Of a stretch of DNA of 64,000 bases, positions 1 through 64,000 are shown piece after piece. The stretch is from Acidobacteriota bacterium. GTDB lineage: Bacteria > Acidobacteriota > UBA890. The DNA is taken from assembly GCA_965214245.1 (NCBI GenBank), contig CBDCBL010000009.1, positions 15,551 through 79,550 of the forward strand. Direction: 5' to 3'. Made by a program: the position numbers and the translations under genes. A model generated the notes under the pieces. The model saw nothing but the letters and a program-made list of their open reading frames with translations, had not been told where the DNA came from and did not search any database. Position 1 is the first letter of the stretch, and each line of letters starts with the position of its first letter.

Positions 1-1
1 G

Positions 2-1294
2 GTGCACGCCGGCGGCGAGGCGATGGCCGCGGTTGATCGCCTTGCCTACGCAGATTTCGAGAAGTTCCTGAAACGTGTCGTCGGCACGCTTGTCCCGGTG
101 TACACAGCGCCGCTTCCCGACCTCGATGATCTCGGCGCCGGCGACAAGCTCGACCTGCTGCGCATCGGCTGGCGTTTACGCCGTCTCGGCCGCGCCGACA
201 TGCAGGAGGCAATGCGCGTGTTGCCGATGCCGGTACGCGACGTGGTGCAGGAACGCTTTGCCAGCCCGCTGTTGTGCGCCGCGATTTCGGGATCGTCGCT
301 GACCGGTTCCTGGTTCGGGCCGTTCTCCGCCGGGTCCATGTTCAACCTGGTGCACCAGCGCATCGCTGATGGGCGCCGCGTCGTCGCCGGTCCGGTGTTC
401 GCGCGCGGCGGTATGGGTGCGTTGGGCGAGGCGCTTGGCGCGGCAGCGCGCGCTGCGGGCGCCGAGCTGCGGACCGGGGCCGAGGTACGTGCCATCGGCG
501 ACGACCTGGGCCGGGCGACCGGGGTCGTGTTGGCCGATGGCGAAGTCGTTGAGGCCGGCACCGTGCTGTCGGGAATCGATCCGCGCACGACGTTACTGTC
601 GCTTGCCGAGCCGCAGGCGTTCGACCCGGAGTTCACGCGGACGGCGGCCAATATCAGGGCCCGCGCCGCCGTCGCCGTGGTGATGTTCGCTCTGGGCGAG
701 TTGCCCCGGTTACGTGACGAGCTCGCCGGGCTGCCCGACGCCGCGTCGGTGCTCGGCGGGCGGATTCAGATTGGCCCTTCGATCGAGTATCTCGAGCAGG
801 CCTTCGACGCCGGCCGCCATGGTGGCCTGCCCGAGCGCCCGTTCGTGCAACTCACGATACCGTCTCTCCGTGACCCGGCGCTCGCCCCCGAAGGCAAGCA
901 CGTGGCGACCGCCTGGGTGCAGACCGTGCCGCGCCATCTTGATGCCGACGATTGGGAGCAGGGGAGAGAGCGGCTCGCCGACGCCGTGGGCTCGGTAATC
1001 GACGGCGTGCTCCCCGGTTTCACCGGCCTGGTCGAATCGCGCTCCGTAACGGCGCCCCCCGACATCGAACAGCGCTTCGGGCTGGCCGGTGGTTGCCTCT
1101 ATCACGCCGACGTGAGCTTGGATCAATCGCTGTACCTGCGACCCATGGCCGGCTGGTCGCAATATCGAACGCCGCTGCGCGGCTTGTACCTGTGCGGTGC
1201 CGGCACTCATGGCGGCGGCGGAATTACCGGTCTCGCGGGCCGCAACGCGGCGCATCAGGTGCTCGGCGACCTCACGGCGGGAAGGAGCGGCTGA
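2..1294 (+). CDS. FAD-dependent oxidoreductase, phytoene desaturase (CrtI) family; 5' end lies outside the window
   Basis: The C-terminal region has the GAGTHGGGGITG motif typical of the CrtI/amine-oxidase fold. The ORF runs from the window start and its stop overlaps the next start (TGATG). Confidence 0.65.
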   Translation: MHAGGEAMAAVDRLAYADFEKFLKRVVGTLVPVYTAPLPDLDDLGAGDKLDLLRIGWRLRRLGRADMQEAMRVLPMPVRDVVQERFASPLLCAAISGSSLTGSWFGPFSAGSMFNLVHQRIADGRRVVAGPVFARGGMGALGEALGAAARAAGAELRTGAEVRAIGDDLGRATGVVLADGEVVEAGTVLSGIDPRTTLLSLAEPQAFDPEFTRTAANIRARAAVAVVMFALGELPRLRDELAGLPDAASVLGGRIQIGPSIEYLEQAFDAGRHGGLPERPFVQLTIPSLRDPALAPEGKHVATAWVQTVPRHLDADDWEQGRERLADAVGSVIDGVLPGFTGLVESRSVTAPPDIEQRFGLAGGCLYHADVSLDQSLYLRPMAGWSQYRTPLRGLYLCGAGTHGGGGITGLAGRNAAHQVLGDLTAGRSG

Positions 1295-2481
1295 TGGCCA
1301 TCGGCACGCCCTTCCACGAGCGCACCGGGCCGCTCAACAAGAGCCTCACGTGGCGCCCCTGGTCCGGGTACTTTTCAGCGGGTTGCTACGACGACTTCAT
1401 CCAGCCGGAGTACGCCGCCATTCGCAACAAGGCGGCAGTGATCGACGTTTCGCCGCTCTTCAAGTATTGGGTGGAGGGTCCCGACGCTACGGCGCTGATC
1501 CAGCGGATTTTCACCCGCAATATCGACAAGTGCGACGTGATGCAGGCCGTGTACACGCCCTGGTGTGACGCCGACGGCAAGGTCATGCAGGAGGGAACGG
1601 TCTTCCGCCTGGCGGATGACGTTTACCAGGTCAACGCTGCGGAGCCGGCGCTGCGTTGGCTGCAGATGAACGCGATCGGCCACGACGTCGTGCTGCGCGA
1701 CCAATCGGCAGAGGTCGGTGTGTTGGCCCTGCAGGGGCCTACGTCGCGCGTCGTGCTGGCGGCCTGCTTCGACGGTGAGATTGCCGACCTGCCTTTCTTC
1801 CGCATCACTTCGGGGTCAATCGGCGGGGCTCCGGTGACGATCTCACGCACGGGCTACACGGGCGACCTCGGCTACGAGATCTGGATTGCCGCTGCCGACG
1901 CCATCACCGTGTGGGACGCGCTGTTTGCTGCCGGGGCTCCGTTCGGCATCACCCCGTGCGGCATTCTGGCGATGGACGTGGCGCGGGTGGAGGCCGGCTT
2001 CATCCTGATTGACGTCGATTACATCAGCTCGGAGCGAGCCCTCATCCCCGAGCACGCGTACTCGCCCTACGAGCTCGGGCTTGGCTGGTCGGTGAAGCTC
2101 GACAAGGGGCACTTCGTGGGGCGCGGGGCACTGGTGGCCGAACGCGAGCGCGGCACCGAACGCCGCGTCGTCGGCGTCGAGGTCGATTGGGAGCCACTCG
2201 AGCAAATTCACGCAGCCGACAGCTTGATGCCGGACCTGCCGTTGCTGACCTGCCGGGAGTCGGTGCCGCTGTACGCCGACGGCGGCCAGATCGGCCGGGT
2301 GACCACGCGCTGTTGGTCGACCTTGCTGAAAAAGTACATCGGCATCGCCACCGTCGATTCCCAATACTCCACCGCCGGGACCAACGTCGATATGGAGATC
2401 ACGGTGAACTTCCGCCGCCGCCGCGTGCCGACCCGAGTGGTGCAGCTGCCGCACTTCCGTCCCGACCGTCTACGCGCCTAG
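1294..2481 (+). CDS. GcvT-like aminomethyltransferase family protein (glycine-cleavage T-protein fold)
   Basis: The sequence [14 protein letters not shown]...[26 protein letters not shown] is typical of GcvT/DmdA-family folate-binding proteins. A GGAAGGAG ribosome-binding site lies 7 nt upstream of the ATG at 1294. The longer 509-aa ORF is an artefactual N-terminal extension. Confidence 0.75.
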
Positions 2482-2570
2482 CGCTGTACCCGGTAGCCGA
2501 CGCGGGACACGGTCAGGATATGCTCCGGCTCCGACGGATCGTCCTCGAGCTTGCGGCGTAGCTCGGCGAT
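2478..2570 (-). pseudogene. Relic 3' end (~30 codons) of an OmpR-family response-regulator gene
   Basis: The minus-strand frame reads ...[32 protein letters not shown], the winged-helix C-terminus signature. No upstream remainder is present, and an AT-rich junction (2580-2683) follows. Confidence 0.35.
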
Positions 2571-2683
2571 GTGGGTGTGCCGACAGCTCTGGTGGCTATC
2601 TCGTCTTGTTGCGCAACCAGTCGGAGGCTGCCGGAGTTCTCCGTGTAGTAGCGCTCACGACTTAAAATGACTAGAGTAGTTAT

Positions 2684-2983
2684 ATGATATCGACTAGTAA
2701 GACTATCTCTGTCTCCCAGCTCAAGGCGAGGCTTTCCGAACAACTCCGCAGGGTGAAAGCCGGGGAAACTGTACTGATCACCGAACGTGGCCGTCCCATA
2801 GGGGTGATGAGTCCTTTGCCGCAAGGGAGCTTACAGGAAGACCTGGTTGAGCTCGCCGAAGCCGGCCTGGTCCGGCTTGCCTCACGGTCGCTCGAGCCCG
2901 GTTTCTGGGACGAGAACCGCGCTGCCGACCCGGAGGGCCGGGTGCGCCAAGCGATCCTCGACGAACGCGAGGAAGGACGGTGA
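2684..2983 (+). CDS. Phd/YefM-family type II antitoxin
   Basis: It is 99 aa, MISTSKTISVSQLKARLSEQLRRVKAGETVLITERGRPIGVM... Its stop overlaps the toxin GTG start by 4 nt (GTGA), and an AT-rich promoter lies upstream. Confidence 0.8.
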   Translation: MISTSKTISVSQLKARLSEQLRRVKAGETVLITERGRPIGVMSPLPQGSLQEDLVELAEAGLVRLASRSLEPGFWDENRAADPEGRVRQAILDEREEGR

Positions 2984-3411
2984 TCTTCTGGGATTCGTCG
3001 GCGGTTATTCCGTTGATCGTTGACGAGCCGGCTTCCGAGGCTGCCCGTGCCGCGTTCGACGCCGACGAGGCGATGCTGGTTTGGTAGGCGACGCCCGTTG
3101 AATGCCTGTCGGCGATCGCCTGCCGTGAGAGCGACGGCAGTTTGATGGCGGCGCAAGCAGACGCCTCGCGGCACAATCTCGGAACGTTGGCGGCTACCTG
3201 GAACGAGGTGCTCGCCTCGGAGCGCGTTCGCGAGCACGCCGGGCGTCTCCTGAGGAGGCATCTGCTTCGTTCGGCGGACGCCCTGCAACTGGGCGCCGCA
3301 TTGACCTGGTCTCACGAGCGGCCTCGCGATCACGCCATATGTACGCTCGATGCGCGGCTCGCGGCAGCGGCACGGGGTGAAGGGTTCCGGCTCCTTCTCT
3401 GGATTGACTAA
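2980..3411 (+). pseudogene. vapC: VapC-like PIN-domain toxin interrupted by an in-frame amber codon (TGG to TAG at 3085-3087)
   Basis: The N-terminal part VIFWDSSAVIPLIVDEPASEAARAAFDADEAMLVW* and the same-frame downstream part ATPVECLSAIA...LQLGAALTW...RLLLWID together form a complete PIN fold. Confidence 0.7.
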
Positions 3412-3487
3412 CCGAACCTGGCACCACGCTCGCCCAAAAAGGGGCCACCGGGCAGTGCCCGCGGCTCCGTTTGGCTACAATTCCCCC

Positions 3488-5287
3488 GTGAACATTCGCA
3501 ACTTTTGCATCATCGCCCATATCGACCACGGCAAGTCGACGCTGGCTGACCGTTTGATCCAGCGCTGTGGAGGTGTGTCCGATCGTGAGTTCCAGGACCA
3601 GCTCCTGGACACGATGGACCTCGAGCGTGAGCGCGGCATCACCATCAAGAGCAACACGATCACCCTCGAGTACGAGGCCGCCGACGGTCAGAAGTACACG
3701 CTCAACCTGATCGACACGCCGGGCCACGTCGACTTTTCGCACGAGGTGCGTCGCTCGCTCATGGCCTGCGAGGGGGCGCTGCTGCTGGTCGACGCAACGC
3801 AGGGCGTCGAGGCCCAAACCGTGGCCAACGTTTACCTGGCGCTCGAGCAGGAGCTCGAAATCCTGCCGGTGATCAACAAGATCGACATGCCCGCTGCGGA
3901 CATCGACCGCATGCACGAGGAGATCGACGAGGACTTGGGCCTCGACCCGTTCGAGGCCATTCCCGTGTCTGCCAAGCTGGGAACGGGGATCGACGAATTG
4001 CTCGAGGCAATCGTCGCCAAGCTGCCGGCTCCGGAAATCGATCCCGAGGCAGCGCTCAAGGCGCTGATCTTCGACGCCGAGTACAACGCCTATCGCGGCG
4101 TGATTCTCCTGGTGCGCGTGTTCGACGGCACCGTTCGTCCCGGCCAGGTGATCCGCTTGATGCACAACGGTGCCGAGTACGAGGTCGAGGAGGTCGGCTT
4201 GATCCAACTCGAGCGGGTGAAACAAGAGGCGCTCGGCGCGGGCTCGGTGGGCTACGTGATCGCCAACATCAAGGCGATCAACGATATCGACATCGGCGAC
4301 ACGGTGACCGATGCGGCGCAACCGGCGACCGAGCCGTTGGCCGGTTACGTCGACGCCAAGCCGGTGGTGTTCTCCTCGATCTTCCCGGTATCCAACGATG
4401 ACTACGAGGATCTGACAAGGGCGCTCGACAAGCTCAAGCTCAACGACGCCGCGCTGACGTTCCAGAAGGACTCGTCGAACGCCCTCGGTTTCGGTTTTCG
4501 CTGCGGTTTCCTCGGCATGCTGCACCTCGACGTGGTGCTCGAGCGGCTGAGCCGTGAGTTCGATCTGGCCCTGCTGCTGACGGCACCGTCGGTACAGTTT
4601 CGTGTTACGACCGCAGACGGCGAGACGCGGGTGATCGAGAACCCGTCGGAGTATCCCGACCCGGCAGCCATCGAGCTCGTCGAGGAGCCGTACATCAAGG
4701 GCTCGATCCTGATGCCCGATCGCTACGTCGGTACGGTGATGGATCTGTTGCGTGAGAAGCGGGGTGTCGACATCAAATTCAACTACCTGGCCGCCGGCCG
4801 CGTCGACATGACCGCCGAGCTGCCGCTGGCGGAGGTTCTGTTCGACTTTTACGACCGGCTCAAGACGATCACCCAGGGCTACGGCTCGTTCGACTACGAG
4901 CTGCTCGATTATCGCCGCACGGACCTGGCCAAAGTCGACATACTGGTGAACGGCGAGCGGGTCGACGCCCTCGCCATGCTGGTGCACCGCGACAAGGCTC
5001 GGGGCCGCGCCCTACACGCCTGCAAGCAACTCGAGCGGACCATTCCCAAGCAGAACTTCAAGATCGCCATCCAGGGGGCGATCGGGCGCGACATCATTGC
5101 GCGGCGCACCATCAGCGCCTATCGCAAAGACGTCACCGCCAAGTGCTACGGCGGCGACATTACGCGCAAGCGCAAGCTGCTGGAGAAGCAGAAAGAGGGT
5201 AAGAAGCGGGCACGCGCCTTCGGCAACGTCGAGGTGCCCCAGGAAGCCTTTCTGGCGGTGCTGCGCACCGATTCCGACGAGGCCTGA
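3488..5287 (+). CDS. lepA: Elongation factor 4 (LepA)
   Basis: VNIRNFCIIAHIDHGKSTLADRLIQ... gives a 600-aa protein co-linear with LepA. The GTG start is chosen by alignment; the longer upstream ORF is an artefact. Confidence 0.9.
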   Translation: MNIRNFCIIAHIDHGKSTLADRLIQRCGGVSDREFQDQLLDTMDLERERGITIKSNTITLEYEAADGQKYTLNLIDTPGHVDFSHEVRRSLMACEGALLLVDATQGVEAQTVANVYLALEQELEILPVINKIDMPAADIDRMHEEIDEDLGLDPFEAIPVSAKLGTGIDELLEAIVAKLPAPEIDPEAALKALIFDAEYNAYRGVILLVRVFDGTVRPGQVIRLMHNGAEYEVEEVGLIQLERVKQEALGAGSVGYVIANIKAINDIDIGDTVTDAAQPATEPLAGYVDAKPVVFSSIFPVSNDDYEDLTRALDKLKLNDAALTFQKDSSNALGFGFRCGFLGMLHLDVVLERLSREFDLALLLTAPSVQFRVTTADGETRVIENPSEYPDPAAIELVEEPYIKGSILMPDRYVGTVMDLLREKRGVDIKFNYLAAGRVDMTAELPLAEVLFDFYDRLKTITQGYGSFDYELLDYRRTDLAKVDILVNGERVDALAMLVHRDKARGRALHACKQLERTIPKQNFKIAIQGAIGRDIIARRTISAYRKDVTAKCYGGDITRKRKLLEKQKEGKKRARAFGNVEVPQEAFLAVLRTDSDEA

Positions 5288-5296
5288 CGGGGAGCC

Positions 5297-6685
5297 ATGA
5301 GCGCCGTGCCGGGCGGCCCCGACAAGCGCCCGTCGAATTCTCCGTCGCCGCGGCCCGCCGAGCCCGCAGCGCGCCTTCCACCGCTCGAGCCCGGCGCCGC
5401 CCCACCGCCTGGCGCACCCGGGCTCTACATCCACGTCCCGTTCTGTGACCGCGTCTGTCCGTACTGCGATTTCGCCGTGCAGACGGGCGGCCCGCGCAAG
5501 CGCGCAGCCTACGTCCGCTCGTTGTTGCGGGAGATTCACGGCTTGGGGGAACGGGCGGGCGCCCCGGCTACATCGGAGGCCCGCAGCGACAACGTCGCAG
5601 GCTCGCCGGATCGTACGCCTCATCCTCTTCGGGCCCAGGAGCCACTTTGGAGCGTGGGGCAGCCTTTCGACAGCATCTACTTGGGTGGCGGGACGCCATC
5701 GGCGTTGTCCGCCGCAGCGCTCGAGGAGATCCTGGCGACGGTGCGCGAGGTGCTACCAGTTGACAGCGGCGCAGCGATCACGCTGGAGGCGAATCCGGAG
5801 GATGTCACCGACGACAGCCTGGACTCTTGGCGACGGCAGGGTGTGTCGTGCCTCAGCCTCGGCGTGCAATCGTTCGATGCCGTAACGCTCGAGCTCTTGG
5901 GGCGTGTGCATACGCCGGAGCAGGCGATCGCGGCGAGCGAGCGGTCGATTTCTGCCGGATTCGAGGCAGTGTCGCTCGACTTGATCTTCGCCGTCCCCGG
6001 CCAGTCGGCCGAGAGTTGGCGCGCCACGCTGCAGCACGCCATCGATCTGCGGCCGCACCACATCTCCTGCTACGAGCTCACCGTCCACGAACGCACCCGC
6101 TTCTATCGGGAGCGGGCGCAGGGCGATTTTGCCGAGGTACCCGACGACGACAAGGCAGAGCAATTCTTCCTAACGCACCGTTTTCTCGCCGGCGCCGGCT
6201 ACCCGGCCTACGAAGTGTCGAACTTCGCGCGTCGCCCGCAGTTCCGCTCGCGCCACAACGCCAAGTATTGGGACCACACGCCGTACCTTGGCCTCGGGCC
6301 GTCGGCGCACTCGTTCGACGGCAACAACAAGCGCTGGTGGAACGAGCGTCGCTTGAGCGACTGGCAGCGGGTGCTCGAGGAGGCGAGTTGTGCGGTCGCC
6401 GAACAAGAGCGCCTGACTTCCGAGCAGCTCGTCCTCGAGGCGTTGGCGCTGGGGTTGCGCACGACCAGGGGACTGGATCTCGAGCACATGTCGGGGCGTT
6501 ACGGCATCGACTTGCGGCCCGCTAACGCCGCGTTGATCGATGAGCTCGTCGGGCGCGGCTTACTGCAGGGCAGGGCCGGATCGCGCTTGACGCCGACACT
6601 CGAAGGGCTGGCGATGGCCGACACGCTCGCCGGCGCCTTCACGATTCCGGCCCCGGCTCAGCGCCGCCAGGGTGCGCGCGGGTAG
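5297..6685 (+). CDS. hemW: Radical-SAM heme chaperone HemW (HemN-like), with a Pro-rich N-terminal extension and a ~25-aa insertion
   Basis: LYIHVPFCDRVCPYCDF...GGGTPS is the radical-SAM motif. The gene follows lepA, which is conserved synteny. Confidence 0.8.
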   Translation: MSAVPGGPDKRPSNSPSPRPAEPAARLPPLEPGAAPPPGAPGLYIHVPFCDRVCPYCDFAVQTGGPRKRAAYVRSLLREIHGLGERAGAPATSEARSDNVAGSPDRTPHPLRAQEPLWSVGQPFDSIYLGGGTPSALSAAALEEILATVREVLPVDSGAAITLEANPEDVTDDSLDSWRRQGVSCLSLGVQSFDAVTLELLGRVHTPEQAIAASERSISAGFEAVSLDLIFAVPGQSAESWRATLQHAIDLRPHHISCYELTVHERTRFYRERAQGDFAEVPDDDKAEQFFLTHRFLAGAGYPAYEVSNFARRPQFRSRHNAKYWDHTPYLGLGPSAHSFDGNNKRWWNERRLSDWQRVLEEASCAVAEQERLTSEQLVLEALALGLRTTRGLDLEHMSGRYGIDLRPANAALIDELVGRGLLQGRAGSRLTPTLEGLAMADTLAGAFTIPAPAQRRQGARG

Positions 6686-8151
6686 CGCTGCAGCAGCCCC
6701 TCCTCAGCGATCACCGCCTCGATGCCGGAAATGTCCATGGGGAGGAACCCCGACATGTTCTCGGCGCCGTCGTCGGTGATCAGGATCATGTCCTCGAGGC
6801 GGATGTAGATCTGCTCCTCGGGGATGCGGAACTGGGGCTCGATGGTGAACACCATGCCCGGCACCAGCACGCCGTCGCCGCGCCCCACGTCGTGCACCGC
6901 CATGCCGACACCGTGGCCGAGGCTGCCACCGCTGCGTGAAGCGGAGCGCGCGTAGCTGTCGACGAAGCGCTCCGCGGCAGCGCGGTAGTGGGGCTTGGAG
7001 AACTCCCAGCGCTCGAGGATGCGCCGCATCTCGGCGAGGGCGTCCTGCTTGATCGCTTGCACGTCGCCGGGGCGGATGTTGTCGAGGATGGCGCGATAAT
7101 AGGCGAGGTAGAAGCCGTAGAGCTCGCGTTGCCAGCCGTTGAACGTGCCGTTGACCGGCCACTGGCGCGTCACGTCGGCGACGTAGTGACCGACGTCGGG
7201 GGCGAAGTCCATCAGCAGTAACTCGCCGTCCTCCATGCGGTCGGCGCCGGCGTGGTAGTGGGCATTCCAGGCGTTGGTGCCCGCGGCGATCAACGAGTAG
7301 TAGGCGTCGGCCTGGGCGCCGTTGCGGTAGAAAATGAACTTGGCGAGACCGTCGAGCTCGTACTCCATCAGGCCGGGCTCGGTGGAGCGCATCGCCTCCA
7401 TGATGGCGAGCCCCGACAGGTCGGTGGCACGCCGGATGAGGGCGATCTCGCGCTCGCTCTTGATGAGGCGCAAGTGGTCGAGGGTGGGGGAGAGGTCCTC
7501 CACGTCGAGCGCCGGAAAGCGCTCCTCGAGCAAGCCGATGAAGTGCTCCTCGCGCGCCGGTCGGCCGTCCCACGGATCGGTCTTGATGTCGTTGATCCGG
7601 CGACGGCCGAGGTCGCGGCTCACCGAGGCGCCCTCGGCCGGCTGGAACGGGGTGTACAAGCTCGGTGCCGGGCTCCGGCGTGCGTGGCGGCGCAGGTCGT
7701 CTTCGAGGTCGCCGCTGGCACGTACGGCCTCGGCGCCGGTAAGCCACATCACCAGCTCGTTGTCCTCGGCCGAGAGCACCTTGCCCTCGCTGCTCTCGCG
7801 GCGCCCGTCGCGCCGCGGCAGATACAGCGTCGAGTTCCGGGTGGCGCCGTCGATGAGCAGGTAGGCGTGGGGGGTCTTGATGCCCGTCAGATAGTAGAAC
7901 TCGTTGCTTTGCCGGAAGCGCGCGTAGCCGACGGCGGAGGGCGCCCCCTGGACGACGGCGATGGCGCGGCGGCCGATGGCCTCGGCGACGCGCGTACGCC
8001 GGGCGGTGAGCTCCTCAGCGGGGAAGTCCTTGGTGAACAGCGGTGTTTGCGTAGGGGCCGGCGCTGGCGCTGCGATCGCCACGATCGACAGCAGTAGCAT
8101 CGCGGCGGCGGCTAGAAGCCGGCGTTTGCGGGCCCATGATGCGGTCGACAT
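6658..8151 (-). CDS. pepP: Secreted Xaa-Pro aminopeptidase (M24 family)
   Basis: There is an N-terminal signal peptide. The C-terminal pita-bread fold includes HGVGMAVHD and a creatinase-like N-domain. Confidence 0.7.
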   Translation of the reverse strand: MSTASWARKRRLLAAAAMLLLSIVAIAAPAPAPTQTPLFTKDFPAEELTARRTRVAEAIGRRAIAVVQGAPSAVGYARFRQSNEFYYLTGIKTPHAYLLIDGATRNSTLYLPRRDGRRESSEGKVLSAEDNELVMWLTGAEAVRASGDLEDDLRRHARRSPAPSLYTPFQPAEGASVSRDLGRRRINDIKTDPWDGRPAREEHFIGLLEERFPALDVEDLSPTLDHLRLIKSEREIALIRRATDLSGLAIMEAMRSTEPGLMEYELDGLAKFIFYRNGAQADAYYSLIAAGTNAWNAHYHAGADRMEDGELLLMDFAPDVGHYVADVTRQWPVNGTFNGWQRELYGFYLAYYRAILDNIRPGDVQAIKQDALAEMRRILERWEFSKPHYRAAAERFVDSYARSASRSGGSLGHGVGMAVHDVGRGDGVLVPGMVFTIEPQFRIPEEQIYIRLEDMILITDDGAENMSGFLPMDISGIEAVIAEEGLLQRYPRAPWRR

Positions 8152-8165
8152 CGACTTTCTCCCCG

Positions 8166-9323
8166 TTAGTTTTCGTCGGCGGGCTCCAAGCGGACGATCG
8201 GGGTGAGGCCGTCGTCGCGATCCTCGATGGCCACATAGATGTAACCGTCCGGGCCCTGGCGCACGTCACGGATGCGCCCGATGCCGCGCAGCAGGGTCTC
8301 TTCCTGCACGATGTCGTCGCCGTCCATGATGAGGCGGGCGAGCTGCCGGCCGGATAGGCCGCTAACGAACATGTTGCCGTGCCAGCGGGGGAACTTGTCG
8401 CCCGTGTAGATCATCATGCTGGAGGTGGCGATAGACGGCACCCAGACGTGGATGGGTTGTTCCATGCCGTCGCGGTGGGTGCCCTCGTGGATGGCCAGTC
8501 CACTGCGGTAGTTGACGCCGAAGCCGATCACCGGCCAGCCGTAGTTGTTCCCCGGCTGGATGAAGTTGACCTCGTCGCCGCCCTGCGGGGCGTGCTCGGC
8601 GACGAAGATGCTGCCGGTCTCCGGGTGGATGGCGAGGCCCTGCGGATTGCGATGGCCGTAGCTCCAGATTTCCGGCAGGGCGCCCTCCTGGGCGACGAAC
8701 GGGTTGTCCTCAGGCACGCTGCCGTCCCGGTGCAAGCGGACGACAACGCCATGGTGGTTCGAGAGATCCTGCGCCGGGTGGGTCTCCAGGTCACCGCGTG
8801 ACGGAGCCTGTCGCTCGCCCACCGAGATGAACATGTAGCCGTCGGCGTCGAAGATGATGCGCGAGCCGTAATGGCCCCCGCCCCGGGTGTCCGCTTCGAA
8901 GATGTCCTCGACGTCAGCGAGCCGGTCGTTCTCGAAGCGCCCGCGCACCACCGCCGTAGTCGAGTTGTCGCCCACGGGCTTCGAGTAGCTCAGGTAGACG
9001 AGACGGTTGGAGGCGTAGTCGGGGTGCAGCACGACGTCCATGAGGCCGCCCTGGCCGCGCGCGAACACCTCGGGAACCCCGGGGACGGCGTCGGGCAGCA
9101 ACACGCCATCACGCACAATGCGCAGGCGGCCGGGCCGCTCGGTAACCAGCATGTCACCGTTCGGCAGCCAGGCCATCGACCATGGGATTTCCAGCCCGTC
9201 GACGACGGTGACGATGCGGAAGTGATGCTCGCCGGCGCGGTGGATCGGCGATTGACCGAATCCGGTGGTGGCGACCAACACCAAGAGCGCAGCGGCGATC
9301 AAAGCGGAGGGCGTACGAATCAT
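8166..9323 (-). CDS. PQQ-dependent soluble sugar (aldose/sorbosone) dehydrogenase, secreted
   Basis: There is a signal peptide. The beta-propeller sequence ...GLEIPWSMAWLPNGDMLVTERPGRLRIV...HGGSRIIFD... is YliI/SGDH-like. Confidence 0.75.
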   Translation of the reverse strand: MIRTPSALIAAALLVLVATTGFGQSPIHRAGEHHFRIVTVVDGLEIPWSMAWLPNGDMLVTERPGRLRIVRDGVLLPDAVPGVPEVFARGQGGLMDVVLHPDYASNRLVYLSYSKPVGDNSTTAVVRGRFENDRLADVEDIFEADTRGGGHYGSRIIFDADGYMFISVGERQAPSRGDLETHPAQDLSNHHGVVVRLHRDGSVPEDNPFVAQEGALPEIWSYGHRNPQGLAIHPETGSIFVAEHAPQGGDEVNFIQPGNNYGWPVIGFGVNYRSGLAIHEGTHRDGMEQPIHVWVPSIATSSMMIYTGDKFPRWHGNMFVSGLSGRQLARLIMDGDDIVQEETLLRGIGRIRDVRQGPDGYIYVAIEDRDDGLTPIVRLEPADEN

Positions 9324-9341
9324 TTCGAGTCTCCTTGTAGT

Positions 9342-9623
9342 TTATTCCGAGAGCCAACGAATCGAGTCGGGTGGTGTACGGCTGCAGGCGATGCTGTCGG
9401 TGACGCCGCCGGAGATACTAGCGCAGGCGTTGGTGGCGGCGTGGCGTAGGGCGTCCTCGCGGTTTGCGGCGGCGGCTTCCCCGCATGAGGTTCGTCCCCG
9501 GAACGTGATGCAGATCTCCACGCTGACCTCGTGGATGCCCATCGAGCTGTAGATAATGGTTCCCAGCGCCAGGGCGACGAAGCCGGCCACGGCGACGGTC
9601 ACTCCGATGCGCGAATTGTCCAT
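9342..9623 (-). CDS. Small hypothetical membrane protein (1 TM helix, 4 Cys), cotranscribed with the sugar dehydrogenase
   Basis: Third-codon positions are GC-rich and codon usage looks coding. It is 93 aa and sits 19 nt upstream of the dehydrogenase start. Confidence 0.4.
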   Translation of the reverse strand: MDNSRIGVTVAVAGFVALALGTIIYSSMGIHEVSVEICITFRGRTSCGEAAAANREDALRHAATNACASISGGVTDSIACSRTPPDSIRWLSE

Positions 9624-9644
9624 GCTCGAGCTCCGCTGCTTCGT

Positions 9645-12600
9645 TTAGCGCGATGATTCACACCACGCCCGGGCATTCTGGAACATGCGCAGCCAGGGCG
9701 AAACCCCGAGCGTACGGCGCCAGTCTTCCGGCATCCAGCCCCAGTTCCAGGTCATCAACGTGCGCTCCGGGTGGGGCATGATCGCCAGGTGGCGGCCGTC
9801 GGGGGAGCACAGGGCGGCGATGCCGTTGGCCGAGCCGTTGGGGTTGAACGGATAGGCCTCGGTGACCTGGTTGTCGTCGTCGACGAAGCGAACCGGGGCG
9901 AGCTTCTCGACCTCGACGCGCTCGAGGATCGAGCCGTCGGGGAAGAAGGCGCGGCCTTCGCCGTGTTGCAGCCAGACGCCGAGCGTCGAGCCCTCCATAC
10001 CCTGCAGCATGATGGCCGGGCTCTCCTGGATTTGGACGCTGGCGAAGCGCGACTCGAAGCGACCCGAGGCGTTGTGGATGAAGCGTGGCTGCAGCGCGTC
10101 GGCGATGCCCGGCCAGGGCACCCAGCCGAGCAGGGCGCTGAGCTGGCAGCCGTTGCACATGCCGAGCGTGAAGGTGTCGGAACGCTCGTAGAAGGCGTCG
10201 AACTGTTCGTACACGCGATCATGAAAGCGAATGACGCCGGCCCAGCCCTTGGCGGAATCCAGCACGTCGGCGTAGCTGAAGCCGCCGACGAAGACGACGC
10301 CACGAAAGCGCTCCAGCGTGATCCGATCGGCGAGCAAATCGGACATCATCACGTCCCAAGGCTCGAATCCGGCCATGTGAAAGGCCGAGGCCATCTCGCG
10401 GTCGCTGTTGCTGCCTTCTTCGCGGACGATTGCGACCGGGATCTTGTCGGCGGCCTCGAGGATCGCGGCGGCTGTTTCCTCCGGCGTGTAGGTGAGGGAG
10501 TAGGGTGGGGCGCTGCGCTTGCGCAGGCCAGCCTGCTCCTCGGCGACATGGGCCGGATCGGCCTGGAGGCGATCGAGTTCGAAGCTCGTCGCTTCCCAGA
10601 CGTCGCGCAGGTCGCGCATGTCGGCGTTGAGCACCTCGACATCGCCGCAGCGGATGATCACCTCGGGGTCGTCGAGCGTGGCGCCGATGGCAACACAAGG
10701 CACATCGGCAGCACCGAACGCCGCAAGTGCCGCCTCCTCATTCGCCGCATCGACCTCGATGACCAGGCCGAGCTCCTCGGAGAACAAGATCTCTATCGGC
10801 GTGGCGTCGTCGGACAGCGTGACGTCAATGCCGCAGTTGCCGGCGAACGCCATCTCGAGCAACGTGGTTACGAGCCCGCCGTCGCTGCGATCGTGGCCCG
10901 CCGTAATCAGGTCGTCGGCAATGAGCTGCTGGACGGCGCCGAACGCTCGAGCCAATACGCCGGCATCTTGCAGATCCGGCGGTTCCTCGCCCAGTTGCCC
11001 GAAGACGTGCGCCAAAGCCGAGCCGCCGAGGCGGTGATTGCCGCCGCCGAGGTCGATGTACAGGAGGCGGCCGGTGCCGGGAAGCTCCAGGTCGGGGGTC
11101 ACCGTCTTGCTGACGTCCGGGCAGCTGACGTACGCGGAAATCACCAGCGCGCCGGGGCACTTCACAAGCTCGTCCTCGCCGTCCGGCCCGGGAGCAACCG
11201 CCGCCATCGACAGGCTGTCCTTGCCGCCGTCCACGGCGATGCCCAGCTCCTGCATGATCTCGCTCATGGCGGTGGCGGCCTCGTAGAGCATGGCGCCCTC
11301 CCCGGGCAGCTTGGCGGCCCACATCCAGTTGGCTGAGCACTTCACGTATTCGAGGCCGCTGGTCAGCGCCCACACGAGATTGGTCAGCGCTTCACCCACA
11401 CACATGCGCGCCATGGCTGCCGGGTCGAGCAGCCCCTGGATCGGCTGCTCGCCGATGGCGGTGGCGGCGCCGGTGACGCCGAAGTGGCTTTGCGCGATCA
11501 CCGCCACGTCGGCCACCGTCAGCTGCAGCGGTCCGGCGCAGGGCTGCTGTGCCACCAGACCGGTGACGGCGCGATCGACCTTGGTGGTCAGGAAGCGCTT
11601 GGAGCCCACCGAAAGCAGGCGCAGCACGCGGTCGAGCGCCGTGGCGACCGTAGCGTCGTCCGGCAGATCCAACGGCGCTGTAGGCGACGCGATCTTCTCC
11701 AGCTCGAACGTCTTTTGCGGCATGTCGCCGAGCACGGCGTCGAGATCGAGGTTCACCGGCGTCGAATCGTCGCTCGCGTCCCACAGGACGACGCGGCCAT
11801 CGCCGGTGACCTTGCCTACGAACGCCACCGGCGCCATCTCGCGGGCGCACAGGTCGCGAAAGAGCTGCTCGTGCTCGGGGCGCAGCAGCAAGGCGTCCTG
11901 CTCCTGCGACTCGGCGCCCCAGATTTCCAATACCGACAGGGTGTCGTCGCCGAGCGGAATTTCGCGCCCATTGATCTGCGCCCCCTGAGGCTCGACGATC
12001 TCCTTCAGCACGTTGCAATTGCCGCCGGCGCCCTGGTCATGGATAGAAACGATCGGGTTGCGCTCGCCGAGCTCGACGCAGGCGCGCAACACGCGGTTCA
12101 TTTTTTGCTCCATCTCGGCGTCGCCCCGCTGCACCGCGTTGAAATCCAGCTCGGCGACGTTCTCGCCCTGCACCATGCTCGAGGCGGCGCCGCCGCCCAT
12201 GCCGATGCGGTAGGCAGGGCCGCCGATCTTGACCACCAGCATCTCCGGCTCCGGACTGTCCTTGCTCGTATGGCGCGCGTCGATCTGGCCGATGCCACCG
12301 GAAAACATGATCGGCTTGATCCACTCGCGCCGCTCGCCGTCCGCTAGCCGCAACCCGAAAGACCGCGTGTAGCCCTGGATCACCGGCTCGCCGAACTTGT
12401 TGCCGTAGTCGCTGGCGCCGTTGCTGGCCTCGATCTCAATTTGCAGGGGCGGTGCCAGGTTGTCGGGGTAGCAGAAGCCGTCGTCTTCCCAGGGAAGGGG
12501 ATAACCGGGGATGCGCAGATTGCCGACGCAGTAGGCCGCCGTGCCGGCAACCACCAGAGATCCGCGGCCGGTGGCGTGCACGTCGCGGATGCGGCCGCCG

Positions 12601-13571
12601 GTGCCGGTTTCGGCGCCGGGAAACGGTGCCACACCCGACGGGAAGTTGTGGGTTTCGGCAGTGAAGATGATGTCGTAGTCGAGCTCTTCCGGTGAGAACG
12701 GCGTGGGTCGGCCGGGCTCCTGCGGCACGATCGTGCGGATCTTGAAGCCCCGAATGGCGCTCGAGTTGTCGCGGAAGGCGATGACGCTGTTGTTCGGGTT
12801 CACGTCGAGCGGCGCTTTGACGATCGCCATCAGGGGATCGGGCATTTCCTCGCCATGGATGATCAGCCGTCCCTTGAAGAACCAGTGGCGCGAGTGCTCG
12901 CTGTTGGATTGGGCGACGTCGAAGCACTCGACGTTGGTGGGGTTCCGCCCGATGCGGTCGCGGAACAACGCGGTGTAGTAGTCGAGATCCCAGTCGTCGA
13001 AGGCCAGCCCCATCTCGGCGTTGATGTGCTCGAGGGCGGCGCGTCCTTCCTCCATGACCGGTACTTCCACCACGGGCTCCGGTTCGATGCCGATGGCGAA
13101 GCTGTCGAGCGGCTCGGGGTAGGGGCACTCGGTCATCCGATCGTGAACCAGCGCCCGGAACGTCGCGAGCTGGTCGTCGGCCAGCGGCGAGCTCGTGCGC
13201 AGCAAGTAGCGGCGCGAACGTTCGATGCGGCTTATCTTGTGGAGCTCGCAGGCGTGGCAGATCGACACGGCGTTGGTCGACCACGCGGTCGAGAAGTTCA
13301 GCCGCGGACCCACCTCGAGCAGTGCGTCGCTGTCGTTTGGTTCCAGGAAACTGGCGGCGCGAAACCGGTCGGGCTCGAATGTTTCGCTCAGCAGCCAGGT
13401 GAGCACGCCGACCTCCTCCGGCGTGAGCTCACCGCTGGCTTCGACGTTGAAGCAGAGCTCCGTTTCGATCGCGTCGATGGCCGCAGACACGCGCTCGCAC
13501 GCTTGCTCCACGAGCGCGTCCCGCGCCGCGGAGGAAACACCGGGGACGCGGTAAAAGTGGATCAGACCCAT
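9645..13571 (-). CDS. purL: Phosphoribosylformylglycinamidine synthase, single-chain large form (PurL)
   Basis: It is 1309 aa, with start chosen at MGLIHFY; the AIR-synthase-like domains and the C-terminal glutaminase domain are all present. The longer 1384-aa ORF is an N-terminal artefact. Confidence 0.9.
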   Translation of the reverse strand: MGLIHFYRVPGVSSAARDALVEQACERVSAAIDAIETELCFNVEASGELTPEEVGVLTWLLSETFEPDRFRAASFLEPNDSDALLEVGPRLNFSTAWSTNAVSICHACELHKISRIERSRRYLLRTSSPLADDQLATFRALVHDRMTECPYPEPLDSFAIGIEPEPVVEVPVMEEGRAALEHINAEMGLAFDDWDLDYYTALFRDRIGRNPTNVECFDVAQSNSEHSRHWFFKGRLIIHGEEMPDPLMAIVKAPLDVNPNNSVIAFRDNSSAIRGFKIRTIVPQEPGRPTPFSPEELDYDIIFTAETHNFPSGVAPFPGAETGTGGRIRDVHATGRGSLVVAGTAAYCVGNLRIPGYPLPWEDDGFCYPDNLAPPLQIEIEASNGASDYGNKFGEPVIQGYTRSFGLRLADGERREWIKPIMFSGGIGQIDARHTSKDSPEPEMLVVKIGGPAYRIGMGGGAASSMVQGENVAELDFNAVQRGDAEMEQKMNRVLRACVELGERNPIVSIHDQGAGGNCNVLKEIVEPQGAQINGREIPLGDDTLSVLEIWGAESQEQDALLLRPEHEQLFRDLCAREMAPVAFVGKVTGDGRVVLWDASDDSTPVNLDLDAVLGDMPQKTFELEKIASPTAPLDLPDDATVATALDRVLRLLSVGSKRFLTTKVDRAVTGLVAQQPCAGPLQLTVADVAVIAQSHFGVTGAATAIGEQPIQGLLDPAAMARMCVGEALTNLVWALTSGLEYVKCSANWMWAAKLPGEGAMLYEAATAMSEIMQELGIAVDGGKDSLSMAAVAPGPDGEDELVKCPGALVISAYVSCPDVSKTVTPDLELPGTGRLLYIDLGGGNHRLGGSALAHVFGQLGEEPPDLQDAGVLARAFGAVQQLIADDLITAGHDRSDGGLVTTLLEMAFAGNCGIDVTLSDDATPIEILFSEELGLVIEVDAANEEAALAAFGAADVPCVAIGATLDDPEVIIRCGDVEVLNADMRDLRDVWEATSFELDRLQADPAHVAEEQAGLRKRSAPPYSLTYTPEETAAAILEAADKIPVAIVREEGSNSDREMASAFHMAGFEPWDVMMSDLLADRITLERFRGVVFVGGFSYADVLDSAKGWAGVIRFHDRVYEQFDAFYERSDTFTLGMCNGCQLSALLGWVPWPGIADALQPRFIHNASGRFESRFASVQIQESPAIMLQGMEGSTLGVWLQHGEGRAFFPDGSILERVEVEKLAPVRFVDDDNQVTEAYPFNPNGSANGIAALCSPDGRHLAIMPHPERTLMTWNWGWMPEDWRRTLGVSPWLRMFQNARAWCESSR

Positions 13572-13692
13572 GCGCGCGTTTGCTGAGGTTGAACTCAGAA
13601 GGCCGGAGTTGCGGTGGCGTCGAGGGTGAGCAGGCTGACACCCGGAAGATACCCCATTTCGACGCAGCCGGCTGACGGCTGTGCCGCGTGCT

Positions 13693-14130
13693 TTAGTCCT
13701 GCGCTGCCAACGGGTTGCGCCAGCGGAGCCCCGGGAAGCGCCCGAAGTCGGTGTCGTTGGAATGCAGCTCCGCCTGGTTCTCGATAGCGAGCGCGGCAAG
13801 ATGCAGATCGGTCGTCAACCGCCCCGCAGTGCCCGTGGCCTCTACCAAACCCGTAAACACGTCCAAGTGGCGGGGACCCGGGACGAGAACCTGAACCTGG
13901 GGCTGGTCGAGCCATTCCCGGATGTCCGACACGGCCTCCGTGGGCGAAAGCGGTTCGAGCAGAACGGCGCGACTTGTCATTACCCTGACATAGCCCATCA
14001 TGACGGCCCAGGGTAGGCCGACCGAAGTAGCGCCCGACAGACTCGCCTCCCACCAGCGCCGCGCCGCGCTGTGCTGCGGCGCGTCGGAGTTGTAGGTGTA
14101 CACCAGAAGGTTGAGATCAGGGACGATCAT
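13693..14130 (-). CDS. vapC: PIN-domain toxin VapC
   Basis: MIVPDLNLLVYTYNSDAPQH...TDLHLAALAIENQAELHSNDTDF is a PIN fold of 145 aa. Confidence 0.8.
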   Translation of the reverse strand: MIVPDLNLLVYTYNSDAPQHSAARRWWEASLSGATSVGLPWAVMMGYVRVMTSRAVLLEPLSPTEAVSDIREWLDQPQVQVLVPGPRHLDVFTGLVEATGTAGRLTTDLHLAALAIENQAELHSNDTDFGRFPGLRWRNPLAAQD

Positions 14131-14167
14131 CGTCGGCCGAGTCGTGCACCACGCGGCCCCCGAACTT

Positions 14168-14404
14168 TTAGAGCTCGAGGTCGTCCACCAGTTGGTTCAG
14201 CTTGCCGATGTCGATTCCGGCTCGAAATCCGCTGGCCCGCGGCCGGACCTTGAACGCGGTGGGTTTCTCCAGTGGTTTGGCGCCCGTCGACAAGCCGCGG
14301 CGCAAGGCGTCGTTCACGACGTCCTTGAAACTCCGGCCGCTACGCTGCGCGAGCTCCCGCAGTTTCTCCGCCACGTCGTCTTCGAGAGTTAAGGTAGTTC
14401 GCAT
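14168..14404 (-). CDS. vapB: Ribbon-helix-helix (CopG/VapB) antitoxin
   Basis: MRTTLTLEDDVAEKLRELAQRSGRSFKDVVNDALRRGL is an RHH sequence of 78 aa, 37 nt upstream of vapC. Confidence 0.75.
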   Translation of the reverse strand: MRTTLTLEDDVAEKLRELAQRSGRSFKDVVNDALRRGLSTGAKPLEKPTAFKVRPRASGFRAGIDIGKLNQLVDDLEL

Positions 14405-14407
14405 AGA

Positions 14408-14437
14408 GACATCATGATGCTCGACATGGATGATGTC
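14408..14437. promoter_or_regulatory. Putative vapBC operator: inverted repeat GACATCAT-N14-ATGATGTC
   Basis: It lies 4 nt upstream of the vapB start codon. RHH antitoxins autoregulate through palindromic operators. Confidence 0.3.
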
Positions 14438-14497
14438 AAGATCACGACGACCTGGACAGAATAGGTTGCCGCGCAGAAACGGCGCTACGTTCTCGGT

Positions 14498-15820
14498 CTA
14501 CCTCGCCCGCATCGACTCGCGATCGACCTGCGCGCCGCGCAGGTAGACGTCGGCAATCCGCCGCGTGTTCTTGATGTCGTCCAGAGAATTCGCGTTGAGC
14601 ACGATGAAGTCGGCGCTCTTGCCCGGCGCGATCGTTCCGAGATCTTCGAGCCCCATTAACTCTGCCGACGTGCTTGTCGCGGCGACGATCACCTCGGCCG
14701 GCGTCATCCCGGCGGCTACCATATCGGCCATCTCCTCGTGGGCGTTCCAGCCGGCACCCGAGCCGTCGGTCCCCAGCCCGATGGGCACGCCCGCATCTCG
14801 GAGTCTCGTGAGGTTCCGTGCCTGAATCATGAAAGACTCGCTCGGCCCACCTTCCGGGCGGTTCTCCATGCGCTCGCGCATCTGGTCGATTGCCTCAGGA
14901 GGGAGTGTCTCGGCGAGCCAGGGGAGGTCGTCGACCGACGTCAGCCGGCTGTTGGGGAGATTCGGAATCAGATAGACGTTGGGTCGTTCGGCGAGCATCG
15001 CGATGAACTCGTCGTCGACGTCCTGGTCCCGCACCCCGTGGGCGAATCCGTCGAGGCCCACGCCCAAGAGGTCTTTGGCATCCTCGAGCGCGAAAATGTG
15101 GGCCGCCACCTCGAGACCTTGTTGGTGGGCTTCATCGATGACCGCGGTGTACAGATCGGGTCGCAGCTTCTCGACCGTTCCGCCCCGGTCGTCGACCCAG
15201 ATCTTGACGACGTCCACGTTCCGCTCGGCGAGCTCCCGCACGGCTTGCCGGGCTTCCTCTTCCGTGGTGACGCCGTAGGCGCGGTCTTTCAGGTTGGCGG
15301 CGCCGGGACCGGCGTTCGGCATGGCGATTCCGCTCCCCGCCGTGAGCAGGCACGTGATGCCCGGAAGGTCATCGGCACGAACCTGAAAAGCGGTCTCGTC
15401 GGCGTCCATACCCATGCTCCGGGCCGCCGCCACGCCATGGTACGCCAGCCGCTGCAGGTGATCGATGATGTTCTCCCGGGAGTAGTTGTCCGGTCCGTTG
15501 GTCATCCCTGCAACGTCGTTGTAGCCGACGTGGAAATGCATGTCGACGATGGCCGGCATGACGGTCTTCCCGGTCAGATCTACGCGTGTGGCGCCGGGCG
15601 GTGCCGTGACCTCGCCCGCCGCTCCGACCGCGACAATGTGTCCATCTTCGACCAAGAAAGCGCCACTCTCGATGGGAGCGCTGCCGTCGCCCACGATTAG
15701 CCGGGCGCCCTCGAACAAAATCGCCTCGGATTCGCTCGTCTGCGGGGCGTCCTGCGAGGTGCAGGCGAGAGTCCCAAGAAGAAGGTAGAGCGAGCCCAAC
15801 AGCATCTTCGACGGTTTCAT
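14498..15820 (-). CDS. Secreted amidohydrolase-family metal-dependent hydrolase
   Basis: There is a signal peptide, and the sequence ...TVMPAIVDMHFHVGYND...HIFALED... is an amidohydrolase TIM-barrel. Confidence 0.75.
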   Translation of the reverse strand: MKPSKMLLGSLYLLLGTLACTSQDAPQTSESEAILFEGARLIVGDGSAPIESGAFLVEDGHIVAVGAAGEVTAPPGATRVDLTGKTVMPAIVDMHFHVGYNDVAGMTNGPDNYSRENIIDHLQRLAYHGVAAARSMGMDADETAFQVRADDLPGITCLLTAGSGIAMPNAGPGAANLKDRAYGVTTEEEARQAVRELAERNVDVVKIWVDDRGGTVEKLRPDLYTAVIDEAHQQGLEVAAHIFALEDAKDLLGVGLDGFAHGVRDQDVDDEFIAMLAERPNVYLIPNLPNSRLTSVDDLPWLAETLPPEAIDQMRERMENRPEGGPSESFMIQARNLTRLRDAGVPIGLGTDGSGAGWNAHEEMADMVAAGMTPAEVIVAATSTSAELMGLEDLGTIAPGKSADFIVLNANSLDDIKNTRRIADVYLRGAQVDRESMRAR

Positions 15821-16100
15821 GTCAGTCCTCCTCGGCTATCCCGGATTCTGAGTCGCGGCCATCGTGACGTAAGCCCAAACCTTCTTCAAGCGCCACGATC
15901 ACAGCTAATTCCGGAATTCCCTTCGACTCAGCAACTTGCGGCGCATCCGTCCGAACAGGTCCAAAGCCTTCCCGCTCGGCGCTGCAGGCGCGAGATGTCC
16001 GCAACCTTCTCGACTCCGTGAAAGACTTGGATCTAGAATATCTGCAACGCTGGGCCGCTGAACTGGAAGTGGCCGAGTCTCTCGAACGGCTTCGCGAGCA

Positions 16101-16346
16101 ATGGACGACACGACTGAAGAAGTACAGGGGGAGTTCCTAAAACGGTTCAGAGCGACCGATGCATCGCAGCGATTGCGCATGATGTCGGGAATGTTCTCAG
16201 CGGCGAAGTCGCTTGCCCGGGGCAGCGTCAGGAACGAGGCTGACCCACCGGAGGCTGCTTTCTTCAGGCGAATGTACCGGACTGATTTCAGCGCCAGCGA
16301 GCTGGCGGTAATCGCCGAGCATCTGAAAGCGGCCCACTCAGGCTAG
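16101..16346 (+). CDS. Hypothetical 81-aa protein; possibly the downstream part of a decayed gene whose upstream frame (15841-16140) lacks a start codon
   Basis: The ORF is MDDTTEEVQGEFLKRFRATDASQRL...; an adjacent frame encodes ...DVRNLLDSVKDLDLEYLQRWAAELEVAESLERLREQWTTRLKKY* with no ATG. Confidence 0.2.
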   Translation: MDDTTEEVQGEFLKRFRATDASQRLRMMSGMFSAAKSLARGSVRNEADPPEAAFFRRMYRTDFSASELAVIAEHLKAAHSG

Positions 16347-16372
16347 GCGGATGCCGCCGCCCGCTAAATCCA

Positions 16373-16413
16373 ACGCCCCTGTAGCTCAGGTGGATAGAGC
16401 ACGGGATTCCTAA
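16373..16413 (+). repeat. Partial copy of the 5' half of tRNA-Arg(CCT) (acceptor arm through anticodon loop): att-like direct repeat, left copy
   Basis: The 41 nt cgcccctgtagctcaggtggatagagcacgggattcctaa are identical to 22486-22526 and then diverge from the tRNA. Confidence 0.8.
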
Positions 16414-17007
16414 GGCCATCAGAGCCGTTTCTCGCAACTTCTTGACCTGCTTCGATTTCAGCACAAACCCTTGTTCTCAAAGGGATTGGGGACGCCGGGA
16501 CTGACAGGCCTGACGAGACCAAGAGGACTGAAATCACTGGCAAGTGGCCACGTTTTCGGCCACGCCCACTCAGGCTCTACGGCTGCGTCTTACAATAGGG
16601 TTCAGGGCGTGCCACAGCAGCGCCGCCGGGGCCGTTGTCCTCGACGCTGCTGTTTTGGGGGTAGGGGTGCAGCCTAGATCGTGCGTTGCTGGTCCTTAAA
16701 TCAGCACCGATTCGCTGCCTGTGCGATGCAGCTGTTCCAACAGAACGGCACGTTGGCGGTGAAAACCATGGGGTACGTAGTCGATGACAGCAGATCGCCT
16801 GAGGGGACAAGGACTGCAAGACGTTGCCCCCGAGGAAAATTCCCAGCTCGCTGATCAGAACCAAGAGGACTCGTCGCTCGACAAGCGCCGCTCACCCAAA
16901 GTAATCCAAAGGGCACTAGACGAGTACGGCACTTGTGACCTGTGCCCTGGAGACTGGACCGCGGATAGTGAGAATTTCTCGATAAGAAAACGAGGAGGGA
17001 GATTCTC

Positions 17008-17274
17008 GTGAAGAAGTCGAGGTTCACAGAGCAACAGATTGTGTACGCGATCAAGCAGGTCGAAGCCGGGGTGCCGATCACAGAGTTGTGTCGGAAGTAC
17101 GGAATATCCCAGCAGACGTTCTACCGCTGGCGCAGGAAGTATGGAGGGCTGGCGCCGCGCGAGCTGCAGCGGCTCAAGGAGCTTGAGCGAGAGAACACGC
17201 AACTGAAGAAGCTGGTGGCAGACCTGAGCCTCGACAAGCAGATCCTGCAGGATGTGCTCGCAAGAAAAGATTGA
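17008..17274 (+). CDS. IS3-family transposase OrfA (helix-turn-helix / leucine zipper)
   Basis: MKKSRFTEQQIVYAIKQVEAGVPITELCRKYGISQQTFYRWRRKY... Confidence 0.85.
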   Translation: MKKSRFTEQQIVYAIKQVEAGVPITELCRKYGISQQTFYRWRRKYGGLAPRELQRLKELERENTQLKKLVADLSLDKQILQDVLARKD

Positions 17275-18104
17275 AGCCCGCGCGCAAGAGAAAGCTCGTT
17301 TACCGAGCGCAGGAGCAGTATGGAGCGTCGGAACGGCGAGCGTGTGGGCTCATTCAGATTGGTCGAACAACCCACCGGTACCAGAGCATCAGGGACCCAC
17401 AGGATGAGCTGCGGTTGCGCTTGAAGGAATTGGCGGCAGCCAGACCGCGGTACGGATCTCGGCGTCTGCACATCTTGCTGCAGCGTGAGGGCTGGAAGAT
17501 CAACCACAAGCGGGTTTGCCGGCTGTATCGGGAAGAGGGCCTACAGGTACGTAGACGACGTCGTCGGAAGGTTGCGGCGCGCCCTCGGGTTCGGCTGCCG
17601 GCCCCAAGCGAGCTGAACCATCGGTGGAGTCTGGACTTCGTCGCCGACGAACTGGTGAGCGGTCGCCGTTTCCGGGTACTGACAGTCATCGACATCCATA
17701 GCGGCGAGTGCCTGGCGCTGAAGGCTGGCTTCTCGCTCACCGCACAGATCGTCACCGCACAGCTGGAGGAGATCATCGCCGAGCGCGGAGTGCCGGTCGC
17801 CCTGACCCAAGACAACGGGACGGAGTTCACCTCGAGGCACTACGATGCCTGGGCGTTCTCGGCGGGGATCCAGTTAGACTTCATCCGGCCGGGACGTCCG
17901 GTCGAGAACTGCTACATCGAGAGCTTCAACGGCAAGCTACGAGACGAGTGCTTGAGCCAGAGCTGGTTCCTGAGCCTCTCCGAGGCTCAGGAACAGCTGG
18001 ACGCATTCCGGAAGGACTACAACGAAACGAGACCGCATTCTTCTTTAGGCAACCTGCCGCCTGCCGTGTATGTCCAACTGCTGCAGGAGGTTGCAGCTAC
18101 CTGA
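17271..18104 (+). CDS. IS3-family transposase OrfB (DDE integrase core); made as an OrfAB fusion by -1 frameshift near AAGAAAAGA (17262-17270)
   Basis: ...HRWSLDFV...LTQDNGTEFTS...[14 protein letters not shown]...RPHSSLG is the DDE core. Confidence 0.85.
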   Translation: MKPARKRKLVYRAQEQYGASERRACGLIQIGRTTHRYQSIRDPQDELRLRLKELAAARPRYGSRRLHILLQREGWKINHKRVCRLYREEGLQVRRRRRRKVAARPRVRLPAPSELNHRWSLDFVADELVSGRRFRVLTVIDIHSGECLALKAGFSLTAQIVTAQLEEIIAERGVPVALTQDNGTEFTSRHYDAWAFSAGIQLDFIRPGRPVENCYIESFNGKLRDECLSQSWFLSLSEAQEQLDAFRKDYNETRPHSSLGNLPPAVYVQLLQEVAAT

Positions 18105-18235
18105 TGCCCACTAACCCGAGTTTTTCTCGTTTTCGATGGACCCAAGTTGGGGTACACCTCACAGCACCGTGTTACTGAGATAGAAGGTGGTACTAACCGC
18201 GGGGTCTGGTCACTTGCCCGTCTGATCCCCGCGTC

Positions 18236-18565
18236 ATGATGTACGCAAAACTCCTCGCCGAAGGAAAACGGCAAAGACAAGCGTACCTACTCTGTTACCC
18301 CGAAGCAGCGGAATGGACCCAGAGTTCTCTCGACTCTCAAGCCAGCATCTTGGCTGCTCACCCTAAAGTGGCTGAGTGGAGGGCCTCACACGTCCTGGGT
18401 CCCACAAACCTAGCCCGTGCAGCGACCCCTCAGGCGCTGCGGCGAACGATCGAATTAGGTCAGGGCCAGCACGGCGCAAACGCCAAGGTTCAACTCGACG
18501 CAGCGTCCTCGATACTGGACAGAGGTGGAGTGCCGAGGTCGAAGGAGTTCGCGATTGTGGCTTAG
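18236..18565 (+). CDS. Hypothetical protein inside the integrated element
   Basis: It is a 109-aa ORF in more AT-rich DNA; no recognisable motif. Confidence 0.25.
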   Translation: MMYAKLLAEGKRQRQAYLLCYPEAAEWTQSSLDSQASILAAHPKVAEWRASHVLGPTNLARAATPQALRRTIELGQGQHGANAKVQLDAASSILDRGGVPRSKEFAIVA

Positions 18566-18882
18566 GCGCTGTCGTTGAATCTCATCGCCGAACTTGAAGC
18601 AAGCCCCGACTCCGCACCTCCTGTGTCAGCGCTAGGGGGTGGCCAAGATGCCCTCGAGAAAGCACGCTCAGAATGGGCTGCTTTCTCACCCGGAAAGCAG
18701 GGCGATGACAGGACCACGGAGGCCCGTGCTGGTTCGGCTACCGGTCAAGTGGGACCATCCGGCTTGGGCCGCCGGCCTCCTGGGTAGTAGACGGACATCT
18801 TCTGCTTGGGCAAGGTTCGGCGGCCCTCTAGATTCAGCACGGCCCCGGCTGCTCCGACAGAGCGACCGGGGCCGGATGCTGT

Positions 18883-19479
18883 CTAGACTTCTATTTGGAA
18901 GCTCGCCTTTCGCACATCCTCCTTCGTAATGCCCAAGTAGGTAAGCAGAGCCCCAGGTGTCCGGTGCCCTAGCTTCTCCTGAACGACCGCCATTGGCACA
19001 CACGCTTCAAGTGCGGCTCGGCCCCATGTCTTACGCCACGAGTGCGGCGAATACACGCCGTCCGTGAGGCCCTCAGCCGCCGTGTCACGCTTGATCAGTT
19101 GCCAAGCCCGTCGCCTATCCAGCGGTTTCAATTCGCCCGTATCGGCGTCTCTGTTCCTGCTGGGGAACAATGGTGCACGGGGGTTCAACGGGTCCTGATG
19201 ACCGTCGCCGAGGTAGGCCCGAATCGCTGCCGTGATCTTGGGCGTGATGTCACACGTCACCGTCTTCTTGGTCTTCCGCTGCTTGATCCTGAACGACTTG
19301 CGGATGCCTTTCGAACCTCGCACGTCACCCACCGTGACGGCGAGCAGATCGGAGACGCGCAGCGCCCAATTGGGGCCGGCGGTCCACAGCAGCGCGTCGC
19401 GAAGATTCCCGGAGCCTTTGTGCATGTCCTGAATCACCCGTACCTTCTGGACGGGGATGTAGTCGGATGCGTCAGCCAT
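18883..19479 (-). CDS. Small tyrosine recombinase (198 aa, catalytic domain only; FimB/FimE-sized)
   Basis: The catalytic residues are spaced as expected: R in ALRVSDLLAVTVGDV, HSWRKT, GHRT, and Y in LTYLG. Confidence 0.65.
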   Translation of the reverse strand: MADASDYIPVQKVRVIQDMHKGSGNLRDALLWTAGPNWALRVSDLLAVTVGDVRGSKGIRKSFRIKQRKTKKTVTCDITPKITAAIRAYLGDGHQDPLNPRAPLFPSRNRDADTGELKPLDRRRAWQLIKRDTAAEGLTDGVYSPHSWRKTWGRAALEACVPMAVVQEKLGHRTPGALLTYLGITKEDVRKASFQIEV

Positions 19480-19488
19480 CGGAATCTC

Positions 19489-20314
19489 CTACGCCGCGAC
19501 AGGCTGAGTTTCCTCGGCCTGCCCCAGGATCAGCGCCAACACTTTCTCAACGTCCGAGACAACCTTCAGCGCCAAGCGGTGCGGGTCACCGTTACCGCTG
19601 TAGCCTTTCAGGTAGTCGTATCTGTAACCGTCGTTCGGTGCGCCATACAGCCGCGACAGAACAGCTGCTGATAGCTCGGCGACTGCTTCCTGTGTCGGTC
19701 GCTGTCCACCCTTGAGTTCGTTGCCACGTTCACCCAGAACGCGACGGTGTGCAGCGTGTGCCAGCTCGTGCCAAAACGTTTGGCTGTTGTGGGTAAACAG
19801 GGTGATCTCATCGCGGTCGATTGCGTACGAGCCGTAGGCGCTGACATTGGGCCTGCCGAGGTACTGCAACAGCCACTCCAAGCCGCTCGGCAACGTCTGC
19901 CAGCGCTGGAGGCTCTGGTGGCTCATAGTCGAACGTCGGCAGCACGTCTCCGTCGGTATCCTCGAGACGGAACACGGGAACCGCACGGAACCCCGTCAGC
20001 ACTTGCCGCTTGACCTCCTGGCCGTTGTCCTCCTCGGTGAACGTCTTGAGGTTCAGGGCCAGGATGTAGACGGCCTTGCAGCCTTTCTTGACGTGGCGGC
20101 CCATCTGTTTCCACTGCCGATAGCCGCGAGCGTCGGCAGTACCTGACAGCCAACACATGACGCGGTTGGACAGCGACCACGCGTCGCACGGCCTCACGTC
20201 GTCAGGGTGACGGGGAATCATGTTCTTGGCGATGGCGGTTTCTACCTCGCCTGTACGGAAAGCCTCAAGCAGCTGATCTAGCTGCACCTGGGCCTTGTCT
20301 GGAAGCCTGAACAT
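19489..20314 (-). pseudogene. ardC: ArdC-like antirestriction protein (ssDNA-binding N-domain plus HExxH zincin C-domain), split by a frameshift
   Basis: ORF 19808-20314 is the N-domain. ORF 19489-19986 is the C-domain with AYGSYAIDRDEITLFTHNSQTFWHELAHAAHRR. The two overlap out of frame, and together give about 280 aa. Confidence 0.5.
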
Positions 20315-20457
20315 TGGCTACCTCCTGTGGTTAGTAGTAGACGGACAAGACTATTATGCACAGGTACGTCTAGTTCGTCAACACAAAACCACCATGAAAA
20401 TGTGCTCGAATCAGCGCAAAGCCTTGTCAGGCTTAGATCAGCGGGGATTCACTCAAG

Positions 20458-20487
20458 TAGACACAAAGCCCTTCTGTCTACTTCGGC
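20458..20487. repeat. Palindromic site AGTAGACA-N11-TGTCTACT (copy 1 of a direct-repeat pair)
   Basis: It is repeated at 20765-20794. Related GTAGACG half-sites occur at 18786 and 20340. Confidence 0.5.
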
Positions 20488-20764
20488 GGTTCAAGCAACG
20501 GACGGTCTCCCACGTCGGACAGCGGGCCGTGGTCGCTCGGGAGTCGGAGCCGTTGTCGATGCCGCGGCAGCGCATCGGATCGGGCCTCAGGCAGCGCGAC
20601 GCTTCGGTAGGACGACCGGGGACGACCACGACCCGGGGGGGTGGCGGGACGGGGCATGCCAGGTCGGAGAGGTATACCTGTGACGGTGGTTACTTCCTGA
20701 AACTCGCCGAGTTGAGTCCCACCGGGGGGTTGGCGCTGTGCAAGGGGCACGCTGCGTTGCTGAG

Positions 20765-20794
20765 TAGACACAAGAGCCTTCTGTCGACTTCGAT
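20765..20794. repeat. Palindromic site AGTAGACA-N11-TGTCGACT (copy 2)
   Basis: It is a direct repeat of 20458-20487 in non-coding, AT-richer DNA between the ArdC-like gene and the IS3 remnant. Confidence 0.5.
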
Positions 20795-20864
20795 CTTTGA
20801 GCGGGGTCGCTGAGGTCGTTTTCAAGCCAGGCGAGAAGCGTGGGCCAGGTAGGGCAGGTGTCGG

Positions 20865-21132
20865 TCACCGTCCGGTCGGCACCCGCTGCTTCAATTCCTC
20901 GAACCAGTTGAGGACGACGTTGATGCCGGGGGTAGCGGGGGCGCGGTGGTCGATCCAACCGCACGGATCCTGGGCTCGTTCGAGGACGGCAGTCAGCCCG
21001 CGCAGGTCGAACTGAACGCGTTGCAGCGAAGCTTCAGCAGAATCCGTCGAAAGGCCAATGCGAACCTCGTCGTGCTGCAGCATCGTTCGAATCACGCTGG
21101 TGGCATTGCTTAACTCGAGCCGATTCTGGAGT
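20865..21132 (-). pseudogene. 3' portion of a hypothetical gene truncated by the IS3-family insertion
   Basis: The reading frame continues straight into the IS terminal repeat at ~21133, so the native N-terminus is lost. Confidence 0.3.
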
Positions 21133-21166
21133 TGCCCCGCTTTGGTGGACGGTTCCCCGCTCACAT

Positions 21167-21766
21167 TTAAGCGATCTGAGCGTGCCTCCTTTCGTACCCC
21201 ATGGGCGAGTCGTAGTCCAGGGGTGAGTGTCTGCGACGCGGGTTGTAGAAGCCCTCGATGAACTCGAAGACGGCCATGCGGGCTTCCGCCTGGGACCTGA
21301 ACCGCCGCCGGCGGTTCAGGAGCTCGCACTCGAGGGTGGCGAAGAAGCTCTCGCACATCGCGTTGTCGTAGCAGTCACCGGCTGATCCGGTCGACGGTCG
21401 CACCCCGACCTCCTGGCAGCGCTGACCGAAGGCGATCGACGTGTACTGCGTACCTTGGTCACTGTGATGAATCACCTGTTGGGGCCGTCGTTGCGAGATC
21501 GCCATGTTCAGCGCCTCGAGCACGAACTCGGTGCGCAGATGGGTCGCCATTGACCAACCGACAACGCGACGGCTGAAGACGTCCACGACGACCGACAAGT
21601 ACAAGAACCCTGCCCACGTTGGGATGTAGGTTATGTGGTGCCTCGGCTCTTCCTGTGGATCGCTTCGATCCGTGCCTGCAGCTTTGCGTCCGCCCGCGAT
21701 CGAGCCGACGGTTCCCGCCGGCGCCACGCGTAGTACCCGCTGGAGGAGACCTCCAGCACACGGCAC
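21167..21766 (-). CDS. IS3-family transposase OrfB (DDE core; short, its N-terminal part comes from the frameshift fusion)
   Basis: ...HSDQGTQYTS...DCYDNAMCESFFATLECELL...RRRHSPLDY. Confidence 0.75.
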   Translation of the reverse strand: MPCAGGLLQRVLRVAPAGTVGSIAGGRKAAGTDRSDPQEEPRHHITYIPTWAGFLYLSVVVDVFSRRVVGWSMATHLRTEFVLEALNMAISQRRPQQVIHHSDQGTQYTSIAFGQRCQEVGVRPSTGSAGDCYDNAMCESFFATLECELLNRRRRFRSQAEARMAVFEFIEGFYNPRRRHSPLDYDSPMGYERRHAQIA

Positions 21767-21800
21767 ATCGTGGCAATCGGATACTTCGCCTGGTGACCGC

Positions 21801-22151
21801 TCACGAACTCGAAGACTTCGGCGGTACTGAGTCGGTCTCCCGAGCGAACCAGGCCGCGGCTTTTGAAAGGATCTCCCGCTCTTGCTTCAGCTGGCGGTTC
21901 TCTTTCCGCAGCCGCCCCAGCTCCTCGCGCTCAGCAGTGCTGAGCCCTTCGGCGCTGCGGCCTTCGTCGCGGTCAGCCTGCTTGATCCACTGGCGAATCG
22001 TCCAGTACGACGGCTCGAACTCCTTGGCCAGCTCGGCGACGCTCCGCCCAGCTCGTGCCACTTCTATGATCCGCCGCCGAAACTCCGCCGGGTACGGCCC
22101 TCTTGTCCTTGGCATCCTGAACACCTCCCGTGTACGTCGTAAGGTGTCCAC
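21801..22151 (-). CDS. IS3-family transposase OrfA
   Basis: ...MPRTRGPYPAEFRRRIIEVARAGRSVAELAKEF...LRKENRQLKQEREILSKAAAWFARET. Confidence 0.8.
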   Translation of the reverse strand: MDTLRRTREVFRMPRTRGPYPAEFRRRIIEVARAGRSVAELAKEFEPSYWTIRQWIKQADRDEGRSAEGLSTAEREELGRLRKENRQLKQEREILSKAAAWFARETDSVPPKSSSS

Positions 22152-22163
22152 GAAATCGGGTCA

Positions 22164-22480
22164 AGTCCAAGATCCCCGGCCTGGCTCCTTTCCGGGTGTT
22201 CCACGACTGGCGGCACAGCTTTACTTCGAGGGTGTCAGAGGCAGGGATACCCGAGGCGGTGATTGCCCGGTGGCGGGGCGATGCCGACACGTCGATGCTC
22301 GCTCGCTATCGTCACATGCGGCCCGAAGCTATCGACCACTGGCGCGACGCGCTGCACGAGCGCGATGCAGCCTACCGCAACGGCAGGCTGGTAAACTTGG
22401 GCTCCCGTAGGCGCGAATTGGGGACGGATTTGGGTACGTCGGCCAAGAAGAAATCCCAAACCCCCGAAAACAGCGCCTAA
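22164..22480 (+). pseudogene. C-terminal fragment of a tyrosine integrase gene, truncated at its 5' side by the IS3 element; its 3' end abuts the tRNA-Arg 5' end
   Basis: ...FRVFHDWRHSFTSRVSEAGIPEAVIARWRGDADTSMLARYRHM... (box II and Tyr). It is a paralog of the integrase at 22591-23262. Confidence 0.7.
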
Positions 22481-22487
22481 AGTACCC

Positions 22488-22560
22488 GCCCCTGTAGCTC
22501 AGGTGGATAGAGCACGGGATTCCTAATCCCGGAGCCCAGGTTCGAGTCCTGGCAGGGGCA
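22488..22560 (+). tRNA. tRNA-Arg (anticodon CCT)
   Basis: It folds as a cloverleaf: acceptor GCCCCTG/CAGGGGC, D-arm GCTC..GAGC, anticodon stem CGGGA/TCCCG with loop TTCCTAA, T-arm CCAGG TTCGAGT CCTGG, discriminator A. Confidence 0.85.
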
Positions 22561-22590
22561 TTCAATATCCACGCGGGTTTGCAGCGATTT

Positions 22591-23262
22591 TCAGGCATCC
22601 GAAGTTCGCTTTTTCGCGATCCCTTGCCGCATTTCTTGCCACTCTTGCCGGGAGATAACGATCAGCTCGCCTTCGGCCAGGTTGTCGGCCTGCTTTTCAA
22701 GGGCGTCGGCGGCGCCAGTAAGAGCCGCTGATCGCATGTGCGAGTAGCGGTTCACCATCTGCGTGTCGGAGTGCCCGAGCAACGCGGCGATCCACTGTTC
22801 CGGGATGCCCTGTTCGGTGAGCCTCGACGCGTAGCCGTGGCGCAGATCGTGGATCCGGAACGGCGGCATCTTCACGCCTTCGCTTGAGCGCACCGTATGG
22901 AACGCCTTGCGGATGTTGGTGTACGGCTGGCCTGTCCGGGGTGACGGAAACAGCCACTCGGTACCGGCCAGGTTGGCGGCCTGGACCTTGCGCGCGAGCT
23001 CATCCCGTAACCGATTGGTCATCGGAATCTGGCGCGGCGTGTCGTTCTTCGTTTCGAGTGCGTCAATCGCTTCGCGGGGCGGGCCGTCTTCGCGCGGGTG
23101 CAGATCGAACCGGATGTTGCGCACCCGTAACGTCAGCGCCTCGTTCATCCGGAGCCCCGCATCCCAAAAGCACACCACGATCGCGTTTACGAATCTCGAA
23201 ACTCCTTGGTCGGGCCAGCAGGGTTCAAGGAGACCGCGCGAGAAATCCGATACCCATCTCAC
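22591..23262 (-). CDS. Tyrosine integrase (223 aa, catalytic domain; N-terminal core-binding domain apparently missing)
   Basis: ...LRMNEALTLRVRNI...FRIHDLRHGYASRLTEQGIPEQWIAALLGHSDTQMVNRYSHM. The start lies inside the thioredoxin-fragment region. Confidence 0.65.
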   Translation of the reverse strand: MRWVSDFSRGLLEPCWPDQGVSRFVNAIVVCFWDAGLRMNEALTLRVRNIRFDLHPREDGPPREAIDALETKNDTPRQIPMTNRLRDELARKVQAANLAGTEWLFPSPRTGQPYTNIRKAFHTVRSSEGVKMPPFRIHDLRHGYASRLTEQGIPEQWIAALLGHSDTQMVNRYSHMRSAALTGAADALEKQADNLAEGELIVISRQEWQEMRQGIAKKRTSDA

Positions 23263-23515
23263 CTAGCCTGTTTGAGGTTTCCGTCCACACTGGCAGGGTC
23301 GCCTCGCAAAACTTGCACGTGGTAGTGAAAAAGGCGAGAACAGTAACGCCCGACTCCACGACGGTGTCGAGCCTTCCTGTATCTTCCCCAAGGCTAGTCA
23401 AAGCGATGGGGGCGAGCACGTTTCCCACCTGCACAATCTCGAGTTCGGCTCCGCCTTGCGACCGCGCAGCTAGGTTACGCTTGAGAGCCCGATTCTGTTC
23501 GACCAGAAACAACAT
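23225..23515 (-). pseudogene. N-terminal fragment of a thioredoxin-like (TlpA/redoxin) gene
   Basis: ...VTVLAFFTTTCKFCEATLPVWTETSNRLGEMGIGFLA has the CxxC motif. The frame runs into the integrase region and there is no C-terminal half. Confidence 0.45.
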
Positions 23516-23547
23516 TACGCCGCAGACTGAAAAAACCGTCGCTATGG

Positions 23548-23748
23548 TTGACCGATCGCCTTGGGGCTGAAGCGATTCGCATCCCCTATGTACCGGTCAC
23601 GGTCCTGGTGGATGAGAATCGGATGGTTCAAGGTATTTGGAAGGGGGCGTTGAGTGACGTCGACATGGACGCCATCATCGGCGCGGCTGCCAGGTTCGCT
23701 ACCAGCGACGGCGCCGTAACTGGTAATGATGGAACACCGACCAGATAG
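23548..23748 (+). pseudogene. C-terminal fragment of a thioredoxin-like gene on the opposite strand
   Basis: ...IRIPYVPVTVLVDENRMVQGIW... resembles the redoxin C-terminal beta-alpha region. It diverges from the N-terminal fragment above. Confidence 0.35.
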
Positions 23749-23757
23749 GCTAGATGG

Positions 23758-24378
23758 ATGACGAAAGCTAGCGTCCTGCTGGGTGCAAGCCTTGCATGGT
23801 CAATGACCCTGTTCGCCTGCGCGAGCTCCGGTGATCCGGCCACGGACGAGTGGCGGGTAACGCGCGTAGTCAATGGCACCGTCACCACTATTCGGAACGA
23901 AGCGGGATCCAAGTGGGGTAGGCCAGCGCGACTTGTCGAGGAGCTGTCGATTGGGGAGGAAGCCAGCGAGGCGCCTTTCATTTTCGGTGACGTGACCGAT
24001 ATTTGGGCGACGGAGGACCGGATCTATGTGGTCGACATACAGGTTCCTGCGGTCAGGGTGTATGACCACAACGGCAACTACATCAAGGACATCGGAGCGG
24101 CTGGTCCCGGCCCAGGAGAGTACGAGAAGCCTCACTATGTCGCGGTTGCTTCCGATGGCAGGATTTTCGTGACCGAGCTGAGTACTGTGGCCACCATCAA
24201 CGTGTACGGCGAAGACGGAAACTACTTGGAAACATGGACTTGGCCGAGAGGCGGGACCGGGATTGGGTTCTCCTTGAGCGTCGATGACGTCGTGTACGTG
24301 GGACTTCGCGACTACTTCGATCTTATTGACCAGACCCCGCGGTTAGTACCACCTTCTATCTCAGTAACACGGTGCTGA
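23758..24378 (+). pseudogene. NHL/beta-propeller-repeat lipoprotein gene truncated by an IS insertion (C-terminus encoded by the IS end)
   Basis: There is a signal peptide with a lipobox (LFAC). The last 16 residues [16 protein letters not shown] are read from the IS3 terminal repeat that begins at 24327. Confidence 0.55.
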
Positions 24379-24866
24379 CAAGATGTTGTTGAGGCCGGCG
24401 AAGCGTAGCGTAGCCGGTTTCAACAACACCGCTTCCGGTGCCGGAGGTCGATAGCCCAGCGAGCTGTGCGGTCGTACGCGGTTGTACTGCTGGCGCCATC
24501 TCTCGATCAGAACCTTTGCCTCCTTCAGCGTGTAGAAGATCTCCCCGTTCAGCAGCTCGTCTCTGAGCTTGCCGTTGAAGCTCTCCACATAGCCGTTCTC
24601 CCATGGGGAGCCCGGCTCGATGAACAGCGTGCCGACGCCGAGCCGGCCCAACCAGTCGCGAACCGCCTCGGCGGTGAATTCCGGTCCGTTATCTGACCTG
24701 ATGTGCGCTGGAATACCTCGATGAACGAACAGTCGTCCTAGTCGGTGAAGTACGTTCTCGGAGTTGAGCTTCCGCGCCACGTCGATTGCAAGGCTCTCCC
24801 GTGTGTACTCGTCGACGATCGTCAGCAGCCTCATAGCCCGACCGTCATGCGTCCGGTGGTGGACGA

Positions 24867-26234
24867 GGATGTGTCCCGAAGTTTGTAGAAAATCGTCTGG
24901 CGTGGCTCCGAGCTTGGACGTTTGACGTTACCTGCTACGCGGCCAACTCCTCCTGTTGGTCGATGATCGCGGCGAGATGCCGGTACCCGTCGATGCGGCG
25001 CATGCGGATCTGCCCGAACGCGATCAGCCCCCACAGCAGCGTCACCCCGGCCGCCTCGGTGCTGAACGATCCCTGGGTCTTGGTACGGCGACGGAACTCG
25101 CGGTTGAGGTTCTCCAGTGGGTTCGTCGTGCGCAGCGTCTTGCACATCGGTTTGGGGAACTCGTAGAAGGTCAGCAGCACCAGCCCCGCTTCCTCGAGGC
25201 TGCGCGCCACCGCCGGCACCAACCTCGACCACTTGCGCACGAAGTTGCTGTACGCGGCCCTCGCCTCGCTGCCGTTTGCCGCCTTCACGATGCGGTCCCA
25301 GTCTCGTTTCAGCTCGTCGTGGGCGTGTGACGGGCAATGCTTCAACAGATTCTTCCACTTGTGCTGAAGGCAGCGCTGCACCTTCGCTTCGGGCCACACC
25401 GTCGTCGCCTTGGCCAGCCCTTTGTGGCCGTCGGCGATGATCAGCCGGGGCGGCCGAAGACCTCTTTGCTCTAGGTCCTCGATCAGCCACTTCCAGTGAC
25501 ACCCGGCCTCCGAAGCGGCCCGACGCAACGCCACCAACACCTTGCGCCCATCTTCCGCCACTCCCAGCGCGGCGAAGATCGGCACCGACACGACCTGCCG
25601 CGCCAACCTCACCTTCAGGTGGAACCCGTCCAGGTACACGATCGGGTACGACTCACCGGTCAGATCGCGCTCGCACCACGTCCCGAACAGCTTCTTCAGC
25701 CGCCCCACCACCCTTGAGATCGCGCTCTTCGAGAGGTTCGCTTCACCCAGCAGCGGCGCGAGCGCCTTGCGGATCCGTCGGCTATTTGCACCCGCCAGGT
25801 ACACCCCTAGAATCGCCTCGTCGACTTCCTCGGTGCGCCGTTGATACCGCGGCAGGATCGTGCTGCGGAACTCCCCGGTGCTGCCGTCCTCTCGCAGCAG
25901 CCGTCCCCGTGGTACCTCCAGATCCTGCGGCCCCTGCGCCATCGTGATCTGCCGCCGATACGTCCCGTGCCGATATCCTCGCCGCGAGCCGTTGCGCTCG
26001 TACGGCCCGCATCCCAACGCCTCGGCGAGCTCCTCCTCAAGCGTGATCGTAATCGCCTCCTGGATGCGGCTGTGCAGCAGCTCCTGGATGGCGCTACGGA
26101 ACTCGATGACCGATACCTCTCCCGTGCTACCGTTGCTCATGGTGTGACCTCCTTGTTGTCGCCGTTTCCAGCGACTCGTTTTTCCTACTCGGAGGTTACG
26201 CCATTTCTTTTTCTACAGGACTCGGGACGGATCC
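24867..26234 (-). mobile_element. IS256-family insertion sequence (1368 bp) with an 8-bp TSD GTGGACGA
   Basis: Imperfect ~26-bp terminal inverted repeats GGATGTGTCCCGAAGTTTGTAGAAAA / TTTTCTACAGGACTCGGGACGGATCC. The TSD is at 24859-24866 and 26235-26242, and it restores the IS3 OrfB frame. Confidence 0.8.
24935..26140 (-). CDS. IS256-family (mutator-type) transposase
   Basis: It is 401 aa: ...YLDGFHLKVR...ADGHKGL...CLQHKWKN... Confidence 0.9.
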   Translation of the reverse strand: MSNGSTGEVSVIEFRSAIQELLHSRIQEAITITLEEELAEALGCGPYERNGSRRGYRHGTYRRQITMAQGPQDLEVPRGRLLREDGSTGEFRSTILPRYQRRTEEVDEAILGVYLAGANSRRIRKALAPLLGEANLSKSAISRVVGRLKKLFGTWCERDLTGESYPIVYLDGFHLKVRLARQVVSVPIFAALGVAEDGRKVLVALRRAASEAGCHWKWLIEDLEQRGLRPPRLIIADGHKGLAKATTVWPEAKVQRCLQHKWKNLLKHCPSHAHDELKRDWDRIVKAANGSEARAAYSNFVRKWSRLVPAVARSLEEAGLVLLTFYEFPKPMCKTLRTTNPLENLNREFRRRTKTQGSFSTEAAGVTLLWGLIAFGQIRMRRIDGYRHLAAIIDQQEELAA

Positions 26235-26620
26235 GTGGACGAAGTCATACGCCCAGACATGATCCTTGTTCTCGGGGCGCAGTCGGATGCAGGAGCCATC
26301 GTTGAGCCACAGCCGTGCTCGCTTGGGCTGTTTCTTCGGTACTTTCAGCCCCTCGCGCCGCCAGATCCGTTGCACCCGCTTGTGGTTCACGAGCCAGCCC
26401 TCCATGCGCAGTAGCGCCGTCACTCGCCGATACCCGTAGCGGCCATACTCTCGGGCTAGGTTCACGATCCTCTCCTCCGTCAGCACCTGCTCGTCGTCCG
26501 GTTGCCGTGGCACGTACCGCTGCGTCGTGCGCGACTGTTTCAGCACCCGGCACGCTCGTCGCTCGGAAACGCCCAGCCTCCGCCGAACATGCTCAACCGC
26601 ATCTCGGCGACGTGCCGGGC

Positions 26621-26899
26621 TCAGAAGTTTCCCTCCGCAACTTCCTTCAGGATCGAAAGATCCAGCTCCTTTTCCGCCACAATCTTCTTGAGCCGGACGT
26701 TCTCCTTCTCAAGTTGCTTCAGCCGCCTGGCCTCGTCGACCCTCAGCCCCCCGTACTCGCGTCGCCACCGGTAGTAGGTGTGCTCGGTGATTGCTAGCTT
26801 GCGGCAGGCATCCTTGACCGTCGCGCCGCGGGCCAGCTCCACCTCAGCCTCCCGTAGCTTCCGTACGATCTGCTCTGCGCTGTGCCTCTTCGCCGGCAT
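26621..26899 (-). CDS. IS3-family transposase OrfA of the disrupted IS
   Basis: MPAKRHSAEQIVRKLREAEVELARGATVKDACRKLAITEHTYYRWRREYGG... Confidence 0.8.
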   Translation of the reverse strand: MPAKRHSAEQIVRKLREAEVELARGATVKDACRKLAITEHTYYRWRREYGGLRVDEARRLKQLEKENVRLKKIVAEKELDLSILKEVAEGNF

Positions 26900-27101
26900 T
26901 CTAACCTCCCTTTTTCGACCCGGATCGTGAGATTACCTCTGGATCCGTTTTGGGGGGTCAGGTCACCCGTCGATTTTCTTTGCGGGGCTCGGCGCGTCGG
27001 CCGCACGGAAGGTAGGCGAAACGTAGGCGCCAGGGGAATTACGCCGAAACCCCCTAAGGCGAAGGAACGCCGTAAGTTGTTGATATCAAGGGGTTTAAAA
27101 A

Positions 27102-27179
27102 TGGTAGCCCCGACGGGATTTGAACCCGTGTTACCGGCTTGAAAGGCCGGCGTCCTAAACCTGGCTGGACGACGGGGCC
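27102..27179 (-). tRNA. tRNA-Glu (anticodon TTC), CCA encoded
   Basis: The reverse complement folds as GGCCCCGTCGTCCAGCC...CCGGCCTTTCAAGCCGG...GGGTTCAAATCCCGTCGGGGCTACCA. Confidence 0.85.
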
Positions 27180-27220
27180 ACCATGATGGGGCGTGAGCCA
27201 GCGAAAAATGGCTCAGAAAG

Positions 27221-27293
27221 TGGGCCGTGACGGGCTCGAACCGTCGACACCCGGCTTAAAAGGCCGGTGCTCTGCCTACTGAGCTAACGGCCC
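27221..27293 (-). tRNA. tRNA-Lys (anticodon TTT)
   Basis: The reverse complement folds as GGGCCGTTAGCTCAGTAGGCAGAGCACCGGCCTTTTAAGCCGG...GGTTCGAGCCCGTCACGGCCCA. Confidence 0.85.
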
Positions 27294-27306
27294 ACTAAAG
27301 GGTAGC

Positions 27307-28686
<1,380 letters not shown>

Positions 28687-28740
28687 TCAAGAACGGCGAA
28701 GCTCCGACAAGTTGCCGAGGCTGTTGCCGTCGTAAGTAGA

Positions 28741-28768
28741 TCCATGACACTTTCACCACGGCCTGCTA
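28741..28768. repeat. 33-bp inverted-repeat family, degenerate A-form copy (tCCATGACACTTTCACCACGGCCTGCTA)
   Basis: It ends 13 nt before the DUF2065 start codon. Upstream DNA resembles the interior of the family's other copies. Confidence 0.6.
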
Positions 28769-28781
28769 GCATCGACGCACA

Positions 28782-28982
28782 ATGGACTGGCAGCTCATAT
28801 TGCTGGCCTTGGGGTTGGCGTTGATCATCGAAGGGCTGCCGTACTTTCTGTTTCCCGTGGGGACGCTCCGGACTCTCCGTCAGCTTGAGAGCCTCGGCCC
28901 CGAGGCGGCCCGGTTTTTGGGCCTCGCGGCGTTGATTGCCGGTCTCGTGCTGCTCTTTGTGGGAAGGCTGGCGGCGGGGTGA
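28782..28982 (+). CDS. DUF2065-family small membrane protein
   Basis: MDWQLILLALGLALIIEGLPYFLFP... is 66 aa. It is bracketed by A-form (28741-28768) and B-form (28980-29013) repeats, and its TGA stop is the first 3 nt of the B repeat. Confidence 0.6.
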   Translation: MDWQLILLALGLALIIEGLPYFLFPVGTLRTLRQLESLGPEAARFLGLAALIAGLVLLFVGRLAAG

Positions 28983-29013
28983 GCAGGCCGTGGTGAAAGT
29001 GTGATGGGTCTGG
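28980..29013. repeat. 33-bp inverted-repeat family, B-form copy (TGAGCAGGCCGTGGTGAAAGTGTGATGGGTCTGG)
   Basis: It contains GGTG-N8-ATG. The ATG at 29004 is the likely start codon of the downstream HEAT-repeat lipoprotein. Confidence 0.7.
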
Positions 29014-29759
29014 TTGAGGTGAGGCGGCTCCCACTGGTTGCTGGGATGGTAGCGGCGCTCGCCGCCGGTTGTGCGACGGCCGACCCGACACCCGCTGTCG
29101 TGAAGCGGATCATCGATGAGCTCAGCACCCAACAGTTCGGACGCGCCACGGCGTTGTACACCGAGCGGGAGGAGATGGTCCTCAGCCCGCCCGCGGCGCC
29201 CGGTTGGCGGCGCGGCATGGATCACGAAGACGCGACCGTTCGCGAGTGGTCGATCGACGCCCTCAGCCGCATCGCATTGCCGGAAGACGTGCCTCTCGTC
29301 GTCGCGGCGTTGGACGATCCCTTCCGGCGGGTTCAGGAGGCGGCGGCGCAGGGCCTCATCGACATGGACCCGGTGGCGGCGCGCGTCGCTTTCATCGACC
29401 GTCTGTCGGAGGGTGACCCGAGGCAACAGACGATTGCGGCGCAGGGCCTCGCCGATCTGGGCGATACGGAGGCGGTGCCGGCGCTCGTCGGGCAACTCAG
29501 CGACGAACGGCTCGCCGCCGGGTTGCGTGGCGTGATCGCGCAGTCGCTGTCCCGCCTCGGCGATGTTCGCGCCGTGGAGCCCCTCGCCGCGCTGGCGGGC
29601 AACTCGGATGCGGATACGCAGTTGCGACGTACGGCCGTCGAGGCGCTGGCCGGTATCGAGGGCGAGGCGACGGTGCGGGCTCTGGAGAGCTTGCTGGAAG
29701 CGGACGACTCCTATGTCCAGGACGTTGCGCGGCGCGTCCTCGACGCGCTCAAACGGTAA
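29004..29759 (+). CDS. HEAT-repeat (PBS-lyase-like) probable lipoprotein
   Basis: The signal sequence is MGLVEVRRLPLVAGMVAALAAGC. The body has repeated ...AxxAL..IGD..AVP.L...L motifs. Confidence 0.6.
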   Translation: MGLVEVRRLPLVAGMVAALAAGCATADPTPAVVKRIIDELSTQQFGRATALYTEREEMVLSPPAAPGWRRGMDHEDATVREWSIDALSRIALPEDVPLVVAALDDPFRRVQEAAAQGLIDMDPVAARVAFIDRLSEGDPRQQTIAAQGLADLGDTEAVPALVGQLSDERLAAGLRGVIAQSLSRLGDVRAVEPLAALAGNSDADTQLRRTAVEALAGIEGEATVRALESLLEADDSYVQDVARRVLDALKR

Positions 29760-30729
29760 CCGTAGGCTCCGGCGGCAAGGGGCCGAGCACGGCGTGAATC
29801 GCGGCAACCGCCGCCGCGGCGCGTGCATTGAGATTGTCGATCACCATCCACGCCCAGGCGCCGCCTGCGTCGTTGCGGATGGCGGCGGCGTGAACGCCGG
29901 ATGTGCCGGCGGCGCGCACCGGGCTGTCAATCTCCGATCCGTCCACAGTTTCGGCGCCGATCGGGATTCCGGCGCCCCGGAACGCTTGCTCCAACGCGGC
30001 GGCGTCTGCCGCCGGCAGAAACAAGGCGGCGGACGTGCCGTGGAATACCGGGGCGGCGATCACCGTGAGTCGAGGCACCGGCAGGCCGGCATCGCTGAGC
30101 TCGTTGCTGACGCGTCGCGCCCCGGATTCGTCACCGGCGGGCCACAGGTCGAAAGCGCGCTGCCGTCCGAATACCTCCTGGTCGATGCCTTCGATGTTCA
30201 TCACGGCGGTGCTCTGCTGGGAGAGCTCTCGGAGCCCGGGTTCGCCATCGTCAGAGGCGGGCAACAGAACGGTGACGACGGCATCGCGGCTCGCTTCGCC
30301 GAGGGCCGCCAGCGTTGTGCTGAGCAACATGGTGGCGGCGCTCGGCAGAGCGATGGCCCGGTGCTCGGTAAGGCTGGGAGGGGGACCCGTTCCCGGCAGC
30401 CAGACGGAGGCTTCGGAGCGCTCGACCCATGCGCCGGTGCAGTCGATACCGATGCGGTCGTGTTCGAGTAAATGGGAAAGATGTTCGGCGGCGACGGACC
30501 GATCGCCGCAAAAGCAAACCACGTCGTGGCTCAGCAAGTCGTCAGCGGCGGTGTCCACCATGACCCGAGCCTCGTCGCCGTACTCCGTCAAAATGTTGGC
30601 GAGTTCCTCGAGGTCGAGCAACGTGACGCACTCGCTCGGCAAGCCGGTAGCTGCAAGCTGCTGCGTGATCTCCCGGCCCAGCAGAGAGCCGGCGCCAACC
30701 AGTGCAACGCTGGGGCTCGAAGCGGTCAT
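29749..30729 (-). CDS. Semialdehyde dehydrogenase (Asd/ArgC)-family protein
   Basis: The N-terminal VALVGAGSLLGREITQQL is a Rossmann fold, plus a C-terminal dimerisation domain. Start chosen at MTASSP. Confidence 0.5.
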   Translation of the reverse strand: MTASSPSVALVGAGSLLGREITQQLAATGLPSECVTLLDLEELANILTEYGDEARVMVDTAADDLLSHDVVCFCGDRSVAAEHLSHLLEHDRIGIDCTGAWVERSEASVWLPGTGPPPSLTEHRAIALPSAATMLLSTTLAALGEASRDAVVTVLLPASDDGEPGLRELSQQSTAVMNIEGIDQEVFGRQRAFDLWPAGDESGARRVSNELSDAGLPVPRLTVIAAPVFHGTSAALFLPAADAAALEQAFRGAGIPIGAETVDGSEIDSPVRAAGTSGVHAAAIRNDAGGAWAWMVIDNLNARAAAAVAAIHAVLGPLPPEPTVTV

Positions 30730-30739
30730 CAGCGCCTTC

Positions 30740-31536
30740 CTACTCGTCGGTATCGAGCGCCGGCTGCTTTGTATGCTCGGTGGCATCGGGATCGGTTGCC
30801 GCTGTTACGCCGCCGCGACGGCGCAGCTGCAGGAGCTTTTCGACCGGGCCGGAGACAGCGTACGTGGTGGCCAGCAGCAGCAGCATTGCTTGCGGAGCGT
30901 TGACGATCAGCGCCAGGACTATGGCCAGCGGGGCGATGGAAGAGTACGGCCGGCGCTGCTTCAAGTCGATGTCCTTGAACGAGCGGTAGCGGATCTTCGA
31001 GATCATCAACAACGAGACGATGCTGATCAGCGCCAGCAGCGCGTAGTTGAAGACCTGTGTGCCACCCGGTTCCGGGGCGTAGAAGGCGATCGCCGCCAGT
31101 AACGCGCCGGCGGGAGGTGCCGGTAGGCCGGCGAAATAACGGCGGTCGTTGTGCGCCGTCTGCACCGTGAAGCGGGCCAGCCGTGCGGCGCTGCAAGACA
31201 GGAAAAAAAACGTCACCGCCCAGCCGAATCTGCCGGTGTCCCGCAGCGACCAGGCGAACATGAGTGCCGCCGGGGCCATGCCGAACGTCAGCACATCGGC
31301 CAGCGAGTCGAAGGTCTCGCCGAACGACGTCGTGCTGTTGGTCAGCCGCGCGATGCGTCCGTCGAGTCCATCCAGCACCATGGCGATACCGATGGCCGCC
31401 GCCGCCGGGCCAAAGTCCCCCTCCAATGTGGCAATGATGCTGTAGAAGCCGCAAAACAGGGTGCCTACCGTGAAGCTTGACGGCAGCAGGTAGATCCCTT
31501 TTTGCAGCTGCTTGCGGGCTTGCGGTCTGCGAATCA
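30740..31536 (-). CDS. pssA: CDP-diacylglycerol--serine O-phosphatidyltransferase (CDP-alcohol phosphatidyltransferase family)
   Basis: ...GIAMVLDGLDGRIARLTNSTTSFGETFDSLADVLTFG is the CDP-alcohol transferase motif. The start MIRRPQ overlaps the psd stop (ATGA). Confidence 0.8.
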
Positions 31537-32148
31537 TGAGCCTTCTTTCATGGGGTGGGCCTCGGCGACGATCGTTTCGCCGGCCCGCACGCGGTCCCCA
31601 ACGGATACCACGGCAGTGCAACCGTGGGGAAGGTGCAACTCGACTCGCGAGCCGAACTTGATCAGCGCGACACGCTCGCCGCGCTCCAGATCCCGCCCGG
31701 GTTGCACCCACTGCACCACACGGCGGGCCACGGCCCCCGCCATCAGCGATAGCTCGAGCGGTCCGACTGTGGTCTCCATCGACAAGACGCAGCGGGCGTT
31801 GTGGCTGGCGGATTCGCGAAAGGCGAAGGCATTGCCGCCTTCGACCCGCGCCCATGAGCGGAGCTTGCCGGCGAATGGAGCACGGGTGATGTGCACGCTG
31901 AAGATCGACAGGAAGATGGCGATCACGCGCGACTGCTCGTCGACGTCGACTACCCTTCCGTCGGCCGGCGCGAGAATGGCGTTGGCGGCTGCGTCCGAGA
32001 AACGCTGCGGGTCGCGAAAGAACGCGCCGAGCAGCAGCGCCACGACGCCGGTGCCGGTGGCGATGGCTACATGCCCCGCAGCGGCCGCAGCCGCGCACAC
32101 GGCGGCCGGCAGCAAGACGTAGGGCAGGGCTTCCGAGCGAATGCGCAT
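31534..32148 (-). CDS. psd: Phosphatidylserine decarboxylase (short pyruvoyl-dependent type)
   Basis: It is 204 aa and has the FGSRVE self-cleavage motif. Forms an operon with pssA. Confidence 0.8.
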   Translation of the reverse strand: MRIRSEALPYVLLPAAVCAAAAAAGHVAIATGTGVVALLLGAFFRDPQRFSDAAANAILAPADGRVVDVDEQSRVIAIFLSIFSVHITRAPFAGKLRSWARVEGGNAFAFRESASHNARCVLSMETTVGPLELSLMAGAVARRVVQWVQPGRDLERGERVALIKFGSRVELHLPHGCTAVVSVGDRVRAGETIVAEAHPMKEGS

Positions 32149-32234
32149 GGTGTCGGCGGCATCGGGAGCGGCACTGACACTTCGAGTGCCGCTGGGCGTG
32201 TTCGACGCGGGCCTGACGGGGTCCGGTTTGACGC

Positions 32235-32480
32235 TCAGTGGGTCACGGCGGCGAGATTCGCGATCTTGTAGTCGCGAATCATGGTTGCCATTCGGTCCTT
32301 CAGGAGCAGCTTGCGTTTCTTGATTTCGATTTCTTCGATGCGCTGCGGCTCGCTCGGGAGGTGCTTGCTGCTGAGCTCCTCGAGGCGTGTTTCGAATTCC
32401 GCGTGCTGGGTGGCGAGTCCACGGAACTCGTCGCTCTCATCGAGCAAGATGACACGAATTTGCGATTCAGCCAGCTCCAT
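32235..32480 (-). CDS. DUF465 (YdcH-like) protein
   Basis: MELAESQIRVILLDESDEFRGLATQHAEFETRLEEL...IKKRKLLLKDRM. Confidence 0.55.
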   Translation of the reverse strand: MELAESQIRVILLDESDEFRGLATQHAEFETRLEELSSKHLPSEPQRIEEIEIKKRKLLLKDRMATMIRDYKIANLAAVTH

Positions 32481-32553
32481 ACCGACGCCTCCGGATATCG
32501 CGGTGAAAAGTGCACCCACTTTCCCGCGACACTACCACCGGTCGATGGACGCC

Positions 32554-33267
32554 TCAATCACGACCCTCGCGCAGCGGATTCTTCGGCGGAATTGCATCGG
32601 GTGGGCGTATGTAGAAGGGCTCGGGAGTGGGCCATTCGGGAGCCGAATCGTCGCCTGCCCGCCAAGTGCGGGCGGCCAGGCGGCCGGCGGCAGCGGCCAG
32701 ATGTTCGCCGACTGCGGCGCGGCGGAAATCGCTTTGGGAACCGAGCAATGCCGCCCCGGAACCAATGACGAGCGCGTCGCCGGCGGCGGTCACGACACCG
32801 GCGAAGTGCTCCGGATCGCACACCTCGGGACCCCACTCGGGGGCCACGGGAAGCGTCGGCGGTGCGTCGAGTTTGAAGATCGCTCCGTATACCTGGCCGC
32901 GACGCGCGTCTACGCAGCAGGCCAGCAACTCCGATTGGGCGTGTCCGAGCTCGGCCAGGGCCTCGAGCGTCTGAACACCGCAGACCGGGAGACCGCGGGG
33001 CGCCGACAGTCCGAGACAGGTGGCGATGCCGACGCGAATTCCGGTGAACGTGCCGGGTCCCACCGTGACCACCAAGCCATCGAGCTCATCGAGACCGGCC
33101 TTCGAAGTGGCGAAGCACTCGTCGAGCGCCGCCGCGAGCCATGCGTCGGTGCGGGCCGGGTCTTGATGACCTGCTTCGAACGTCGGGTCACCGCCGCGCA
33201 ACAAGGCAATGCTGGCCGGCACCGAGGCGCAATCGACGGCGAGCAGCGTGGGTTCGTTCACGGGCAT
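32554..33267 (-). CDS. tsaB: tRNA threonylcarbamoyladenosine biosynthesis protein TsaB (YeaZ)
   Basis: ...LAVDCASVPASIALL...DGLVVTVGPGTFTGIRVGIA... Confidence 0.8.
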   Translation of the reverse strand: MPVNEPTLLAVDCASVPASIALLRGGDPTFEAGHQDPARTDAWLAAALDECFATSKAGLDELDGLVVTVGPGTFTGIRVGIATCLGLSAPRGLPVCGVQTLEALAELGHAQSELLACCVDARRGQVYGAIFKLDAPPTLPVAPEWGPEVCDPEHFAGVVTAAGDALVIGSGAALLGSQSDFRRAAVGEHLAAAAGRLAARTWRAGDDSAPEWPTPEPFYIRPPDAIPPKNPLREGRD

Positions 33268-33282
33268 TTTCCGAGCTCTAGC

Positions 33283-33315
33283 AGACCCATCACACTTTCA
33301 GCAGGGCCTGCTCAA
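33283..33315. repeat. 33-bp inverted-repeat family, solo variant A-form copy
   Basis: GCAGACCCATCACACTTTCAGCAGGGCCTGCTC sits in the divergent tsaB/mutS intergenic region. Confidence 0.6.
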
Positions 33316-33412
33316 CAGGGTACAGAAAAACTCCAAGGTGTCTTTCAGCATCCTTGTAAGGGGCGATTTTCGTACAGATCATAGTCCCACGCCCCGTGCT
33401 AATCTGGCGCCC

Positions 33413-36053
33413 ATGCCAGTGGGAGACGCCAGGACGCCGATGATGCAGCAGTTTCATCGCATCAAATCTGCGCACGACGACGCCATCGTTTTCTTCCGTC
33501 TCGGCGACTTCTACGAGATGTTCTTCGAAGATGCCAAGGTGGCCAGCTCGTTGCTGGAGATCACGCTGACCGCGCGTAACAAGGGGAAGCCTTCAGAGGC
33601 CCCGATGTGTGGCGTGCCGGTGCACGCGGCCGACAGCTACATCGCCCGATTGCTCGACGCCGGTCACAAGGTCGCCATCGCGGAGCAGGTGAGCGACCCG
33701 GCAACCACCAAGGGCATGCTCGATCGTGAAGTCGTGCGCGTGATGACGCCCGGGACCCTGGTCGAAGACAACCTGCTGCGTAGCCACGAGAACAACTACC
33801 TGGTTTCCGTGTTCGAAGGCGACGCGGCGATCGGCCTGGCAGCGCTCGATGTTTCGACGGGCGATTTCGTAACCGGGCAGTTTGAGGGCGACGATCGGTA
33901 CCGCCGGGCGCGCGAAGAGATGGCCCGCCTGGCGCCGCGGGAAATCTGCTATCCGGACGGCGCCGAGCGCGCTGCATGGATAGAGGCCGAGGAGGGCTTG
34001 CTTCCCGGCGCCGGCTCCTCGACATGGAGCGCGGTGCCGGCCTGGACGTACGAGCGCGCCGCCCATCGCCTGTGCGAACATTTCGGCGTCGCTTCGTTGG
34101 CCGGCTACGACCTCGAAGGAGTCGACCAGGCGGTCGGCGCCGCCGGAGCCCTTTTGGCCTACACGGCCGACACCCAGAAGGCACCGTTGCATCACATACA
34201 GTCCTTACGCCGGTACCGCGAACGCGAGTACCTGCAGCTCGACGCCACGACCCGTCGCACGCTGGAGTTGCTCGAATCGTGGCAGCAGCGTACTCGTCGT
34301 GGCTCGCTGCTCGACGTGATCGACGCCACCGTGACCCCGATGGGTGGGCCGTCGGGTCCGCACCTGGCTGCTGCGGCCACTGCGCGATGTCGATGAAATA
34401 GAGCGTCGACTCGACGTAGTTGCCGCTTTTCACGCGGCGCCGCGCAGCCGCGCCGAACTACGCGATAGCCTCGGCAGGGTTCGCGACGTGGAGCGCCTCA
34501 CCGCGCGCATCACGATGGGGACGGCGAGTCCGCGCGATATGGCGGCACTGCGCGGATCTCTGCAACAGCTGCCGGGCTTGCGTGAGCGCCTGGTCGAGCT
34601 CGGCGGCACCGACCTCGGCGGCGAGCTGCTGGCGGCGGTCGATCCCTGTGAGGATCTGAGCGCCTACATTGCCGATCGCCTCGCCGACGATCCCCCGCTC
34701 AACCTGTCCGACGGCGGCGTGATTCGTGACGGATTTGATGCCGGGCTCGACGGCTTGAGAGCCGACCGCGGCGAGGGAAAATCGTTCATCGCCGGATTGC
34801 AGGCGCAGGAGCGCGAGCGATCCGGAATCTCCTCGTTGAAGGTCGGATTCAACAGGGTCTTCGGCTATTACATCGAGGTCTCCAAGTCGAAGCTGGCGAA
34901 GGTTCCTGAGGCCTACGTCCGCAAACAGACGCTGGCCAACGCCGAGCGCTTCATCACGCCGGAGCTCAAGGAGTTCGAGGAGACGGTCCTGACGGCCGAG
35001 GAGAAGATCGGCGAGCTCGAGGCTCGCCTGTTCAACGAGTTGCGTGACCACGTGGCCGGGGAGGCAGGCAGGTTGCATGGCACCGCGGCCGCCGTGGCCA
35101 GCGTCGACGCGCTCGCCGGCCTGGCCGAAGTGGCAGCCATTCATGATTTCGTGCGACCCGCGGTTGACGACGGTCCGGTGCTCGAGATCCGACAGGGCCG
35201 TCATCCGGTCGTCGAGGTGCTGCAGCCGGAGGAGCGCTTCATCCCTAACGACGCCTACCTCGACGACGAAGGGCATCGCATCCAGATACTGACCGGTCCC
35301 AACATGGGCGGCAAATCGACGTACCTGCGACAGGTCGCGCTAATCACCATCCTGGCGCAGATGGGCAGCTTCGTGCCGGTGGAATCGGCGCGCGTCGGCG
35401 TCGTCGACAGGATTTTCACCAGGGTTGGGGCGAGCGACAACCTGGCGCGGGGCGCCTCCACGTTCCTCGTCGAGATGCAGGAGACGGCCAATATTCTGCA
35501 CAACGCCACGCCGCGAAGCCTGGTGATCCTGGACGAGGTCGGCCGCGGCACCAGTACCTACGACGGCTTGGCCCTGGCCTGGGCGGTTATCGAATACCTG
35601 CAGCACGACGCGATCGCGCCGCGGACGCTATTTGCCACCCACTATCATGAGCTCACCGCGCTCGAAGGCGTCCTGCCGAGCCTGCGCAATCTGAACGTGA
35701 CGGCGCACGAATCGGCCGACGGTGTCGTGTTTCTCCACAAGGTCGAGCCGGGTCCGGCAGATCGCTCCTACGGCATCCACGTAGGCCGTCTGGCGGGTCT
35801 TCCGGCGGCTGTCGTCCGTCGGGCCGAGGTAATCCTCGCCAACTTGGAGGTCAATGATGAGCCGACGCCGACGGGCCCGCGGTGGGCTCGTCACGAAGGC
35901 GAGCCGGCGGCGCAGATGGGGCTCTTCGAAGCTCCCGAGCACCCCGTCGTCGCCGAGCTGCGCGATGTCGAAGTCGATGGGCTGACGCCTTTGGAGGCGT
36001 TGAACGTGCTGGCCAAGCTGCGCGCCGCCGCCAAGCAAGACCACGAGTCTTGA
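33413..36053 (+). CDS. mutS: DNA mismatch repair protein MutS, with an apparent +1 frameshift (extra C in GGGCCG at ~34349)
   Basis: MPVGDARTPMMQQFHRIKS... to ...DATVTPMGG is in frame 2. ...RRVRTWLLRPLRDVDEIERRLD... to the C-terminus is in frame 3. The Walker A motif GPNMGGKST is present. Confidence 0.8.
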
Positions 36054-36063
36054 TCGGGGGGAA

Positions 36064-36660
36064 TCAGGTGGCTGCCGACTTCGACGTCATCGAAGCCTGC
36101 CAACGATAGAAAGCGTAGCCGCCGCCGGCGATCGCGATACCCAACGCCAGGCCGAACAGCGGACCATTCGATTGCACCGCCTCGATGATGCTGCGTCCGT
36201 AGCGGGCGGCCAGGAATGCCTCAGCGCCGAAGCGGATGAGCCGACCGACGCCCACCCCGATCAGAACGCTGGGAACCGATTGTCGAAGGTAGCCGACCGT
36301 GACGATCACGACCTTGAAGGGGAACGGCGCGGGCATGAGTGCCGCGATCATCAGGGCGAGGGTACCCCGCCGTTGCAGGAAGCCCTCCGCCCAGGCCAGC
36401 CGCTCACCGCTGCCGCTCGATAGCTTACGGCCGCTGCGGGCGAGGCCGTAGACGAGCATGACGCCGATCGTCGAACCGATGATGGCAGCGACCCCGTAGC
36501 CGACGGCGTTCTGCGGCGCCAGTGTCGCCGCACCCATTACGGCAAGGTCGATGAAAGCCGGCATGGGGATGAACGAGGAATCGAGCGCCGACAACACGAG
36601 GATCCCGAAGGCTCCGTAGGGGGCCAGAAATTCTTGGAACCAGGCAGCGAGAGATTCCAT
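36064..36660 (-). CDS. DedA/YqaA-family (VTT domain) membrane protein
   Basis: ...FGILVLSALDSSFIPMPAFIDLAV... with 4-5 TM helices. Confidence 0.7.
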   Translation of the reverse strand: MESLAAWFQEFLAPYGAFGILVLSALDSSFIPMPAFIDLAVMGAATLAPQNAVGYGVAAIIGSTIGVMLVYGLARSGRKLSSGSGERLAWAEGFLQRRGTLALMIAALMPAPFPFKVVIVTVGYLRQSVPSVLIGVGVGRLIRFGAEAFLAARYGRSIIEAVQSNGPLFGLALGIAIAGGGYAFYRWQASMTSKSAAT

Positions 36661-36701
36661 TCGGCACGTGAGGTCAGGTTAGGGCAAGTGTAAACAGGCC
36701 C

Positions 36702-36900
36702 TAGCAGGCCGTGGTGGAAGTGTGATGGGTCTGGCGCGCCCGCAACCCCCACGCGCGCCCCTGCGGGTTGCGACGACAAAAGGCCATCTGCGGCGTTGCC
36801 GCTCCTCGACGATGTATCAACATCGCCGTAGTCGCGGCGCCTTGCATCTGGCCTCTTGTCGTCGCAACCAGACCCATCACACTTTCACCACGGCCTGCTA
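36702..36900. mobile_element. MITE/REP-like element (199 bp) with perfect 33-bp terminal inverted repeats
   Basis: TAGCAGGCCGTGGTGGAAGTGTGATGGGTCTGG ... CCAGACCCATCACACTTTCACCACGGCCTGCTA. The interior is hairpin-rich and 95 bp of it resemble copy 46402-46681. Confidence 0.75.
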
Positions 36901-36942
36901 GGAGGGGGAACCGTTCAGCGCGTCACGCTACCATCGGGCGCA

Positions 36943-38105
36943 TGGACCAAGCAATCGAGCCACAACTCATCATCGGCCTCTCGTCGGGCACGTCGATGGA
37001 CGGAATCGACGCGGCGCTCGTGCGTCTTGTCGAGGCCAGCGACGACGTTGATCTCGTGGCCTTCCGCACGTATCCGTACGCGGTGGAGCTGGCGGAGGCG
37101 CTCCGCGCCGCTACCGATGCGACCTCGGCGTCGAACATCGCGTTGCTCGACGCTGCCGTCGGCGAAGCATTTGCGAGCGCCGCCACCGACTTGCTGGCGG
37201 CTGCGGGCGTGAGCTCCGGAGCGGTCCGCGGCATCGGCTCGCACGGCCAAACACTCGTGCACCTGCCCGATCTCCAAACATTCGCCGGGCGGCAGGTTCG
37301 CGCGACGTTGCAAATCGGCAACGCCGCCGTCATTGCCGAGCGCACGGGTATCACGACGGTGTCCGACTTTCGCTCCCGTGACGTTGCTGCCGGCGGCCAG
37401 GGGGCGCCGCTCGTGCCGCTGCTGGATCACAGGCTGTACCGCGATCCCGACCGTGGTCGCGCGGTGCTGAACATCGGCGGCATCGCCAACCTCACCGCGC
37501 TGCCGCCGGCGGCGCGTCTTGAAGAGGTACAGGCGTTCGATACCGGTCCGGGCAACGTGTTGCTCGACAGCGCGGCGCGCTTGCGCGGCCTGTCGGCCGG
37601 ATACGACGTCGACGGCAGACTGGGGCTTGCGGGAGCCGCCGACGCGGCGGTGCTCGAGCTGGCGTTGGCGCATCCGTTTTTCCAGGCGGCGCCGCCGAAG
37701 TCCGCCGACTCCGGTGATTTCCTGGGCCACTTTGCCGCATCGTTGTGGGACGCGTCCGCTTCTCTGAATGACGCCGCGTTGTTCGCCACGTTGGCAGCGC
37801 TCACCGCCCGCACGGTGGGCGATGCGATCGATGCGTTCATTCGTCCGTTGCAGCCAGTCGACGAGGTCGTCATATCGGGGGGCGGGGCTCACAACCGGGC
37901 CGTGGTCGAGGCTCTCGCGAGCCGCTTGGGCGAAACACCGCTGCGTACTTCGGAGGAGGTCGCGGGCCTTCCCGGCGATGCCAAGGAGGCCGTCGCCTTC
38001 GCCCTGCTGGCGTTCGAGACGCTAGGCGGCCGCAGCGGCAACGTTCCCGCAGGCACGGGCGCGGATGGCCCTCGGCTGCTCGGTGCCATCACGCCCGCAG
38101 GGTGA
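36943..38105 (+). CDS. anmK: Anhydro-N-acetylmuramic acid kinase
   Basis: MDQAIEPQLIIGLSSGTSMDGIDAALV... Confidence 0.85.
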
Positions 38106-38205
38106 CAGAACGGTCGTCTTGTCCGCCGTTCCGGTAGGCTTTCGTGCTTCGGCACCGTGATATAATCCGCTCTCCCACCCCATTTCGCGTGCACGGAGAG
38201 GCAAA

Positions 38206-39177
38206 ATGGCTGCACTCAAACCGTCTTCGAAGATTTGGCACAACGGCGAGTTCATCGCGTGGGATGACGCCCGGATTCACGTCGGGTCGCACGTCGTTCA
38301 TTACGCTTCGGCGGTGTTCGAGGGCATTCGTTGCTACGACACCGAGCACGGCTCCGCCGTCTTTCGCCTCGACGATCACGTGAAGCGCCTGTGCAATTCG
38401 GCGCGGATCTACAGGATGCCGCTGGCGTTTTCCGCCGCCGACTTGGAGGAAGCGTGCTTGGAGACGATTCGTGCCAACGAGTTGCATTCCTGTTACATCC
38501 GTCCGATCGTTTTTCGTGGCTACCATTCGCTCGGTGTCGATCCGCTGCCGTGTCCGGTTGAGGCGTACATCATGGTCTGGGAGTGGGGTGCCTACCTGGG
38601 CGAGGAAGCACTCGAGGACGGCGTCGACGCGATGGTTTCTTCCTGGAACCGCGTCGCCGCCAATACGCTGCCAGGAATCGCCAAGGCCGCGGCCAATTAC
38701 ATGAACGCCCAGCTGATCAAGATGGAGGCCGCCGAGCAGGGTTACGCCGAGGGCATCGCGCTCGACGCCCGCGGCTACGTTTCCGAGGGCAGCGGCGAGA
38801 ACATCTTCATCGTTCGTGACGGCAAGATCACCACGCCGCCGTTGGCCGCCTCCGTGTTGCCCGGCATTACGCGCGAGACCATCATGACGCTGGCAGACGA
38901 GCTCGGCTACGACGTCGCGGAGCAAGACGTACCGCGCGAGAGCCTGTATACCGCCGACGAGGTCTTCTTCACGGGCACCGCCGTCGAGGTCACGCCGGTG
39001 CGCTCCATCGACAAGCTGCCGGTCGGCGCCGGCACGCGCGGTCCGGTCACGGCGACACTGCAGGAACGGTTCTTCGCGCACGTTAAAGGTCAGACCGAAG
39101 ACGCGCACGGCTGGCTGACGCCGGTCTACGCCGGGCGTGAAGCCGTGGTGGCCGAAGCGCCCGAGACAGCCGGCTGA
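38206..39177 (+). CDS. ilvE: Branched-chain amino acid aminotransferase
   Basis: ...IWHNGEFIAWDDARIHVGSHVVHYASAVFEGIRCY... Confidence 0.9.
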   Translation: MAALKPSSKIWHNGEFIAWDDARIHVGSHVVHYASAVFEGIRCYDTEHGSAVFRLDDHVKRLCNSARIYRMPLAFSAADLEEACLETIRANELHSCYIRPIVFRGYHSLGVDPLPCPVEAYIMVWEWGAYLGEEALEDGVDAMVSSWNRVAANTLPGIAKAAANYMNAQLIKMEAAEQGYAEGIALDARGYVSEGSGENIFIVRDGKITTPPLAASVLPGITRETIMTLADELGYDVAEQDVPRESLYTADEVFFTGTAVEVTPVRSIDKLPVGAGTRGPVTATLQERFFAHVKGQTEDAHGWLTPVYAGREAVVAEAPETAG

Positions 39178-39360
39178 GGCTATAACGTTCGGCGCAGTGG
39201 GAGGGCCCGGGCGGCGTGGTGGGGAGAAACGGTAGCGCTACTGCTATTTTGAGCTTGTTGGCGTGCCCAGGCTGTACCATGATTGGCGCGTGGTATCCAC
39301 GCGTGTGCAGGGCTGACAAGAAGGTGCCCACGCTCAACTCTCTCGAACGACCAGGCCGCC

Positions 39361-40485
39361 ATGCCCGTAGATCTCGATACCCTGCTCAGCGATGCTGTTG
39401 CCCGTCAGGCATCCGACCTCCACCTGAAAGTCGACGTGCCACCCTATTTGCGTATCGACGGCGTCTTGCGGCCGATGGACATGCCGCCGCTGACCGCCGC
39501 CGACACGCGTCACGTGGCCGAGAAGCTCCTCGAGGATCACGAGATCGGCGTCGACGGCTTCAAAGAGTTCGACGCCAGCTACTCGGTCTACGCCCTCGGT
39601 CGTTTTCGTTGCAACGTTTTCATCGAGCGCGGTGTACACGGTGTGGTGCTGCGCGTGATTCCGGGCCAGACCAAGACGATCCGCGATCTCAGCCTTCCGC
39701 CGGTGATCGAGAAGATCGCTATGGAGGAGCGCGGTCTCGTGTTGTGCACGGGGACTACGGGTAGCGGCAAGTCAACGACGCTGGCGGCGATGGTCGATCA
39801 CATCAACCGCAATCGGGCGCGGCACATCGTGACGATCGAAGACCCGATCGAGTTCCTGCATGCCGGCGGCAAATCGATCATCACGCAGCGTGAGTTGGGG
39901 CAGGACACGAGCAGCTACGATGGGGCCCTGCGCGCCGCCTTGCGTCAGGACCCCGACGTGATCCTGGTTGGTGAGATGCGCGACAAGGAAACCATCGAGA
40001 CCGCCATGACGGCGGCGGAGACCGGCCACCTCGTGATGTCGACGTTGCACACACTGGACGCCCCGGAGACCATCAACCGAGTCATCTCGGTGTTCCCGCC
40101 GTATCAGCAGGAGCAGATCCGGGCGCAGCTCGCCGAGGTGTTACGCGCGGTGATTTCCATGCGCCTGGTGCGTCACGATGACGGCAAGGGCCGCGTGCCG
40201 GCCGCCGAAATCATGCTGGCGACGACATTCATCCGCGAGTGCATCCGCGATCGCGATCGGGTGGTAGAGATTCGTGATGCGATCGCCTCCGGCGTCAGCC
40301 AGTACGGCATGCAGACGTTCGACCAGTCCTTGCTTTGGCTTCACAAGCAGGGGCTGATCTCGGTCGAGGAGGCGCTTGCTGCGGCCACCAACCCGAACGA
40401 CATGAAGCTGCAGCTGCGCGGTATCGTTACGTCGACGGAAGCCGCAGAGCACACGATGGAAACCATGCGCGAGACCCCGGAGTAG
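39361..40485 (+). CDS. pilT: Type IV pilus retraction ATPase PilT
   Basis: ...GLVLCTGTTGSGKSTTLAAMVDHIN... is a Walker A motif, with Asp/His boxes. Start chosen at MPVDLDTLL. Confidence 0.85.
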   Translation: MPVDLDTLLSDAVARQASDLHLKVDVPPYLRIDGVLRPMDMPPLTAADTRHVAEKLLEDHEIGVDGFKEFDASYSVYALGRFRCNVFIERGVHGVVLRVIPGQTKTIRDLSLPPVIEKIAMEERGLVLCTGTTGSGKSTTLAAMVDHINRNRARHIVTIEDPIEFLHAGGKSIITQRELGQDTSSYDGALRAALRQDPDVILVGEMRDKETIETAMTAAETGHLVMSTLHTLDAPETINRVISVFPPYQQEQIRAQLAEVLRAVISMRLVRHDDGKGRVPAAEIMLATTFIRECIRDRDRVVEIRDAIASGVSQYGMQTFDQSLLWLHKQGLISVEEALAAATNPNDMKLQLRGIVTSTEAAEHTMETMRETPE

Positions 40486-40536
40486 CAAGCTCCGGTCTGC
40501 GAGATCGTGTGACATCGACCGAGGTTGTGACGCGCC

Positions 40537-41016
40537 GTGTCGCGCGAACGACGAACCGCGTATACCGAGACGCTCGCCATGCTGGCGCGGCGCGACTACA
40601 GTCGTGCCCTGCTGGCACAGCGGCTGGCCGCCAAGGGATACCCGGCGGGTGAGGTTGACGACGCGTGCCGTCGTTGCACCGATCTCGGGTATCTCGACGA
40701 CCGCAAGTTCGGGCACAGCCGTCTCGAGCTTCGTCTCAGCCGCCGCCCAGCCGGGCGTCGCGACGCCGTGCGGGACTTGCAGCGTCAAGGCCTTACCGCG
40801 ACAATGAGCGAAACCGTCGTCGACGAGGTGTTCGAGGCGCTCGGCGGCGAGGCAGAGGTGCTCGATCGAGCCTTCGATCGGTGGGCGACCCGGCACGGTG
40901 ACCCGGATGATCTGGCGACTGCCAAGCGCTGCTTCGACCACCTCATGAGACGCTCCTTCCCACGCTACCTGATCCTTCGCAAGCTTTCGCCCTGGCTGGA
41001 CGATCTCGGAGGCTGA
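40537..41016 (+). CDS. recX: Regulatory protein RecX
   Basis: It is ~159 aa and precedes alaS, which is conserved synteny. The start is probably GTG. Confidence 0.7.
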   Translation: MSRERRTAYTETLAMLARRDYSRALLAQRLAAKGYPAGEVDDACRRCTDLGYLDDRKFGHSRLELRLSRRPAGRRDAVRDLQRQGLTATMSETVVDEVFEALGGEAEVLDRAFDRWATRHGDPDDLATAKRCFDHLMRRSFPRYLILRKLSPWLDDLGG

Positions 41017-41067
41017 GACCATCCCGCCGACATTGGCGCTACGCCGCTCAATCTCGCCACCAGACAC

Positions 41068-43782
41068 ATGGCCGACCTGAACGAAACACAGCATCCGATC
41101 GCCGGCGCGCCGAGCTCGGCAGAAGTGCGCGATCGCTTCTTGCGGTACTTCGAGGAGCGCGGCCATACGGTGGTGGCGAGCGGCAGTCTGATCCCGCAGG
41201 ACGACCCGACGCTGCTGTTTACCAACGCCGGGATGAACCAGTTCAAGGAAGTCTTCCTGGGGCATGAGAAGCGAGGCTACCAACGCGCCGCGACCTCGCA
41301 GAAGTGCATGCGGGTGTCGGGCAAGCACAACGACCTCGAGAACGTCGGCCCGTCGAGCTACCACCACACGTTCTTCGAGATGCTCGGCAATTTCTCGTTC
41401 GGCGACTACTTCAAGGCCGAAGCCATCGAGATGGGCTGGGAGTTGTTGACCGAAGAGTTCGACCTGCCGCCCGAGAGGCTCTGGGTGAGCGTCTACGAGG
41501 AAGACGACGAAGCGTTCGATCTGTGGAAGAGCGTTGTCGGACTTTCCGACCATCGGATCCGGCGCCTCGGCAAGAAAGACAACTACTGGTCGATGGGAGA
41601 TACCGGCCCTTGCGGGCCGTGCTCCGAGATTCACTTCGATTACGGCGAAGGCGACTTCGAATGGCCGTGTCGTGAGGGGTACGAAGAGCCCGCCGACGTG
41701 GATCTCGATGCAGACCGCTTCGTCGAGCTGTGGAACCTGGTGTTCATGGAGTTCAACGCTGGCGAGGGCGGCGATGTGGTGCCGCTGCCGAACCCGAACA
41801 TCGATACGGGCGCCGGCCTTGAGCGCGTCACCGCCGTGCTCCAGGGCTTCCGCAGCAACTACGACACCGACCTGTTTCGCGCGCTGATCGACGGCGTTGC
41901 GGCGCGCGCCGGCAAGGCCTACGGCGAGGACGAGGAGACGGACACGGCGTTGCGCGTCATCGCCGACCACAGCCGCGCCGCCGCGTTCCTGTTGGCCGAC
42001 GGCGTGAGTCCGGCCAACGAAGGGCGCGGCTATGTCCTGCGCCGCTTGATTCGACGTGCCGTGCGCTTCGGTATGAAGCTCGGCTTCGACGGTCCTTTCC
42101 TGAACGAAGCGGCCGGCATCGTGGTGAAGAACATGGGTGGCGTACACCCCGAGCTGCGCCAGGCCCAGGCGCTGATCGAGAAGGTCACGACCGCCGAAGA
42201 GAATCGCTTCTTCCGCGCCATCGGCGTTGGCACTCAGGTTTTTGACGAGGTGGTAGGCGAGGTAGAAAAAGAGGGTGGCGACGCGTTGCGGGGAGACGAT
42301 GTCTTCCGCCTCTACGACACCTACGGGCTCCCCGTCGAGTTGACCCGTGAGCTCGCCGCGGATCACGGCCTGCGTGTCGATGAAGAAGGTTTTGCGGTCG
42401 CCATGGAGGTTCAGCGTAAGCGCGCCCGCGAGGCATGGAAGGGTGGTGCCCGTGCCAGTGAGGCGCAGCAGCTCGTTGAGCAGCTGGCCGCCGCGGGCGT
42501 CGACCGGACCGAGTTCATCGGTTACACGGGCCTCGAAGCCGAGGGCTCCAAGGTGCTTGGACTGCTGTTCGACGGCGAGCCGGTGGACTCCCTCGAGGTC
42601 GGGCAGAGCGGCTCCATGGTTGTTGACGTTACGCCTTTCTACAGCGAGTCGGGTGGCCAGGTCGGGGACCGTGGCATGGTCGTCGGCGATGCGGTGTCGG
42701 CGCGCGTCGTCGACACGCAGCGCCTCCCTGGCGGCCTGGTGCTGCACGCCGTTGATGTCGATGAAGGCGTGATACGGCGCGACGCGGCCGTTGCGTTGAA
42801 GGTCGACCCCGCGTTGCGAGCCCGTACTGTGGGCAACCACACGGCGACCCACCTGTTGCACGCGGCGCTGCGCGAGCGTCTCGGCGAGCACGTCCGTCAG
42901 GCGGGCTCGCTGGTGGCGCCGGACAGGTTGCGCTTCGACTTCAACCACTACGCGGCGGTGGATGCCGAGAAGCTCGCCACGCTGGAGAACGACGTGAACG
43001 CGGCGATCCGAGCCGATGTGGCAACCGACATCCGCGAGATGTCGCACGCCGAGGCCCTCGAGCAGGGAGCGCTGGCGTTTTTCGGTGATAAGTACGGCGA
43101 ACGCGTACGAGTCGTGACGGTTCCGGGTATTTCCAAAGAGTTGTGCGGCGGCACGCACGTCGAGCGCACCGGCCAGATCGGCGCCTTCCTGATCACCAAG
43201 GAAGAAAGCGTTGCCGCCGGCACGCGGCGCATCGAAGCTGTGACCGGGCGCGACGCGATCGACGCCGTACAGCGGCAGCGTGACGTGCTGCACCAGGTGA
43301 TGGCCGATCTGCGGTCGCCCGCGGACGACCTGCCGGCACACGTCGAGGGTTTGGTACGTCGTTTGAAGGCGGCCGAGCGCGACAACGAAGAGCTGCGCGT
43401 GCGGTTGGCCACGGGCGGCAGCGCCGGTCAGGTCGACGACGAAGCGGTGGATGTCGCCGGAGTTCGCGTCGTGACCCGGGAGGTCGACGGGCTCGACGCG
43501 GGTGGCCTGCGCAACCTGGCAGACCGCCTCCGGCAGCAGGTCGAGTCCGGGGTGGTGGTGGCGGGCACGCGGCAGGCCGGCAAAGCCCAGCTCATTGTCG
43601 CGGTAACGACAGACGTTGCGGAGCGCGTCAGCGCTGCGGATATCGCCAAGGGCCTCGCCGAGATCGTCGGCGGCGGCGGCGGTGGGAACGCGCAAATGGC
43701 ACAGGCAGGTGGCCCACAGGGAGATCGGTTGTCCGAGGCGCTCGAACAGGTTTCGGCGCTGCTCGGTGGGTTATTGGGGTAG
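41068..43782 (+). CDS. alaS: Alanine--tRNA ligase
   Basis: ...TLLFTNAGMNQFKEVFLG...SGKHNDLENVG... and a C-terminal DHHA1 domain; 904 aa. Confidence 0.9.
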   Translation: MADLNETQHPIAGAPSSAEVRDRFLRYFEERGHTVVASGSLIPQDDPTLLFTNAGMNQFKEVFLGHEKRGYQRAATSQKCMRVSGKHNDLENVGPSSYHHTFFEMLGNFSFGDYFKAEAIEMGWELLTEEFDLPPERLWVSVYEEDDEAFDLWKSVVGLSDHRIRRLGKKDNYWSMGDTGPCGPCSEIHFDYGEGDFEWPCREGYEEPADVDLDADRFVELWNLVFMEFNAGEGGDVVPLPNPNIDTGAGLERVTAVLQGFRSNYDTDLFRALIDGVAARAGKAYGEDEETDTALRVIADHSRAAAFLLADGVSPANEGRGYVLRRLIRRAVRFGMKLGFDGPFLNEAAGIVVKNMGGVHPELRQAQALIEKVTTAEENRFFRAIGVGTQVFDEVVGEVEKEGGDALRGDDVFRLYDTYGLPVELTRELAADHGLRVDEEGFAVAMEVQRKRAREAWKGGARASEAQQLVEQLAAAGVDRTEFIGYTGLEAEGSKVLGLLFDGEPVDSLEVGQSGSMVVDVTPFYSESGGQVGDRGMVVGDAVSARVVDTQRLPGGLVLHAVDVDEGVIRRDAAVALKVDPALRARTVGNHTATHLLHAALRERLGEHVRQAGSLVAPDRLRFDFNHYAAVDAEKLATLENDVNAAIRADVATDIREMSHAEALEQGALAFFGDKYGERVRVVTVPGISKELCGGTHVERTGQIGAFLITKEESVAAGTRRIEAVTGRDAIDAVQRQRDVLHQVMADLRSPADDLPAHVEGLVRRLKAAERDNEELRVRLATGGSAGQVDDEAVDVAGVRVVTREVDGLDAGGLRNLADRLRQQVESGVVVAGTRQAGKAQLIVAVTTDVAERVSAADIAKGLAEIVGGGGGGNAQMAQAGGPQGDRLSEALEQVSALLGGLLG

Positions 43783-43830
43783 TCTACCGGGTGCGTTTCG
43801 CGATATTTTAGTGCCTGTCGATAATCAACT

Positions 43831-44478
43831 TTGAGCATGATGATGCGCTTGCCTGCCCCCTTAACCCGAAGGCTCGCTTCAAAACCCGGTGAAGACTTCG
43901 GGCTGGTGCGAGTTTTGGTGCTGGCGGGAACGGTCATTTTCCTGTCGACGGGCTCGGCTCTGGCGCAGATTTACGTCGTCGAAGGCGCCGACGGCAGCCG
44001 GCGTTACACCAACGCCTACGAGTCTGGAGCGAAAATCTTCCGGGAGACGAGGCACACGCCCGTGACCGAGGTCATACGCGTGGCGGGCCCGGTTCCGTTC
44101 CGCGCCGAGATTGACCAGGCAGCGGTACAAGCCGGCGTCGACGCCCGGTTCGTCGAGGCGATCATCGCCGCCGAGTCGGACTTCGACCCACACGCGGTGT
44201 CCAAGAAGGGCGCTCAGGGCCTCATGCAACTGATGCCGGCAACTGCGGATCGATTCGCAGTTCGCAACGTTTGGGACCCGTTGCAGAACATCGTCGGCGG
44301 CACCACGTACGTGCGTGAGCTCATGGATCTCTATGACGGAAACCTGCGTATCGTGTTGGCGGCGTACAACGCCGGCGAGGGCGCGGTAGAAAAGCACGGC
44401 GGCGTGCCGCCGTTTCAGGAGACCCGGCAATACATCGAGAGAGTCCTTGACTACTACTCAGGACTCGGCGGGCGCTAG
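43831..44478 (+). CDS. Lytic transglycosylase (SLT domain) protein
   Basis: ...ESDFDPHAVSKKGAQGLMQLMPATA... preceded by a signal/TM sequence. Confidence 0.75.
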   Translation: MSMMMRLPAPLTRRLASKPGEDFGLVRVLVLAGTVIFLSTGSALAQIYVVEGADGSRRYTNAYESGAKIFRETRHTPVTEVIRVAGPVPFRAEIDQAAVQAGVDARFVEAIIAAESDFDPHAVSKKGAQGLMQLMPATADRFAVRNVWDPLQNIVGGTTYVRELMDLYDGNLRIVLAAYNAGEGAVEKHGGVPPFQETRQYIERVLDYYSGLGGR

Positions 44479-44619
44479 CACTCCCGAGGTGCCCGTTTGC
44501 AAGCGCGCTGCCCGTGGCCGCAGTGCATTGCGCGTCACGTAGCGGAATCGCTATACTGCTTGTGCTTCAGGGGCGAAGGTTGTCAAGCCAGTGTGGGGGG
44601 GCGCGTCGGGAGACGTGCC

Positions 44620-46404
44620 ATGCCGAAATCGACAAGACGTTCGTGTGTTCCGCTGACCTTCGCGATAATGCTCTTGCTCGCCGCGCCTTCCGCGGCCGTT
44701 TCTTCCTCGCCGCAGGAGCTCTTCGAGCGCGCTGAAACGCTGTATCGGCAGCTCGAGGTCGTGGATCCCTCCGGCGAAGCCGCCTCTTGGGCTCGAGTAA
44801 CGGATGCTTTCGCCGCTGTCGCGACGCGCTACCCTGACAGCCCGCTAGCCTCTGAAGCTCTGTGGCGGATGTCGTGGATCTACGGCCGCCAGGGTCGGGC
44901 TGGCGACCCCGCCTCGTCGGCACGCCAACTCGAGCTGTACCGGGAGCTGGTTCAGCACTATCCAACAAGCCCGCACGCGCCTGAAGCCTTACTCCGGTTG
45001 GCGGCGGATGCCGAGGGGGAGGGTGGGGCCCGCGCCGCGGTGCTCTATTCCCGATTGCTCCAACAATATCCTTCGACGCCACAGGCTTCGCTGGCCCGGA
45101 ACCGGATGGCCGGAGTCATCCGCGCCAATCCCGATGCCGATCCAGCAACGGTGACGACCGGAGAGGCTCCGCGGAGACCGGCGCCGAGCGTGCCGGAGCC
45201 TGAACGCCGGCTGGCAGCTCCGGCGCCCGGTTCCGAAGCGGAACAGCCTCGCCCATCGACCGACAGTGACGTCGCGGACAACCTCGCCGTGCTCAGCGGT
45301 GTCCGCTACTACAGCGACCGCACATACACGCGGATCGTGCTCGACCTCGATCGGTCGGTGACCTACCAGACCGGCGAGGCCCATTCCCCGGAGAGGTTAT
45401 TCGTCGATCTCAAGGGCGTCGGCAAACCTAAAGACTTGCCGGGAGCTCGGCCTTCGGGACGCGAGCAGGTTATCGCTGTCGATGGCAACGCGGTGTCGCG
45501 TGTGCGCGTCGCCTTGAACCAGCCCGGCATCGTCCGCGTGGTGATCGACCTTGCCCAGACGTCGAAGTACACGATGTTCACGCTCGACAAGGTGGACGAG
45601 CCGTTCCGCATCGTCATCGATGTGCCGACGGCGACGGTTGCGTCGCGCCTTCGCGATGAGCGCCGGCCGGCGCAGCCGGAGGGCGGGTCGATAACCGAGC
45701 AGCTCGGCCTCGGGGTGCACCGCGTGGTCATCGATCCGGGGCATGGTGGCACCGACCCGGGGGCCATCGGCCGCACCGGAGCTACCGAGAAAGAGCTGGC
45801 GCTGGCGCTGTCCCAGACGCTCGCGACGCGTTTACGAGAGAGCGGCTACGAAGTCATCTTGACGCGCGACGAGGACCGCACGGTGTCGCTGCAGGAGCGC
45901 ACCGAGTTCGCCAATCGTGTCGACGCCGATCTTTTCATCTCGATGCACATAAACTCGGCGCGCAATCGCAAGCTGCGTGGTTTCGAGACGTACTATCTGA
46001 ATCTTGCCAACGATCCGACCGCGGCCGAGGCCGCAGCGCGCGAGAACGCCGCCGGGCAACGCGGCAGCATGGGTGATCTGCAAGAGACGCTGGAGCTCAT
46101 CGTCAGTAATGAGTACCAGGGGGCTTCGGGAGAGCTCGCCGCGTCGATTCAGGACAGCCTGGTGATGCACGTCTCGAAGAACTACCAGAACGTGCACGAC
46201 CTGGGCGTCAAGACCGCGCCCTTCTTTGTGCTGGTGGGCGCCGAGATGCCGGCCATCCTGATCGAGGCCTCGTTCGTGAGCAACGAACAGGAAGAGGCCT
46301 GGCTGAAGAGTAGCGACTACAGAGTTCAGGTGGCCGAGGCCATCGAGATCGGCCTGCAGAGCTATGTCGACAAGCGTCGGGTCACGGCTCAGAGGGGTCG
46401 CTAG
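44620..46404 (+). CDS. N-acetylmuramoyl-L-alanine amidase (AmiC-like) with N-terminal TPR-like and AMIN domains
   Basis: A signal peptide is followed by ...VVIDPGHGGTDPGA...FISMHINS.... The TAG stop is the first 3 nt of the MITE-like repeat. Confidence 0.8.
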   Translation: MPKSTRRSCVPLTFAIMLLLAAPSAAVSSSPQELFERAETLYRQLEVVDPSGEAASWARVTDAFAAVATRYPDSPLASEALWRMSWIYGRQGRAGDPASSARQLELYRELVQHYPTSPHAPEALLRLAADAEGEGGARAAVLYSRLLQQYPSTPQASLARNRMAGVIRANPDADPATVTTGEAPRRPAPSVPEPERRLAAPAPGSEAEQPRPSTDSDVADNLAVLSGVRYYSDRTYTRIVLDLDRSVTYQTGEAHSPERLFVDLKGVGKPKDLPGARPSGREQVIAVDGNAVSRVRVALNQPGIVRVVIDLAQTSKYTMFTLDKVDEPFRIVIDVPTATVASRLRDERRPAQPEGGSITEQLGLGVHRVVIDPGHGGTDPGAIGRTGATEKELALALSQTLATRLRESGYEVILTRDEDRTVSLQERTEFANRVDADLFISMHINSARNRKLRGFETYYLNLANDPTAAEAAARENAAGQRGSMGDLQETLELIVSNEYQGASGELAASIQDSLVMHVSKNYQNVHDLGVKTAPFFVLVGAEMPAILIEASFVSNEQEEAWLKSSDYRVQVAEAIEIGLQSYVDKRRVTAQRGR

Positions 46405-46681
46405 CAGGCCGTGGTGAAAGTGTGATGGGTCTGGCCGCGCGGGTATTGTAGTCGAGGGCAAGGAGCGCCGACACAGGCGATGCCGGAGCCATCGTCGAGG
46501 AGGCGCGACGCCGCCATCGGCTGCAAGACGCGCGCGCCCGGAGGGTTGAGGCGAGGAGGGGGCATCTGCGGCGTTGCTGCTCCTCCACGATACGTCAAGA
46601 GCATCGCGGTCGTCACAGCGCCTTGCATCTGCCCCCTTCTCGCCTCAACCAGACCCATCACACTTTCACCACGGCCTGCTA
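46402..46681. mobile_element. MITE/REP-like element (280 bp) with 33-bp terminal inverted repeats, exactly filling the gap between two convergent stop codons
   Basis: TAGCAGGCCGTGGTGAAAGTGTGATGGGTCTGG at 46402-46434 and its reverse complement at 46649-46681. The terminal TAG and CTA triplets are the stop codons of the flanking genes. Confidence 0.8.
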
Positions 46682-47026
46682 GGGCCAGTAGGTCGCACTG
46701 AAGCCCGCCGCCTCGCCGATTTCGACGTGCAGGACCTCTGTGCCCGGCAGCTCGCGATCGAGCAGCTCGGCGAGCGTGCGCGCCACCTCCTCGGCGGTTG
46801 GGTTCACCGCATCGAAGGGGGGAACGTCGTTGAAGCAAGCACCCTCGTGACGGGTGACCCACGCGTCGAGGACGGCGCGGGCTTGTACGGCTGCTTCTTC
46901 CGCCCGCGCCGAGCGCAGTGATGCTTTGATGCGCCAGTTGTGAGCGTGCAACGGCTCGAGCGTGCCGCGCGAATCGATGCGAATGCGATGTGTTGCCGGA
47001 AACTCGGCGGCGAGACAGAAGATCAT
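46679..47026 (-). CDS. 6-pyruvoyl-tetrahydropterin synthase / QueD-family protein
   Basis: It has the ...LHAHNWRI... His motif and is 115 aa. Its stop codon lies inside the repeat terminus. Confidence 0.6.
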   Translation of the reverse strand: MIFCLAAEFPATHRIRIDSRGTLEPLHAHNWRIKASLRSARAEEAAVQARAVLDAWVTRHEGACFNDVPPFDAVNPTAEEVARTLAELLDRELPGTEVLHVEIGEAAGFSATYWP

Positions 47027-47152
47027 GATGACAATCTTGTTCGCGAAGCGCCGACAGGGTTTCTCCCCACCCCGCTAATCGTATCCTTGACGGGGCACAA
47101 GAGCTAAACTGTCGGCGAGATCGGGTACGCAGGATCTGTCGAGACCAAAGCA

Positions 47153-47758
47153 ATGGCTGCCAACACCCCGCAACCGGGACACGCATCGCCGGACCTTGCC
47201 GCGCAGGCTACCGGCAACTGGACGTTGCCCAACGCGCTCACGATCCTGCGGATCTTCCTGGTTCCGGTGTTGGTGGTGTTCCTGCTCACCGAATATACGC
47301 TCATCGGGCTGTCGGTGTTCATCCTGGCCTCTCTCACCGATTGGTTTGACGGTTATCTGGCGCGCACGCGAGGGCAAGTCACCACGCTCGGACAGCTTCT
47401 CGACCCGGTTGCCGACAAGCTGTTGATCTCGGCGGCGTTCATCTCGCTGGTCGAGCTCGGTTTGGCGCCCGCCTGGATGGTGGTGATCATCGTCGGTCGG
47501 GAGTTGGCAATAAGCGGTCTGCGATCGATAGCCGCGGATCAGAACGTGGACATCCCGACCTCGTCGATCGGCAAGTACAAGACGACGGCGCAAATGATCA
47601 CCGTAATCATTCTCATACTGGGTCCCCAGTGGATGGGCGGGTACATGGTGTTGGGACAGATCGGCCTGTGGGTGGTGGTGATCCTGTCGATGATGTCGGC
47701 AAGGCACTACTTCGTTTCGTTCTGGGGTCGACTGGGATTGGGGGGCGGCGAAGCCTGA
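47153..47758 (+). CDS. pgsA: CDP-diacylglycerol--glycerol-3-phosphate 3-phosphatidyltransferase
   Basis: ...DWFDGYLARTRGQVTTLGQLLDPVADK... Confidence 0.85.
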   Translation: MAANTPQPGHASPDLAAQATGNWTLPNALTILRIFLVPVLVVFLLTEYTLIGLSVFILASLTDWFDGYLARTRGQVTTLGQLLDPVADKLLISAAFISLVELGLAPAWMVVIIVGRELAISGLRSIAADQNVDIPTSSIGKYKTTAQMITVIILILGPQWMGGYMVLGQIGLWVVVILSMMSARHYFVSFWGRLGLGGGEA

Positions 47759-48444
47759 TGGGGTTGGTGGGGCACGTTCGCCGGTCATTGCTGGCCGGCC
47801 TCCTGATCATTCTGCCGCTGGTTTTCACGCTCTGGCTCTTCGCGCTCGTCCTGGGCCCGGTCCAGCGGTTCGCGACACCCCCGGTGGTGGCGTTGCTGCG
47901 CGTCGTGGGTCTCGACACGGTCCTCGACCTGCCGGGCGGCGGCGTCGGCACGGCGCTACTTGGACTGCTCCTGACGTTCGCCTTCATCTACGTCGTCGGT
48001 GTCCTGGGGTCGAACATCATCGGCCGTGGTCTCGTCAAGAAGATGGACGAACTGGCGCTCAGCATCCCGCTCGTCAAGAGCGTCTACGGCTCGGCGCGGC
48101 AGCTGCTCGAGACGTTCTACTCGACAGCGGACCGGACGTTCGAATCCGTGGTGTTGATCCAGTACCCGCGCAAGGGGATCTACACCGTCGGCTTGGTTAC
48201 CGCGCCGACGGCGGGAGAGCTGCAGGATCACCTGCCGGGAGACGGGGTCAATGTGTTCGTGCCGACGACGCCGAACCCGACCTCGGGCGTACTGGTGTTG
48301 GCGCGTCGCGACGAGCTCGAGTACCTCGATATGAACGTCGAGGAGGCTTTACGCTTCGTGGTCAGCGGCGGGATCGTCAGTCCGGGGCGCAAGTTGGGTG
48401 AGGGGAACGATTTGCTGGACCCGGGGACGGAGCCGTCGGAGTAG
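47758..48444 (+). CDS. DUF502-family membrane protein
   Basis: MGLVGHVRRSLLAGLLIILPLVFTLWLF... with a TGATG overlap onto pgsA. Confidence 0.65.
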   Translation: MGLVGHVRRSLLAGLLIILPLVFTLWLFALVLGPVQRFATPPVVALLRVVGLDTVLDLPGGGVGTALLGLLLTFAFIYVVGVLGSNIIGRGLVKKMDELALSIPLVKSVYGSARQLLETFYSTADRTFESVVLIQYPRKGIYTVGLVTAPTAGELQDHLPGDGVNVFVPTTPNPTSGVLVLARRDELEYLDMNVEEALRFVVSGGIVSPGRKLGEGNDLLDPGTEPSE

Positions 48445-48457
48445 CCTACAAAGACCC

Positions 48458-49500
48458 CTAACCGACCACGAGCTTCTCTCCCGGTCTTTTGTCGCCACCC
48501 AAACCTTTGAGCAGCCTCGCCCGCAGATTCTCCACCATCTCGTCGTAGTCGGCGTCCCGAAGCGGCACGCGGCCGCCGGCCATCATGCCGTGACCGCCGG
48601 CGCGGCCCATGCCCGCGACGATACGGCGGATTACTTCGCCGGCGTGGGACTCGGGGTCGGTCGTGCGCAGTGAGAGGACGATGGCGTCGCCGTCCCGCCC
48701 CATTGCCGCAGACCAATCGGCGCCCTCGAGGCGCAGCAGGAAGTCGGCGATCTCGGCCACGATGTCGGGGCTGTCGACGCGCCGTAGATCGGTCAGGACG
48801 GTGCGCCCGTGGACGGTGGCGTTCTCGATGGCCAGCTGAAACGCTCGGAAGTAGTCGCGGGGCACCCGGGCACGCTGGATACGGGCAATGGCTTCCTTGT
48901 CGGCACGTGGCAGCAGTCCGAGATAGGCGTCGCGATCGGCGTCGCCGGCGTCGCGCCCCAGTTCCTGGGTTTCGGACTTAATGGCGTAGAAGAGCGCCGT
49001 AACCAGGTTGTCGTCCAGAGGTGTTTCCGAAGCCTTGACGTACTCGTAGAGGATCGAGGCTGTCGCTCCGTAGCCCTCGCGCACATCGACGAATGCCACG
49101 CCGTCAAGATTCCCCCCCGCCCGAGGTGATGATCGATCACGGCCGTCGCGCGGCGCTCCGGCGGTAGAGAGTTGTTACCGAACCCGGGCTGCGTATCGAC
49201 GAGGGCCACACCGTCGTAATCTGCCCAGTCGAGCTCGTCGAGACGATGCGGTGTGAGTTCGAGCTCGCACTGCATGGCGCGATTCTCGGCGCGGCCGATC
49301 ATCCCGCCGTAGCCGACCGTACACTTCGTGTCGGTGGGTTGACGAAGCACGGCGCTCAAACCGAAGGCGCTGGCGAGCGCGTCAGGGTCGGGGTTGTCGT
49401 GCGCCAGTATCAGCACGTTGCGGAGGTCGCCGAAGACGGTGCGTAGCTCCTCGACGCGCTGCTCGGGCGATGCCGCGGCTGTACTCAGCAGCTCAACCAA
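48458..49500 (-). CDS. nrnA: DHH-family phosphoesterase NrnA-like (oligoribonuclease/pAp phosphatase), with a frameshift in a C7/G7 homopolymer (49117-49123)
   Basis: The N-part ...VLILAHDNPDPDALASAFGL...VIDHHLG... and the C-part (DHHA1) ...VAFVDVREGYGATASILYE... are in different frames. The start is uncertain (TTG?). Confidence 0.65.
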
Positions 49501-50954
49501 TGGGTCAACAGGCGGACGCCGAAGCCGGTGCCGCCCTTGGGCTGATACGGCGTTGCTTTCTGGATGAAGGCAGTGCCGGCGATATCGAGGTGTGCCCACA
49601 GTGTGTCGCCGACGAACCGCTCGAGGAACTTCCCGGCCGTGATCGCTCCGGCGTCGCGCCCGGCAGAGTTGCGCACATTGGCGACCTCGCTGTCCACCAT
49701 CTTGTCGTAAACGCTCCACATGGGCAGGCGCCAGATGCGTTCGCCGGTAGCCTCTCCGGCGGCCGTCAACTCGCTGCACAGCACGTCGTCGTTGCCCATG
49801 AGCCCGGCAGCGGCGGATCCGAGTGCAACGACACAGGCGCCGGTCAGCGTCGCCAGATCCACAATGTGCGACGGCTCGTAACGCTGGCGGGCATAGGAGA
49901 GGGCGTCGGCCAAAACCATGCGTCCTTCCGCGTCGGTGTTGAGCACCTCGATGGTCACGCCGTTGTAGGCGCGGACGATGTCGCTCGGACGATAGGCCTG
50001 AGCGCTCGGCATGTTCTCGGCCAGCGGCGTGACGCCGACCACGGCGCGCGGCAGCTTCAGGCGGGCGATGGCCTGCATTGTTCCGTACACGGCCGCCGCA
50101 CCGGACATGTCTGATTTCATGTTCGCCATGTTGCGCGCCGGTTTGATCGAGATCCCGCCGGTGTCGAAGGTGATGCCCTTGCCCACCAGCACGATCGGCG
50201 GGTCCGTGGCACCTTCCGGTCGGTGCTCGAGGATCACCAGGCGAGGGCCGACGGCGGAGCCGCATCCCACGGCGCGCAGGGCGTTGAGACCGATCTCCTC
50301 GGCCTGAACCTCGTCGATGACCTCACTGTGCAGGCCGTGCTCGCCGGCCATCGCCACGGCGCGTTGCGCCAACGTATCGGGGCGCTTGGCATTGCTCGGC
50401 GTGTTGATCAGGTCGCGGGCGAAGCAGGTTGCTTCGGCGACGATCTGCGCGCGTTCCACGATGTCGGCGGCATTGGCGGCCGTGGCGATCTCCACCTCGT
50501 CGATATTGACGCGTTCGGCGGGCGGCTCCTTGTATTCGTAGTATCGGTAACTCGACAGCACGACGGCCTCGGCCGCCGCGGCCGCGAGATCGCCATCGTC
50601 GCAACCGTTGATGGCGGGGAGAGGAACCGCAATGCGGCGATTGCCGCGCCGCCGGGCGGCATTGGCGGCTTTGGCGACGGCACGGCGCCAGCCTTCGACG
50701 TCGGCGCCGGCGTCTGGTCCGAGGCCAACGAGGACGAGCTCCCGCATGGCGGCGGCGTCGGGCGCCGACAACGTCAATATCTGGCCGCTCTTGCCGTGAA
50801 ACCCGGGGCCGTTCATCGCCTCTGAAATCATGCCGCCGACGGCGCCGTCCACCGCTTCCCAAGGCGACGGTTTATCGGCATCCTCGGGGATCCCGAGCAG
50901 CAACGCATCGGTGTCGATTTCCGCGGCCGGGACGTTTGTAACCGAAATCTTCAT
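49485..50954 (-). CDS. pepA: Leucyl aminopeptidase (M17)
   Basis: ...NTDAEGRMVLADAL... is the M17 signature. Start chosen at MKISVTNV. Confidence 0.85.
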   Translation of the reverse strand: MKISVTNVPAAEIDTDALLLGIPEDADKPSPWEAVDGAVGGMISEAMNGPGFHGKSGQILTLSAPDAAAMRELVLVGLGPDAGADVEGWRRAVAKAANAARRRGNRRIAVPLPAINGCDDGDLAAAAAEAVVLSSYRYYEYKEPPAERVNIDEVEIATAANAADIVERAQIVAEATCFARDLINTPSNAKRPDTLAQRAVAMAGEHGLHSEVIDEVQAEEIGLNALRAVGCGSAVGPRLVILEHRPEGATDPPIVLVGKGITFDTGGISIKPARNMANMKSDMSGAAAVYGTMQAIARLKLPRAVVGVTPLAENMPSAQAYRPSDIVRAYNGVTIEVLNTDAEGRMVLADALSYARQRYEPSHIVDLATLTGACVVALGSAAAGLMGNDDVLCSELTAAGEATGERIWRLPMWSVYDKMVDSEVANVRNSAGRDAGAITAGKFLERFVGDTLWAHLDIAGTAFIQKATPYQPKGGTGFGVRLLTHWLSC

Positions 50955-50977
50955 GTCGTTTGCCTTCAGCACCCTGT

Positions 50978-51532
50978 CTAAATACGGGGCGGCGTCACCC
51001 CAGTTTGTGCCTGGTACTTGCCGTGGCGATCGCCGTAGGAAACTTCGCACTCGCCGTCACTGCCGAGAAACAGTAATTGGGCGATGCCTTCGTTGGCGTA
51101 GATCTTGGCTGGCAGAGGGGTCGTGTTGGAGATTTCCAGCGTCAGATGGCCCTCCCACTCGGGCTCGAGCGGGGTGACGTTGGTGATGATTCCGCAGCGC
51201 GCGTACGTTGACTTGCCAACGCAAATCACCAGCACCGAGCGCGGGATCTTGAAGTACTCCAGCGACCGTGCCAGAGCGAAGGAGTTCGGCGGAATGATGC
51301 AGACATCACCCTTGAAGTCCACGAAGGAGTCGGGATCGAAATTCTTCGGGTCGACGACGCTCGTATTGATGTTGGTGAACAGCATGAACTCGTCGGCGAT
51401 CCGCAGGTCGTAGCCGTAGGACGAAACGCCGAATGACACGATGCCTTGTGATACTTGGCCTTCCTCGAACGGGTCGATCATCTGGTGCTCGAGTGCCATC
51501 TTTCTGATCCAGTGATCCGGCTTGATGCTCAT
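50978..51532 (-). CDS. dcd: dCTP deaminase
   Basis: [13 protein letters not shown]...GYDLRI... is 184 aa. Confidence 0.85.
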
Positions 51533-52395
51533 GTTGCGTCCTTTGCAGACACTGCTGCATTTCGATGCGCCGCCGCCGCTTTGCGAAGCGCCTCCAGCCA
51601 ATCGAGAGAAACCGCCTTCGCGCCGAGCGCCGTGCGGCCTCTCCCGGGACCGTGAAAATCCGAGCCGCCGGACGGGAGCAGGCCGGTCTTCTCGATCAGC
51701 GCCCGTAATCTCCTCTCGGTCTTGGCGGTGTGTTTGGGATGTCGCACTTCAAACCCATCGAGACCGTAGCCGGCGAGTCGTGCAATGGTGGCATCATCGA
51801 CCCGGCTGCTCGCCGGATGCGCAAGTATGGCAACTCCGCCCGCGGCGTGCACCACATCGATGACGTCCACCGAGGACAGCGTCGGCTTGGGGACGAACGC
51901 CGGGCGGCCGACGCCGATGTAGCGACGAAACGCCTCGTCGAGTGTCTTGGCGGCATTGATGTCGACAAGCGCCTGGGCGATGTGCGGACGGCTGAGGCTG
52001 CCGCCGGCCGCGGTGGCTTCGACGTGGGTGAAGTCTATGTGCACGCCGAGGCTGGAAAGGCGATCGACAATGGCCTCGGCACGGGTCTTGCGAAAGCCAC
52101 GCGAGTCATGGGTGGCGGCGATCAGGCGTTCGCTTTCGTCGTCGACGAACAAGCCGAGCACGTGGATCTCATGGCCGTCCACGTCGGCCGAGAACTCGAG
52201 TCCCGCAACGATCTCGAGGTCGTGCTCTTCGGCGACTCGTCGTGCCGGCGCGACGCCCGAGATGATGTCGTGGTCGGTGACCGCAAGAGCGGCCAGCCCG
52301 GCCGCGATGGCCTCGCCAACCAGTTCCTCCGGCGTCAGACTGCCGTCCGAGAACGTCGTGTGTGCGTGAAGTTCGGCGAGGCGTGCGGTAGAGAT
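51529..52395 (-). CDS. PHP-domain metal-dependent phosphoesterase (TrpH/YcdX-like); no canonical start codon, possibly an ATC start 7 nt after AGGAG
   Basis: ...[20 protein letters not shown]...ALAVTDHD... is the PHP motif. An in-frame stop lies at 52414-52416, and there is no ATG/GTG/TTG before the His motif. Confidence 0.6.
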
Positions 52396-52535
52396 CTCGA
52401 TGCTCCTAGGGCCCTAGTTTTGGTGTGGGCGAGGCCGATCGTCGGGGGAGACGGAACCTGTGCCCTCCAGATGCGATCGCAACTGCCCGCGAGTTTATAC
52501 CCGGCCGCCTATAATAGCGTGGAGGGGGTGGATCC

Positions 52536-53684
52536 GTGGACTTCACGAGTACCGACGAACAGCGCCTCGTAGCCGCGACGGTGCGTGATTTTGCCGCCGA
52601 CGTCATCGGTCCACACGTCCGCGAGTGGGACGAAGCGCAGGCGTTCCCCGGCGAAGTGATGGCGCAGCTTGCTGATCTCGGTTTTCTGGGCGTCATGGTT
52701 CCCGAGGAATACGGCGGCGCCGGTTTCGGGACCGTCGAGTACATCACGATGCTAGAGGAGTTGGCGCGGGTCGATCCGGCCATCGCATTGAGTGTCGCGG
52801 CGCACAATTCGCTGTGCACGGCGCATGTGCAGATCGCCGGCAACGCCGAGCAGAAGCGGCGCTACCTGCCGCGCCTCGCCAGCGGCGAATGGATCGGCGC
52901 TTGGGGCCTTACCGAGCCGCAGGCGGGATCAGACGCTGCCGGCACCCGTGCGACGGCGGAATGGGATGCGCCGCGTGACCGTTGGGTGATCAACGGATCC
53001 AAGACGTTCAACACCAACGGGGCGCGGGCGTCACTGGCAGTCGTGCATGCTGTCACCACCCCGGACAAGGGCAACCGCGGCATCACGGCATTTGCCGTAG
53101 AGGCGGACACCCCGGGCTTTCGCGTCGGTCACAAGGAGGACAAGCTCGGGATGCGGGCCAGCGACACGGTGGAACTGATTCTCGAAGACGTCGCGGTTCC
53201 CGAAGAGAACTTGCTGGGTGAGAAAGACGGTGGGTTCATTGACGCCCTGCGCGTGCTCGACGCCGGACGAATCGGCATTGGCTCCCTCGCGGTGGGTATC
53301 GGCCAAGGCGCCTTCGATGCGTGCATGGTGTACGTGCGCGAGCGCCACCAGTTCGATCGCCCCATCGGTGCCTTCCGTGCCGTCCAGTGGAAGCTCGTCG
53401 CCATGGCGAGCGAGATCCGGGCGGCTCGTTGCTTGGTATTGCGGGCGGCGACGCTGAAGGAGAAGGGCCGGCCGTTCAAGAGGGCTGCGTCGATGGCTAA
53501 GCTGTACGCTAGCGAGATGGCCGTTCGCGTCACCGAGCAGGCGGTTCAGGTGTTCGGCGGCTACGGATATGTCAAGGACTATCCCGTCGAGAAGTTCTTC
53601 CGCGACGCGAAGCTGTGCACGATCGGCGAGGGAACCTCGGAGATCCAGCGCTTGGTCATCTCCCGCGAGCTCCTGCGCGGCTGA
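52536..53684 (+). CDS. Acyl-CoA dehydrogenase (short/branched-chain type)
   Basis: ...[16 protein letters not shown]...[21 protein letters not shown]... Confidence 0.85.
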
Positions 53685-53685
53685 C

Positions 53686-54657
53686 ATGGCGGCTCGAACG
53701 TACGTCGAAATGAACGGTGCCGAGCTCGTCGAGAGCCTGGCGGCCGGCGATCGCCGCGCCTTGGCGCGAGCGATATCACGGGTCGAGAACGACAGCCTAG
53801 AAGCAGCCGACGTAGTCCGCGCCGCCTACGCCCACTCCAAGAGCGCGCCGATCATCGGCATCACCGGGCCCAGCGGCGCCGGCAAGAGCACGTTGATCGA
53901 CGGCCTCACGTCGGTCTTCCGCCAGGAGGGCGTGAGCATCGGGGTCCTGGTAATCGATCCGAGCAGTCCGTTTACCGGCGGCGCACTGCTCGGCGATCGG
54001 GTTCGCATGCAGGGCCACAGCGAAGACAATGGCGTCTACGTGCGCAGCATGGCGACGCGGGGGGCCATGGGGGGCTTGGCGGCCGCGGTGTACGACACGT
54101 TGACCTTGCTGGCCGTTGCCGGGCTCGACCGGCTGCTGCTCGAGACCGTCGGCGTCGGCCAGGATGAGGTCGACGTGGCCGCCGTCGCGGACACTACCTG
54201 CGTCGTCCTCACCCCCGGAGGCGGCGACGAGATTCAGGCCATCAAGGCGGGGCTCATGGAGGTTGCCGATATCTTCGTGTTGAACAAGGCCGACATACCG
54301 GGCACCGACCGCGCCGAGGCACAGCTGCACACTTGGGTGACCCGTGCCGCCGACGACGGCTGGTCGCCGCCGATTGTGCGTACGGTCGCCGCCGAGGGCA
54401 AGGGTATCGACGAGCTGCGCGCCGCAGTGGCGGCGCACGAGGAGTGGTACGCGTCGAGCGGACAAGCCGAGGAGAAGCGCCGCAGCCTCGCGGCGATGCG
54501 TCTGCGCACGCTGCTGCGCGAGCGGCTGTTGGCGGCCCTCCGAGATAATGGTTTCGACGCCGAGGCGGAGCAGCAGATTGTCGGGGCGATCGCCCGGGGC
54601 GACGTCGATCCTCACAGCGCGGCGCAACAGATTGTCGACGAGGTTTTCGGCCAATGA
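53686..54657 (+). CDS. meaB: Methylmalonyl-CoA mutase-associated G-protein MeaB/ArgK
   Basis: ...GITGPSGAGKSTLIDGL... Confidence 0.85.
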   Translation: MAARTYVEMNGAELVESLAAGDRRALARAISRVENDSLEAADVVRAAYAHSKSAPIIGITGPSGAGKSTLIDGLTSVFRQEGVSIGVLVIDPSSPFTGGALLGDRVRMQGHSEDNGVYVRSMATRGAMGGLAAAVYDTLTLLAVAGLDRLLLETVGVGQDEVDVAAVADTTCVVLTPGGGDEIQAIKAGLMEVADIFVLNKADIPGTDRAEAQLHTWVTRAADDGWSPPIVRTVAAEGKGIDELRAAVAAHEEWYASSGQAEEKRRSLAAMRLRTLLRERLLAALRDNGFDAEAEQQIVGAIARGDVDPHSAAQQIVDEVFGQ

Positions 54658-55076
54658 GCCGCATTCCCGCGGGCGTGATCGATCACGTCGGCATCGCCGT
54701 CCACGACCTCGACGCGGCGGCGGCGCGCTATCAGCAGCTGATGGGGGCCGAGCTGATCGGCCGTGAGGCGATTGCCGCCCAAGGGGTCGAGGTCGCGTTC
54801 CTGCAGTTGCCGGGCAGCGCTCGGGTCGAGTTGATAGCGCCGCGTGACGAGGGGAGCAGCGTGGCGCGGTTTCTGGAAAGCAGTGGTGAGGGATTGCATC
54901 ACATCTGCATGCTGGTCGACGACATCGAGGCGGCGCTCGCCGAGCTCCGGGTGGGCGGCGTCCGCCTGGTCGACGAGGAGCCACGCGCCGGCGCCGAGGG
55001 CGCACGAATCGCCTTCTTGCATCCGGAGGCGCTGGGCGGCGTGCTGCTGGAGCTGAAGGAAAAGCCGTCCGCCTAG
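54654..55076 (+). CDS. mce: Methylmalonyl-CoA epimerase (glyoxalase fold)
   Basis: ...IDHVGIAVHDLDAA...HICMLVDDIEAA... Confidence 0.8.
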   Translation: MSRIPAGVIDHVGIAVHDLDAAAARYQQLMGAELIGREAIAAQGVEVAFLQLPGSARVELIAPRDEGSSVARFLESSGEGLHHICMLVDDIEAALAELRVGGVRLVDEEPRAGAEGARIAFLHPEALGGVLLELKEKPSA

Positions 55077-56221
55077 CGCGGCCTTTGCGGCCGCAGAAAT
55101 ACCACGGTATCGGTTCCGTTGACGACCGCGACGCCCGCCGCGCCGCTTGCCGGCGGCAGTGCCAGATCGGCGCCGATCGGCGGCGGCGCTGTATTGACGC
55201 GTGTCGGCGGCCCGTTGGGTTGCGCACGGGTCGGGCCGCGCACCGCCATCCACGGCCCGTATTGCGGTCCAAGGACCGTCCATACGTCGAACGTGGCCAT
55301 GTCCAGGTAGTTACGTGACGGCAGCGCGAGCGGCAGAAACAACACCGTGCCGTTGCCGGGCTTGAGCCCGATCAGCTGGGCGTCGAGCCCGGCGACCCAG
55401 AGAACATTGCCCGCTACCGCCGGTGCCCCGAGAATGTCGATGCTTCCCAGGGAGCGCGTCCAACGTTTCTTTCCCGTGGTTGCGTCCAACGACGCGACGT
55501 ATCCCGATGTGCCGGCCATGTACACGAAGTTTCCGTTGACGAAGGGTTTGGTCAGGCGCACCCCCGGCGCCTCGTACTGCCATCGCTGGTTGCCGTCGCG
55601 GAGGTCGAGAGCGACGATTCCCCGGCCTTCCGAGGTCACGTAAACGAGGCCGTGGTCGACCGCCAGAACGATGTGCTGGGCCTGCGCGAGCTCGACGCGC
55701 CAGCCGTCGGAGGCGACGCGGGACACGCCACCGGAATCAGCGGTCACCACGACGCCGAGAGCAGCGTCGACCTGGTGGACGGGCTCGTCGACGTCGCGCA
55801 CCGCCACGATATTCCCCTCAATGGAGACCCAGACAACACGTGGCGGGAACGCATCCGTACCGCGCGTTGCCACCACCACCTGCTGCCCGATGGCGGCGGG
55901 GGGCGCGGCGATATCCGAATCGAGCTCGTGGCGCCAGACGAAGGCGCCGTCCTCCACGCGCCACGCCTCCAACACGTTGCCGAGGGCGAGGTACACGTGA
56001 CGCTCACCGACGGCCGGGCGCAGCGTCAGTGGCGACTCCGATGCACGGCTCCACGCCCTCCTCAGCGGCGGCGGCGATCGATCCTCCTCGGCTATTGCCT
56101 CAGCGATGGGCGCCAGCGGATCCGTGTTGGCGCTCGGCCCGCCGCAGGCGACCAGCCCAACGAGCGTCAGAGCCGCCCAGCCCGAGCGCCGTGCGTGGCG
56201 CCCACGGAAGGTGTTCAGCAC
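55073..56221 (-). CDS. PQQ-like beta-propeller repeat lipoprotein (BamB-like)
   Basis: Repeated ...G.VYV...G.V.ALD..TG...W... blades. The lipoprotein signal is VLNTFRGRHARRSGWAALTLVGLVAC if the GTG start at 56221 is used. A longer ORF would collide with the divergent larE-like start. Confidence 0.6.
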   Translation of the reverse strand: MLNTFRGRHARRSGWAALTLVGLVACGGPSANTDPLAPIAEAIAEEDRSPPPLRRAWSRASESPLTLRPAVGERHVYLALGNVLEAWRVEDGAFVWRHELDSDIAAPPAAIGQQVVVATRGTDAFPPRVVWVSIEGNIVAVRDVDEPVHQVDAALGVVVTADSGGVSRVASDGWRVELAQAQHIVLAVDHGLVYVTSEGRGIVALDLRDGNQRWQYEAPGVRLTKPFVNGNFVYMAGTSGYVASLDATTGKKRWTRSLGSIDILGAPAVAGNVLWVAGLDAQLIGLKPGNGTVLFLPLALPSRNYLDMATFDVWTVLGPQYGPWMAVRGPTRAQPNGPPTRVNTAPPPIGADLALPPASGAAGVAVVNGTDTVVFLRPQRPR

Positions 56222-56321
56222 CCTGTCACGCCGGATTGCCGCCCCGGCTGGCGGACTGCTAACCTCGGCTTTACGACCCCGACGGGAGTTTCTCAACACC
56301 CTGCGAGGATTACTGAACGGC

Positions 56322-57158
56322 ATGGCTACTCCAGTTCGTCGCCACCAACTCGAAGCGCCGCTGCGCGACAAATACGATCGCCTCGTTCGTCGCGTCGAAG
56401 CGGCAAACAGCGCGCTGGTCGCTTACTCGGGCGGCGTTGACAGCGCCTTGGTCGCCTTTCTTGCCCATCAAACGCTAGGCTCCCGAAGCCTCGCGGTGAC
56501 CGCCGACAGCCCGGCGGTGCCGCGCAGTCAAATGGCGGCGGCCCGCAACTTTGCACGCTCCGTCGGCATGCGTCACGAAGTCATCTGCACGGACGAGCTC
56601 GAAGATCCGGGATACCGCAACAACGCCGCGAATCGATGTTTCTTTTGCAAAACAGAACTTTACGGCAAGATAACCACAATGGCACGCCGTCGAGGCATGG
56701 AAATCGTCTGGGACGGGACGAACGCGGACGATGGTACCGATTTCCGCCCCGGCATGGCGGCGGCCGAGCAGCACGGCGTGGTCAGTCCCTTGCTCGACGC
56801 CGGATTCGCCAAGAGCGACGTTCGCGCAGTGTCGCGCGTGGCGGGTCTGTCGACGTGGGACCGCCCGGCGGCGGCGTGCCTGTCGTCGCGGGTGGCCTAC
56901 GGATTGGAGGTGACGGCGCGGGTGCTACAGGGGATCGAGGCCGGCGAAGAGGCGCTTCGCGCGCTCGGGTTTCGTCAATTCCGGGTACGACATCACGGCA
57001 AGCTGGTGCGGATCGAGATCGATCCTGCGGAGCTTGATAGCGCCCTGGAGCCGCAGATGGCAAGACGATTCGTCGAGATATTCCGCGATCTCGGGTACGA
57101 GTTCGTGACGCTGGATCTCGAAGGCTATCGAAGCGGCAGCCTCAACGATGAGCTCTAG
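56322..57158 (+). CDS. PP-loop ATP-pyrophosphatase, LarE/TIGR00268-like
   Basis: ...LVAYSGGVDSALVAFLA... is the SGGxDS P-loop. Confidence 0.7.
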   Translation: MATPVRRHQLEAPLRDKYDRLVRRVEAANSALVAYSGGVDSALVAFLAHQTLGSRSLAVTADSPAVPRSQMAAARNFARSVGMRHEVICTDELEDPGYRNNAANRCFFCKTELYGKITTMARRRGMEIVWDGTNADDGTDFRPGMAAAEQHGVVSPLLDAGFAKSDVRAVSRVAGLSTWDRPAAACLSSRVAYGLEVTARVLQGIEAGEEALRALGFRQFRVRHHGKLVRIEIDPAELDSALEPQMARRFVEIFRDLGYEFVTLDLEGYRSGSLNDEL

Positions 57159-57239
57159 TCGGAACTTGTCGACCAGATACGCCGCGCCGTAGCCACCCGT
57201 TGAGCGCTCCGGGCCGGGATTGCTGCGGCGGGCCGCCGG

Positions 57240-58139
57240 TTATCGGTCGCCCCACCGAAGCTTCGTTCGCAGGATTTCGAAGTAGGAGCGTTGGCCGGTC
57301 AGCAGGAGCTCGAACCGGTAGGGGCTCCGCTCGATGGAGACTGCCTCGCCAGGATGCACCGGGATGCCCTCTTGCCCGTCGAGCGTCAGCACTATGTCCT
57401 GGTCTTCGGACAGCAGGCGGACGCGGATGCGCGCCTCTCCCGGGAGCACGAGAGGTCGATTCGCCAGGGAGTGAGGGCTGATCGGTGACAGCACGATGGC
57501 CTCGACCTCGGGGAGCACGATGGGGCCACCGCTCGCCAGGGAATAAGCGGTAGATCCGGTCGGCGTCGCGGCGATGAGGCCGTCTGCCCGGTACCGCGAC
57601 ACGAAGTCGCCGTCGACAGTCACTTCGAGCTGAACGATCCGCGCCAGCGCCGTCTTGTTGACGACGGCGTCGTTCAAGACGTCTCGGATCTCACTCGCCG
57701 TGCCCCCGTCGGGCTCGTCCGCCGGCCCGACGCCGGCGCGCAGCATCATGCGGCTGGTGGAGACGTAGTGACCGGCGAGCAGATCGTCGATGGCTGCCTC
57801 GCTTTCCGCGCGTACCGTCGACGTGAGGAACCCCAGGCTGCCGTAGTTGATACCGATCACCGGCACCTTCGCCGCGGCGGCGCTGCGCGCCACGGAAAGC
57901 AACGTGCCGTCACCTCCCAGGACCACGATCAGATCGACATGCCCGGCCAGCTCGGAGTGGGCAACGGCGGGCGGCGGATCGTGCATCAAGTCGGCAGCGG
58001 ACTCGTCGCACGAAACGTCTCGGCCGTGCTCCACGAGCTTGGCGGCGATGCGATCGAGCGCGGGGCCCACGTCTTCTTGGTGCGTCTTGGCAACGATGCC
58101 GACGCGTTGGAAGTGCCGCTCTGTGTGGTTCGACGACAC
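57240..58139 (-). CDS. nadK: NAD(+) kinase
   Basis: ...IVVLGGDGTLL... Confidence 0.85.
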   Translation of the reverse strand: MSSNHTERHFQRVGIVAKTHQEDVGPALDRIAAKLVEHGRDVSCDESAADLMHDPPPAVAHSELAGHVDLIVVLGGDGTLLSVARSAAAAKVPVIGINYGSLGFLTSTVRAESEAAIDDLLAGHYVSTSRMMLRAGVGPADEPDGGTASEIRDVLNDAVVNKTALARIVQLEVTVDGDFVSRYRADGLIAATPTGSTAYSLASGGPIVLPEVEAIVLSPISPHSLANRPLVLPGEARIRVRLLSEDQDIVLTLDGQEGIPVHPGEAVSIERSPYRFELLLTGQRSYFEILRTKLRWGDR

Positions 58140-58142
58140 CGC

Positions 58143-58955
58143 TCAACCCTCCGGGATGGCGACAGAATCGAGGAGCACATCGAGGCTAGCAGTTTCACCG
58201 CCGCGGTGTTGCCGGGACAGGTACAGGAAGCATTCCCAGTTCCCCGCGGCGCCGCGTATCGGGCTCGGGATTGCCGCCCGAACGCGCCAACCGGTTTGTG
58301 CCGCGTCCGTCCCTACGGTCGCCAACGCCGTTCGCCGGTCCGCGGCGGCGCCAACGACACCTCCCGGCGCTACGGAGTCCGGGCCGCACTCGAACTGCGG
58401 CTTGACGAGCACCAATGCCTCCGCTTCGGGGGCACATACGGCGGTGACCGCGGGCAGCATCTTGCCCAGGCCGATGAACGATACGTCGACGACCAGCAAA
58501 TCAGGTGACGCCACAACTTCTTCGGGGAGGTCGTCGGTACTCAGGTACCGCGCGTTGACACGTTCCATGACTACGACGCGCTCGTCCTGGCGCAGCTTCC
58601 AGTCGAGCTGGCCGTAACCGACGTCGACGGCGATCACCTGCGCGGCGCCGTTTTGCAGGAGGCAGTCGGTGAACCCGCCGGTCGACGCGCCGATGTCGAG
58701 GCAGACGCGCGATTGCGGGTCGATATCGGCGATCTCGAGAGCGGCGGCGAGCTTCTCGCCGCCACGGCCGACGAAGCGGGGAGGCTCGAGAATCTCGATG
58801 TCGGCCCCGGGATCCACCAGTGTTCCCGCCTTGGCTGCGGTATGTCCGTTGACGCGCACCTGGCCGGCCATGATCAAGGCACGAGCCTGGCTGCGACTGT
58901 CGGCGAGAGAAAGCGCCACGAGCGCCTGGTCGAGGCAGGAGCGAGTGGCCGTCAC
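58143..58955 (-). CDS. tlyA: TlyA-family 16S/23S rRNA (cytidine-2'-O)-methyltransferase
   Basis: An S4 domain followed by ...CLDIGASTGGFTDCLL... Confidence 0.85.
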   Translation of the reverse strand: MTATRSCLDQALVALSLADSRSQARALIMAGQVRVNGHTAAKAGTLVDPGADIEILEPPRFVGRGGEKLAAALEIADIDPQSRVCLDIGASTGGFTDCLLQNGAAQVIAVDVGYGQLDWKLRQDERVVVMERVNARYLSTDDLPEEVVASPDLLVVDVSFIGLGKMLPAVTAVCAPEAEALVLVKPQFECGPDSVAPGGVVGAAADRRTALATVGTDAAQTGWRVRAAIPSPIRGAAGNWECFLYLSRQHRGGETASLDVLLDSVAIPEG

Positions 58956-59875
58956 CGGCTCCGTTCGACGACGAAGTCGGCGATGGTGCGCAGCGGAGCG
59001 GCGCGCTCGCCGAACGGTTCGAGCGCCGAGATCGCTTGCTGCCGCAGACGCTCGGCTTCAGCGCGCGCGGCGTCGACGCCTAACAGGGCAGGGTAGGTCG
59101 ATTTGCGGCGCGCGACGTCCGCTCCCGGCGTCTTGCCGAGGTCTTCTACCGATCCCTCGACGTCCAGCAGATCGTCGACCACCTGGAAGGCGAGGCCGAC
59201 GGCGCGACCGTAGGTTGTGAGGCTGTGCAGCGACGCCTCGTCGGCCGCCGCCAGGATCGCGCCCATGCGAACGCACCCCGTCAGCAACGCCCCGGTCTTG
59301 GAGCCGTGCAGCGCCTCCAGATCCGTCAGCGTCAGCGACACACCCTCGGACTCGATGTCTTGGCACTGGCCGCCCGCCATGCCGGCGCTTCCGGCAGCGT
59401 TGCCGAGCTCCCATGCGACTTCCGACCAGGCCCGGGGATCTTGTGAGTGACGCGCGGCGTCTGCCAGGTGCGTGAAGGCGAGGGTTTGCAGCGCGTCGCC
59501 GGCGAGGATCGCCATTGCCTCGCCGAACACAATGTGGCTCGTGGGCTCGCCACGACGCAGCTCGTCGTCGTCGAAGGCCGGCAGGTCGTCGTGGATCAAC
59601 GAGTAGGTGTGGACGAGCTCGACGGCGCAGGCGGCCGGCAGGAGGGTGTCACGTTCGGCGCCACACGCTTCGCCTGCCGTCAGCAACAGGATGGGCCGCA
59701 GGCGCTTGCCGCCGACGAACATGGAATACCGCATCGCCTTGTGCAGCGGCGGCGTGCCTTCGTCCTCCGGCGGCAGCAGCTTGTCGAGCGCAGCGTCGAT
59801 GAATTGCTGGTAGTCGGCAAAGAGTCGGCGAGCGTTGGTAGCCGAGCTCTCGCCGACGTCAGCCATCCTCGACAT
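58952..59875 (-). CDS. ispA: Polyprenyl (farnesyl/geranylgeranyl) diphosphate synthase
   Basis: LIHDDLPAFDDDELRRG and FQVVDDLLD are the two Asp-rich motifs. Confidence 0.85.
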   Translation of the reverse strand: MSRMADVGESSATNARRLFADYQQFIDAALDKLLPPEDEGTPPLHKAMRYSMFVGGKRLRPILLLTAGEACGAERDTLLPAACAVELVHTYSLIHDDLPAFDDDELRRGEPTSHIVFGEAMAILAGDALQTLAFTHLADAARHSQDPRAWSEVAWELGNAAGSAGMAGGQCQDIESEGVSLTLTDLEALHGSKTGALLTGCVRMGAILAAADEASLHSLTTYGRAVGLAFQVVDDLLDVEGSVEDLGKTPGADVARRKSTYPALLGVDAARAEAERLRQQAISALEPFGERAAPLRTIADFVVERSR

Positions 59876-60170
59876 CCTCTTCAGGAACCTCGAGCGGCTC
59901 GCTCGTTATTTTTCCATCGAGGGTTTCGGAGAGCCGCTCGATCCGCTGCTCCATGCCGTCCAGGCGCCGGCGGCAGAACGCGAACAGGTGCACGGCGGTC
60001 TCGTAGACCTCGAGGGCCTGCTCCAACGGGATGTCGCCCTCCTCGAGATGGGCGGCGAGCTCTTCGAGCTTCAGCAGCGCGTTGTCGAAGGTGAGCGACT
60101 CGTCACCGAACGCAAAGGGCTCCTGATCTGCGGTGTCGGAAGAGGCGTCGGTCATGACTGGTGCGGCCAA
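59859..60170 (-). CDS. xseB: Exodeoxyribonuclease VII small subunit (start may be the internal Met at ~60155)
   Basis: ...SLTFDNALLKLEELAAHLEEGDIPLEQALEVYE... Confidence 0.75.
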   Translation of the reverse strand: MAAPVMTDASSDTADQEPFAFGDESLTFDNALLKLEELAAHLEEGDIPLEQALEVYETAVHLFAFCRRRLDGMEQRIERLSETLDGKITSEPLEVPEEDVEDG

Positions 60171-60233
60171 ACGTTGGGTTCAGGATCGCGTGAATCAGCG
60201 GCCGGAGGCGATGCTAACACCGCCCATGTAGCC

Positions 60234-61607
60234 TCACAAACGCCCGTCGCCACCGCCTTCATGAGTCGCCTCGACAGCGCAATCGAGCGTATCCCGCGCC
60301 AGGCGCACACTGACCTTGCCGCCGATGGCGACGTCGGCGGCGTGGCGCACGATACGGCCATCGTCGGGCCGCTCGCAAATTGCGTAGCCGCGCCCGAGGA
60401 CGGAGAGAGGACTCATTGCCTGGATGCGTGCGTGCGCTTCAGCGAGCCGGGATTGACGCCGGTCGAAAGCCCGCCGCAGCCCGGTTTCAGCGCTCTTGAC
60501 GGCCGCTTCGAGACGTGCGCGCCGCCGCACCGAAGCGGTCGCCAGGCCGCGCGCCGCGAGGAAGCGACCGATCGCATCGACACTGCGGCCGTGATGTGCA
60601 AGACGGTCCTCGATCGGGGCCAAGACGCGTTCAAGCGCGGCGTCCAGCCGCTGCCGGTAGGCGCCCAACAAGCGCGTCGGCTGCGCCAAGCTGCGCTGCA
60701 GGCCCGGCTCACGCAGTCGGTTCCGCGTTGCCAGCAGGCGTTGCGACAGGGCGCTGCGGCCCCGACGCTCGGCTTCGTTGGTCCGTTGCAGCAGAGATTC
60801 GCGGCTGGCGGCCACCAATTCGGCGGCTGCTGTCGGCGTGGCGGCTCGCCGATCGGCAACGAGATCGGCGATCGTCTGGTCGATCTCGTGACCGACTGCC
60901 GAGACTACAGGAATAGCGGAGGCGGAGATCGCCCGCACCACGACTTCTTCGTTGAAAGCCCACAGGTCTTCCCGCGAGCCACCGCCGCGGCCGACGATCA
61001 GCACGTCGGCGCGCCCCTGCCGGTTCAAGAGCTCGATGGCGGCGCCGATCTCTTCACCGGCGCCGGGTCCTTGAACCGCTGCGGGGGCGAGAACGACATC
61101 GACGGGAACCTGGTTCTTGCGCCAGACGCGCCACATGTCACGCCACGCCGCGCCGCTCGCTGAGGTCACGACACCGACGCAGCGAGGCAACAACGGAAGT
61201 GGTTGTTTGCGGTCGGCGTCGAACAGGCCCTCCGCGGCGAGGCGCTTCTGCAATTGCTCGAACGCCAGCTGCATGGCGCCCCAGCCGACAGGCTCCAGGA
61301 ACCGCGCGATCACCTGGAACTGGCTGCTGCCCTTGTAGATCTCCACCTCACCGCCGACGATGAGCTCGAGGCCGGTCTCGACCTCGAAGGGCACGGATTG
61401 GTTGTCATTGCGGAACATCGGTACCTTGAGAACGGCGTTCTCGTCCTTGAGATCGATGTACCAGTGGCCGGCGGCGCTGCGCGTGAAGCCACTCACCTCG
61501 CCCTGCACCCAGACGAACGGGAAGCGATCCCAGAGCGTTTGCTGCGCCGCATTGACCAGCTGCGAAACCGTCCAGATGCGACGTTCCTCCGGGCCCGGCA
61601 GCGTCAC
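60234..61607 (-). CDS. xseA: Exodeoxyribonuclease VII large subunit
   Basis: It has an OB-fold N-terminus ...WVQGEVSGF... and is 457 aa. Confidence 0.85.
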   Translation of the reverse strand: MTLPGPEERRIWTVSQLVNAAQQTLWDRFPFVWVQGEVSGFTRSAAGHWYIDLKDENAVLKVPMFRNDNQSVPFEVETGLELIVGGEVEIYKGSSQFQVIARFLEPVGWGAMQLAFEQLQKRLAAEGLFDADRKQPLPLLPRCVGVVTSASGAAWRDMWRVWRKNQVPVDVVLAPAAVQGPGAGEEIGAAIELLNRQGRADVLIVGRGGGSREDLWAFNEEVVVRAISASAIPVVSAVGHEIDQTIADLVADRRAATPTAAAELVAASRESLLQRTNEAERRGRSALSQRLLATRNRLREPGLQRSLAQPTRLLGAYRQRLDAALERVLAPIEDRLAHHGRSVDAIGRFLAARGLATASVRRRARLEAAVKSAETGLRRAFDRRQSRLAEAHARIQAMSPLSVLGRGYAICERPDDGRIVRHAADVAIGGKVSVRLARDTLDCAVEATHEGGGDGRL

Positions 61608-62428
61608 GAGAGCTGGACCTCGTCGGCTGCCGTGGGGTCATCGAGCGGCCCGGGAGGATCGAGAAACGTCTCGATGGCGATGGCCCGGCCCGTTGCCGGA
61701 TCGACCCGAATCAGTGCACCGGCCACCCGGGGGTTCGACTCGGCGACCTGGAAACGGGTGGGGCGGCCGGTAGTGAAACGATGCAGCACGAGATCGGTAC
61801 GGGTTCCGATGACCGAATCGTAAGGTCCGGTCATGCCGACGTCGGTGCAATAGGCAGTGCCGGACGACAACAGGCGGGCGTCCGCCGTCGGAACGTGGGT
61901 GTGGGTGCCGAGCACAGCGCTTACCCGGCCATCGGCATACCAGCCCATCGCCAGCTTTTCGGACGTGGCCTCGGCGTGCATATCGAGGACGATCGTCGGG
62001 CAATCGTCGCCGACTTGCGCCAGCGCTTCGTCGAGGCCGAAAAAGGGGCAATCGATTGGCTGCATGAACACACGTCCCTGCAAGTTGATGACAGCCACCG
62101 GATGGCCGGTACGCGATCGTCCTTGAAATACGCCGGTGCCGGGGGCGCCGGCGGGAAAGTTGAACGGCCGCAGGATTCGGGGTTCGCTGTCGAGGTAGGC
62201 GTCGATGCCCCGTTGTGCCCACACGTGGTTGCCCGTCGTCAGCACGTCGACACCCAGCGCCAGAATCTCGTCGGCGAGGGTGTTGGTGACGCCCCGCCCG
62301 GCGGCCGCGTTCTCGACGTTGACGATGGTGAAGTCGACGTCGCGAGACTTCTGGATGGTGGCCAGACGCTCGGCGAGGATGTGGCGCCCGGCCTTGCCGA
62401 CGACGTCGCCGAGAAAGAGCAGATTCAC
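61604..62428 (-). CDS. ymdB: YmdB-like metallophosphoesterase (TIGR00282)
   Basis: MNLLFLGDVVGKAGRHIL...TGNHVW... It forms an operon with rny. Confidence 0.8.
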   Translation of the reverse strand: MNLLFLGDVVGKAGRHILAERLATIQKSRDVDFTIVNVENAAAGRGVTNTLADEILALGVDVLTTGNHVWAQRGIDAYLDSEPRILRPFNFPAGAPGTGVFQGRSRTGHPVAVINLQGRVFMQPIDCPFFGLDEALAQVGDDCPTIVLDMHAEATSEKLAMGWYADGRVSAVLGTHTHVPTADARLLSSGTAYCTDVGMTGPYDSVIGTRTDLVLHRFTTGRPTRFQVAESNPRVAGALIRVDPATGRAIAIETFLDPPGPLDDPTAADEVQLS

Positions 62429-64000
62429 CGCGCGAATCCGACGGCGCGTGTCTCCCGGATGACCGTCACCTTGATCTCACCGGGATACTGAACTTCCTTC
62501 TCGATTCGCTTGGCAATGTCCTTGGACAACCACACGGCCTCGTGATCGCTGACCTGTTCGGATTCGACGATGATGCGCAGCTCACGACCCGCCTGGATCG
62601 CATAAGCTTTGCTTACACCGTTGAACGCGTCGGCGATCTCCTCGAGCTTCTGGAGGCGCTTGACGTACGTCTCCAGCATGTCGCGCCGCGCCCCGGGGCG
62701 CGCCGCCGAAAGCGCGTCGGCAGCCTGCACGAGAACGGCCTCGACGGTAGCCGGTTCGACGTCGAAGTGATGTGCCTCCATGCCTTGGATGACGGCTTCG
62801 GCTTCGCCGTAGCGGCGCAGCAGATCGATGCCGATGGTCAGGTGGGTGCCCTCCACTTCGTGATCGACCGCCTTGCCAATGTCGTGCAACAGGCCGGCGC
62901 GCCGGGCCACTCGCTCGTCGGCGTTGACCTCAGCGGCGAGGATCCCAGAGATCGTTGCGACCTCGATCGAGTGTCGCAGCATATTCTGGCCGTAGGAGGT
63001 ACGAAACTTGAGCGTTCCCAGTAGGCGGACGAGCTCGGGGTGCAGGTCGTGGACGCCGAGGTCATGGGCGGCTTCGCTGCCGTCTTGCTGAATCTGTTCC
63101 TCGATGTCGGCGCGCACCCGCGCGACGACTTCTTCGATGCGGGCCGGGTGGATGCGTCCGTCGCCGACAAGTTGCTGGAGGGCCAGCCGAGCGATCTCGC
63201 GCCGCAGCGGGTCGAAGGTGGAGATCAGCACGGCTTCGGGCGTATCGTCGACGATCAGATTGACGCCGGTGATCATCTCGAAGGCGCGGATGTTGCGTCC
63301 CTCGCGGCCGATGACGCGTCCTTTCATGTCGTCCGACGGCAGCTCGACGACCGACACGGTGTGTTCGGCGACGGGATTGCTGGCGCAACGCTGGATCGCC
63401 ATAGAGACGATGTGCTGTGCCTTCTTACGGGCGTTGGCCTTGGTTTCGTCTTCGATGCGGCGTAGCGTCTTGGCCGCTTCTTCGCGGGCCTCTTGCTGCA
63501 TCAGTTGCATGAGCGCCTGCTTGGCCTGATCCGACGTCTGGCCGGCGACTCGCTGCAGGCGGTCGAGGGCCTCCTGGCGCTTGCGATTGGCTTCCTTCTC
63601 GAGAAATTCAACCCGCTCGATCTTGCCGCGCAGCTCGCGCTCGAGGCGCGACAGTTCCTTCTCGCGATCGTCGAAGGCGTTGGTACGCCGGTCGAGCTTT
63701 TCTTCACGGCGCGCAATCCGTTTTTCGAGACGGCTGAGCTCGCGGCGCCGGTCGCGGCTCTCGTCTTCGAACGTCTGACGTGCCCGCAAGTGTTCTTCGC
63801 GGGCGTCGATCTTGGCTTCCTTGAGAACGGACTCTGCGTCGCGTTCTGCCCCTTCGCTGAGCTCCGCTGCTCGCGCTTTGGCCTCTTCGAGGAGTCGGCC
63901 GGCGAGGCGGCGTCGCATGGCGAACCATATGGCCATGAGAACGATCCCAGAGAGGACGACCGAGCCGCCGACAACAAGCGCCGTTGACGTAGGGGAGTCA
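62425..64000 (-). CDS. rny: Ribonuclease Y; the N-terminal TM helix and start codon lie beyond the window end
   Basis: KH domain ...GRVIGREGRNIR... and HD domain ...LLHDIGK... The frame stays open upstream through ...LVVGGSVVLSGIVLMAIW to position 64000. Confidence 0.85.
   Translation of the reverse strand, partial: DSPTSTALVVGGSVVLSGIVLMAIWFAMRRRLAGRLLEEAKARAAELSEGAERDAESVLKEAKIDAREEHLRARQTFEDESRDRRRELSRLEKRIARREEKLDRRTNAFDDREKELSRLERELRGKIERVEFLEKEANRKRQEALDRLQRVAGQTSDQAKQALMQLMQQEAREEAAKTLRRIEDETKANARKKAQHIVSMAIQRCASNPVAEHTVSVVELPSDDMKGRVIGREGRNIRAFEMITGVNLIVDDTPEAVLISTFDPLRREIARLALQQLVGDGRIHPARIEEVVARVRADIEEQIQQDGSEAAHDLGVHDLHPELVRLLGTLKFRTSYGQNMLRHSIEVATISGILAAEVNADERVARRAGLLHDIGKAVDHEVEGTHLTIGIDLLRRYGEAEAVIQGMEAHHFDVEPATVEAVLVQAADALSAARPGARRDMLETYVKRLQKLEEIADAFNGVSKAYAIQAGRELRIIVESEQVSDHEAVWLSKDIAKRIEKEVQYPGEIKVTVIRETRAVGFAR

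Follow-up and report, generated by a model that had tools for sequence, protein, structure and literature searches.

A probable reverse-polarity integration scar at the tRNA-Arg(CCT) gene of an Acidobacteriota bacterium

Integration into tRNA genes and the present locus

In conventional tRNA islands and prophages the 3' portion of the target gene is duplicated, whereas the chromosome keeps the 5' half together with its promoter. Integration at the 5'-distal part of a tRNA gene is a documented but infrequent mode (Zhao and Williams 2002, as cited in PMC6563490). With regard to position within the gene, the anticodon stem-loop is among the tRNA sites at which integrases insert (Williams 2002 classification, summarised in PMC1635311). 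Island finders of the Phage_Finder type search for 3' tRNA fragments that have been displaced (PMC1635311), so that elements of the opposite polarity are under-counted.

In the present study a tRNA-Arg(CCT) locus was analyzed in a 64-kb stretch of DNA from an Acidobacteriota bacterium, referred to as the window. It shares with conventional tRNA islands and prophages the tRNA target, a repeat ending in the anticodon loop, a restored gene and an integrase gene whose 3' end points to the adjoining att site, but the portion duplicated here is the 5' one. With the 5'-distal integrators, as cited in PMC6563490, it has in common a displaced and duplicated 5'-distal tRNA fragment, a 5' portion and upstream region which the element has to supply, and a tyrosine integrase gene adjoining the att site. 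An earlier note on this DNA had called the polarity unusual, which is right as to its rarity, although PMC6563490 already documents it. The locus is a new example of an orientation already described and not a new mechanism.

The direct repeat, the interval and the two integrase stubs

One intact tRNA-Arg(CCT) was detected by ARAGORN and Rfam in the 64-kb window (Table 1), and a repeat search of the window revealed an exact 40-nt direct repeat (16374-16413 = 22487-22526), which extends from base -1 to tRNA base 39, with which the anticodon loop (TTCCTAA, 22520-22526) ends. An exact 40-mer occurring twice within 64 kb is far beyond chance. Homology stops at both edges of the block, as the preceding bases are A at 16373 and C at 22486, and 3' of the repeat the stump reads GGCCAT and the intact gene TCCCGG. 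The repeat of the earlier note, with its end in the anticodon loop followed by unrelated DNA and its unusual duplication of the tRNA 5' half, was thereby recovered; its length and start had to be corrected from 41 bp (16373-16413/22486-22526) to 40 bp from 16374, the string quoted in the note being itself 40 nt long. Neither ARAGORN nor Rfam called a tRNA at the stump, and no extra copy of the tRNA-Arg(CCT) 3' portion was present elsewhere in the window when up to 3 mismatches were allowed. As is seen here, tRNA-targeting elements leave an intact tRNA on one side and a direct repeat of part of it on the other, yet what is duplicated is the 5' portion and not the canonical 3' portion. Since it is the 5' half that is directly repeated, the incoming DNA must have carried a tRNA 5' portion.

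Table 1. Features of the tRNA-Arg(CCT) locus, in positions of the window.
Feature	Position	Strand	Evidence
Stump, displaced 5' half of tRNA-Arg(CCT), putative attL core	16374..16413	+	exact repeat of 22487-22526
Non-coding or unassigned DNA beside stump, putative element arm (P'), G+C 0.58	16414..16935	.	
IS#1, IS3-family insertion sequence	16936..18212	+	orfA HTH_Tnp_1; orfB HTH_21/rve/rve_3
109-aa ORF	18236..18565	+	no Pfam or PHROG match
Complete small tyrosine recombinase, 198 aa, plasmid-borne type	18883..19479	-	PF00589 E = 7e-15; phrog_216
ArdC-like anti-restriction pseudogene, two overlapping frames	19489..20314	-	ArdcN PF08401, phrog_7245
Palindrome pair, 28-30 nt, AGTAGACA..TGTCTACT	20455..20790	.	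copies 20455-20483, 20763-20790
3' remnant of unrelated gene, product ends ...NWFEELKQRVPTGR	20865..21145	-	ORF; no Pfam match
IS#3, IS3-family remnant	21146..22169	-	orfA/orfB rve domains
int1, last 102 codons of tyrosine integrase	22172..22480	+	PF00589 C-terminal match
Intact tRNA-Arg(CCT); bases 1-39 plus base -1 = second repeat copy, putative attR	22488..22560	+	
int2, C-terminal two-thirds of second tyrosine integrase	22591..23262	-	PF00589, E = 9e-20

All contents formerly listed for the interval are present, namely an IS3-family IS, a 198-aa tyrosine recombinase, a frameshifted ArdC-like gene, palindromes and an IS3 remnant. Its description as one degraded element of ~6 kb holds for degraded mobile DNA but not demonstrably for unity, as the 6.1 kb are a patchwork which includes a remnant of an unrelated gene. 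IS#1 displays the IS3 characters, with orfA (HTH), orfB (rve), TG...CA termini (TGACC...GGTCA) and a target duplication of the 3-4-bp class, the intact CTTG at 16932-16935 and 18213-18216, and is a simple later insertion; after its removal the DNA beside the stump, whose ORFs had no Pfam match, is continuous with 18217 onward. No IS end is found at the stump junction, and the nearest, that of IS#1, lies 520 bp away; with its own duplication intact, IS#1 did not make the junction. IS#3, in comparison, has ends TGGAC...GTCCA with differing flanks and no target duplication, and the genes on both sides of it, the remnant that it cuts and int1, are 5'-truncated. IS#3 is a rearrangement breakpoint, and this IS3-family remnant cut int1 down to a C-terminal stub.

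In the ArdC-like pseudogene the ArdcN domain lies within 19808-20314 and both pieces matched the anti-restriction family phrog_7245; the palindrome copies lie upstream of the paired ardC and recombinase genes, at a distance of 280 nt from each other. The 198-aa protein can be aligned to small plasmid tyrosine recombinases (about 175-200 aa) over >90% of its length at ~33-35% identity (91-96% of the length with the ~175-190-aa recombinase genes of 1082 plasmid records), and unlike these plasmid-borne relatives its gene sits beside an ArdC pseudogene in what we read as a chromosomal scar. No meaningful similarity to int2 was found, and the protein is probably not the tRNA integrase and unlikely to have had a role in the tRNA integration. 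Neither relaxase nor T4SS domains were detected in the ORFs tested across 16414-22170, so that the former term 'mobilizable' is backed by the ArdC-like pseudogene and the small plasmid-type recombinase and not by a relaxase.

The stop codon of int1 lies 7 nt upstream of the tRNA. The adjacency of an integrase 3' end and the tRNA 5' end, as claimed before, is correct, but what adjoins the putative att site is a C-terminal fragment of a tyrosine integrase and not a whole gene. As int1 is truncated, autonomous activity of the element is not expected.

A second integrase gene homologous to int1, overlooked in the earlier note, is situated directly downstream of the tRNA. This gene, int2, reads toward the tRNA 3' end from 30 nt away and its N-terminal domain is absent; most of its homologues comprise 330-390 aa, several with the arm-binding domain PF13356. 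The C-termini of int1 and int2 are 44% identical and both retain HxxR and the catalytic Tyr region, int1 having RWRGDAD at the position of LLGHSD in int2, and the tRNA is hence sandwiched between two converging, homologous integrase stubs. P4-like integrases combine PF13356 and PF00589, an architecture found in several int2 homologues at identities of just 30-38%, but they possess the N-terminal arm-binding domain, whereas int1 and int2 are without an N-terminal domain. By position int2 fits the conventional tRNA-island pattern, and so does L101, a distant relative on a viral contig, where the integrase and the 3' end of a tRNA-Arg(TCT) converge. The sequences suggest that the same tRNA was probably hit from both sides, with int2 in the usual position 3' of the tRNA.

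In base composition the region differs from the host chromosome, G+C being 0.58-0.63 over ~15915 to ~26950 versus 0.66 on both sides. The interval is AT-richer than the flanks, as had been noted, but the zone is not confined to it: it is wider than the repeat-bounded interval and spans both sides of stump and tRNA. To the left of the stump, 15915-16373 has a G+C of 0.60 and consequently may not be native flank. No consensus promoter was detectable upstream of either repeat copy; upstream of 22488, where it had been proposed to look for a promoter, no sigma-70-type consensus was found. Going by the geometry, the rebuilt tRNA would now be transcribed from element DNA.

Recurrence of the junctions and comparison with relatives

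The source contigs are metagenome long-read assemblies of 7-9x coverage. The whole structure was found at 99.8-99.9% identity in contigs from two samples. Two further samples gave short-read contigs with the int1-tRNA-int2 junctions, and the stump junction is shared by the independent long-read assemblies L001, L002 and L103. An int1 stop codon 7 nt before tRNA-Arg(CCT) was also present in two sequence contexts from another metagenome, at 98.3% nucleotide identity in L086 and 81% in L085, and the int1-tRNA junction likewise in L091. The int1 copies of L086 and L085 each have a different 5' cut point and different upstream DNA; in L086, int1 stub and tRNA are preceded by wholly different DNA and the stump is absent. 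Between int1 of the window and that of L085, dS was about 1.0 and dN/dS 0.14, which indicates that the two copies diverged as working genes while keeping their position beside the tRNA. The longest run of unchanged codons at the int1 3' end was not significant (p = 0.08). As a conserved module, integrase plus tRNA 5' portion extends across three contexts only, with no intact copy among them.

The strain contig L103 (1.73x coverage, a chimeric read being possible) is identical to the window over the left block, stump included, as far as the outer end of IS#3 and then continues in a different locus, with an unannotated ORF, which we take to be the N-terminus of an M49-type peptidase, followed by OCD_Mu_crystall and FG-GAP_2 genes and no int1 or tRNA. 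The L103 copy of IS#3 exceeds that of the window by 216 bp and is likewise without target duplication.

The earlier note had proposed a comparison with close relatives to find an empty site, and this comparison failed: synteny with the closest genomes (L003, L088, L089; 87-90% amidohydrolase identity) ends at ~15898-15914, ~460-475 bp before the stump, and beyond the break these genomes carry unrelated genes and no tRNA. No empty site was recovered, the exact-protein look-ups having returned occupied strains only. Neither the attB as predicted nor a degenerate pattern of the junction had a match in JGI metagenomes, nothing close was found among viral contigs, and an intact relative of the element was likewise not recovered.

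Origin and meaning of the arrangement

We regard the repeat, with reasonable though far from full confidence, as the scar (attL/attR) left when a tyrosine-integrase element entered tRNA-Arg(CCT) with reversed polarity. A displaced 5' portion together with an integrase 3' end directly upstream of the intact copy is the configuration expected of that polarity, and the plasmid- or conjugative-element-type genes in the interior of the interval count in its favour, as do the lowered G+C of the region and the recurrence of the int1-tRNA junction in diverged copies. Against it speaks the poor dyad symmetry of the attP core deduced from attL, CGGGA-TTCCTAA-GGCCA. The free element would have carried, directly downstream of int1, an attP containing tRNA base -1 through the anticodon loop. 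Its crossover with the chromosomal tRNA gene would probably have lain within the 7-nt anticodon loop. The chromosomal 5' half would thus have become a dead stump joined to the far arm of the element, and the working gene would have been rebuilt from the 5' half of the element and the resident 3' half. Later decay would have comprised the removal of int1 except for its last 102 codons by an IS3-family element, the insertion of a second IS3-family element near the left arm and the frameshift in the ArdC gene. The anticodon stem-loop being a known insertion position of integrases (PMC1635311), the repeat ends at a plausible crossover point, and the crossover presumably took place in or near the loop, with int1 as the likely integrating enzyme and the interval perhaps once one element. 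A 5' half supplied by the element, a crossover in the anticodon loop and a stump left behind had been proposed in the earlier note as well; geometry and int1 junction agree with this, though no empty site was found in the closest relatives.

A possible but rather unlikely alternative accepts the stump as a true reverse-polarity att scar and assumes that recombination between IS3 copies joined the left block 16414-21145 to the int1-tRNA block, so that the repeat copies were formerly further apart or stem from separate integrations, for example in a tandem array. The lack of a target duplication at IS#3, with both flanking genes 5'-truncated, fits this assumption, as do the plasmid-like interior genes, which are unrelated to int1, the continuation of left block and stump into another locus in L103, and the int1 stub and tRNA of L086 with other upstream DNA and no stump. 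From IS#3 and L103 it follows that the 6.1-kb spacing may be secondary. However, L103 could be chimeric at its coverage, its IS#3 is not evidently ancestral as it also lacks a target duplication, and it is more parsimonious to assume decay in place than a chance rearrangement that set attL and attR 6 kb from each other in direct orientation.

It is distinctly improbable that the stump remains from a second tRNA-Arg(CCT) gene, derived from a segmental duplication or from incoming DNA, which illegitimate recombination or a deletion associated with an IS had truncated. Several IS-mediated deletions did occur in the region, IS#2 and IS#3 being without target duplications, and no recovered empty site supports the match of repeat and junction; but the edges of the identity block coincide with base -1 and with the loop-stem boundary, both landmarks of the tRNA, with homology absent on either side, the junction has no IS end and the IS#1 duplication is intact. 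Moreover, random truncation fails to explain an integrase 3' end at the tRNA 5' end in diverged contexts. A long-read misjoin at repeated tRNA or IS sequence, conceivable for metagenome contigs of such low coverage, is effectively refuted by the agreement of independent assemblies from several samples.

Returning to the reverse-polarity scar, it may be extended to a more speculative and, in our estimate, unlikely reading, in which two sister lineages within a single integrase family target the dyad-symmetric tRNA-Arg(CCT) anticodon stem-loop in opposite polarities, with the 5' half carried by the int1 lineage and the 3' half by the int2 lineage. In that case both halves of the resident tRNA gene would have been donated by mobile elements, and the stubs on either side would have been kept for the upstream and downstream signals of the gene that they now contain. 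If true, this would be a natural case in which integration changes its orientation when an asymmetric 7-nt overlap is flipped with respect to the integrase arms.

Since the evidence comes from a decayed scar and the soil-type bacterium is uncultured, the practical value of the locus is modest, although each well-delimited case of 5' polarity helps to calibrate island-finding tools. The paired related stubs converging on one tRNA suggest that target polarity may switch within an integrase family, which, if real, would be useful for integrase-based genome engineering. If the tRNA 5' half is truly carried by the int1 family, the upstream region on which the host gene relies is element DNA, and such dependence could explain why the int1 3' stub has survived in all contexts observed.

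Anatomy of the duplicated tRNA half

A repeat search of the window yielded an exact direct repeat of 40 nt, of which one copy forms the stump, the displaced 5' half of tRNA-Arg(CCT), and the other (22487-22526) lies at the single intact gene for this tRNA in the window. The repeat begins one base ahead of the tRNA 5' end and closes with the final base of the anticodon loop (TTCCTAA, 22520-22526), and as it is followed by GGCCAT in the upstream copy and by TCCCGG in the gene, identity stops exactly at the boundary of loop and stem. The earlier note had described an exact repeat of 41 bp; the exact repeat is real, and the string quoted there has 40 nt, whereas the stated length and start were one base over (A at 16373, C at 22486). 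No tRNA was called at the stump by ARAGORN or Rfam. An assembly artefact was excluded, because the stump junction was seen in long-read contigs from three independent assemblies (L001, L002 and L103) and the junctions of the tRNA with int1 and int2, the truncated tyrosine integrases flanking it, in short-read contigs of two further samples (L086 and L091).

Extended homology between the left flank of the stump and the DNA to the right was rejected, the local alignment score being no better than that of shuffled sequence. A 13-nt exact motif, GCCCACTCAGGCT, has its only two copies in the window 30 nt upstream (16332-16344) and 150 nt downstream (16564-16576) of the stump, and one of 100 shuffles reached two matches; GATTTCAGC is likewise common to both sides in the same order. 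These motifs could be protein-binding sites or chance.

Features around tRNA-Arg(CCT), in window coordinates
Feature	Position	Strand	Remarks
Amidohydrolase gene	14498-15820	-	
Low-G+C DNA, ~550 bp	between amidohydrolase gene and stump		81-codon ORF without family match
Stump (putative attL)	16374-16413		followed by 522 bp of DNA without assignment, then IS#1
IS#1, IS3 family	16936-18212		intact CTTG target duplication
ORF, 109 codons	right of IS#1		function not assigned
Tyrosine recombinase, 198 aa	between 109-codon ORF and ArdC-like gene	-	
ArdC-like gene		-	split over two frames
Palindrome, two copies	20455-20483 and 20763-20790		280 nt apart
3' remnant of unrelated gene	20865-21145	-	
IS#3, IS3 remnant	21146-22169	-	no target duplication common to its two flanks
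int1, last 102 codons of tyrosine integrase	22172-22480	+	stop codon 7 nt before tRNA
tRNA-Arg(CCT), intact (putative attR)	22488-22560	+	ARAGORN; Rfam tRNA, 67.5 bits
int2, C-terminal 223 codons of second tyrosine integrase	22591-23262	-	reads toward tRNA 3' end, 30 nt off
IS#2, IS3 family	24327-26965	-	flanked by TTAT and CCCG, without target duplication
tRNA-Glu, tRNA-Lys, purA	right of IS#2		

The G+C content was 0.58-0.63 from ~15915 to ~26950 against 0.66 on both sides; therefore the compositionally foreign zone is wider than the interval bounded by the repeat and extends to either side of the tRNA. More than 1000 plasmid records contain small recombinase genes with which the 198-aa recombinase could be aligned along more than 90% of its length. 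It is unlikely to be the integrase of the element, being complete, small and of plasmid type, with no relation to int1 or int2. Directly upstream of the pair of ardC and recombinase genes lie the palindromes AGTAGACA...TGTCTACT, a layout with superficial resemblance to an invertible switch, or to an origin or operator; the segment bounded by them had one orientation in all strain contigs.

Further features were noted outside this interval. A RHH/PIN toxin-antitoxin pair beside the amidohydrolase gene (13676-14493) is replaced by ~4.5 kb of other DNA in L003, the contig of the closest GTDB relative (L003 3069-7562), so that this site is a second variable spot adjoining the amidohydrolase gene. 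Among the core genes right of purA, repeats of 35-49 nt with the core AGCAGGCCGTGGTGAAAGTGTGATGGGTCTGG are dispersed in both orientations, some as nearby inverted pairs (28721-28769, 28971-29018, 33266-33314, 36700-36734, 36853-36902), and look like a REP- or MITE-type family.

Integrase remnants and the recurrent int1-tRNA junction

The two stubs are related to each other (44% identity over the last 71 residues, E = 9e-17). Detectable homologues of int2, which was absent from the earlier note, are mostly 330-390 aa long, several with a PF13356 arm-binding domain, and hence both int1 and int2 are truncated in the window. With regard to the tRNA, int2 occupies the same position as a conventional integrase that duplicates the 3' portion. 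A further copy of the tRNA 3' portion was nevertheless not found anywhere in the window, even with three mismatches allowed. The element of int2 was evidently deleted up to the stub; IS#2 without a target duplication and truncated neighbouring genes fit such a deletion. An ORF of 96 codons with a CxxC motif (23225-23515), presumably TlpA/thioredoxin-like and without Pfam or PHROG match, runs into the 5'-truncated int2, an overlap which suggests that a chromosomal gene was fused to the stub by deletion.

A search for homologues of the int1 stub led to two short ORFs on contigs of another metagenome. One contig (L086) matched the window at 98.3% over 22243-22539, its upstream DNA being unrelated and without the stump. 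An amidohydrolase gene beside its int1 stub was rejected as conserved synteny, as it is a 53%-identical paralogue. The other (L085) matched at 81% over 22235-22505, with an integrase frame that begins RHSF and an unrelated ORF before it. Each of the three contexts has the stop codon 7 nt ahead of the 5' end of this tRNA, with its own point of 5' truncation. Between the window and L085, dS of int1 was ~1.0 and dN/dS 0.14 (89 codons); therefore the two copies diverged mostly as functional genes that kept their position. Judging from these sequences, the recurrence would be expected of a family of elements in which the integrase gene and a tRNA 5' portion made up an int-attP module; a one-off rearrangement would not give rise to it.

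At 22271-22291, int1 reads RWRGDAD where int2 has LLGHSD, with Asp in place of the His of the LGH motif; we take this His to belong to the conserved active site of tyrosine recombinases. As this change is kept in the 81% copy, it was present in the working int1 enzyme. A promoter or arm site within the int1 3' end was also considered and not retained (consensus scan negative; invariant run of nine codons not significant, p = 0.08).

Insertion sequences and structural polymorphism

The IS3-family elements of the region differ in their history. The intact target duplication identifies IS#1 as a simple late insertion. In L002 (sample ERZ25068966) it contains a further insertion of ~1.4 kb (L002 7278-8673, at window 17146), encoding a 317-aa protein without Pfam match. 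IS#2, which is interrupted by a transposase gene of the IS256/Mutator family (24935-26140), truncates a DUF5128 beta-propeller gene (23758-24378), an arrangement that points to an IS-mediated deletion between the DUF5128 gene and tRNA-Glu. The right ends of IS#1 (18162-18212) and IS#2 (24327-24377) are perfect inverted repeats of 51 nt, with a spacing almost that of the 40-nt direct repeat; the intact CTTG duplication of IS#1 rules out an inversion between the two. Next to these ends the identity of the IS sequence is no more than 77-86%, and so abrupt a fall from 100% to ~80% suggests gene conversion or a terminal module common to both.

IS#3 marks a structural polymorphism. Contig L103, from a third sample (1.73x coverage), matched the window at 99.9% from the purL side as far as the IS3 remnant, with the stump, IS#1, the recombinase and the ArdC gene included, and departed at the outer end of IS#3 (window 22169/22170). 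Neither int1 nor the tRNA lies beyond; L103 1-4221 contains an unannotated ORF of 134 codons, which to us resembles the N-terminal part of an M49-type peptidase, and then OCD_Mu_crystall and FG-GAP_2 genes. The IS#3 copy of L103 is 216 bp longer (L103 4756-4971; missing at window 21636/21637). Since IS#3 has a target duplication in neither arrangement, it mediated at least one rearrangement. We judge the window arrangement more likely to be ancestral than that of L103, because a chance rearrangement would hardly have brought attL and attR to within 6 kb of each other as direct repeats. The polymorphism weakens the reading of the interval as one 6-kb element.

Empty sites and the proposed polarity of integration

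Comparison with relatives, as proposed in the earlier note, was carried out and yielded no empty site. In a GTDB amidohydrolase scan the relatives were at most 87% identical (L003, 87%), with no tRNA nearby and synteny breaking at ~15898; two Logan contigs (L088 and L089) reached 90%. The best amidohydrolase matches would tentatively place the bacterium in the Acidobacteriota, near the Vicinamibacterales. Similarity of these three to the window ended at ~15898-15914, 460-475 bp before the stump, where the relatives carry glycosyltransferase or Fic genes (Fic in the Logan contigs, break at ~15914) and no tRNA. P0029 (92% amidohydrolase identity), which has no contig on record, stood outside the comparison. 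In JGI metagenomes, an exact scan for the predicted attB and a degenerate pattern of flank plus 5' half both gave zero matches. Viral contigs scanned for the 5' half, int1, int2 and the int1/int2 alignment gave nothing or only relatives of 35-40%, one of which shows the conventional layout at tRNA-Arg(TCT). A promoter upstream of 22488, also sought on the earlier suggestion, was not detectable in a sigma-70-type consensus scan, nor was one upstream of the other repeat copy.

Conventional integration duplicates only the tRNA 3' portion (PMC1635311), and thus a directly repeated 5' half needs an incoming tRNA 5' portion. We propose that an int1-type element integrated whose attP would have included the tRNA up to the end of the anticodon loop (bases -1 to 39), since the boundaries of the repeat fall precisely on tRNA landmarks, no IS ends at the junction and the int1-tRNA module is conserved. 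The crossover most likely fell within this loop. Apart from the loop, the anticodon stem-loop (CGGGA-TTCCTAA-TCCCG) has dyad symmetry, so a related integrase could use the site either way, by orientation of the asymmetric overlap relative to the arms. Such use would account for related stubs at either end of the tRNA, a reading which seems rather unlikely.

Reverse polarity, as the earlier note had held, is well supported by the anatomy of the locus and the recurrent int1-tRNA junction. Its single mobilizable element of 6 kb was not established, given the polymorphism at IS#3; no relaxase or secretion gene was found in the region. Bacterial and archaeal examples of 5'-distal polarity are cited in PMC6563490 (Zhao and Williams 2002, among others), and by these the polarity is rare but not new. 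The locus is a new, decayed example of reverse polarity in an uncultured bacterium.

Follow-up and report, generated by a model that had tools for sequence, protein, structure and literature searches.

How do inverted copies of one short repeat come to lie against both ends of a single small gene, and do this gene and its neighbour make use of them? The question is raised by a locus within the window analysed here, i.e. the entire stretch of 64,000 nt from Acidobacteriota bacterium (UBA890; GCA_965214245.1, contig CBDCBL010000009.1, positions 15,551–79,550, forward strand). The gene concerned encodes a DUF2065 protein of 66 aa (28782–28982, plus strand; Pfam PF09838, E = 6.5e-15). On its upstream side lies purA, the gene for adenylosuccinate synthetase (27307–28620, minus strand; Pfam PF00709, E = 1.6e-179), and on its downstream side the gene of a HEAT-repeat lipoprotein, taken here to span 29004–29759 (plus strand; Pfam HEAT_2, E = 8e-21). 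As purA is divergent from the DUF2065 gene, the promoter of the latter must sit in the 161-nt intergenic region that these two genes bound. The repeat on this side is designated A and that at the DUF2065 stop codon B. Our answer, to which we assign a probability of roughly 0.8, is that A and B are the stubs of separate insertions of one MITE family that targets C-TA-G, and that they have probably been reused, A at the promoter and B at the HEAT start.

A 21-nt core, ACACTTTCACCACGGCCTGCT, is found without a mismatch at 28747–28767 on the plus strand and at 28982–29002 on the minus strand, and seven copies of it (up to 3 mismatches) are present in the window against 0.00 expected from 100 shuffles. 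A repeat search returned inverted arms at 28738–28778 and 28971–29011 (41 nt, 83% complementary). The A-form and the B-form are opposite orientations of one 34-nt TIR, CTAGCAGGCCGTGGTGAAAGTGTGATGGGTCTGG, of a multicopy MITE family, and each is a stub with its outer terminus (..CCTGC-TA-G in case of A) directed towards the DUF2065 gene. The initial annotation had likewise described the gene as flanked by the outer faces of two elements, whilst the extents it gave need to be revised. A repeat is indeed present at 28741–28768, but the remnant is longer, spanning 28730–28769 by BLAST (90% identical to a full element, and 96% identical to the TIR over 28742–28769) and beginning at about 28722 by eye, so that we delimit A as 28722–28769; its CTAG end (28766–28769) stands close before the DUF2065 ATG at 28782, at a distance of 12 nt rather than the 13 nt counted from 28768. 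B, placed at 28980–29013, is also there, but its remnant runs from 28982 to 29019 and agrees at 38 of 38 positions with the right end of a complete element (E2, 46401–46682) read in reverse complement. The DUF2065 stop codon TGA (28980–28982) does overlap the position of the TAG that flanks the B element, and the GGTG (28992–28995) followed after 8 nt by an ATG (29004) is present as had been claimed. Since a relative of ~97% identity that was assembled independently (L004) shows the identical arrangement of A and B, the arrangement is no assembly artefact.

The window holds further members of the family: a third solo TIR in the tsaD-mutS intergenic region (33282–33312, 94% identical to the TIR), a complete 201-bp MITE in the DedA-anmK intergenic region (E1, 36701–36901) and the complete 282-bp MITE E2, both of the latter with CTAG on either side, the left TAG of E2 being the stop codon of an amidase gene (44497–46404). 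Full copies measure ~280 bp, have the termini GCAGGCCGTGG.. and align to their own reverse complement, forming a long imperfect hairpin or palindrome. A search with a 23-nt TIR pattern in one genome per species gave at least 105 further TIR stretches among the matches listed; the listed records that name a taxon in their title are all Acidobacteriota MAGs, and a few say only "uncultured bacterium". Within the loci listed there are 42 convergent TIR pairs of 47–282 bp, mostly 276–282 bp, with smaller derivatives of 169–216 bp and minis of 47–67 bp that amount to roughly two TIRs alone; all 42 are short (less than about 600 bp) and non-coding, as befits MITEs. Across 161 copies, most positions of the TIR show more than 95% conservation, and solo ends of 34–40 nt are found at many other loci. 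Filled and empty orthologous sites were seen for five insertions, namely A and B (see below), E1, E2 and the solo TIR at 33282: in L117, a relative that is syntenic over 21 kb and ~92% identical, the E1 and E2 sites are empty and the solo TIR is absent, and E1 and the solo TIR are likewise lacking in L118. The empty E2 site of L117 holds one CTAG, which is the amidase stop, whilst the site orthologous to the solo TIR reads CTCA there instead of CTAG and is uninformative on duplication. A scan of the window against Rfam at the gathering threshold returned three tRNAs only and no match at the repeats, and a literature search found neither a bacterial MITE with a CTAG target nor an Acidobacteria MITE that matches this family; as far as these searches show, the family is new.

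The manner in which these elements enter DNA can be read from their flanks. Among 168 ends in the loci listed, 102 are flanked by CTAG, with C at 73%, T and A at 86% and 96% and the terminal G at 95% of ends. The outermost flank base departs from the consensus (not C) at 45 of the 168 ends, compared with 8 of 168 for the fourth base (not G; p = 2e-8). This asymmetry points to duplication of TA, to element termini GCAGG..CCTGC and to a preferred C-TA-G target; as CTAG is palindromic, the duplicated length is one that we infer. A 4-bp duplication of the IS5 type (YTAR) was favoured at first on account of two CTAA..CTAA copies and was ruled out by the flank asymmetry; these two copies are sisters that are 97.5% identical and have a common terminal variant. 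We conclude that the repeats form a MITE family with IS630/Tc1-mariner-like target behaviour.

The target site also accounts for the contact between repeats and gene boundaries. The window contains 45 CTAG sites versus 207 expected from composition, a roughly five-fold depletion, whilst the palindromes of equal composition GATC and TCGA occur 485 and 746 times. With CTAG this scarce, insertions tend towards TAG stop codons and -10 boxes, and since the element starts with G, a stop codon that is entered at its TA ends up as TAG again. At 58 of 168 ends (35%), an open reading frame of at least 150 codons terminates with the junction TAG, as opposed to 22 and 18 in the control frames (p = 3.5e-7). 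Given this preference, the overlap of B with the DUF2065 stop is the usual behaviour of the family, and CTAG scarcity together with the third or so of ends on TAG stops offers a simple mechanistic reason why such repeats often touch gene boundaries.

No transposase was found enclosed by a convergent TIR pair 0.5–4 kb apart in the 110 loci listed. A relaxed search for such pairs (up to 7 mismatches in 27 nt, 0.5–4 kb) yielded two candidates, and these intervals, considered along with same-orientation pairs 1.2–1.5 kb apart, were set aside as they encode an O-antigen-ligase-like protein, a glycosyltransferase, an M20 peptidase, LysRS and a permease. An IS630-type transposase (Pfam DDE_3 and HTH_32) adjoins copies of the family at five loci of one MAG, where the co-resident IS630-like IS sits in the terminal CTAG of the MITEs; this IS was rejected as the partner because its own ends (GTCTCCTGTAWCAG) differ from the MITE TIRs.

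In relatives, the repeats come and go around an unchanged operon. The gene order purA-DUF2065-HEAT-asd-like-pssA-psd is conserved among the loci fetched, with purA in syntenic position in L001, L003, L004, L113 and L114, and the DUF2065 gene (88–98% identical in DNA among relatives) has the same position in all syntenic relatives examined except L116; L115 is not syntenic. The comparison of orthologous loci that the initial annotation had proposed reveals polymorphism at both sites. L004 (HEAT protein 94% identical to that of the window) carries A and B as in the window; L001 (93%) carries A, with more of the element interior kept, and no B; L003/L117 (88%) has no A and a B that keeps ~80 nt of the element; and both repeats are absent from L110 and L112 (82%), from L113 (57%), in which the DUF2065 and HEAT genes overlap, and from L114 (59%), in which 2 nt separate them. 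Where A would stand, L003, L110, L112 and L114 have unrelated ancestral sequence. In the place of B, L001 reads TAG-GAGCGGTCATGGC-ATG..GCC-GTG-AGG, and all of L001, L110 and L112 conform to TAGGAGCG..ATG..GCCGTGAGG. Over four genes, the window, L001 and L003 are pairwise ~92% identical in DNA, which is nearly a trichotomy, whereas L004 is ~97% identical to the window. With A alone in L001 and B alone in L003 under such a branching, A and B go back to two insertion events that occurred independently and were sorted or recombined among lineages; each element was subsequently reduced to a stub. The occurrence of A without B in one lineage and of B without A in another requires lineage sorting or recombination, unless a copy was lost, or was gained in parallel; given the near trichotomy, there is no need to invoke precise excision or a parallel insertion.

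These loci also bear on the proposal that the DUF2065 gene is the cargo of a composite or inside-out transposon, or lies on a segment that inverts between the inverted copies. The geometry invites such a view, as a near-perfectly inverted pair of 28-nt arms brackets the gene and another locus, L096, also has a gene between outward-facing ends. However, purA, DUF2065 and HEAT keep their order in relatives without any repeat, including distant ones, A and B arose separately, and all six relatives with a DUF2065 gene (6/6) carry it in the same orientation. Moreover, both termini face the gene and hence point the wrong way, so that a transposase would not move the enclosed segment, and the gene list of the window shows no recombinase gene adjoining DUF2065. 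Mobility of this kind is thus very improbable: the DUF2065 gene is native, not cargo.

We now turn to the upstream site, at which a short box has outlasted the changes around it. The sequence TGnTAGCATCG is invariant in seven loci, four of which have no repeat, and ends 6–9 nt before the DUF2065 ATG; in L116, which has lost the DUF2065 gene, TGCTAGGCT is kept. In the window, A amounts to 48 nt of TIR where ancestral upstream DNA stands in L003 and L110, with ~65 nt of this ancestral DNA and the rest of the A element deleted. The likely course of events begins with entry of the A element into the TA of the ancient TGCTAGCAT box, the element end ..CCTGC and the duplicated TA rebuilding TGCTAGCAT exactly; a later deletion would have taken the distal part of the element plus the old upstream DNA, leaving a TIR that may now supply the spacer and a -35 element, ATGACA, sharpened by a C-to-G change.

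A promoter scan of 28500–29200 is consistent with this course. It returned a single sigma70-like site, ATGACA-17-TAGCAT with TG before the -10 (0.0 expected from shuffles), whilst no terminator-like site was detected by a scan of the same interval. The predicted sigma70-type promoter of DUF2065-HEAT (28744–28772, plus strand) would consist of a TIR-derived -35 ATGACA (28744–28749), a TIR-derived 17-nt spacer and a candidate extended -10, TG-C-TAGCAT (28764–28772), i.e. the ancestral box as restored by the element terminus and the TA duplication. G28746, within the -35, stands where 160 of 161 other TIR copies have C and is common to the three A-bearing genomes; the C-to-G change can be counted as a single event inherited by these genomes. 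Three substitutions distinguish the A-bearing genomes, all of which fall in the spacer, with -35 and -10 invariant. The DUF2065 gene itself has no SD (-1.2 kcal/mol, all SD scores having been calculated with a generic 16S tail, as the host's own 16S lies outside the window), and its ATG stands 9 nt past the -10. Taken together, the conserved box, the missing SD, the divergent purA and the promoter scan suggest that TGnTAGCATCG is probably the extended -10 of a leaderless DUF2065-HEAT mRNA and that the A stub now probably forms part of the DUF2065 promoter.

It is possible, though clearly less likely, that both stubs are neutral debris, in which case the ancestral extended -10 alone would drive transcription, the HEAT protein would start at a retained GTG (29019), and the -35 and ATG found in the TIRs would be coincidental. 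As an extended -10 can do without a -35, the hexamer derived from the TIR may be of no relevance; the relatives with an empty site keep the box without a recognisable -35, and the inner end of the A stub has decayed. The invariance of -35 and -10 in the three A-bearing genomes next to a variable spacer is harder to reconcile with such a view, to which we return when discussing the HEAT start.

The position of the putative promoter has a consequence for a second suggestion of the initial annotation, namely that a transcript would carry A and B as a long complementary stem around the DUF2065 gene. In such an RNA switch, the co-transcribed repeats would pair over ~28–40 bp and control the processing or translation of DUF2065 and HEAT. 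MITE TIR hairpins are RNase III targets in Neisseria. A review of bacterial MITEs also mentions post-transcriptional regulation by such elements (PMC10969869), and the predicted fold of 28722–29030 does pair A with B (-161.8 kcal/mol, z = -6.6 versus shuffles). However, A itself contains the sole promoter-like site, the end of the conserved -10 is 9 nt away from the ATG, and purA is divergent and so provides no read-through into A; for these reasons, the mRNA most likely does not include A. The pair is also not required, since L001 (A only) and L003 (B only) keep the operon intact. We therefore regard a regulatory stem of A and B as improbable.

At the downstream site, the question is where translation of the HEAT protein begins. 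The ancestral layout is apparent from L001, in which the TAG stop overlaps a strong SD, TAGGAG (-12.4 kcal/mol), with the ATG following 10 nt later and opening M-W-AAIGTTRIAV-RRLPLVAA... The window and L004 share a junction at which the TIR (..GGTTGAG) is joined to GTGAGGCGG.. and have lost the ancestral SD and ATG along with 11 codons. Here, the B element most likely entered at the DUF2065 stop codon, after which a deletion of the microhomology type, which took away TAGGAG and the original ATG, joined the TIR at position ~38 to the HEAT gene directly ahead of the ancestral GTG-AGG-CGG. The left junction of B reads GTGAG where GTAG is expected, and one extra 1-nt change is needed to account for it.

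The frame of the HEAT gene is open from 29001/29004, giving MGLVEVRRLPLVAGMVAALAAGC, with the signal peptide MGLVEVRRLPLVAGMVAALAAG preceding the lipobox Cys (codon 29070–29072); judged by eye, the signal comprises a positively charged n-region, a hydrophobic h-region and a lipobox (MGLVEVRR-LPLVAGMVAAL-AAG-C), and full lipoprotein signals are seen in 15 orthologues. Four start codons have to be considered. GTG 29001 and ATG 29004 are both TIR-derived and lie behind GGTGA (28992–28996), with SD scores of -9.5 and -7.9 kcal/mol, respectively, versus -7.4 kcal/mol for purA. GTG 29019 is a retained ancestral codon with gapped pairing only, which abuts the codon (-5.2 kcal/mol in L004). ATG 29046 (-2.7 kcal/mol) is the start in the database entry P0001 of 237 aa. 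The initial annotation had named a HEAT start at 29046 in orthologues as evidence against its own reading, and the opposite was found: L004, L001 and L003, which are the nearest relatives, all have ATC at this position. As a start at 29046 would leave just 8 residues before the lipobox Cys, whilst the orthologues have full signals, the annotated start is wrong; the database start is to be corrected, the 237-aa entry being without a signal peptide.

The strongest indication that the element can serve as a start comes from L003, whose junction differs (..GGCGATGCG joined to CCCACTGG..). Both in-frame ATGs of its HEAT gene lie inside the element-homologous segment (2949–3028 of that locus), no other start codon occurs before the Cys, and the first ATG stands behind GAGGAGGGAGCAG with -13.5 kcal/mol; judging from this sequence, the HEAT start in L003 is certainly element-derived. 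For the window, GTG 29019 offers the alternative that would fit inert stubs: the codon is intact, an 18-residue lipoprotein signal (MRRLPLVAG..) could begin there, the codon and those following show no difference from the ancestral sequence as seen in L001 and L110, and the gene caller picked this GTG in L110. Yet this GTG has no usable SD, L001 most likely has its ancestral start at the upstream ATG that follows TAGGAG, an ATG deleted in the window, and L003 demonstrates a HEAT gene that runs on an element-derived start. An element-derived start is thus the more probable one in the window as well: HEAT translation would now most likely begin at the TIR-borne ATG 29004, or at GTG 29001, behind GGTGA. 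Hence, the earlier proposal that the repeat donates a translation-initiation region holds of necessity in L003 and is plausible in the window by SD score, where GTG 29001 and GTG 29019 remain as alternatives to the ATG. N-terminal proteomics, which had been suggested as a means to confirm the start, cannot settle it, since the signal peptide is cleaved off at Cys23.

The inside-out geometry of the locus can be understood from these histories. The DUF2065 gene would have had one C-TA-G site on each side, and at each side only deletions running away from the gene would have been tolerated, which would leave two stubs with their outer termini facing it. Whether the family as a whole acts as a portable gene boundary is a more doubtful matter. 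Such a role would rest on entry at C-TA-G combined with the G at the start and the TGC at the end of the element, which together would rebuild TAG stops and TGnTAG boxes; the element further contains inward SD-ATG modules, with GGTGA-N7-ATG in the TIR and GAGGAGG-N6-ATG in the interior, the latter opening a recurrent MQGAAT.. frame. If this tentative generalisation were true, the family would systematically provide Acidobacteriota genes with new promoters and N-termini, and the HEAT lipoprotein would have recruited an element start twice, once in the window and once in L003, with a different junction each time. At the level of the single locus, the filled and empty sites document how a CTAG-targeting MITE reshaped both ends of a small operon in uncultured Acidobacteriota, and the targeting pattern may be of use when MAGs of this phylum are annotated.

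The reuse of transposon scraps by bacteria is not unprecedented, and no new class of mechanism is involved here; comparison with known systems nevertheless helps to place the family. TA duplication within a preferred CTAG target is a hallmark of IS630. The present elements resemble IS630/Tc1-mariner elements and their MITE derivatives, e.g. RUP of pneumococcus, in the inferred TA duplication in CTAG and in the presence of DDE_3 transposases in the same MAGs; they differ in that no transposase lies between matching TIRs in the loci listed, and this MITE is a putative member of the superfamily. Promoter-bearing bacterial MITEs include the Correia elements of Neisseria (CREE/NEMIS), MITEAba12, QMITE1 and BrickBuilt (PMC10969869). 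As in these, we find short, non-coding, multicopy elements with TIRs and TA duplication beside genes, whose ends together with the flank would give outward sigma70-like promoters. In contrast to them, the sequence is unrelated, the host belongs to the Acidobacteriota, the TIR has 34 nt and the target is C-TA-G; furthermore, only a stub is present, and the predicted promoter would have arisen by regeneration of an existing extended -10 with replacement of the -35 and spacer. Rickettsia palindromic elements and other MITEs are known to fuse in-frame with host genes (PMC10969869), and here too element sequence becomes part of a host ORF. However, in the present case no protein is interrupted by the element; it is the start codon, SD and n-region of a cleaved signal that would have been replaced after a deletion, by two different junctions in two lineages, whilst the mature protein is unchanged. 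REP/REPIN elements, which are mobilised by RAYT transposases (PMC3733652), resemble the family in being numerous, in lying between genes and in forming inverted doublets alongside many singlets, but the family lacks both a tight 20–40-nt palindrome (the TIR stem is imperfect and at most 6 bp) and a GTAG/CGTC head, its CTAG/TA flanks fit cut-and-paste DDE insertion, and its full copies are ~280-bp hairpins. Set against known MITEs, the twists of this locus would thus be an extended -10 that is regenerated upon insertion, stop-codon sites that follow from the CTAG target and a signal-peptide start that appears to have been swapped in two lineages.

Stop codons and the ends of the MITE family coincide at a rate far above that predicted from the control frames: among the matches listed for the window and for loci L005-L109 (retrieved by scanning one genome per species with the 23-nt TIR pattern), 58 of 168 element ends (about 35%) have a flanking TAG that terminates a long ORF. 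The window itself holds an example in the amidase gene (44497-46404), whose stop is the flanking TAG of an element end (window 46401-46404). The tetranucleotide CTAG occurs only 45 times in the 64-kb window vs 207 expected from composition. Of these 45 sites, 21 fall within a stretch of lower GC content (about 60-62%) at 16-27 kb, where they are densest at about 16000-27000; this stretch might be foreign DNA.

The deposited start of the HEAT lipoprotein (P0001, 237 aa) lies at ATG 29046 in the window, which cuts off the signal peptide. Because this codon reads ATC in the three closest relatives, the annotated start is mis-called. The interior of the MITE also contains a purine-rich stretch that resembles an SD, with an ATG after it (L003, a relative's locus, 3001-3030; window 46560-46650, read on the minus strand; L009, a locus from the species scan, 2975-3010), and in several copies this ATG begins a recurrent putative frame, MQGAAT(R/T)AM..; in L003, the start of the HEAT protein comes from this interior frame. 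At L090 3264-3290, L096 5490-6954 and L050 4583-4626, all from the species scan, other genes also adjoin element ends. In two cases an end stands a few nt 5' of the gene start: the lysS start lies 8 nt past the CTAG of an element, and a permease gene is located directly 3' of a TIR. The gene for an M20 peptidase lies between element ends in the inside-out arrangement seen at DUF2065, and its stop codon falls on the flanking TAG.

Within the region between purA and the HEAT gene, DUF2065 is gone from the locus of a more distant relative (L116 1286-1500), with the upstream TGCTAGGCT box being retained. A candidate purA promoter, TTGTCG-18-TACGAT, is located on the minus strand at window 28683-28712 in a block conserved out to the relative's locus L114; it was called by reading the sequence only, with 8 of 12 hexamer positions matched against a scan threshold of 9. 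Beside the 201-bp copy, the window carries 22 extra nt (ttagggcaagtgtaaacaggcc, 36679-36700) that are absent from the empty sites of two relatives (L117 and L118) and that may be debris of an older insertion.

In one subfamily of the MITE, one end reads CTAGGAGG.. and the opposite end ..CCTCCTAG (L006, L023, L033, L057, L058, L059 and L090), with both ends of a copy altered at the same TIR position: such a paired change is expected if both ends must fit one transposase, or if a variant master copy is the ancestor. The family also includes mini-elements of 47-67 bp in which little but two partial TIRs, placed head to head, is left (L014 4823-4889, L031 5184-5237, L036 5881-5943, L039 5154-5200 and L102 2331-2397), and these show internal deletion down to the TIRs to be common in the family. 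In a single MAG (CBDFKO01), an IS of the IS630 type, about 1.2 kb long, with a DDE_3 transposase gene and with ends TA-GTCTCCTGTAWCAG, adjoins the terminal CTAG of a GGAGG-subfamily MITE at five loci (L034 4385-5590; L057, L058, L064 and L090), with identical junction and relative orientation in each: these five junctions could reflect repeated targeting of the CTAG of the MITE, or the copying of IS and MITE together as a composite unit.

Follow-up and report, generated by a model that had tools for sequence, protein, structure and literature searches.

A miniature inverted-repeat element with a conserved hairpin interior, probably IS630-dependent, in uncultured Acidobacteriota

Genes and features around copy A

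The window is the whole 64-kb stretch of DNA analysed here, and the element under study, named copy A, occupies positions 36701-36901 of it (201 bp). The AnmK gene lies to its right at 36942-38105 on the plus strand (Pfam, 314 bits). To its left, at 36064-36660 on the minus strand, a gene encodes a 198-aa membrane protein whose VTT/DedA match reached 26.7 bits, below the cutoff of 33.9. The two genes are divergent and point away from the element. The first-pass annotation had placed the element between a DedA-family gene and anmK, and this position was confirmed, the DedA domain match being below cutoff.

Copy A is bounded by 34-bp terminal inverted repeats with the sequence CTAGCAGGCCGTGGTG[G/A]AAGTGTGATGGGTCTGG, which begins with CTAGCAGG. 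The left repeat (36701-36734, plus strand) has G at position 17 and therefore one mismatch, and the right repeat (36868-36901, minus strand) has the consensus sequence with no mismatch. If the TA is a target duplication, the element proper runs from 36704 to 36898. The inverted repeats and their single G/A difference had been reported before as 33 bp in a 199-bp element; both features are real, and one base more at each end gives 34 bp and 201 bp.

The interior contains one intact 105-nt hairpin module, module X, at 36766-36869. Its sense is the minus strand, inward from the right end, as identified by fold and by covariance model R1, which scored 103.6 bits on the minus strand and 39.8 bits on the plus strand. 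No second module was found in copy A by the covariance model. Through comparison with full copies, the 27-nt hairpin GGCGCGCCCGCAACCCCCACGCGCGCC at 36733-36759 was recognized as the remnant of module Y, which retains its outer stem and has lost about 80 nt of core. Copy A is thus an internal-deletion derivative of a ~280-bp element that lost most of one module, and not the full copy it had been taken for. The internal palindromes noticed earlier were recovered: 36766-36791 pairs with 36844-36869 (26 nt, 88%). Folding, which had been proposed as a check, gave near-perfect branched hairpins for the whole of copy A (-144.5 kcal/mol, z = -17.5) and for copy B (z = -13.8).

Directly left of copy A are 22 extra bases (36679-36700) that are absent from two syntenic relatives, L104 and L105, in the alignment (such labels denote related loci). 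They are unique in all sequence compared, and their reverse complement CTAGGGCCTGTTTACAC resembles the end CTAGTGGCCTGTAACAG of a sister family described below. A related element that inserted earlier may have left them behind.

Other family members in the window

Five family sites were found in the 64-kb window, all intergenic or at gene ends, and the 34-mer search gave 5 matches where 0 were expected from 100 shuffles. Exactly three modules were detected in the window by the covariance model (36766-36869, minus; 46544-46650, minus; 46434-46538, plus), the last two belonging to copy B. This is a full-length member of 282 bp (46401-46682), absent from the syntenic L104, with two perfect 34-bp ends (46401-46434 and 46649-46682). 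Its module Y (46434-46538) has plus-strand sense (R1 96.6 bits plus, 24.3 bits minus), and its module X (46544-46650) has minus-strand sense (98.6 bits minus, 36 bits plus). Copy B is located between convergent genes for an AMIN/Amidase_3 amidase (plus) and a PTPS-family protein (minus), and both genes end on its terminal TAGs, which act as their stop codons. The PTPS protein of the window has 115 aa, that of L104 has 123 aa.

The remaining sites are decayed. Between purA and a DUF2065 gene, a one-ended remnant at 28721-28769 consists of a degenerate end (28736-28769) and part of a module stem, and has a diverged counterpart in L104. A second one-ended remnant, at 28980-29026 on the plus strand, contains the 34-bp end (28980-29013, two mismatches) and the start of module X; the DUF2065 gene takes its TGA stop codon from the first bases of this remnant, whose inner part extends over the start of a HEAT-repeat lipoprotein gene. 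In the L104 counterpart of this remnant (2118-2200), the called start of the lipoprotein gene is the ATG of the module's CAGATG. Upstream of a TsaB-like gene, a 37-bp mini-element with both termini (CTAGCAG...CTGCTCA) is present at 33278-33314 on the minus strand, its degenerate end spanning 33281-33314.

Copies A and B are 74% identical over part of the interior (36759-36834 and 46537-46612) and 89% identical over the interior and right end (36821-36902 and 46602-46683). The interior common to the two copies, claimed from the first reading, is therefore real, and the similarity extends well beyond the terminal repeats. In a 14-nt module stem segment, 7 of 14 positions differ between them and all seven are compensated, so the two copies belong to different subfamilies. 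The earlier argument that two such copies speak for recent mobility rather than chance palindromes thus holds for a recently mobile inverted-repeat element, while A and B themselves are not recent copies of each other.

The window also carries other mobile DNA. An IS256-family (Mutator-type) transposase gene lies in the region 24361-26965, within a segment of about 1.37 kb (24866-26236) without counterpart in the L077 locus, which is otherwise 85-88% identical. This insertion interrupts an IS3-family (rve) element, and the transposase ORFs are at 24361-24834 and 24935-26140, both on the minus strand. Two inverted IS3-family copies share a 51-bp perfect inverted repeat (18162-18212 and 24327-24377). 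In the region 16374-24624 we also found a 40-bp exact direct repeat (16374-16413 and 22487-22526) over the 5' part of tRNA-Arg(CCT), and a short ORF of the phage-integrase family at 18883-19479. The region 16374-24624 looks like a rearranged integrated element unrelated to copy A.

Empty sites in related genomes

The syntenic relatives L104 (a 4.39-Mb contig) and L105 were found via their AnmK homologues, which are 89-90% identical to the AnmK of the window. Copy A is absent from the same spacer in both, where the flanks are otherwise alignable. The empty spacer reads ...GGTCAG-GCGAGGAGGGGGAACC..., and in the window the 22 extra bases and the element precede GAGGGGGAACC.

Copy B is absent from L104, the only one of the two relatives that covers the site. 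L104 shows GGTCGCTAG-AGCCGGGCCAG, with a single CTAG, and the window GGTCG-CTAG[element]CTAG-GGCCAG, with two. Over a longer stretch, L104 reads GGTCG-CTAG-AGCCGGGCCAGTAAG and the window GGTCG-CTAG[CAGG...CCTG]CTAG-GGCCAGTAGG. The empty sites are not base-perfect, with a 5-bp difference at copy B besides the element and the 22 extra bases at copy A.

Neither L104 nor L105 has the 37-bp mini-element. The remnant at 28980 is common to the window and L104, and is 33 bp longer in the latter. It is the one occupied site across 21 kb of L104, against five in the window. A more distant locus, L037 (about 72-75% DNA identity), is also without copy B and has a solo end where the window is empty.

Recent mobility, as the first-pass annotation had proposed, is borne out: copy A is missing in the two closest relatives and copy B in one, and the family is multi-copy in at least 13 other genomes. 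Copy A is a real, recently inserted, shortened copy of a miniature transposon.

The repeat family and its architecture

The family was searched with an exact 21-mer from the terminal repeat, and the figures given here cover the matches listed. This 21-mer occurs in at least 102 stretches from at least 13 assemblies, all of them Acidobacteriota or metagenome-assembled genomes, and several of the contigs are megabase-scale. Among the listed loci we found 39 two-ended copies, 30 of which are 276-286 bp long and the others 169-365 bp, and many truncated ones. Full copies placed in one orientation have a mean identity of 82%.

The full element of about 280 bp is composed of a 34-bp end, the 105-nt module X, a spacer of 5-6 nt, the inverted module Y and a second 34-bp end. 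The ends are conserved across the 30 full copies. Since module Y is a diverged inverted copy of X, the element consists of two inverted halves of about 140 bp. In every dimer, plus is the sense strand of the left module and minus that of the right one.

Decay forms are frequent. Short forms range from 169 to 216 bp, copy A with 201 bp among them. The 169-bp forms join X's left arm to Y's right arm, and in one copy the core of X has been lost between two CAGATG repeats. Mini forms of 37 to 47 bp, of which 33278-33314 in the window is one, keep both termini (...GGGTCTGCTAG); the 37-bp form was also found in L038, L040 and L075. In L077 (6146-6350), a tandem array contains four 51-bp units, each consisting of a 34-bp end and CAAGTGGGACTCACGGG up to an internal CTAG; it may have arisen from repeated insertion or deletion at CTAG, or by slippage. 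Behind a truncated family copy in L005 (about 5195-5260) comes a stretch rich in A+T and in CTAG (ctcctagaacttctagggaacatttgttaggattgctcacctaggaattctaagg) that differs from the DNA around it and may be a different inserted element. In L037, from genome DASWHK01, the short intergenic motif GTGCGGGCTAGCTA / ATGCGGGCTAGCTA occurs in two spacers (2400-2450 and 4335-4355) and may represent a further CTAG-associated repeat.

Family copies sit in intergenic spacers of every gene orientation. We found no conserved ORF in them: loop lengths vary out of frame and stems change with compensation. A coding reading of the module, starting at the ATG after GAGGAG, was rejected because the ATG is not conserved and the loop lengths shift the frame. 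All genuine Pfam matches belong to flanking genes. Against Rfam 15 no family match was obtained, only tRNAs reaching the gathering score in the window, and a permissive threshold over copies A and B gave only sub-threshold generic microRNA-precursor hairpins. Copy B had no BLAST counterpart among 72,556 plasmids, and the scan of viral contigs was likewise negative. Consensus scans around both copies detected neither a sigma-70-like promoter nor a U-tract terminator inside them.

Secondary structure and covariation of the modules

The structure is kept to a degree well above that expected from common sequence descent. In the 30 full copies, 97.7% of cells were paired against 88.8% in shuffles, and 40 of 94 pairs showed compensated double changes. 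The shuffles gave 22.7 +/- 2.1 such pairs and reached 40 in 0 of 500 cases; slid controls gave 6-11. Position 17 of the end, where copy A has its G/A difference, covaries with a partner elsewhere in the element (A-T in 23 copies, G-C in 5). A similar result came from 74 modules of three families in the A9 alignment, which was fitted to the model: 94.2% of cells were paired (71.8% in shuffles), 26 of 37 pairs were compensated, several of them with three to five pair types, and the covariation score was 0.543 (0.166 shuffled, 0.07-0.10 in slid controls). Because the copies are related by descent, these counts overstate the number of independent events.

The outer stems of the modules vary freely and the core sequence is kept, with the form GCAAGGCG..GAC..GGCGATG-loop-CATCGTCGAGGAG..CAACGC.GC. 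This core is conserved across three families with different ends, and the interior is better conserved than the ends. On the strand that runs inward from the nearer end, the fold of each module is more stable by 6-7 kcal/mol (28 of 30 and 25 of 30 copies for the two modules). On the inward strand G.U pairs outnumber A.C mismatches by 157 to 37, an excess present only in the conserved inner helices; the outer stems have 10 G.U and 20 A.C.

Such strong compensatory change suggests that a single-stranded structure is maintained, and from these alignments the hairpin structure appears to be maintained, acting perhaps as single-stranded DNA or RNA. Template switching during replication, known as palindrome correction, can also perfect the arms of a palindrome without selection.

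Target site

In most copies CTAG stands at both ends (CTAG...CTAG) and the direct repeat extends no further; the outermost base of this bracket varies more than the inner ones. The end variants ATAG..CTAG, GTAG..CTAG, TTAG..CTAC and CTAG..CTAT agree better with duplication of TA, the outer bases being free, than with a 4-bp duplication; for CTAA/CTAA in L003 and L067 the 4-bp duplication is the better fit. CTAG is palindromic and does not by itself separate 2 bp from 4 bp; among 10 informative copies, four favour the TA duplication against two for the 4-bp one, and we infer the 2-bp duplication. In L054, L101 and L095, copies sit nested at CTAG sequences in the loops of other elements' hairpins. 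Since CTAG holds TAG on both strands, element ends can fall on stop codons. Beyond the examples in the window, this was seen at about 12 of 78 other element ends, using only the coincidences from a crude GC3 gene caller that misses known genes.

Association with IS630-family elements and sister families

In genome CBDFKO01, the flank TCTCCTGTAACAGT beside several copies is the end of a 1,204-bp insertion sequence of the IS630 family. At least five near-identical copies of it were found in this one genome (L055 1706-2909; also L031, L053, L061 and L090). It is bracketed by CTAG, and all five examined copies adjoin the terminal CTAG of a miniature family member. The element encodes a 363-aa transposase (NCBIfam NF033545, IS630-family, 292.5 bits against a cutoff of 100) with Pfam DDE_3 and HTH domains. 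Thousands of relatives of this transposase, 75-93% identical, are present in public metagenomes. A second IS630-family element, whose transposase is 52% identical, sits in CTAG/CTAA, and a third begins at CTAG.

Two sister families, F2 and F3, have the same end-X-Y-end layout and homologous module cores, 61% identical overall to the consensus of the copy A/B family. F2, with ends CTAGTGGCCTGTAACAGATGATCGTTGC and two modules, was found at L101 5511-6066, L054 4673-5135, L083 3433-3990 and L077 ~6060-6700. F3, with ends CTAGTGCTCCTGATCATAAGTACGGTGACGTTTG and two modules, lies at L083 3986-4262 in tandem with an F2 element, the junction CTAG being common to both. Judged by eye, the ends of F2 and F3 are about 70-75% identical to those of the 1,204-bp element. 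The ends of the copy A/B family resemble the IS630-type ends seen only in the first ~12 nt (CTAG-nGGCC-GT). L054 and L101, two contigs of one genome, carry the same F2 element with the same nested main-family copy (185 bp and 286 bp, respectively), so the composite seems to have been copied as a unit.

We searched for an autonomous element with the family's own 34-bp ends (TA-GCAGGCCGTGG) and found none in about 0.8 Mb of related loci or with a targeted metagenome pattern. A search of the related loci for pairs of ends 0.6-6 kb apart gave no such element, and the ORFs next to the inspected solo ends were all ordinary, housekeeping-like genes. tblastn with the IS630 transposase returned only elements with other ends. 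The metagenome pattern, which required a non-module base after the end, gave two ordinary copies and one solo end assembled twice. The transposases of the window itself were rejected as a partner, being of the IS256 and IS3 families and unrelated to the copy A/B family.

Origin of copy A and alternative explanations

We consider it likely that copy A is a non-autonomous miniature inverted-repeat transposable element (MITE) from a family that is common in uncultured Acidobacteriota and was not described before, and that it moves by cut-and-paste, driven in trans by a transposase of the IS630/Tc1-mariner type with duplication of TA within CTAG. IS630/Tc1/mariner elements duplicate a TA target, and the ends of ISY100/IS630 begin right after the TA (PMC2170065). 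IS630 is indicated to prefer TA within CTAG, in PMC2170065 and by the title of Tenzen and Ohtsubo 1991 cited there. Taken together, the CTAG target, the IS630-like ends of F2 and F3 and the TA duplication of IS630 make it the most economical reading that an IS630-type transposase also moves the copy A/B family.

The MITE reading leaves the interior to be considered. DDE cut-and-paste by itself does not require interior hairpins, and does not explain why they are compensated or why the interior is better conserved than the ends across the sister families. It could be instead that the 105-nt module is a functional structured RNA or single-stranded DNA under selection, the ends being merely a vehicle exchanged at least three times. 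The module might then be a stabiliser, insulator or processing site on read-through transcripts from either side, or a hairpin that enhances transposition or is needed by the transposition machinery or a host factor. The pairing of the modules and their compensated pairs with up to five pair types per position, the excess of compensated pairs in the whole element, the core common to three families with different ends, the better fold on the inward strand and the preponderance of G.U over A.C there all fit such a function, as does the fixed left-plus/right-minus sense of every dimer, by which a strand entering from either end meets the better-folding orientation. However, copies occur in any orientation to genes, often carry deletions or truncations, and differ in presence between close relatives, which makes individual copies dispensable; and promoter and terminator were missing from copies A and B in the consensus scans. 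Moreover, the kinship of the copies inflates the counts, the G.U bias is confined to the conserved core, the A9 alignment was fitted to the model, and template switching could give compensated arms without selection. We therefore hold a selected module with exchangeable ends to be rather unlikely as the main explanation.

A repeat of the REP/REPIN type spread by a RAYT (Y1) transposase, or a palindrome derived from IS200/IS605 that is mobilised in single-stranded DNA form and integrates 3' of CTAG, is very improbable. The 34-mer does occur singly and in inverted pairs, the hairpins are compensated, and the empty and filled sites of copy B are formally compatible with insertion 3' of a tetranucleotide. 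But folding the 34-mer gave only -1.8 and 0 kcal/mol (z = -0.6 and +0.9), and a GTAG or CGTC tag is missing from it; not being a hairpin, it is not a REP unit, and the 'solo' 34-mers are deletion products with the opposite terminus (...GGGTCTGCTAG) or module fragments. IS200/IS605 elements have no terminal inverted repeats and carry subterminal hairpins on the same strand at both ends, whereas here the terminal inverted repeats are long and true, the modules are mutually inverted and the sister-family ends match an IS630-family element. As for a chance palindrome, unrelated intergenic palindromes or an assembly artefact, only the high G+C of the genome speaks for them. They are refuted for practical purposes by the five matches against none expected, by the same element in independent long-read and short-read assemblies of at least 13 genomes, and by a public 982-kb ENA metagenome contig that reproduces the window sequence.

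Under the IS630-type MITE reading, a trans-acting transposase, most probably from the IS630/Tc1-mariner family, would bind the terminal repeats, and the element would be excised and inserted at TA, preferentially within CTAG, with duplication of the TA. Insertion at TA in CTAG would account for the CTAG brackets, the placement on TAG stop codons and the nesting in ends and loops of other elements. Copy A would have entered the spacer between the DedA-like gene and anmK in the lineage of the window, and about 80 bp of one module would have been lost after insertion or already in the source copy.

Comparison with known systems

The copy A/B family resembles IS630/ISY100 in its CTAG sites, with TA as the probable target, and an IS630-family element of the same look is present in the same genomes. 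IS630 and ISY100 encode their own transposase, whereas the family has no coding capacity and its ends are alike for the first ~12 nt only. The closest precedent in kind is RUP of Streptococcus pneumoniae, proposed to be mobilised by IS630-Spn1 on end similarity and target only (PMC2229807). Like the copy A/B family, RUP is short and non-coding, has terminal inverted repeats and is often located in or next to insertion sequences; it inserts at TA, the probable target of the copy A/B family too (PMC2229807). RUP is 107 bp long with 9-bp ends matching a known insertion sequence, whereas the family described here has a length of about 280 bp, 34-bp ends and two 105-nt modules, and a cognate insertion sequence was not found for it; the two have no sequence similarity and belong to different host phyla.

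The Correia/NEMIS elements of Neisseria are similar in having TA at the ends, inverted repeats of 24 to 26 bp, variants of two lengths that differ by an internal segment, and transcripts predicted to fold into long stem-loops (PMC2229807). They are 107-155 bp long, with an IHF site, promoter elements and documented RNase III processing, and have no sequence relation to the copy A/B family, in which the interior is an inverted module pair common to families with different ends. REP/BIME and REPIN-RAYT repeats are likewise abundant and intergenic, occur singly or in inverted pairs and evolve so as to preserve hairpins (PMC2817692, PMC3733652). REPs are imperfect palindromes of 20 to 40 nt with a GTAG or CGTC tag and a Y1 transposase, whereas the copy A/B repeat unit is non-palindromic, its target is probably duplicated and the linked transposase is of the DDE type. 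Considering these comparisons, copy A represents a new family of a well-known kind of element, the bacterial MITE, probably IS630-dependent. Its unusual feature is the structured interior, conserved across families with different ends.

Significance for Acidobacteriota genomes

The repeat family matters for annotation and assembly, as it breaks short-read assemblies and many related contigs end inside copies. Neighbouring genes owe stop codons to the copies and, at some sites, start regions as well. The family also marks recent genome change between close uncultured Acidobacteriota.

Three families that have one hairpin-rich interior and different ends, all at CTAG near IS630-family elements, form a natural system. 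It could be used to ask how miniature elements recruit new transposases, and whether the interior is selected for transposition or for an effect on host transcripts. Should the module turn out to work as RNA, a major soil phylum would harbour a widespread structured element that has so far gone unannotated.

Follow-up and report, generated by a model that had tools for sequence, protein, structure and literature searches.

A probable TA-inserting MITE from uncultured Acidobacteriota that lies exactly between two convergent stop codons

How a hairpin-rich element bounded by long inverted repeats can come to occupy precisely the space between the stop codons of two convergent genes is the question raised by a locus of Acidobacteriota DNA, which was analysed here within a stretch of 64,000 nucleotides (the window; all positions are those of this stretch). 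The amidase open reading frame (44497–46404, + strand) closes with TAG at 46402–46404, while the QueD-like open reading frame (46679–47026, − strand) closes at CTA 46679–46681, and since both frames stop at the TAs of the element, it fills the entire intergenic space. The exact fit between two convergent stop codons that a first-pass annotation had described is thus confirmed. The gene names proposed there, AmiC-like amidase and QueD-like, are also right, because the Pfam gene calls on a near-identical public contig agree with them (PF11741 AMIN and PF01520 Amidase_3 for a protein of 594 aa, and PF01242 PTPS for one of 115 aa). As set out below, the element is very probably a full-length copy of a non-autonomous DNA transposon (MITE) that inserts at TA with a preference for CTAG, and that displays the cut-and-paste behaviour of the IS630/Tc1-mariner group. 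The flanking genes are as follows:

44620–46404, + strand: AMIN + Amidase_3 gene (AmiC-like N-acetylmuramoyl-L-alanine amidase), 594 aa from the ATG at 44620
46679–47026, − strand: PTPS/QueD-like gene, 115 aa, ending in ...ATYWP followed by the stop codon

An inverted-repeat search identified a perfect inverted repeat of 34 nt (arms 46401–46434 and 46649–46682, 100% complementary, with 214 nt between them). Its arms correspond to the 33-mer of the first-pass annotation plus one base (CTAG...CTAG), and the 33-bp terminal inverted repeats claimed there are therefore perfect, as stated, and one base longer. The element itself measures 276 bp, plus the duplicated TA, and consists of the following parts:

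46402–46403, no strand: left copy of the target TA, which with the first G of the element (46404) forms the TAG stop codon of the amidase gene
46404–46434, + strand: left terminal inverted repeat, GCAGGCCGTGGTGAAAGTGTGATGGGTCTGG, 31 nt (33–34 nt when the flanking TA/CTA is counted)
46433–46538, no strand: internal hairpin A, with a core that repeats the hairpin B core in inverted and diverged form (inverted-repeat pairs I4 and I21)
46544–46650, no strand: internal hairpin B, with a 26-bp outer stem 46544–46569 / 46625–46650 (pair I2)
46649–46679, − strand: right terminal inverted repeat, the perfect reverse complement of the left one
46680–46681, no strand: right copy of the target TA, which with the last C of the element (46679) forms CTA, the minus-strand TAG stop codon of the QueD-like gene

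The termini of the element read GCAGG...CCTGC, and conservation breaks off sharply outside them; among the matches listed, the terminal repeats are near-invariant over 23 full-length copies from different genomes. Hairpin B possesses a conserved core, CATCTGCGGCGTTGC.GCTCCTC.ACGAT...ATCGC..GTC...GCGCCTTGCATCTG. The only open frames inside the element are chance ones as expected in GC-rich DNA, with no transposase gene among them, and no reading frame is kept, given that copy lengths range from 270 to 276 bp. All of the generic traits of a MITE (a size of approximately 50–800 bp without a transposase gene, terminal inverted repeats of at least 10–15 bp, a target duplication and dispersed near-identical copies) were found.

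The MITE reading presupposes that the 33-mer is repeated elsewhere, and this proved to be the case both within the window and far beyond it. The terminal repeat was found five more times in the window, where the 33-mer yields five matches at three or fewer mismatches versus none in 100 shuffles of the window. The copies and copy fragments concerned are:

36702–36900, no strand: second copy, 195 bp plus the TAs, with most of hairpin A deleted, located between divergent genes
28736–28768, − strand: solo end, terminal repeat with 4 mismatches plus TA, approximately 13 nt upstream of a small + strand ORF
28981–29023, + strand: solo end that retains part of the B-stem and has GA at its flank in place of TA
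33279–33313, − strand: 'mini' form with only one terminal repeat, which CTGC-TA closes

The second copy carries a B-stem of a different subfamily, two B-stem subfamilies thus coexisting in the window, while the solo end at 28981–29023 overlaps both the TGA with which the small ORF upstream stops and the beginning of a lipoprotein-like ORF. The 'mini' form is also present in three other loci (L021, L023 and L045). When genomes (one per species) were scanned with a degenerate 29-nt pattern for the terminal repeat, at least 97 stretches of Acidobacteriota genome bins matched, and among the matches listed all those with a named phylum were Acidobacteriota, representing at least ten assemblies. The same pattern detected 113 stretches in metagenomes. 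In total, the terminal repeat was found on over 200 stretches from Acidobacteriota genome bins and from metagenome contigs, with at least 35 full-length copies (270–276 bp) among them; a fuzzy paired-end search recovered at least 23 full-length elements of 270–276 bp from genomes and 14 of 273–274 bp from metagenomes. Internally deleted forms of 57–237 bp and many solo or truncated ends were also encountered, and the window copy (276 bp) is a canonical full-length member of the family. Neither viral contigs (by pattern scan) nor plasmids (by blastn) contained a match to the terminal repeat. Copies at different loci of the OZ244217.1 chromosome are 93–99.6% identical to each other, the between-genome mean being 77.5%; this near-identity within a genome indicates recent amplification within lineages and suggests recent activity of the element in an uncultured lineage. 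A literature search found no description of this element family, which apparently is a new one of a well-known kind, i.e. a bacterial MITE abundant in an uncultured, GC-rich Acidobacteriota clade. An assembly artefact was also considered as an explanation for the element and was rejected.

The flanks of the copies define the target site. Among the matches listed, TA flanks 237 of the 280 ends with enough flanking sequence (85%), and a C is present at −3, just before the TA, at 218 of the 280 (78%), compared to 28% of all TAs in the same DNA, while positions beyond the CTA are unconserved. Paired ends have flanks of the form xTA...TAy, where C predominates at x and G at y, and no direct repeat longer than the TA is present. 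The TA flanks and the excess of C therefore identify the target as TA, preferably within CTAG, with duplication of the TA.

A more direct view of the insertion was obtained from relatives, in which the first-pass annotation had proposed to seek empty orthologous sites, and these were found at QueD identities of 88–92% in the form of a single TA in CTAG. All contigs that encode an identical QueD carry the element. The site is empty in loci L103 and L104 (QueD 92% identical) and L106 (88%), where a single TA is present within CTAG; there is a 23-nt overlap between QueD and the amidase gene in these three loci, and the shared CTAG holds the amidase stop codon. Their junction reads TACTGGCCCGGC[T/G]C-TA-GCGACCCCTCTGAGCCGTGA (shown also as ...TA-GCGACCCCTCTGAGC), and the minus strand of the window reads TACTGGCCC-TA-[276 bp]-TA-GCGACCCCTCTGAGCCGTGA (shown also as ...TA-GCGACCCCTCTGAGC). 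One TA in the empty sites versus two in the window therefore indicates that the element entered the TA of the TAG that ends the amidase gene and duplicated this TA. The TA target-site duplication, which the first-pass annotation had put forward conditionally, is accordingly borne out by the three empty sites, with the caveat that 5 nt differ on one flank: the window is without 5 nt (GGCNC) that the relatives with an empty site possess on the QueD side, and its flanks are not a clean 'TA duplication only'. As the GGCNC stretch varies among relatives, the 5 nt may already have differed before the insertion. A pre-insertion allele exactly as predicted, TACTGGCCCTAGCGACCCC, had no match in metagenome_contigs. 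In a further relative, L105 (QueD 85% identical), a 14-nt spacer is present and the element is absent.

The exact fit between the two stop codons is explained by the choice of target together with the terminal bases of the element, and no special adaptation of the locus is needed. The element begins with G and ends with C, and TA + G therefore reads TAG inward on both strands; since the amidase and QueD-like genes shared one CTAG, a single insertion leaves the element bounded by two stop codons. In the proposed course of events, the two genes would have abutted or overlapped across a CTAG holding the amidase TAG, and the 31-nt terminal inverted repeats would presumably have been bound by a transposase supplied from elsewhere in the genome. 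The element would then have inserted into the TA of that CTAG and duplicated it, and the duplicated TA plus the terminal G/C would have re-created an inward TAG on each strand. The amidase would in this manner keep its exact end, while QueD would now stop after ...YWP and lose a non-conserved tail of approximately 8 residues, the QueD-side TAG being in frame because of the 5-nt difference on that side. The amidase of the relatives ends identically (...GGT CG(C/T) TAG) at the homologous position, and the closest relatives of the QueD-like protein have 8–10 further residues, a variable tail past the conserved ...ATYWP that the window QueD is without. The consequences at the gene level are small, the amidase end being unaltered and QueD being short of this tail. 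Direct reading of the sequence revealed additionally that a second frame reaches a TGA 13 nt into the terminal repeat.

The stop-codon fit is, furthermore, a trait of the family. Among the matches listed, 71 of the 280 family ends (25%) close a likely coding frame exactly at the junction of TA and G, against 17 and 25 closures in the other two frames at the same ends, and abutment to a stop codon is equally frequent at A-side ends (28%) and B-side ends (22%). In a genome of 65% GC, TA is scarce (16 per kb) and CTAG scarcer still (0.67 per kb). No in-frame TAG can exist within a gene, and selection would remove insertions at other positions in genes. The copies that survive are therefore expected mainly in intergenic DNA and at stop codons, and the family data agree with this expectation.

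The first-pass annotation had additionally suggested looking for a partner transposase (IS630/Tc1, IS200-like RAYT or IS3 family), and the outcome was divided: the target-site signature is indeed IS630-like, while neither an IS630/Tc1 transposase nor any other partner was found in the window or in 1.58 Mb of loci. The transposases of the window belong to IS3 (rve) and IS256 (Transposase_mut) or are tyrosine integrases, and no DDE_3-type IS with matching repeats was present among them; IS3, IS256 and tyrosine integrase families make longer target duplications. Among the matches listed, no inward-facing pair of terminal repeats 0.6–3 kb apart around a transposase gene was detected in the 1.58 Mb of loci, and clustering of ORFs over all loci yielded only syntenic orthologues, with no multi-copy transposase or recurrent ORF. 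The ORFs beside atypical ends resemble ordinary genes. A 1.9-kb repeat pair in locus L182 was considered as a candidate IS and was rejected, as it comprises a UDP-glucose dehydrogenase gene together with a half element and, as a distinct unit, a full MITE. Because no partner transposase was found, it is by the target-site signature only that the IS630 part of the earlier suggestion, a MITE with a TA target-site duplication of Tc1/IS630 type, is supported. This signature comprises a TA target with a 2-bp TA duplication and a CTAG-type preference, as expected for IS630/Tc1-mariner, and for the IS630 family the TA duplication and the CTAG preference are both documented (PMC2170065, in which Tenzen et al. 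1990 and Tenzen & Ohtsubo 1991 are cited). We infer from it that a partner of the IS630/Tc1-mariner type, encoded elsewhere, is moderately probable.

The main alternative to IS630 is an IS5-type partner, in which case the same MITE would be mobilised by a transposase of the IS5 family (IS427/ISL2-like), or by another non-IS630 DDE transposase, that prefers YTAR/CTAG and makes 2–4 bp duplications. Some IS5-family groups target YTAR/CTAG with short duplications, a CTAG preference with a 2-bp TA duplication is not unique to IS630, and the lack of an IS630-type partner in the window and the 1.58 Mb of loci is consistent with a source of this kind. However, an IS5-type partner was likewise not found, and a strict 2-bp TA duplication in combination with repeats of approximately 31 nt is most typical of IS630/Tc1-mariner (PMC2170065); an IS5-type or similar source is thus considered unlikely, though it deserves to be kept in mind.

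The interior of 214 bp, which had been noted as rich in hairpins, is strongly structured: when folded as RNA, it has a minimum free energy of −206.7 kcal/mol for the + strand (z = −14.4 versus shuffles) and −192 kcal/mol for the − strand (z = −12.5), and the consensus fold (RNAalifold, 23 copies) consists of the terminal-repeat stem with hairpins A and B. Pairing is kept with both sides changed in at least one copy for 42 of the 96 pairs, whereas shuffles give 23.8 ± 2.1 such pairs and sliding of the pairing partners gives 7–13, and 95.4% of the cells of the covariation alignment are paired overall. Compensatory double changes were observed in 19 of 33 pairs of hairpin A (helices 2–7) and in 20 of 35 pairs of hairpin B (helices 8–12), and several pairs display three or four pair types, which implies repeated events. 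The covariation of the internal hairpins goes beyond what a model of transposition through the terminal repeats only requires, and it may stem from selection acting on RNA or on single-stranded DNA, or from homogenisation of quasi-palindromes by template switching.

Selection by the host would be one such cause, the element then being a structured RNA or DNA module (a bidirectional 3'-end hairpin, an insulator or a stabiliser) whose repetition is secondary. The excess of compensatory double changes over the shuffle and slide controls, the folding z-scores of −14 and −12 and the location of approximately 25% of ends exactly at gene 3' ends are all in keeping with such a module. Conversely, close relatives have an empty site, a large number of copies persist as truncated forms or solo relics, and copies are also located between divergent genes and upstream of gene starts, while template-switch repair of quasi-palindromes can yield complementary arms without selection. 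The counts of G.U versus A.C, which serve to reveal the strand of a functional RNA, displayed no consistent strand bias; no terminator made of a hairpin and a T run is present in the element, and the one site of terminator type between 46200 and 46900 lies at 46203–46221, inside the amidase gene; and a promoter consensus scan found no sigma-70-like promoter inside the element. At the gathering score, Rfam models matched only tRNAs in the window, and a permissive search added only generic miRNA-hairpin models with 18–31 bits, compared to thresholds of 47–168 bits. A primary role as a host-selected module is therefore regarded as improbable.

Selection may also have acted on the element as a 'stop-codon-safe' symmetric cassette, i.e. 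a bidirectional U-tract-independent terminator, insulator or mRNA stabiliser in GC-rich Acidobacteriota, which is a speculative proposal that we hold to be rather doubtful. Each end would in that case present a stable 3' hairpin to a transcript entering from the neighbouring gene. If true, this would explain the compensation in the stems and the occurrence of half elements (a terminal repeat plus one hairpin) at gene 3' ends, as well as the equal stop abutment at both ends and the survival of the element between formerly overlapping convergent genes.

The likeness to REP/BIME elements that the first-pass annotation had perceived did not hold up, as the element contains no short palindrome tagged with GTAG or CGTC and possesses a target-site duplication. 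REPs are tied to RAYT transposases and make no target duplication. They share with the element that they are intergenic, palindromic, multi-copy and often at gene ends, and they are units of 20–40 bp, most of them tagged GTAG or CGTC at one end (PMC3733652). A REP/BIME- or REPIN-type palindrome spread by a RAYT (IS200-like Y1) transposase would account for an intergenic, highly structured, multi-copy and palindromic element, but not for a unit of 276 bp with 31-nt repeats, GCAGG termini and a TA duplication, and no recurrent ORF is present nearby; such an origin is very improbable. A DNA switch that a site-specific recombinase inverts is likewise very improbable, for although perfect inverted repeats of 34 nt surround 214 bp, hundreds of copies are dispersed, there is neither a promoter inside nor an adjoining recombinase gene, and four assemblies of the locus (the window plus three contigs, one of these in two samples) all exhibit one orientation with the B side adjoining QueD. 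The REP/RAYT, invertible-switch and 'primarily RNA gene' readings all fit poorly with the TA duplication, with the empty site in relatives, with the large number of decayed copies and with the variety of genomic contexts in which copies lie.

Among known systems, the Correia elements (CREE) of Neisseria, which have TA at their flanks, are by analogy and together with the IS630-type MITEs the closest counterpart in how the TA-inserting MITE described here would work. Similar to this MITE, they carry terminal repeats of approximately 26–31 nt, are abundant in intergenic DNA near genes and have no known transposase (PMC3184786). They differ in being 104–157 bp long, AT-rich and Neisseria-specific, and in having an IHF site and functional promoters, whereas the terminal-repeat sequence of the Acidobacteriota element is unrelated to the Neisseria 26-bp repeat and no sigma-70-like promoter was found in it. 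With the IS630/Tc1-mariner MITEs the element shares that it is short and non-coding, with long terminal repeats, a TA duplication and a very stable predicted fold (PMC2170065; PMC3184786), and the empty/filled polymorphism between relatives is common to both; the CTAG preference is shared with IS630 itself. The cyanobacterial Nezha MITE and the IS ISNpu3 constitute one documented MITE/IS pair (PMC2170065; PMC3184786). In contrast to these MITEs, the present element resembles no described element in sequence, a cognate IS was not found for it, its hosts are uncultured Acidobacteriota, it contains two hairpins with compensatory variation, and its termini regenerate TAG on both strands. The Chunjie MITE of Geobacter uraniireducens is of similar size (178–235 bp), folds very stably at the RNA level and includes copies overlapping the ends of genes (PMC3184786), but differs in its 9-bp direct repeats, its 21-bp terminal repeats, its A+T richness and its transposition family.

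The stop-regenerating termini and the covarying hairpins are notable, although unsurprising to a specialist, and current understanding is not overturned. Many of the genome-scan matches are located at contig ends (among the matches listed), and the repeat thereby explains contig breaks in Acidobacteriota genome bins. For annotation, it accounts for one class of 'intergenic hairpins' and for several gene starts and ends that look odd, while the conserved terminal repeat provides a handle for finding the transposase. The family represents a clear natural example of how a target of TA in CTAG, combined with G...C termini, lets a transposon settle in stop codons and leave its neighbours unharmed, and the element can even pry apart overlapping convergent genes.

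In the alignment of MITE copies (A3), position 14 of the terminal repeat (columns 16 and 272) is A at both ends in 14 elements and G at both ends in seven, such that the two ends of one MITE change together; the second, shorter copy in the window, at 36702-36900, is mixed at this position, with G in the left repeat and A in the right.

At the element between the amidase and QueD-like genes, a minus-strand open frame of 261 codons (window 46401-47186) spans the whole MITE and terminates at the far TAG. The 276 bp of the element correspond to 92 codons, of which one frame is open; since copy lengths range from 270 to 276 bp, this open frame is probably due to chance in GC-rich DNA. Additionally, in a relative whose QueD is 89% identical (genome bin CBDUXW, loci L101/L102), the QueD and amidase genes are separated by a TPR-repeat gene of 434 aa, and the QueD/amidase junction is therefore a rearrangement hotspot in this clade.

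A truncated MITE end, consisting of the terminal repeat and part of the stem of internal hairpin B, is located at window 28981-29030. A small ORF on its upstream side has its TGA stop codon overlapped by this end, from which a lipoprotein-like ORF (...RRLPLVAGMVAALAAGC) in turn takes its first codons or its start region. The remnant looks like one co-opted as the 5' end of the latter ORF. At locus L094, about 260 nt to the inside of a further truncated B-type end, lies an ORF starting ...MEFMREFPDDETCLTWLWENRYSPAGKN, a start reminiscent of the zinc ribbon found at the N terminus of IS1595-family transposases; this ORF may represent another IS, inserted into or beside the MITE relic.

Elsewhere in the window, positions 16374-26140 constitute a mobile-element island with a lower GC content (58-62% versus about 65%) and the following features:

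16374-16413, partial tRNA-Arg(CCT) copy (5' part, 40 nt), identical to 22487-22526
within 16374-26140, two mutually inverted copies of an IS3-family (rve) transposase
18162-18212 and 24327-24377, perfect 51-nt inverted repeat of these IS3-family copies
18883-19479 and 22591-23262, two tyrosine-integrase ORFs
19808-20314, ArdC-N-like ORF
24935-26140, IS256-family transposase

The island is probably an element that integrated at the tRNA-Arg gene and gained its IS insertions later.

Reduced forms of the MITE were also observed. A recurrent 'mini' form, in which a single terminal repeat is closed by CTGC-TA (TA-GCAGGCC...GGGTCTGC-TA), occurs at window 33279-33313 and in the fetched loci L021, L023 and L045, at unrelated positions in several genomes. 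Recurrent deletion of nearly the whole interior at the microhomology TCTG/CCTG could account for this form, or it may be a processing product of unexplained origin. Furthermore, a half element composed of the terminal repeat and hairpin A only lies at 7863-7990 of locus L182, where it immediately follows the 3' end of a gene resembling UDP-glucose dehydrogenase; such half elements may be relevant to the 3'-hairpin hypothesis.
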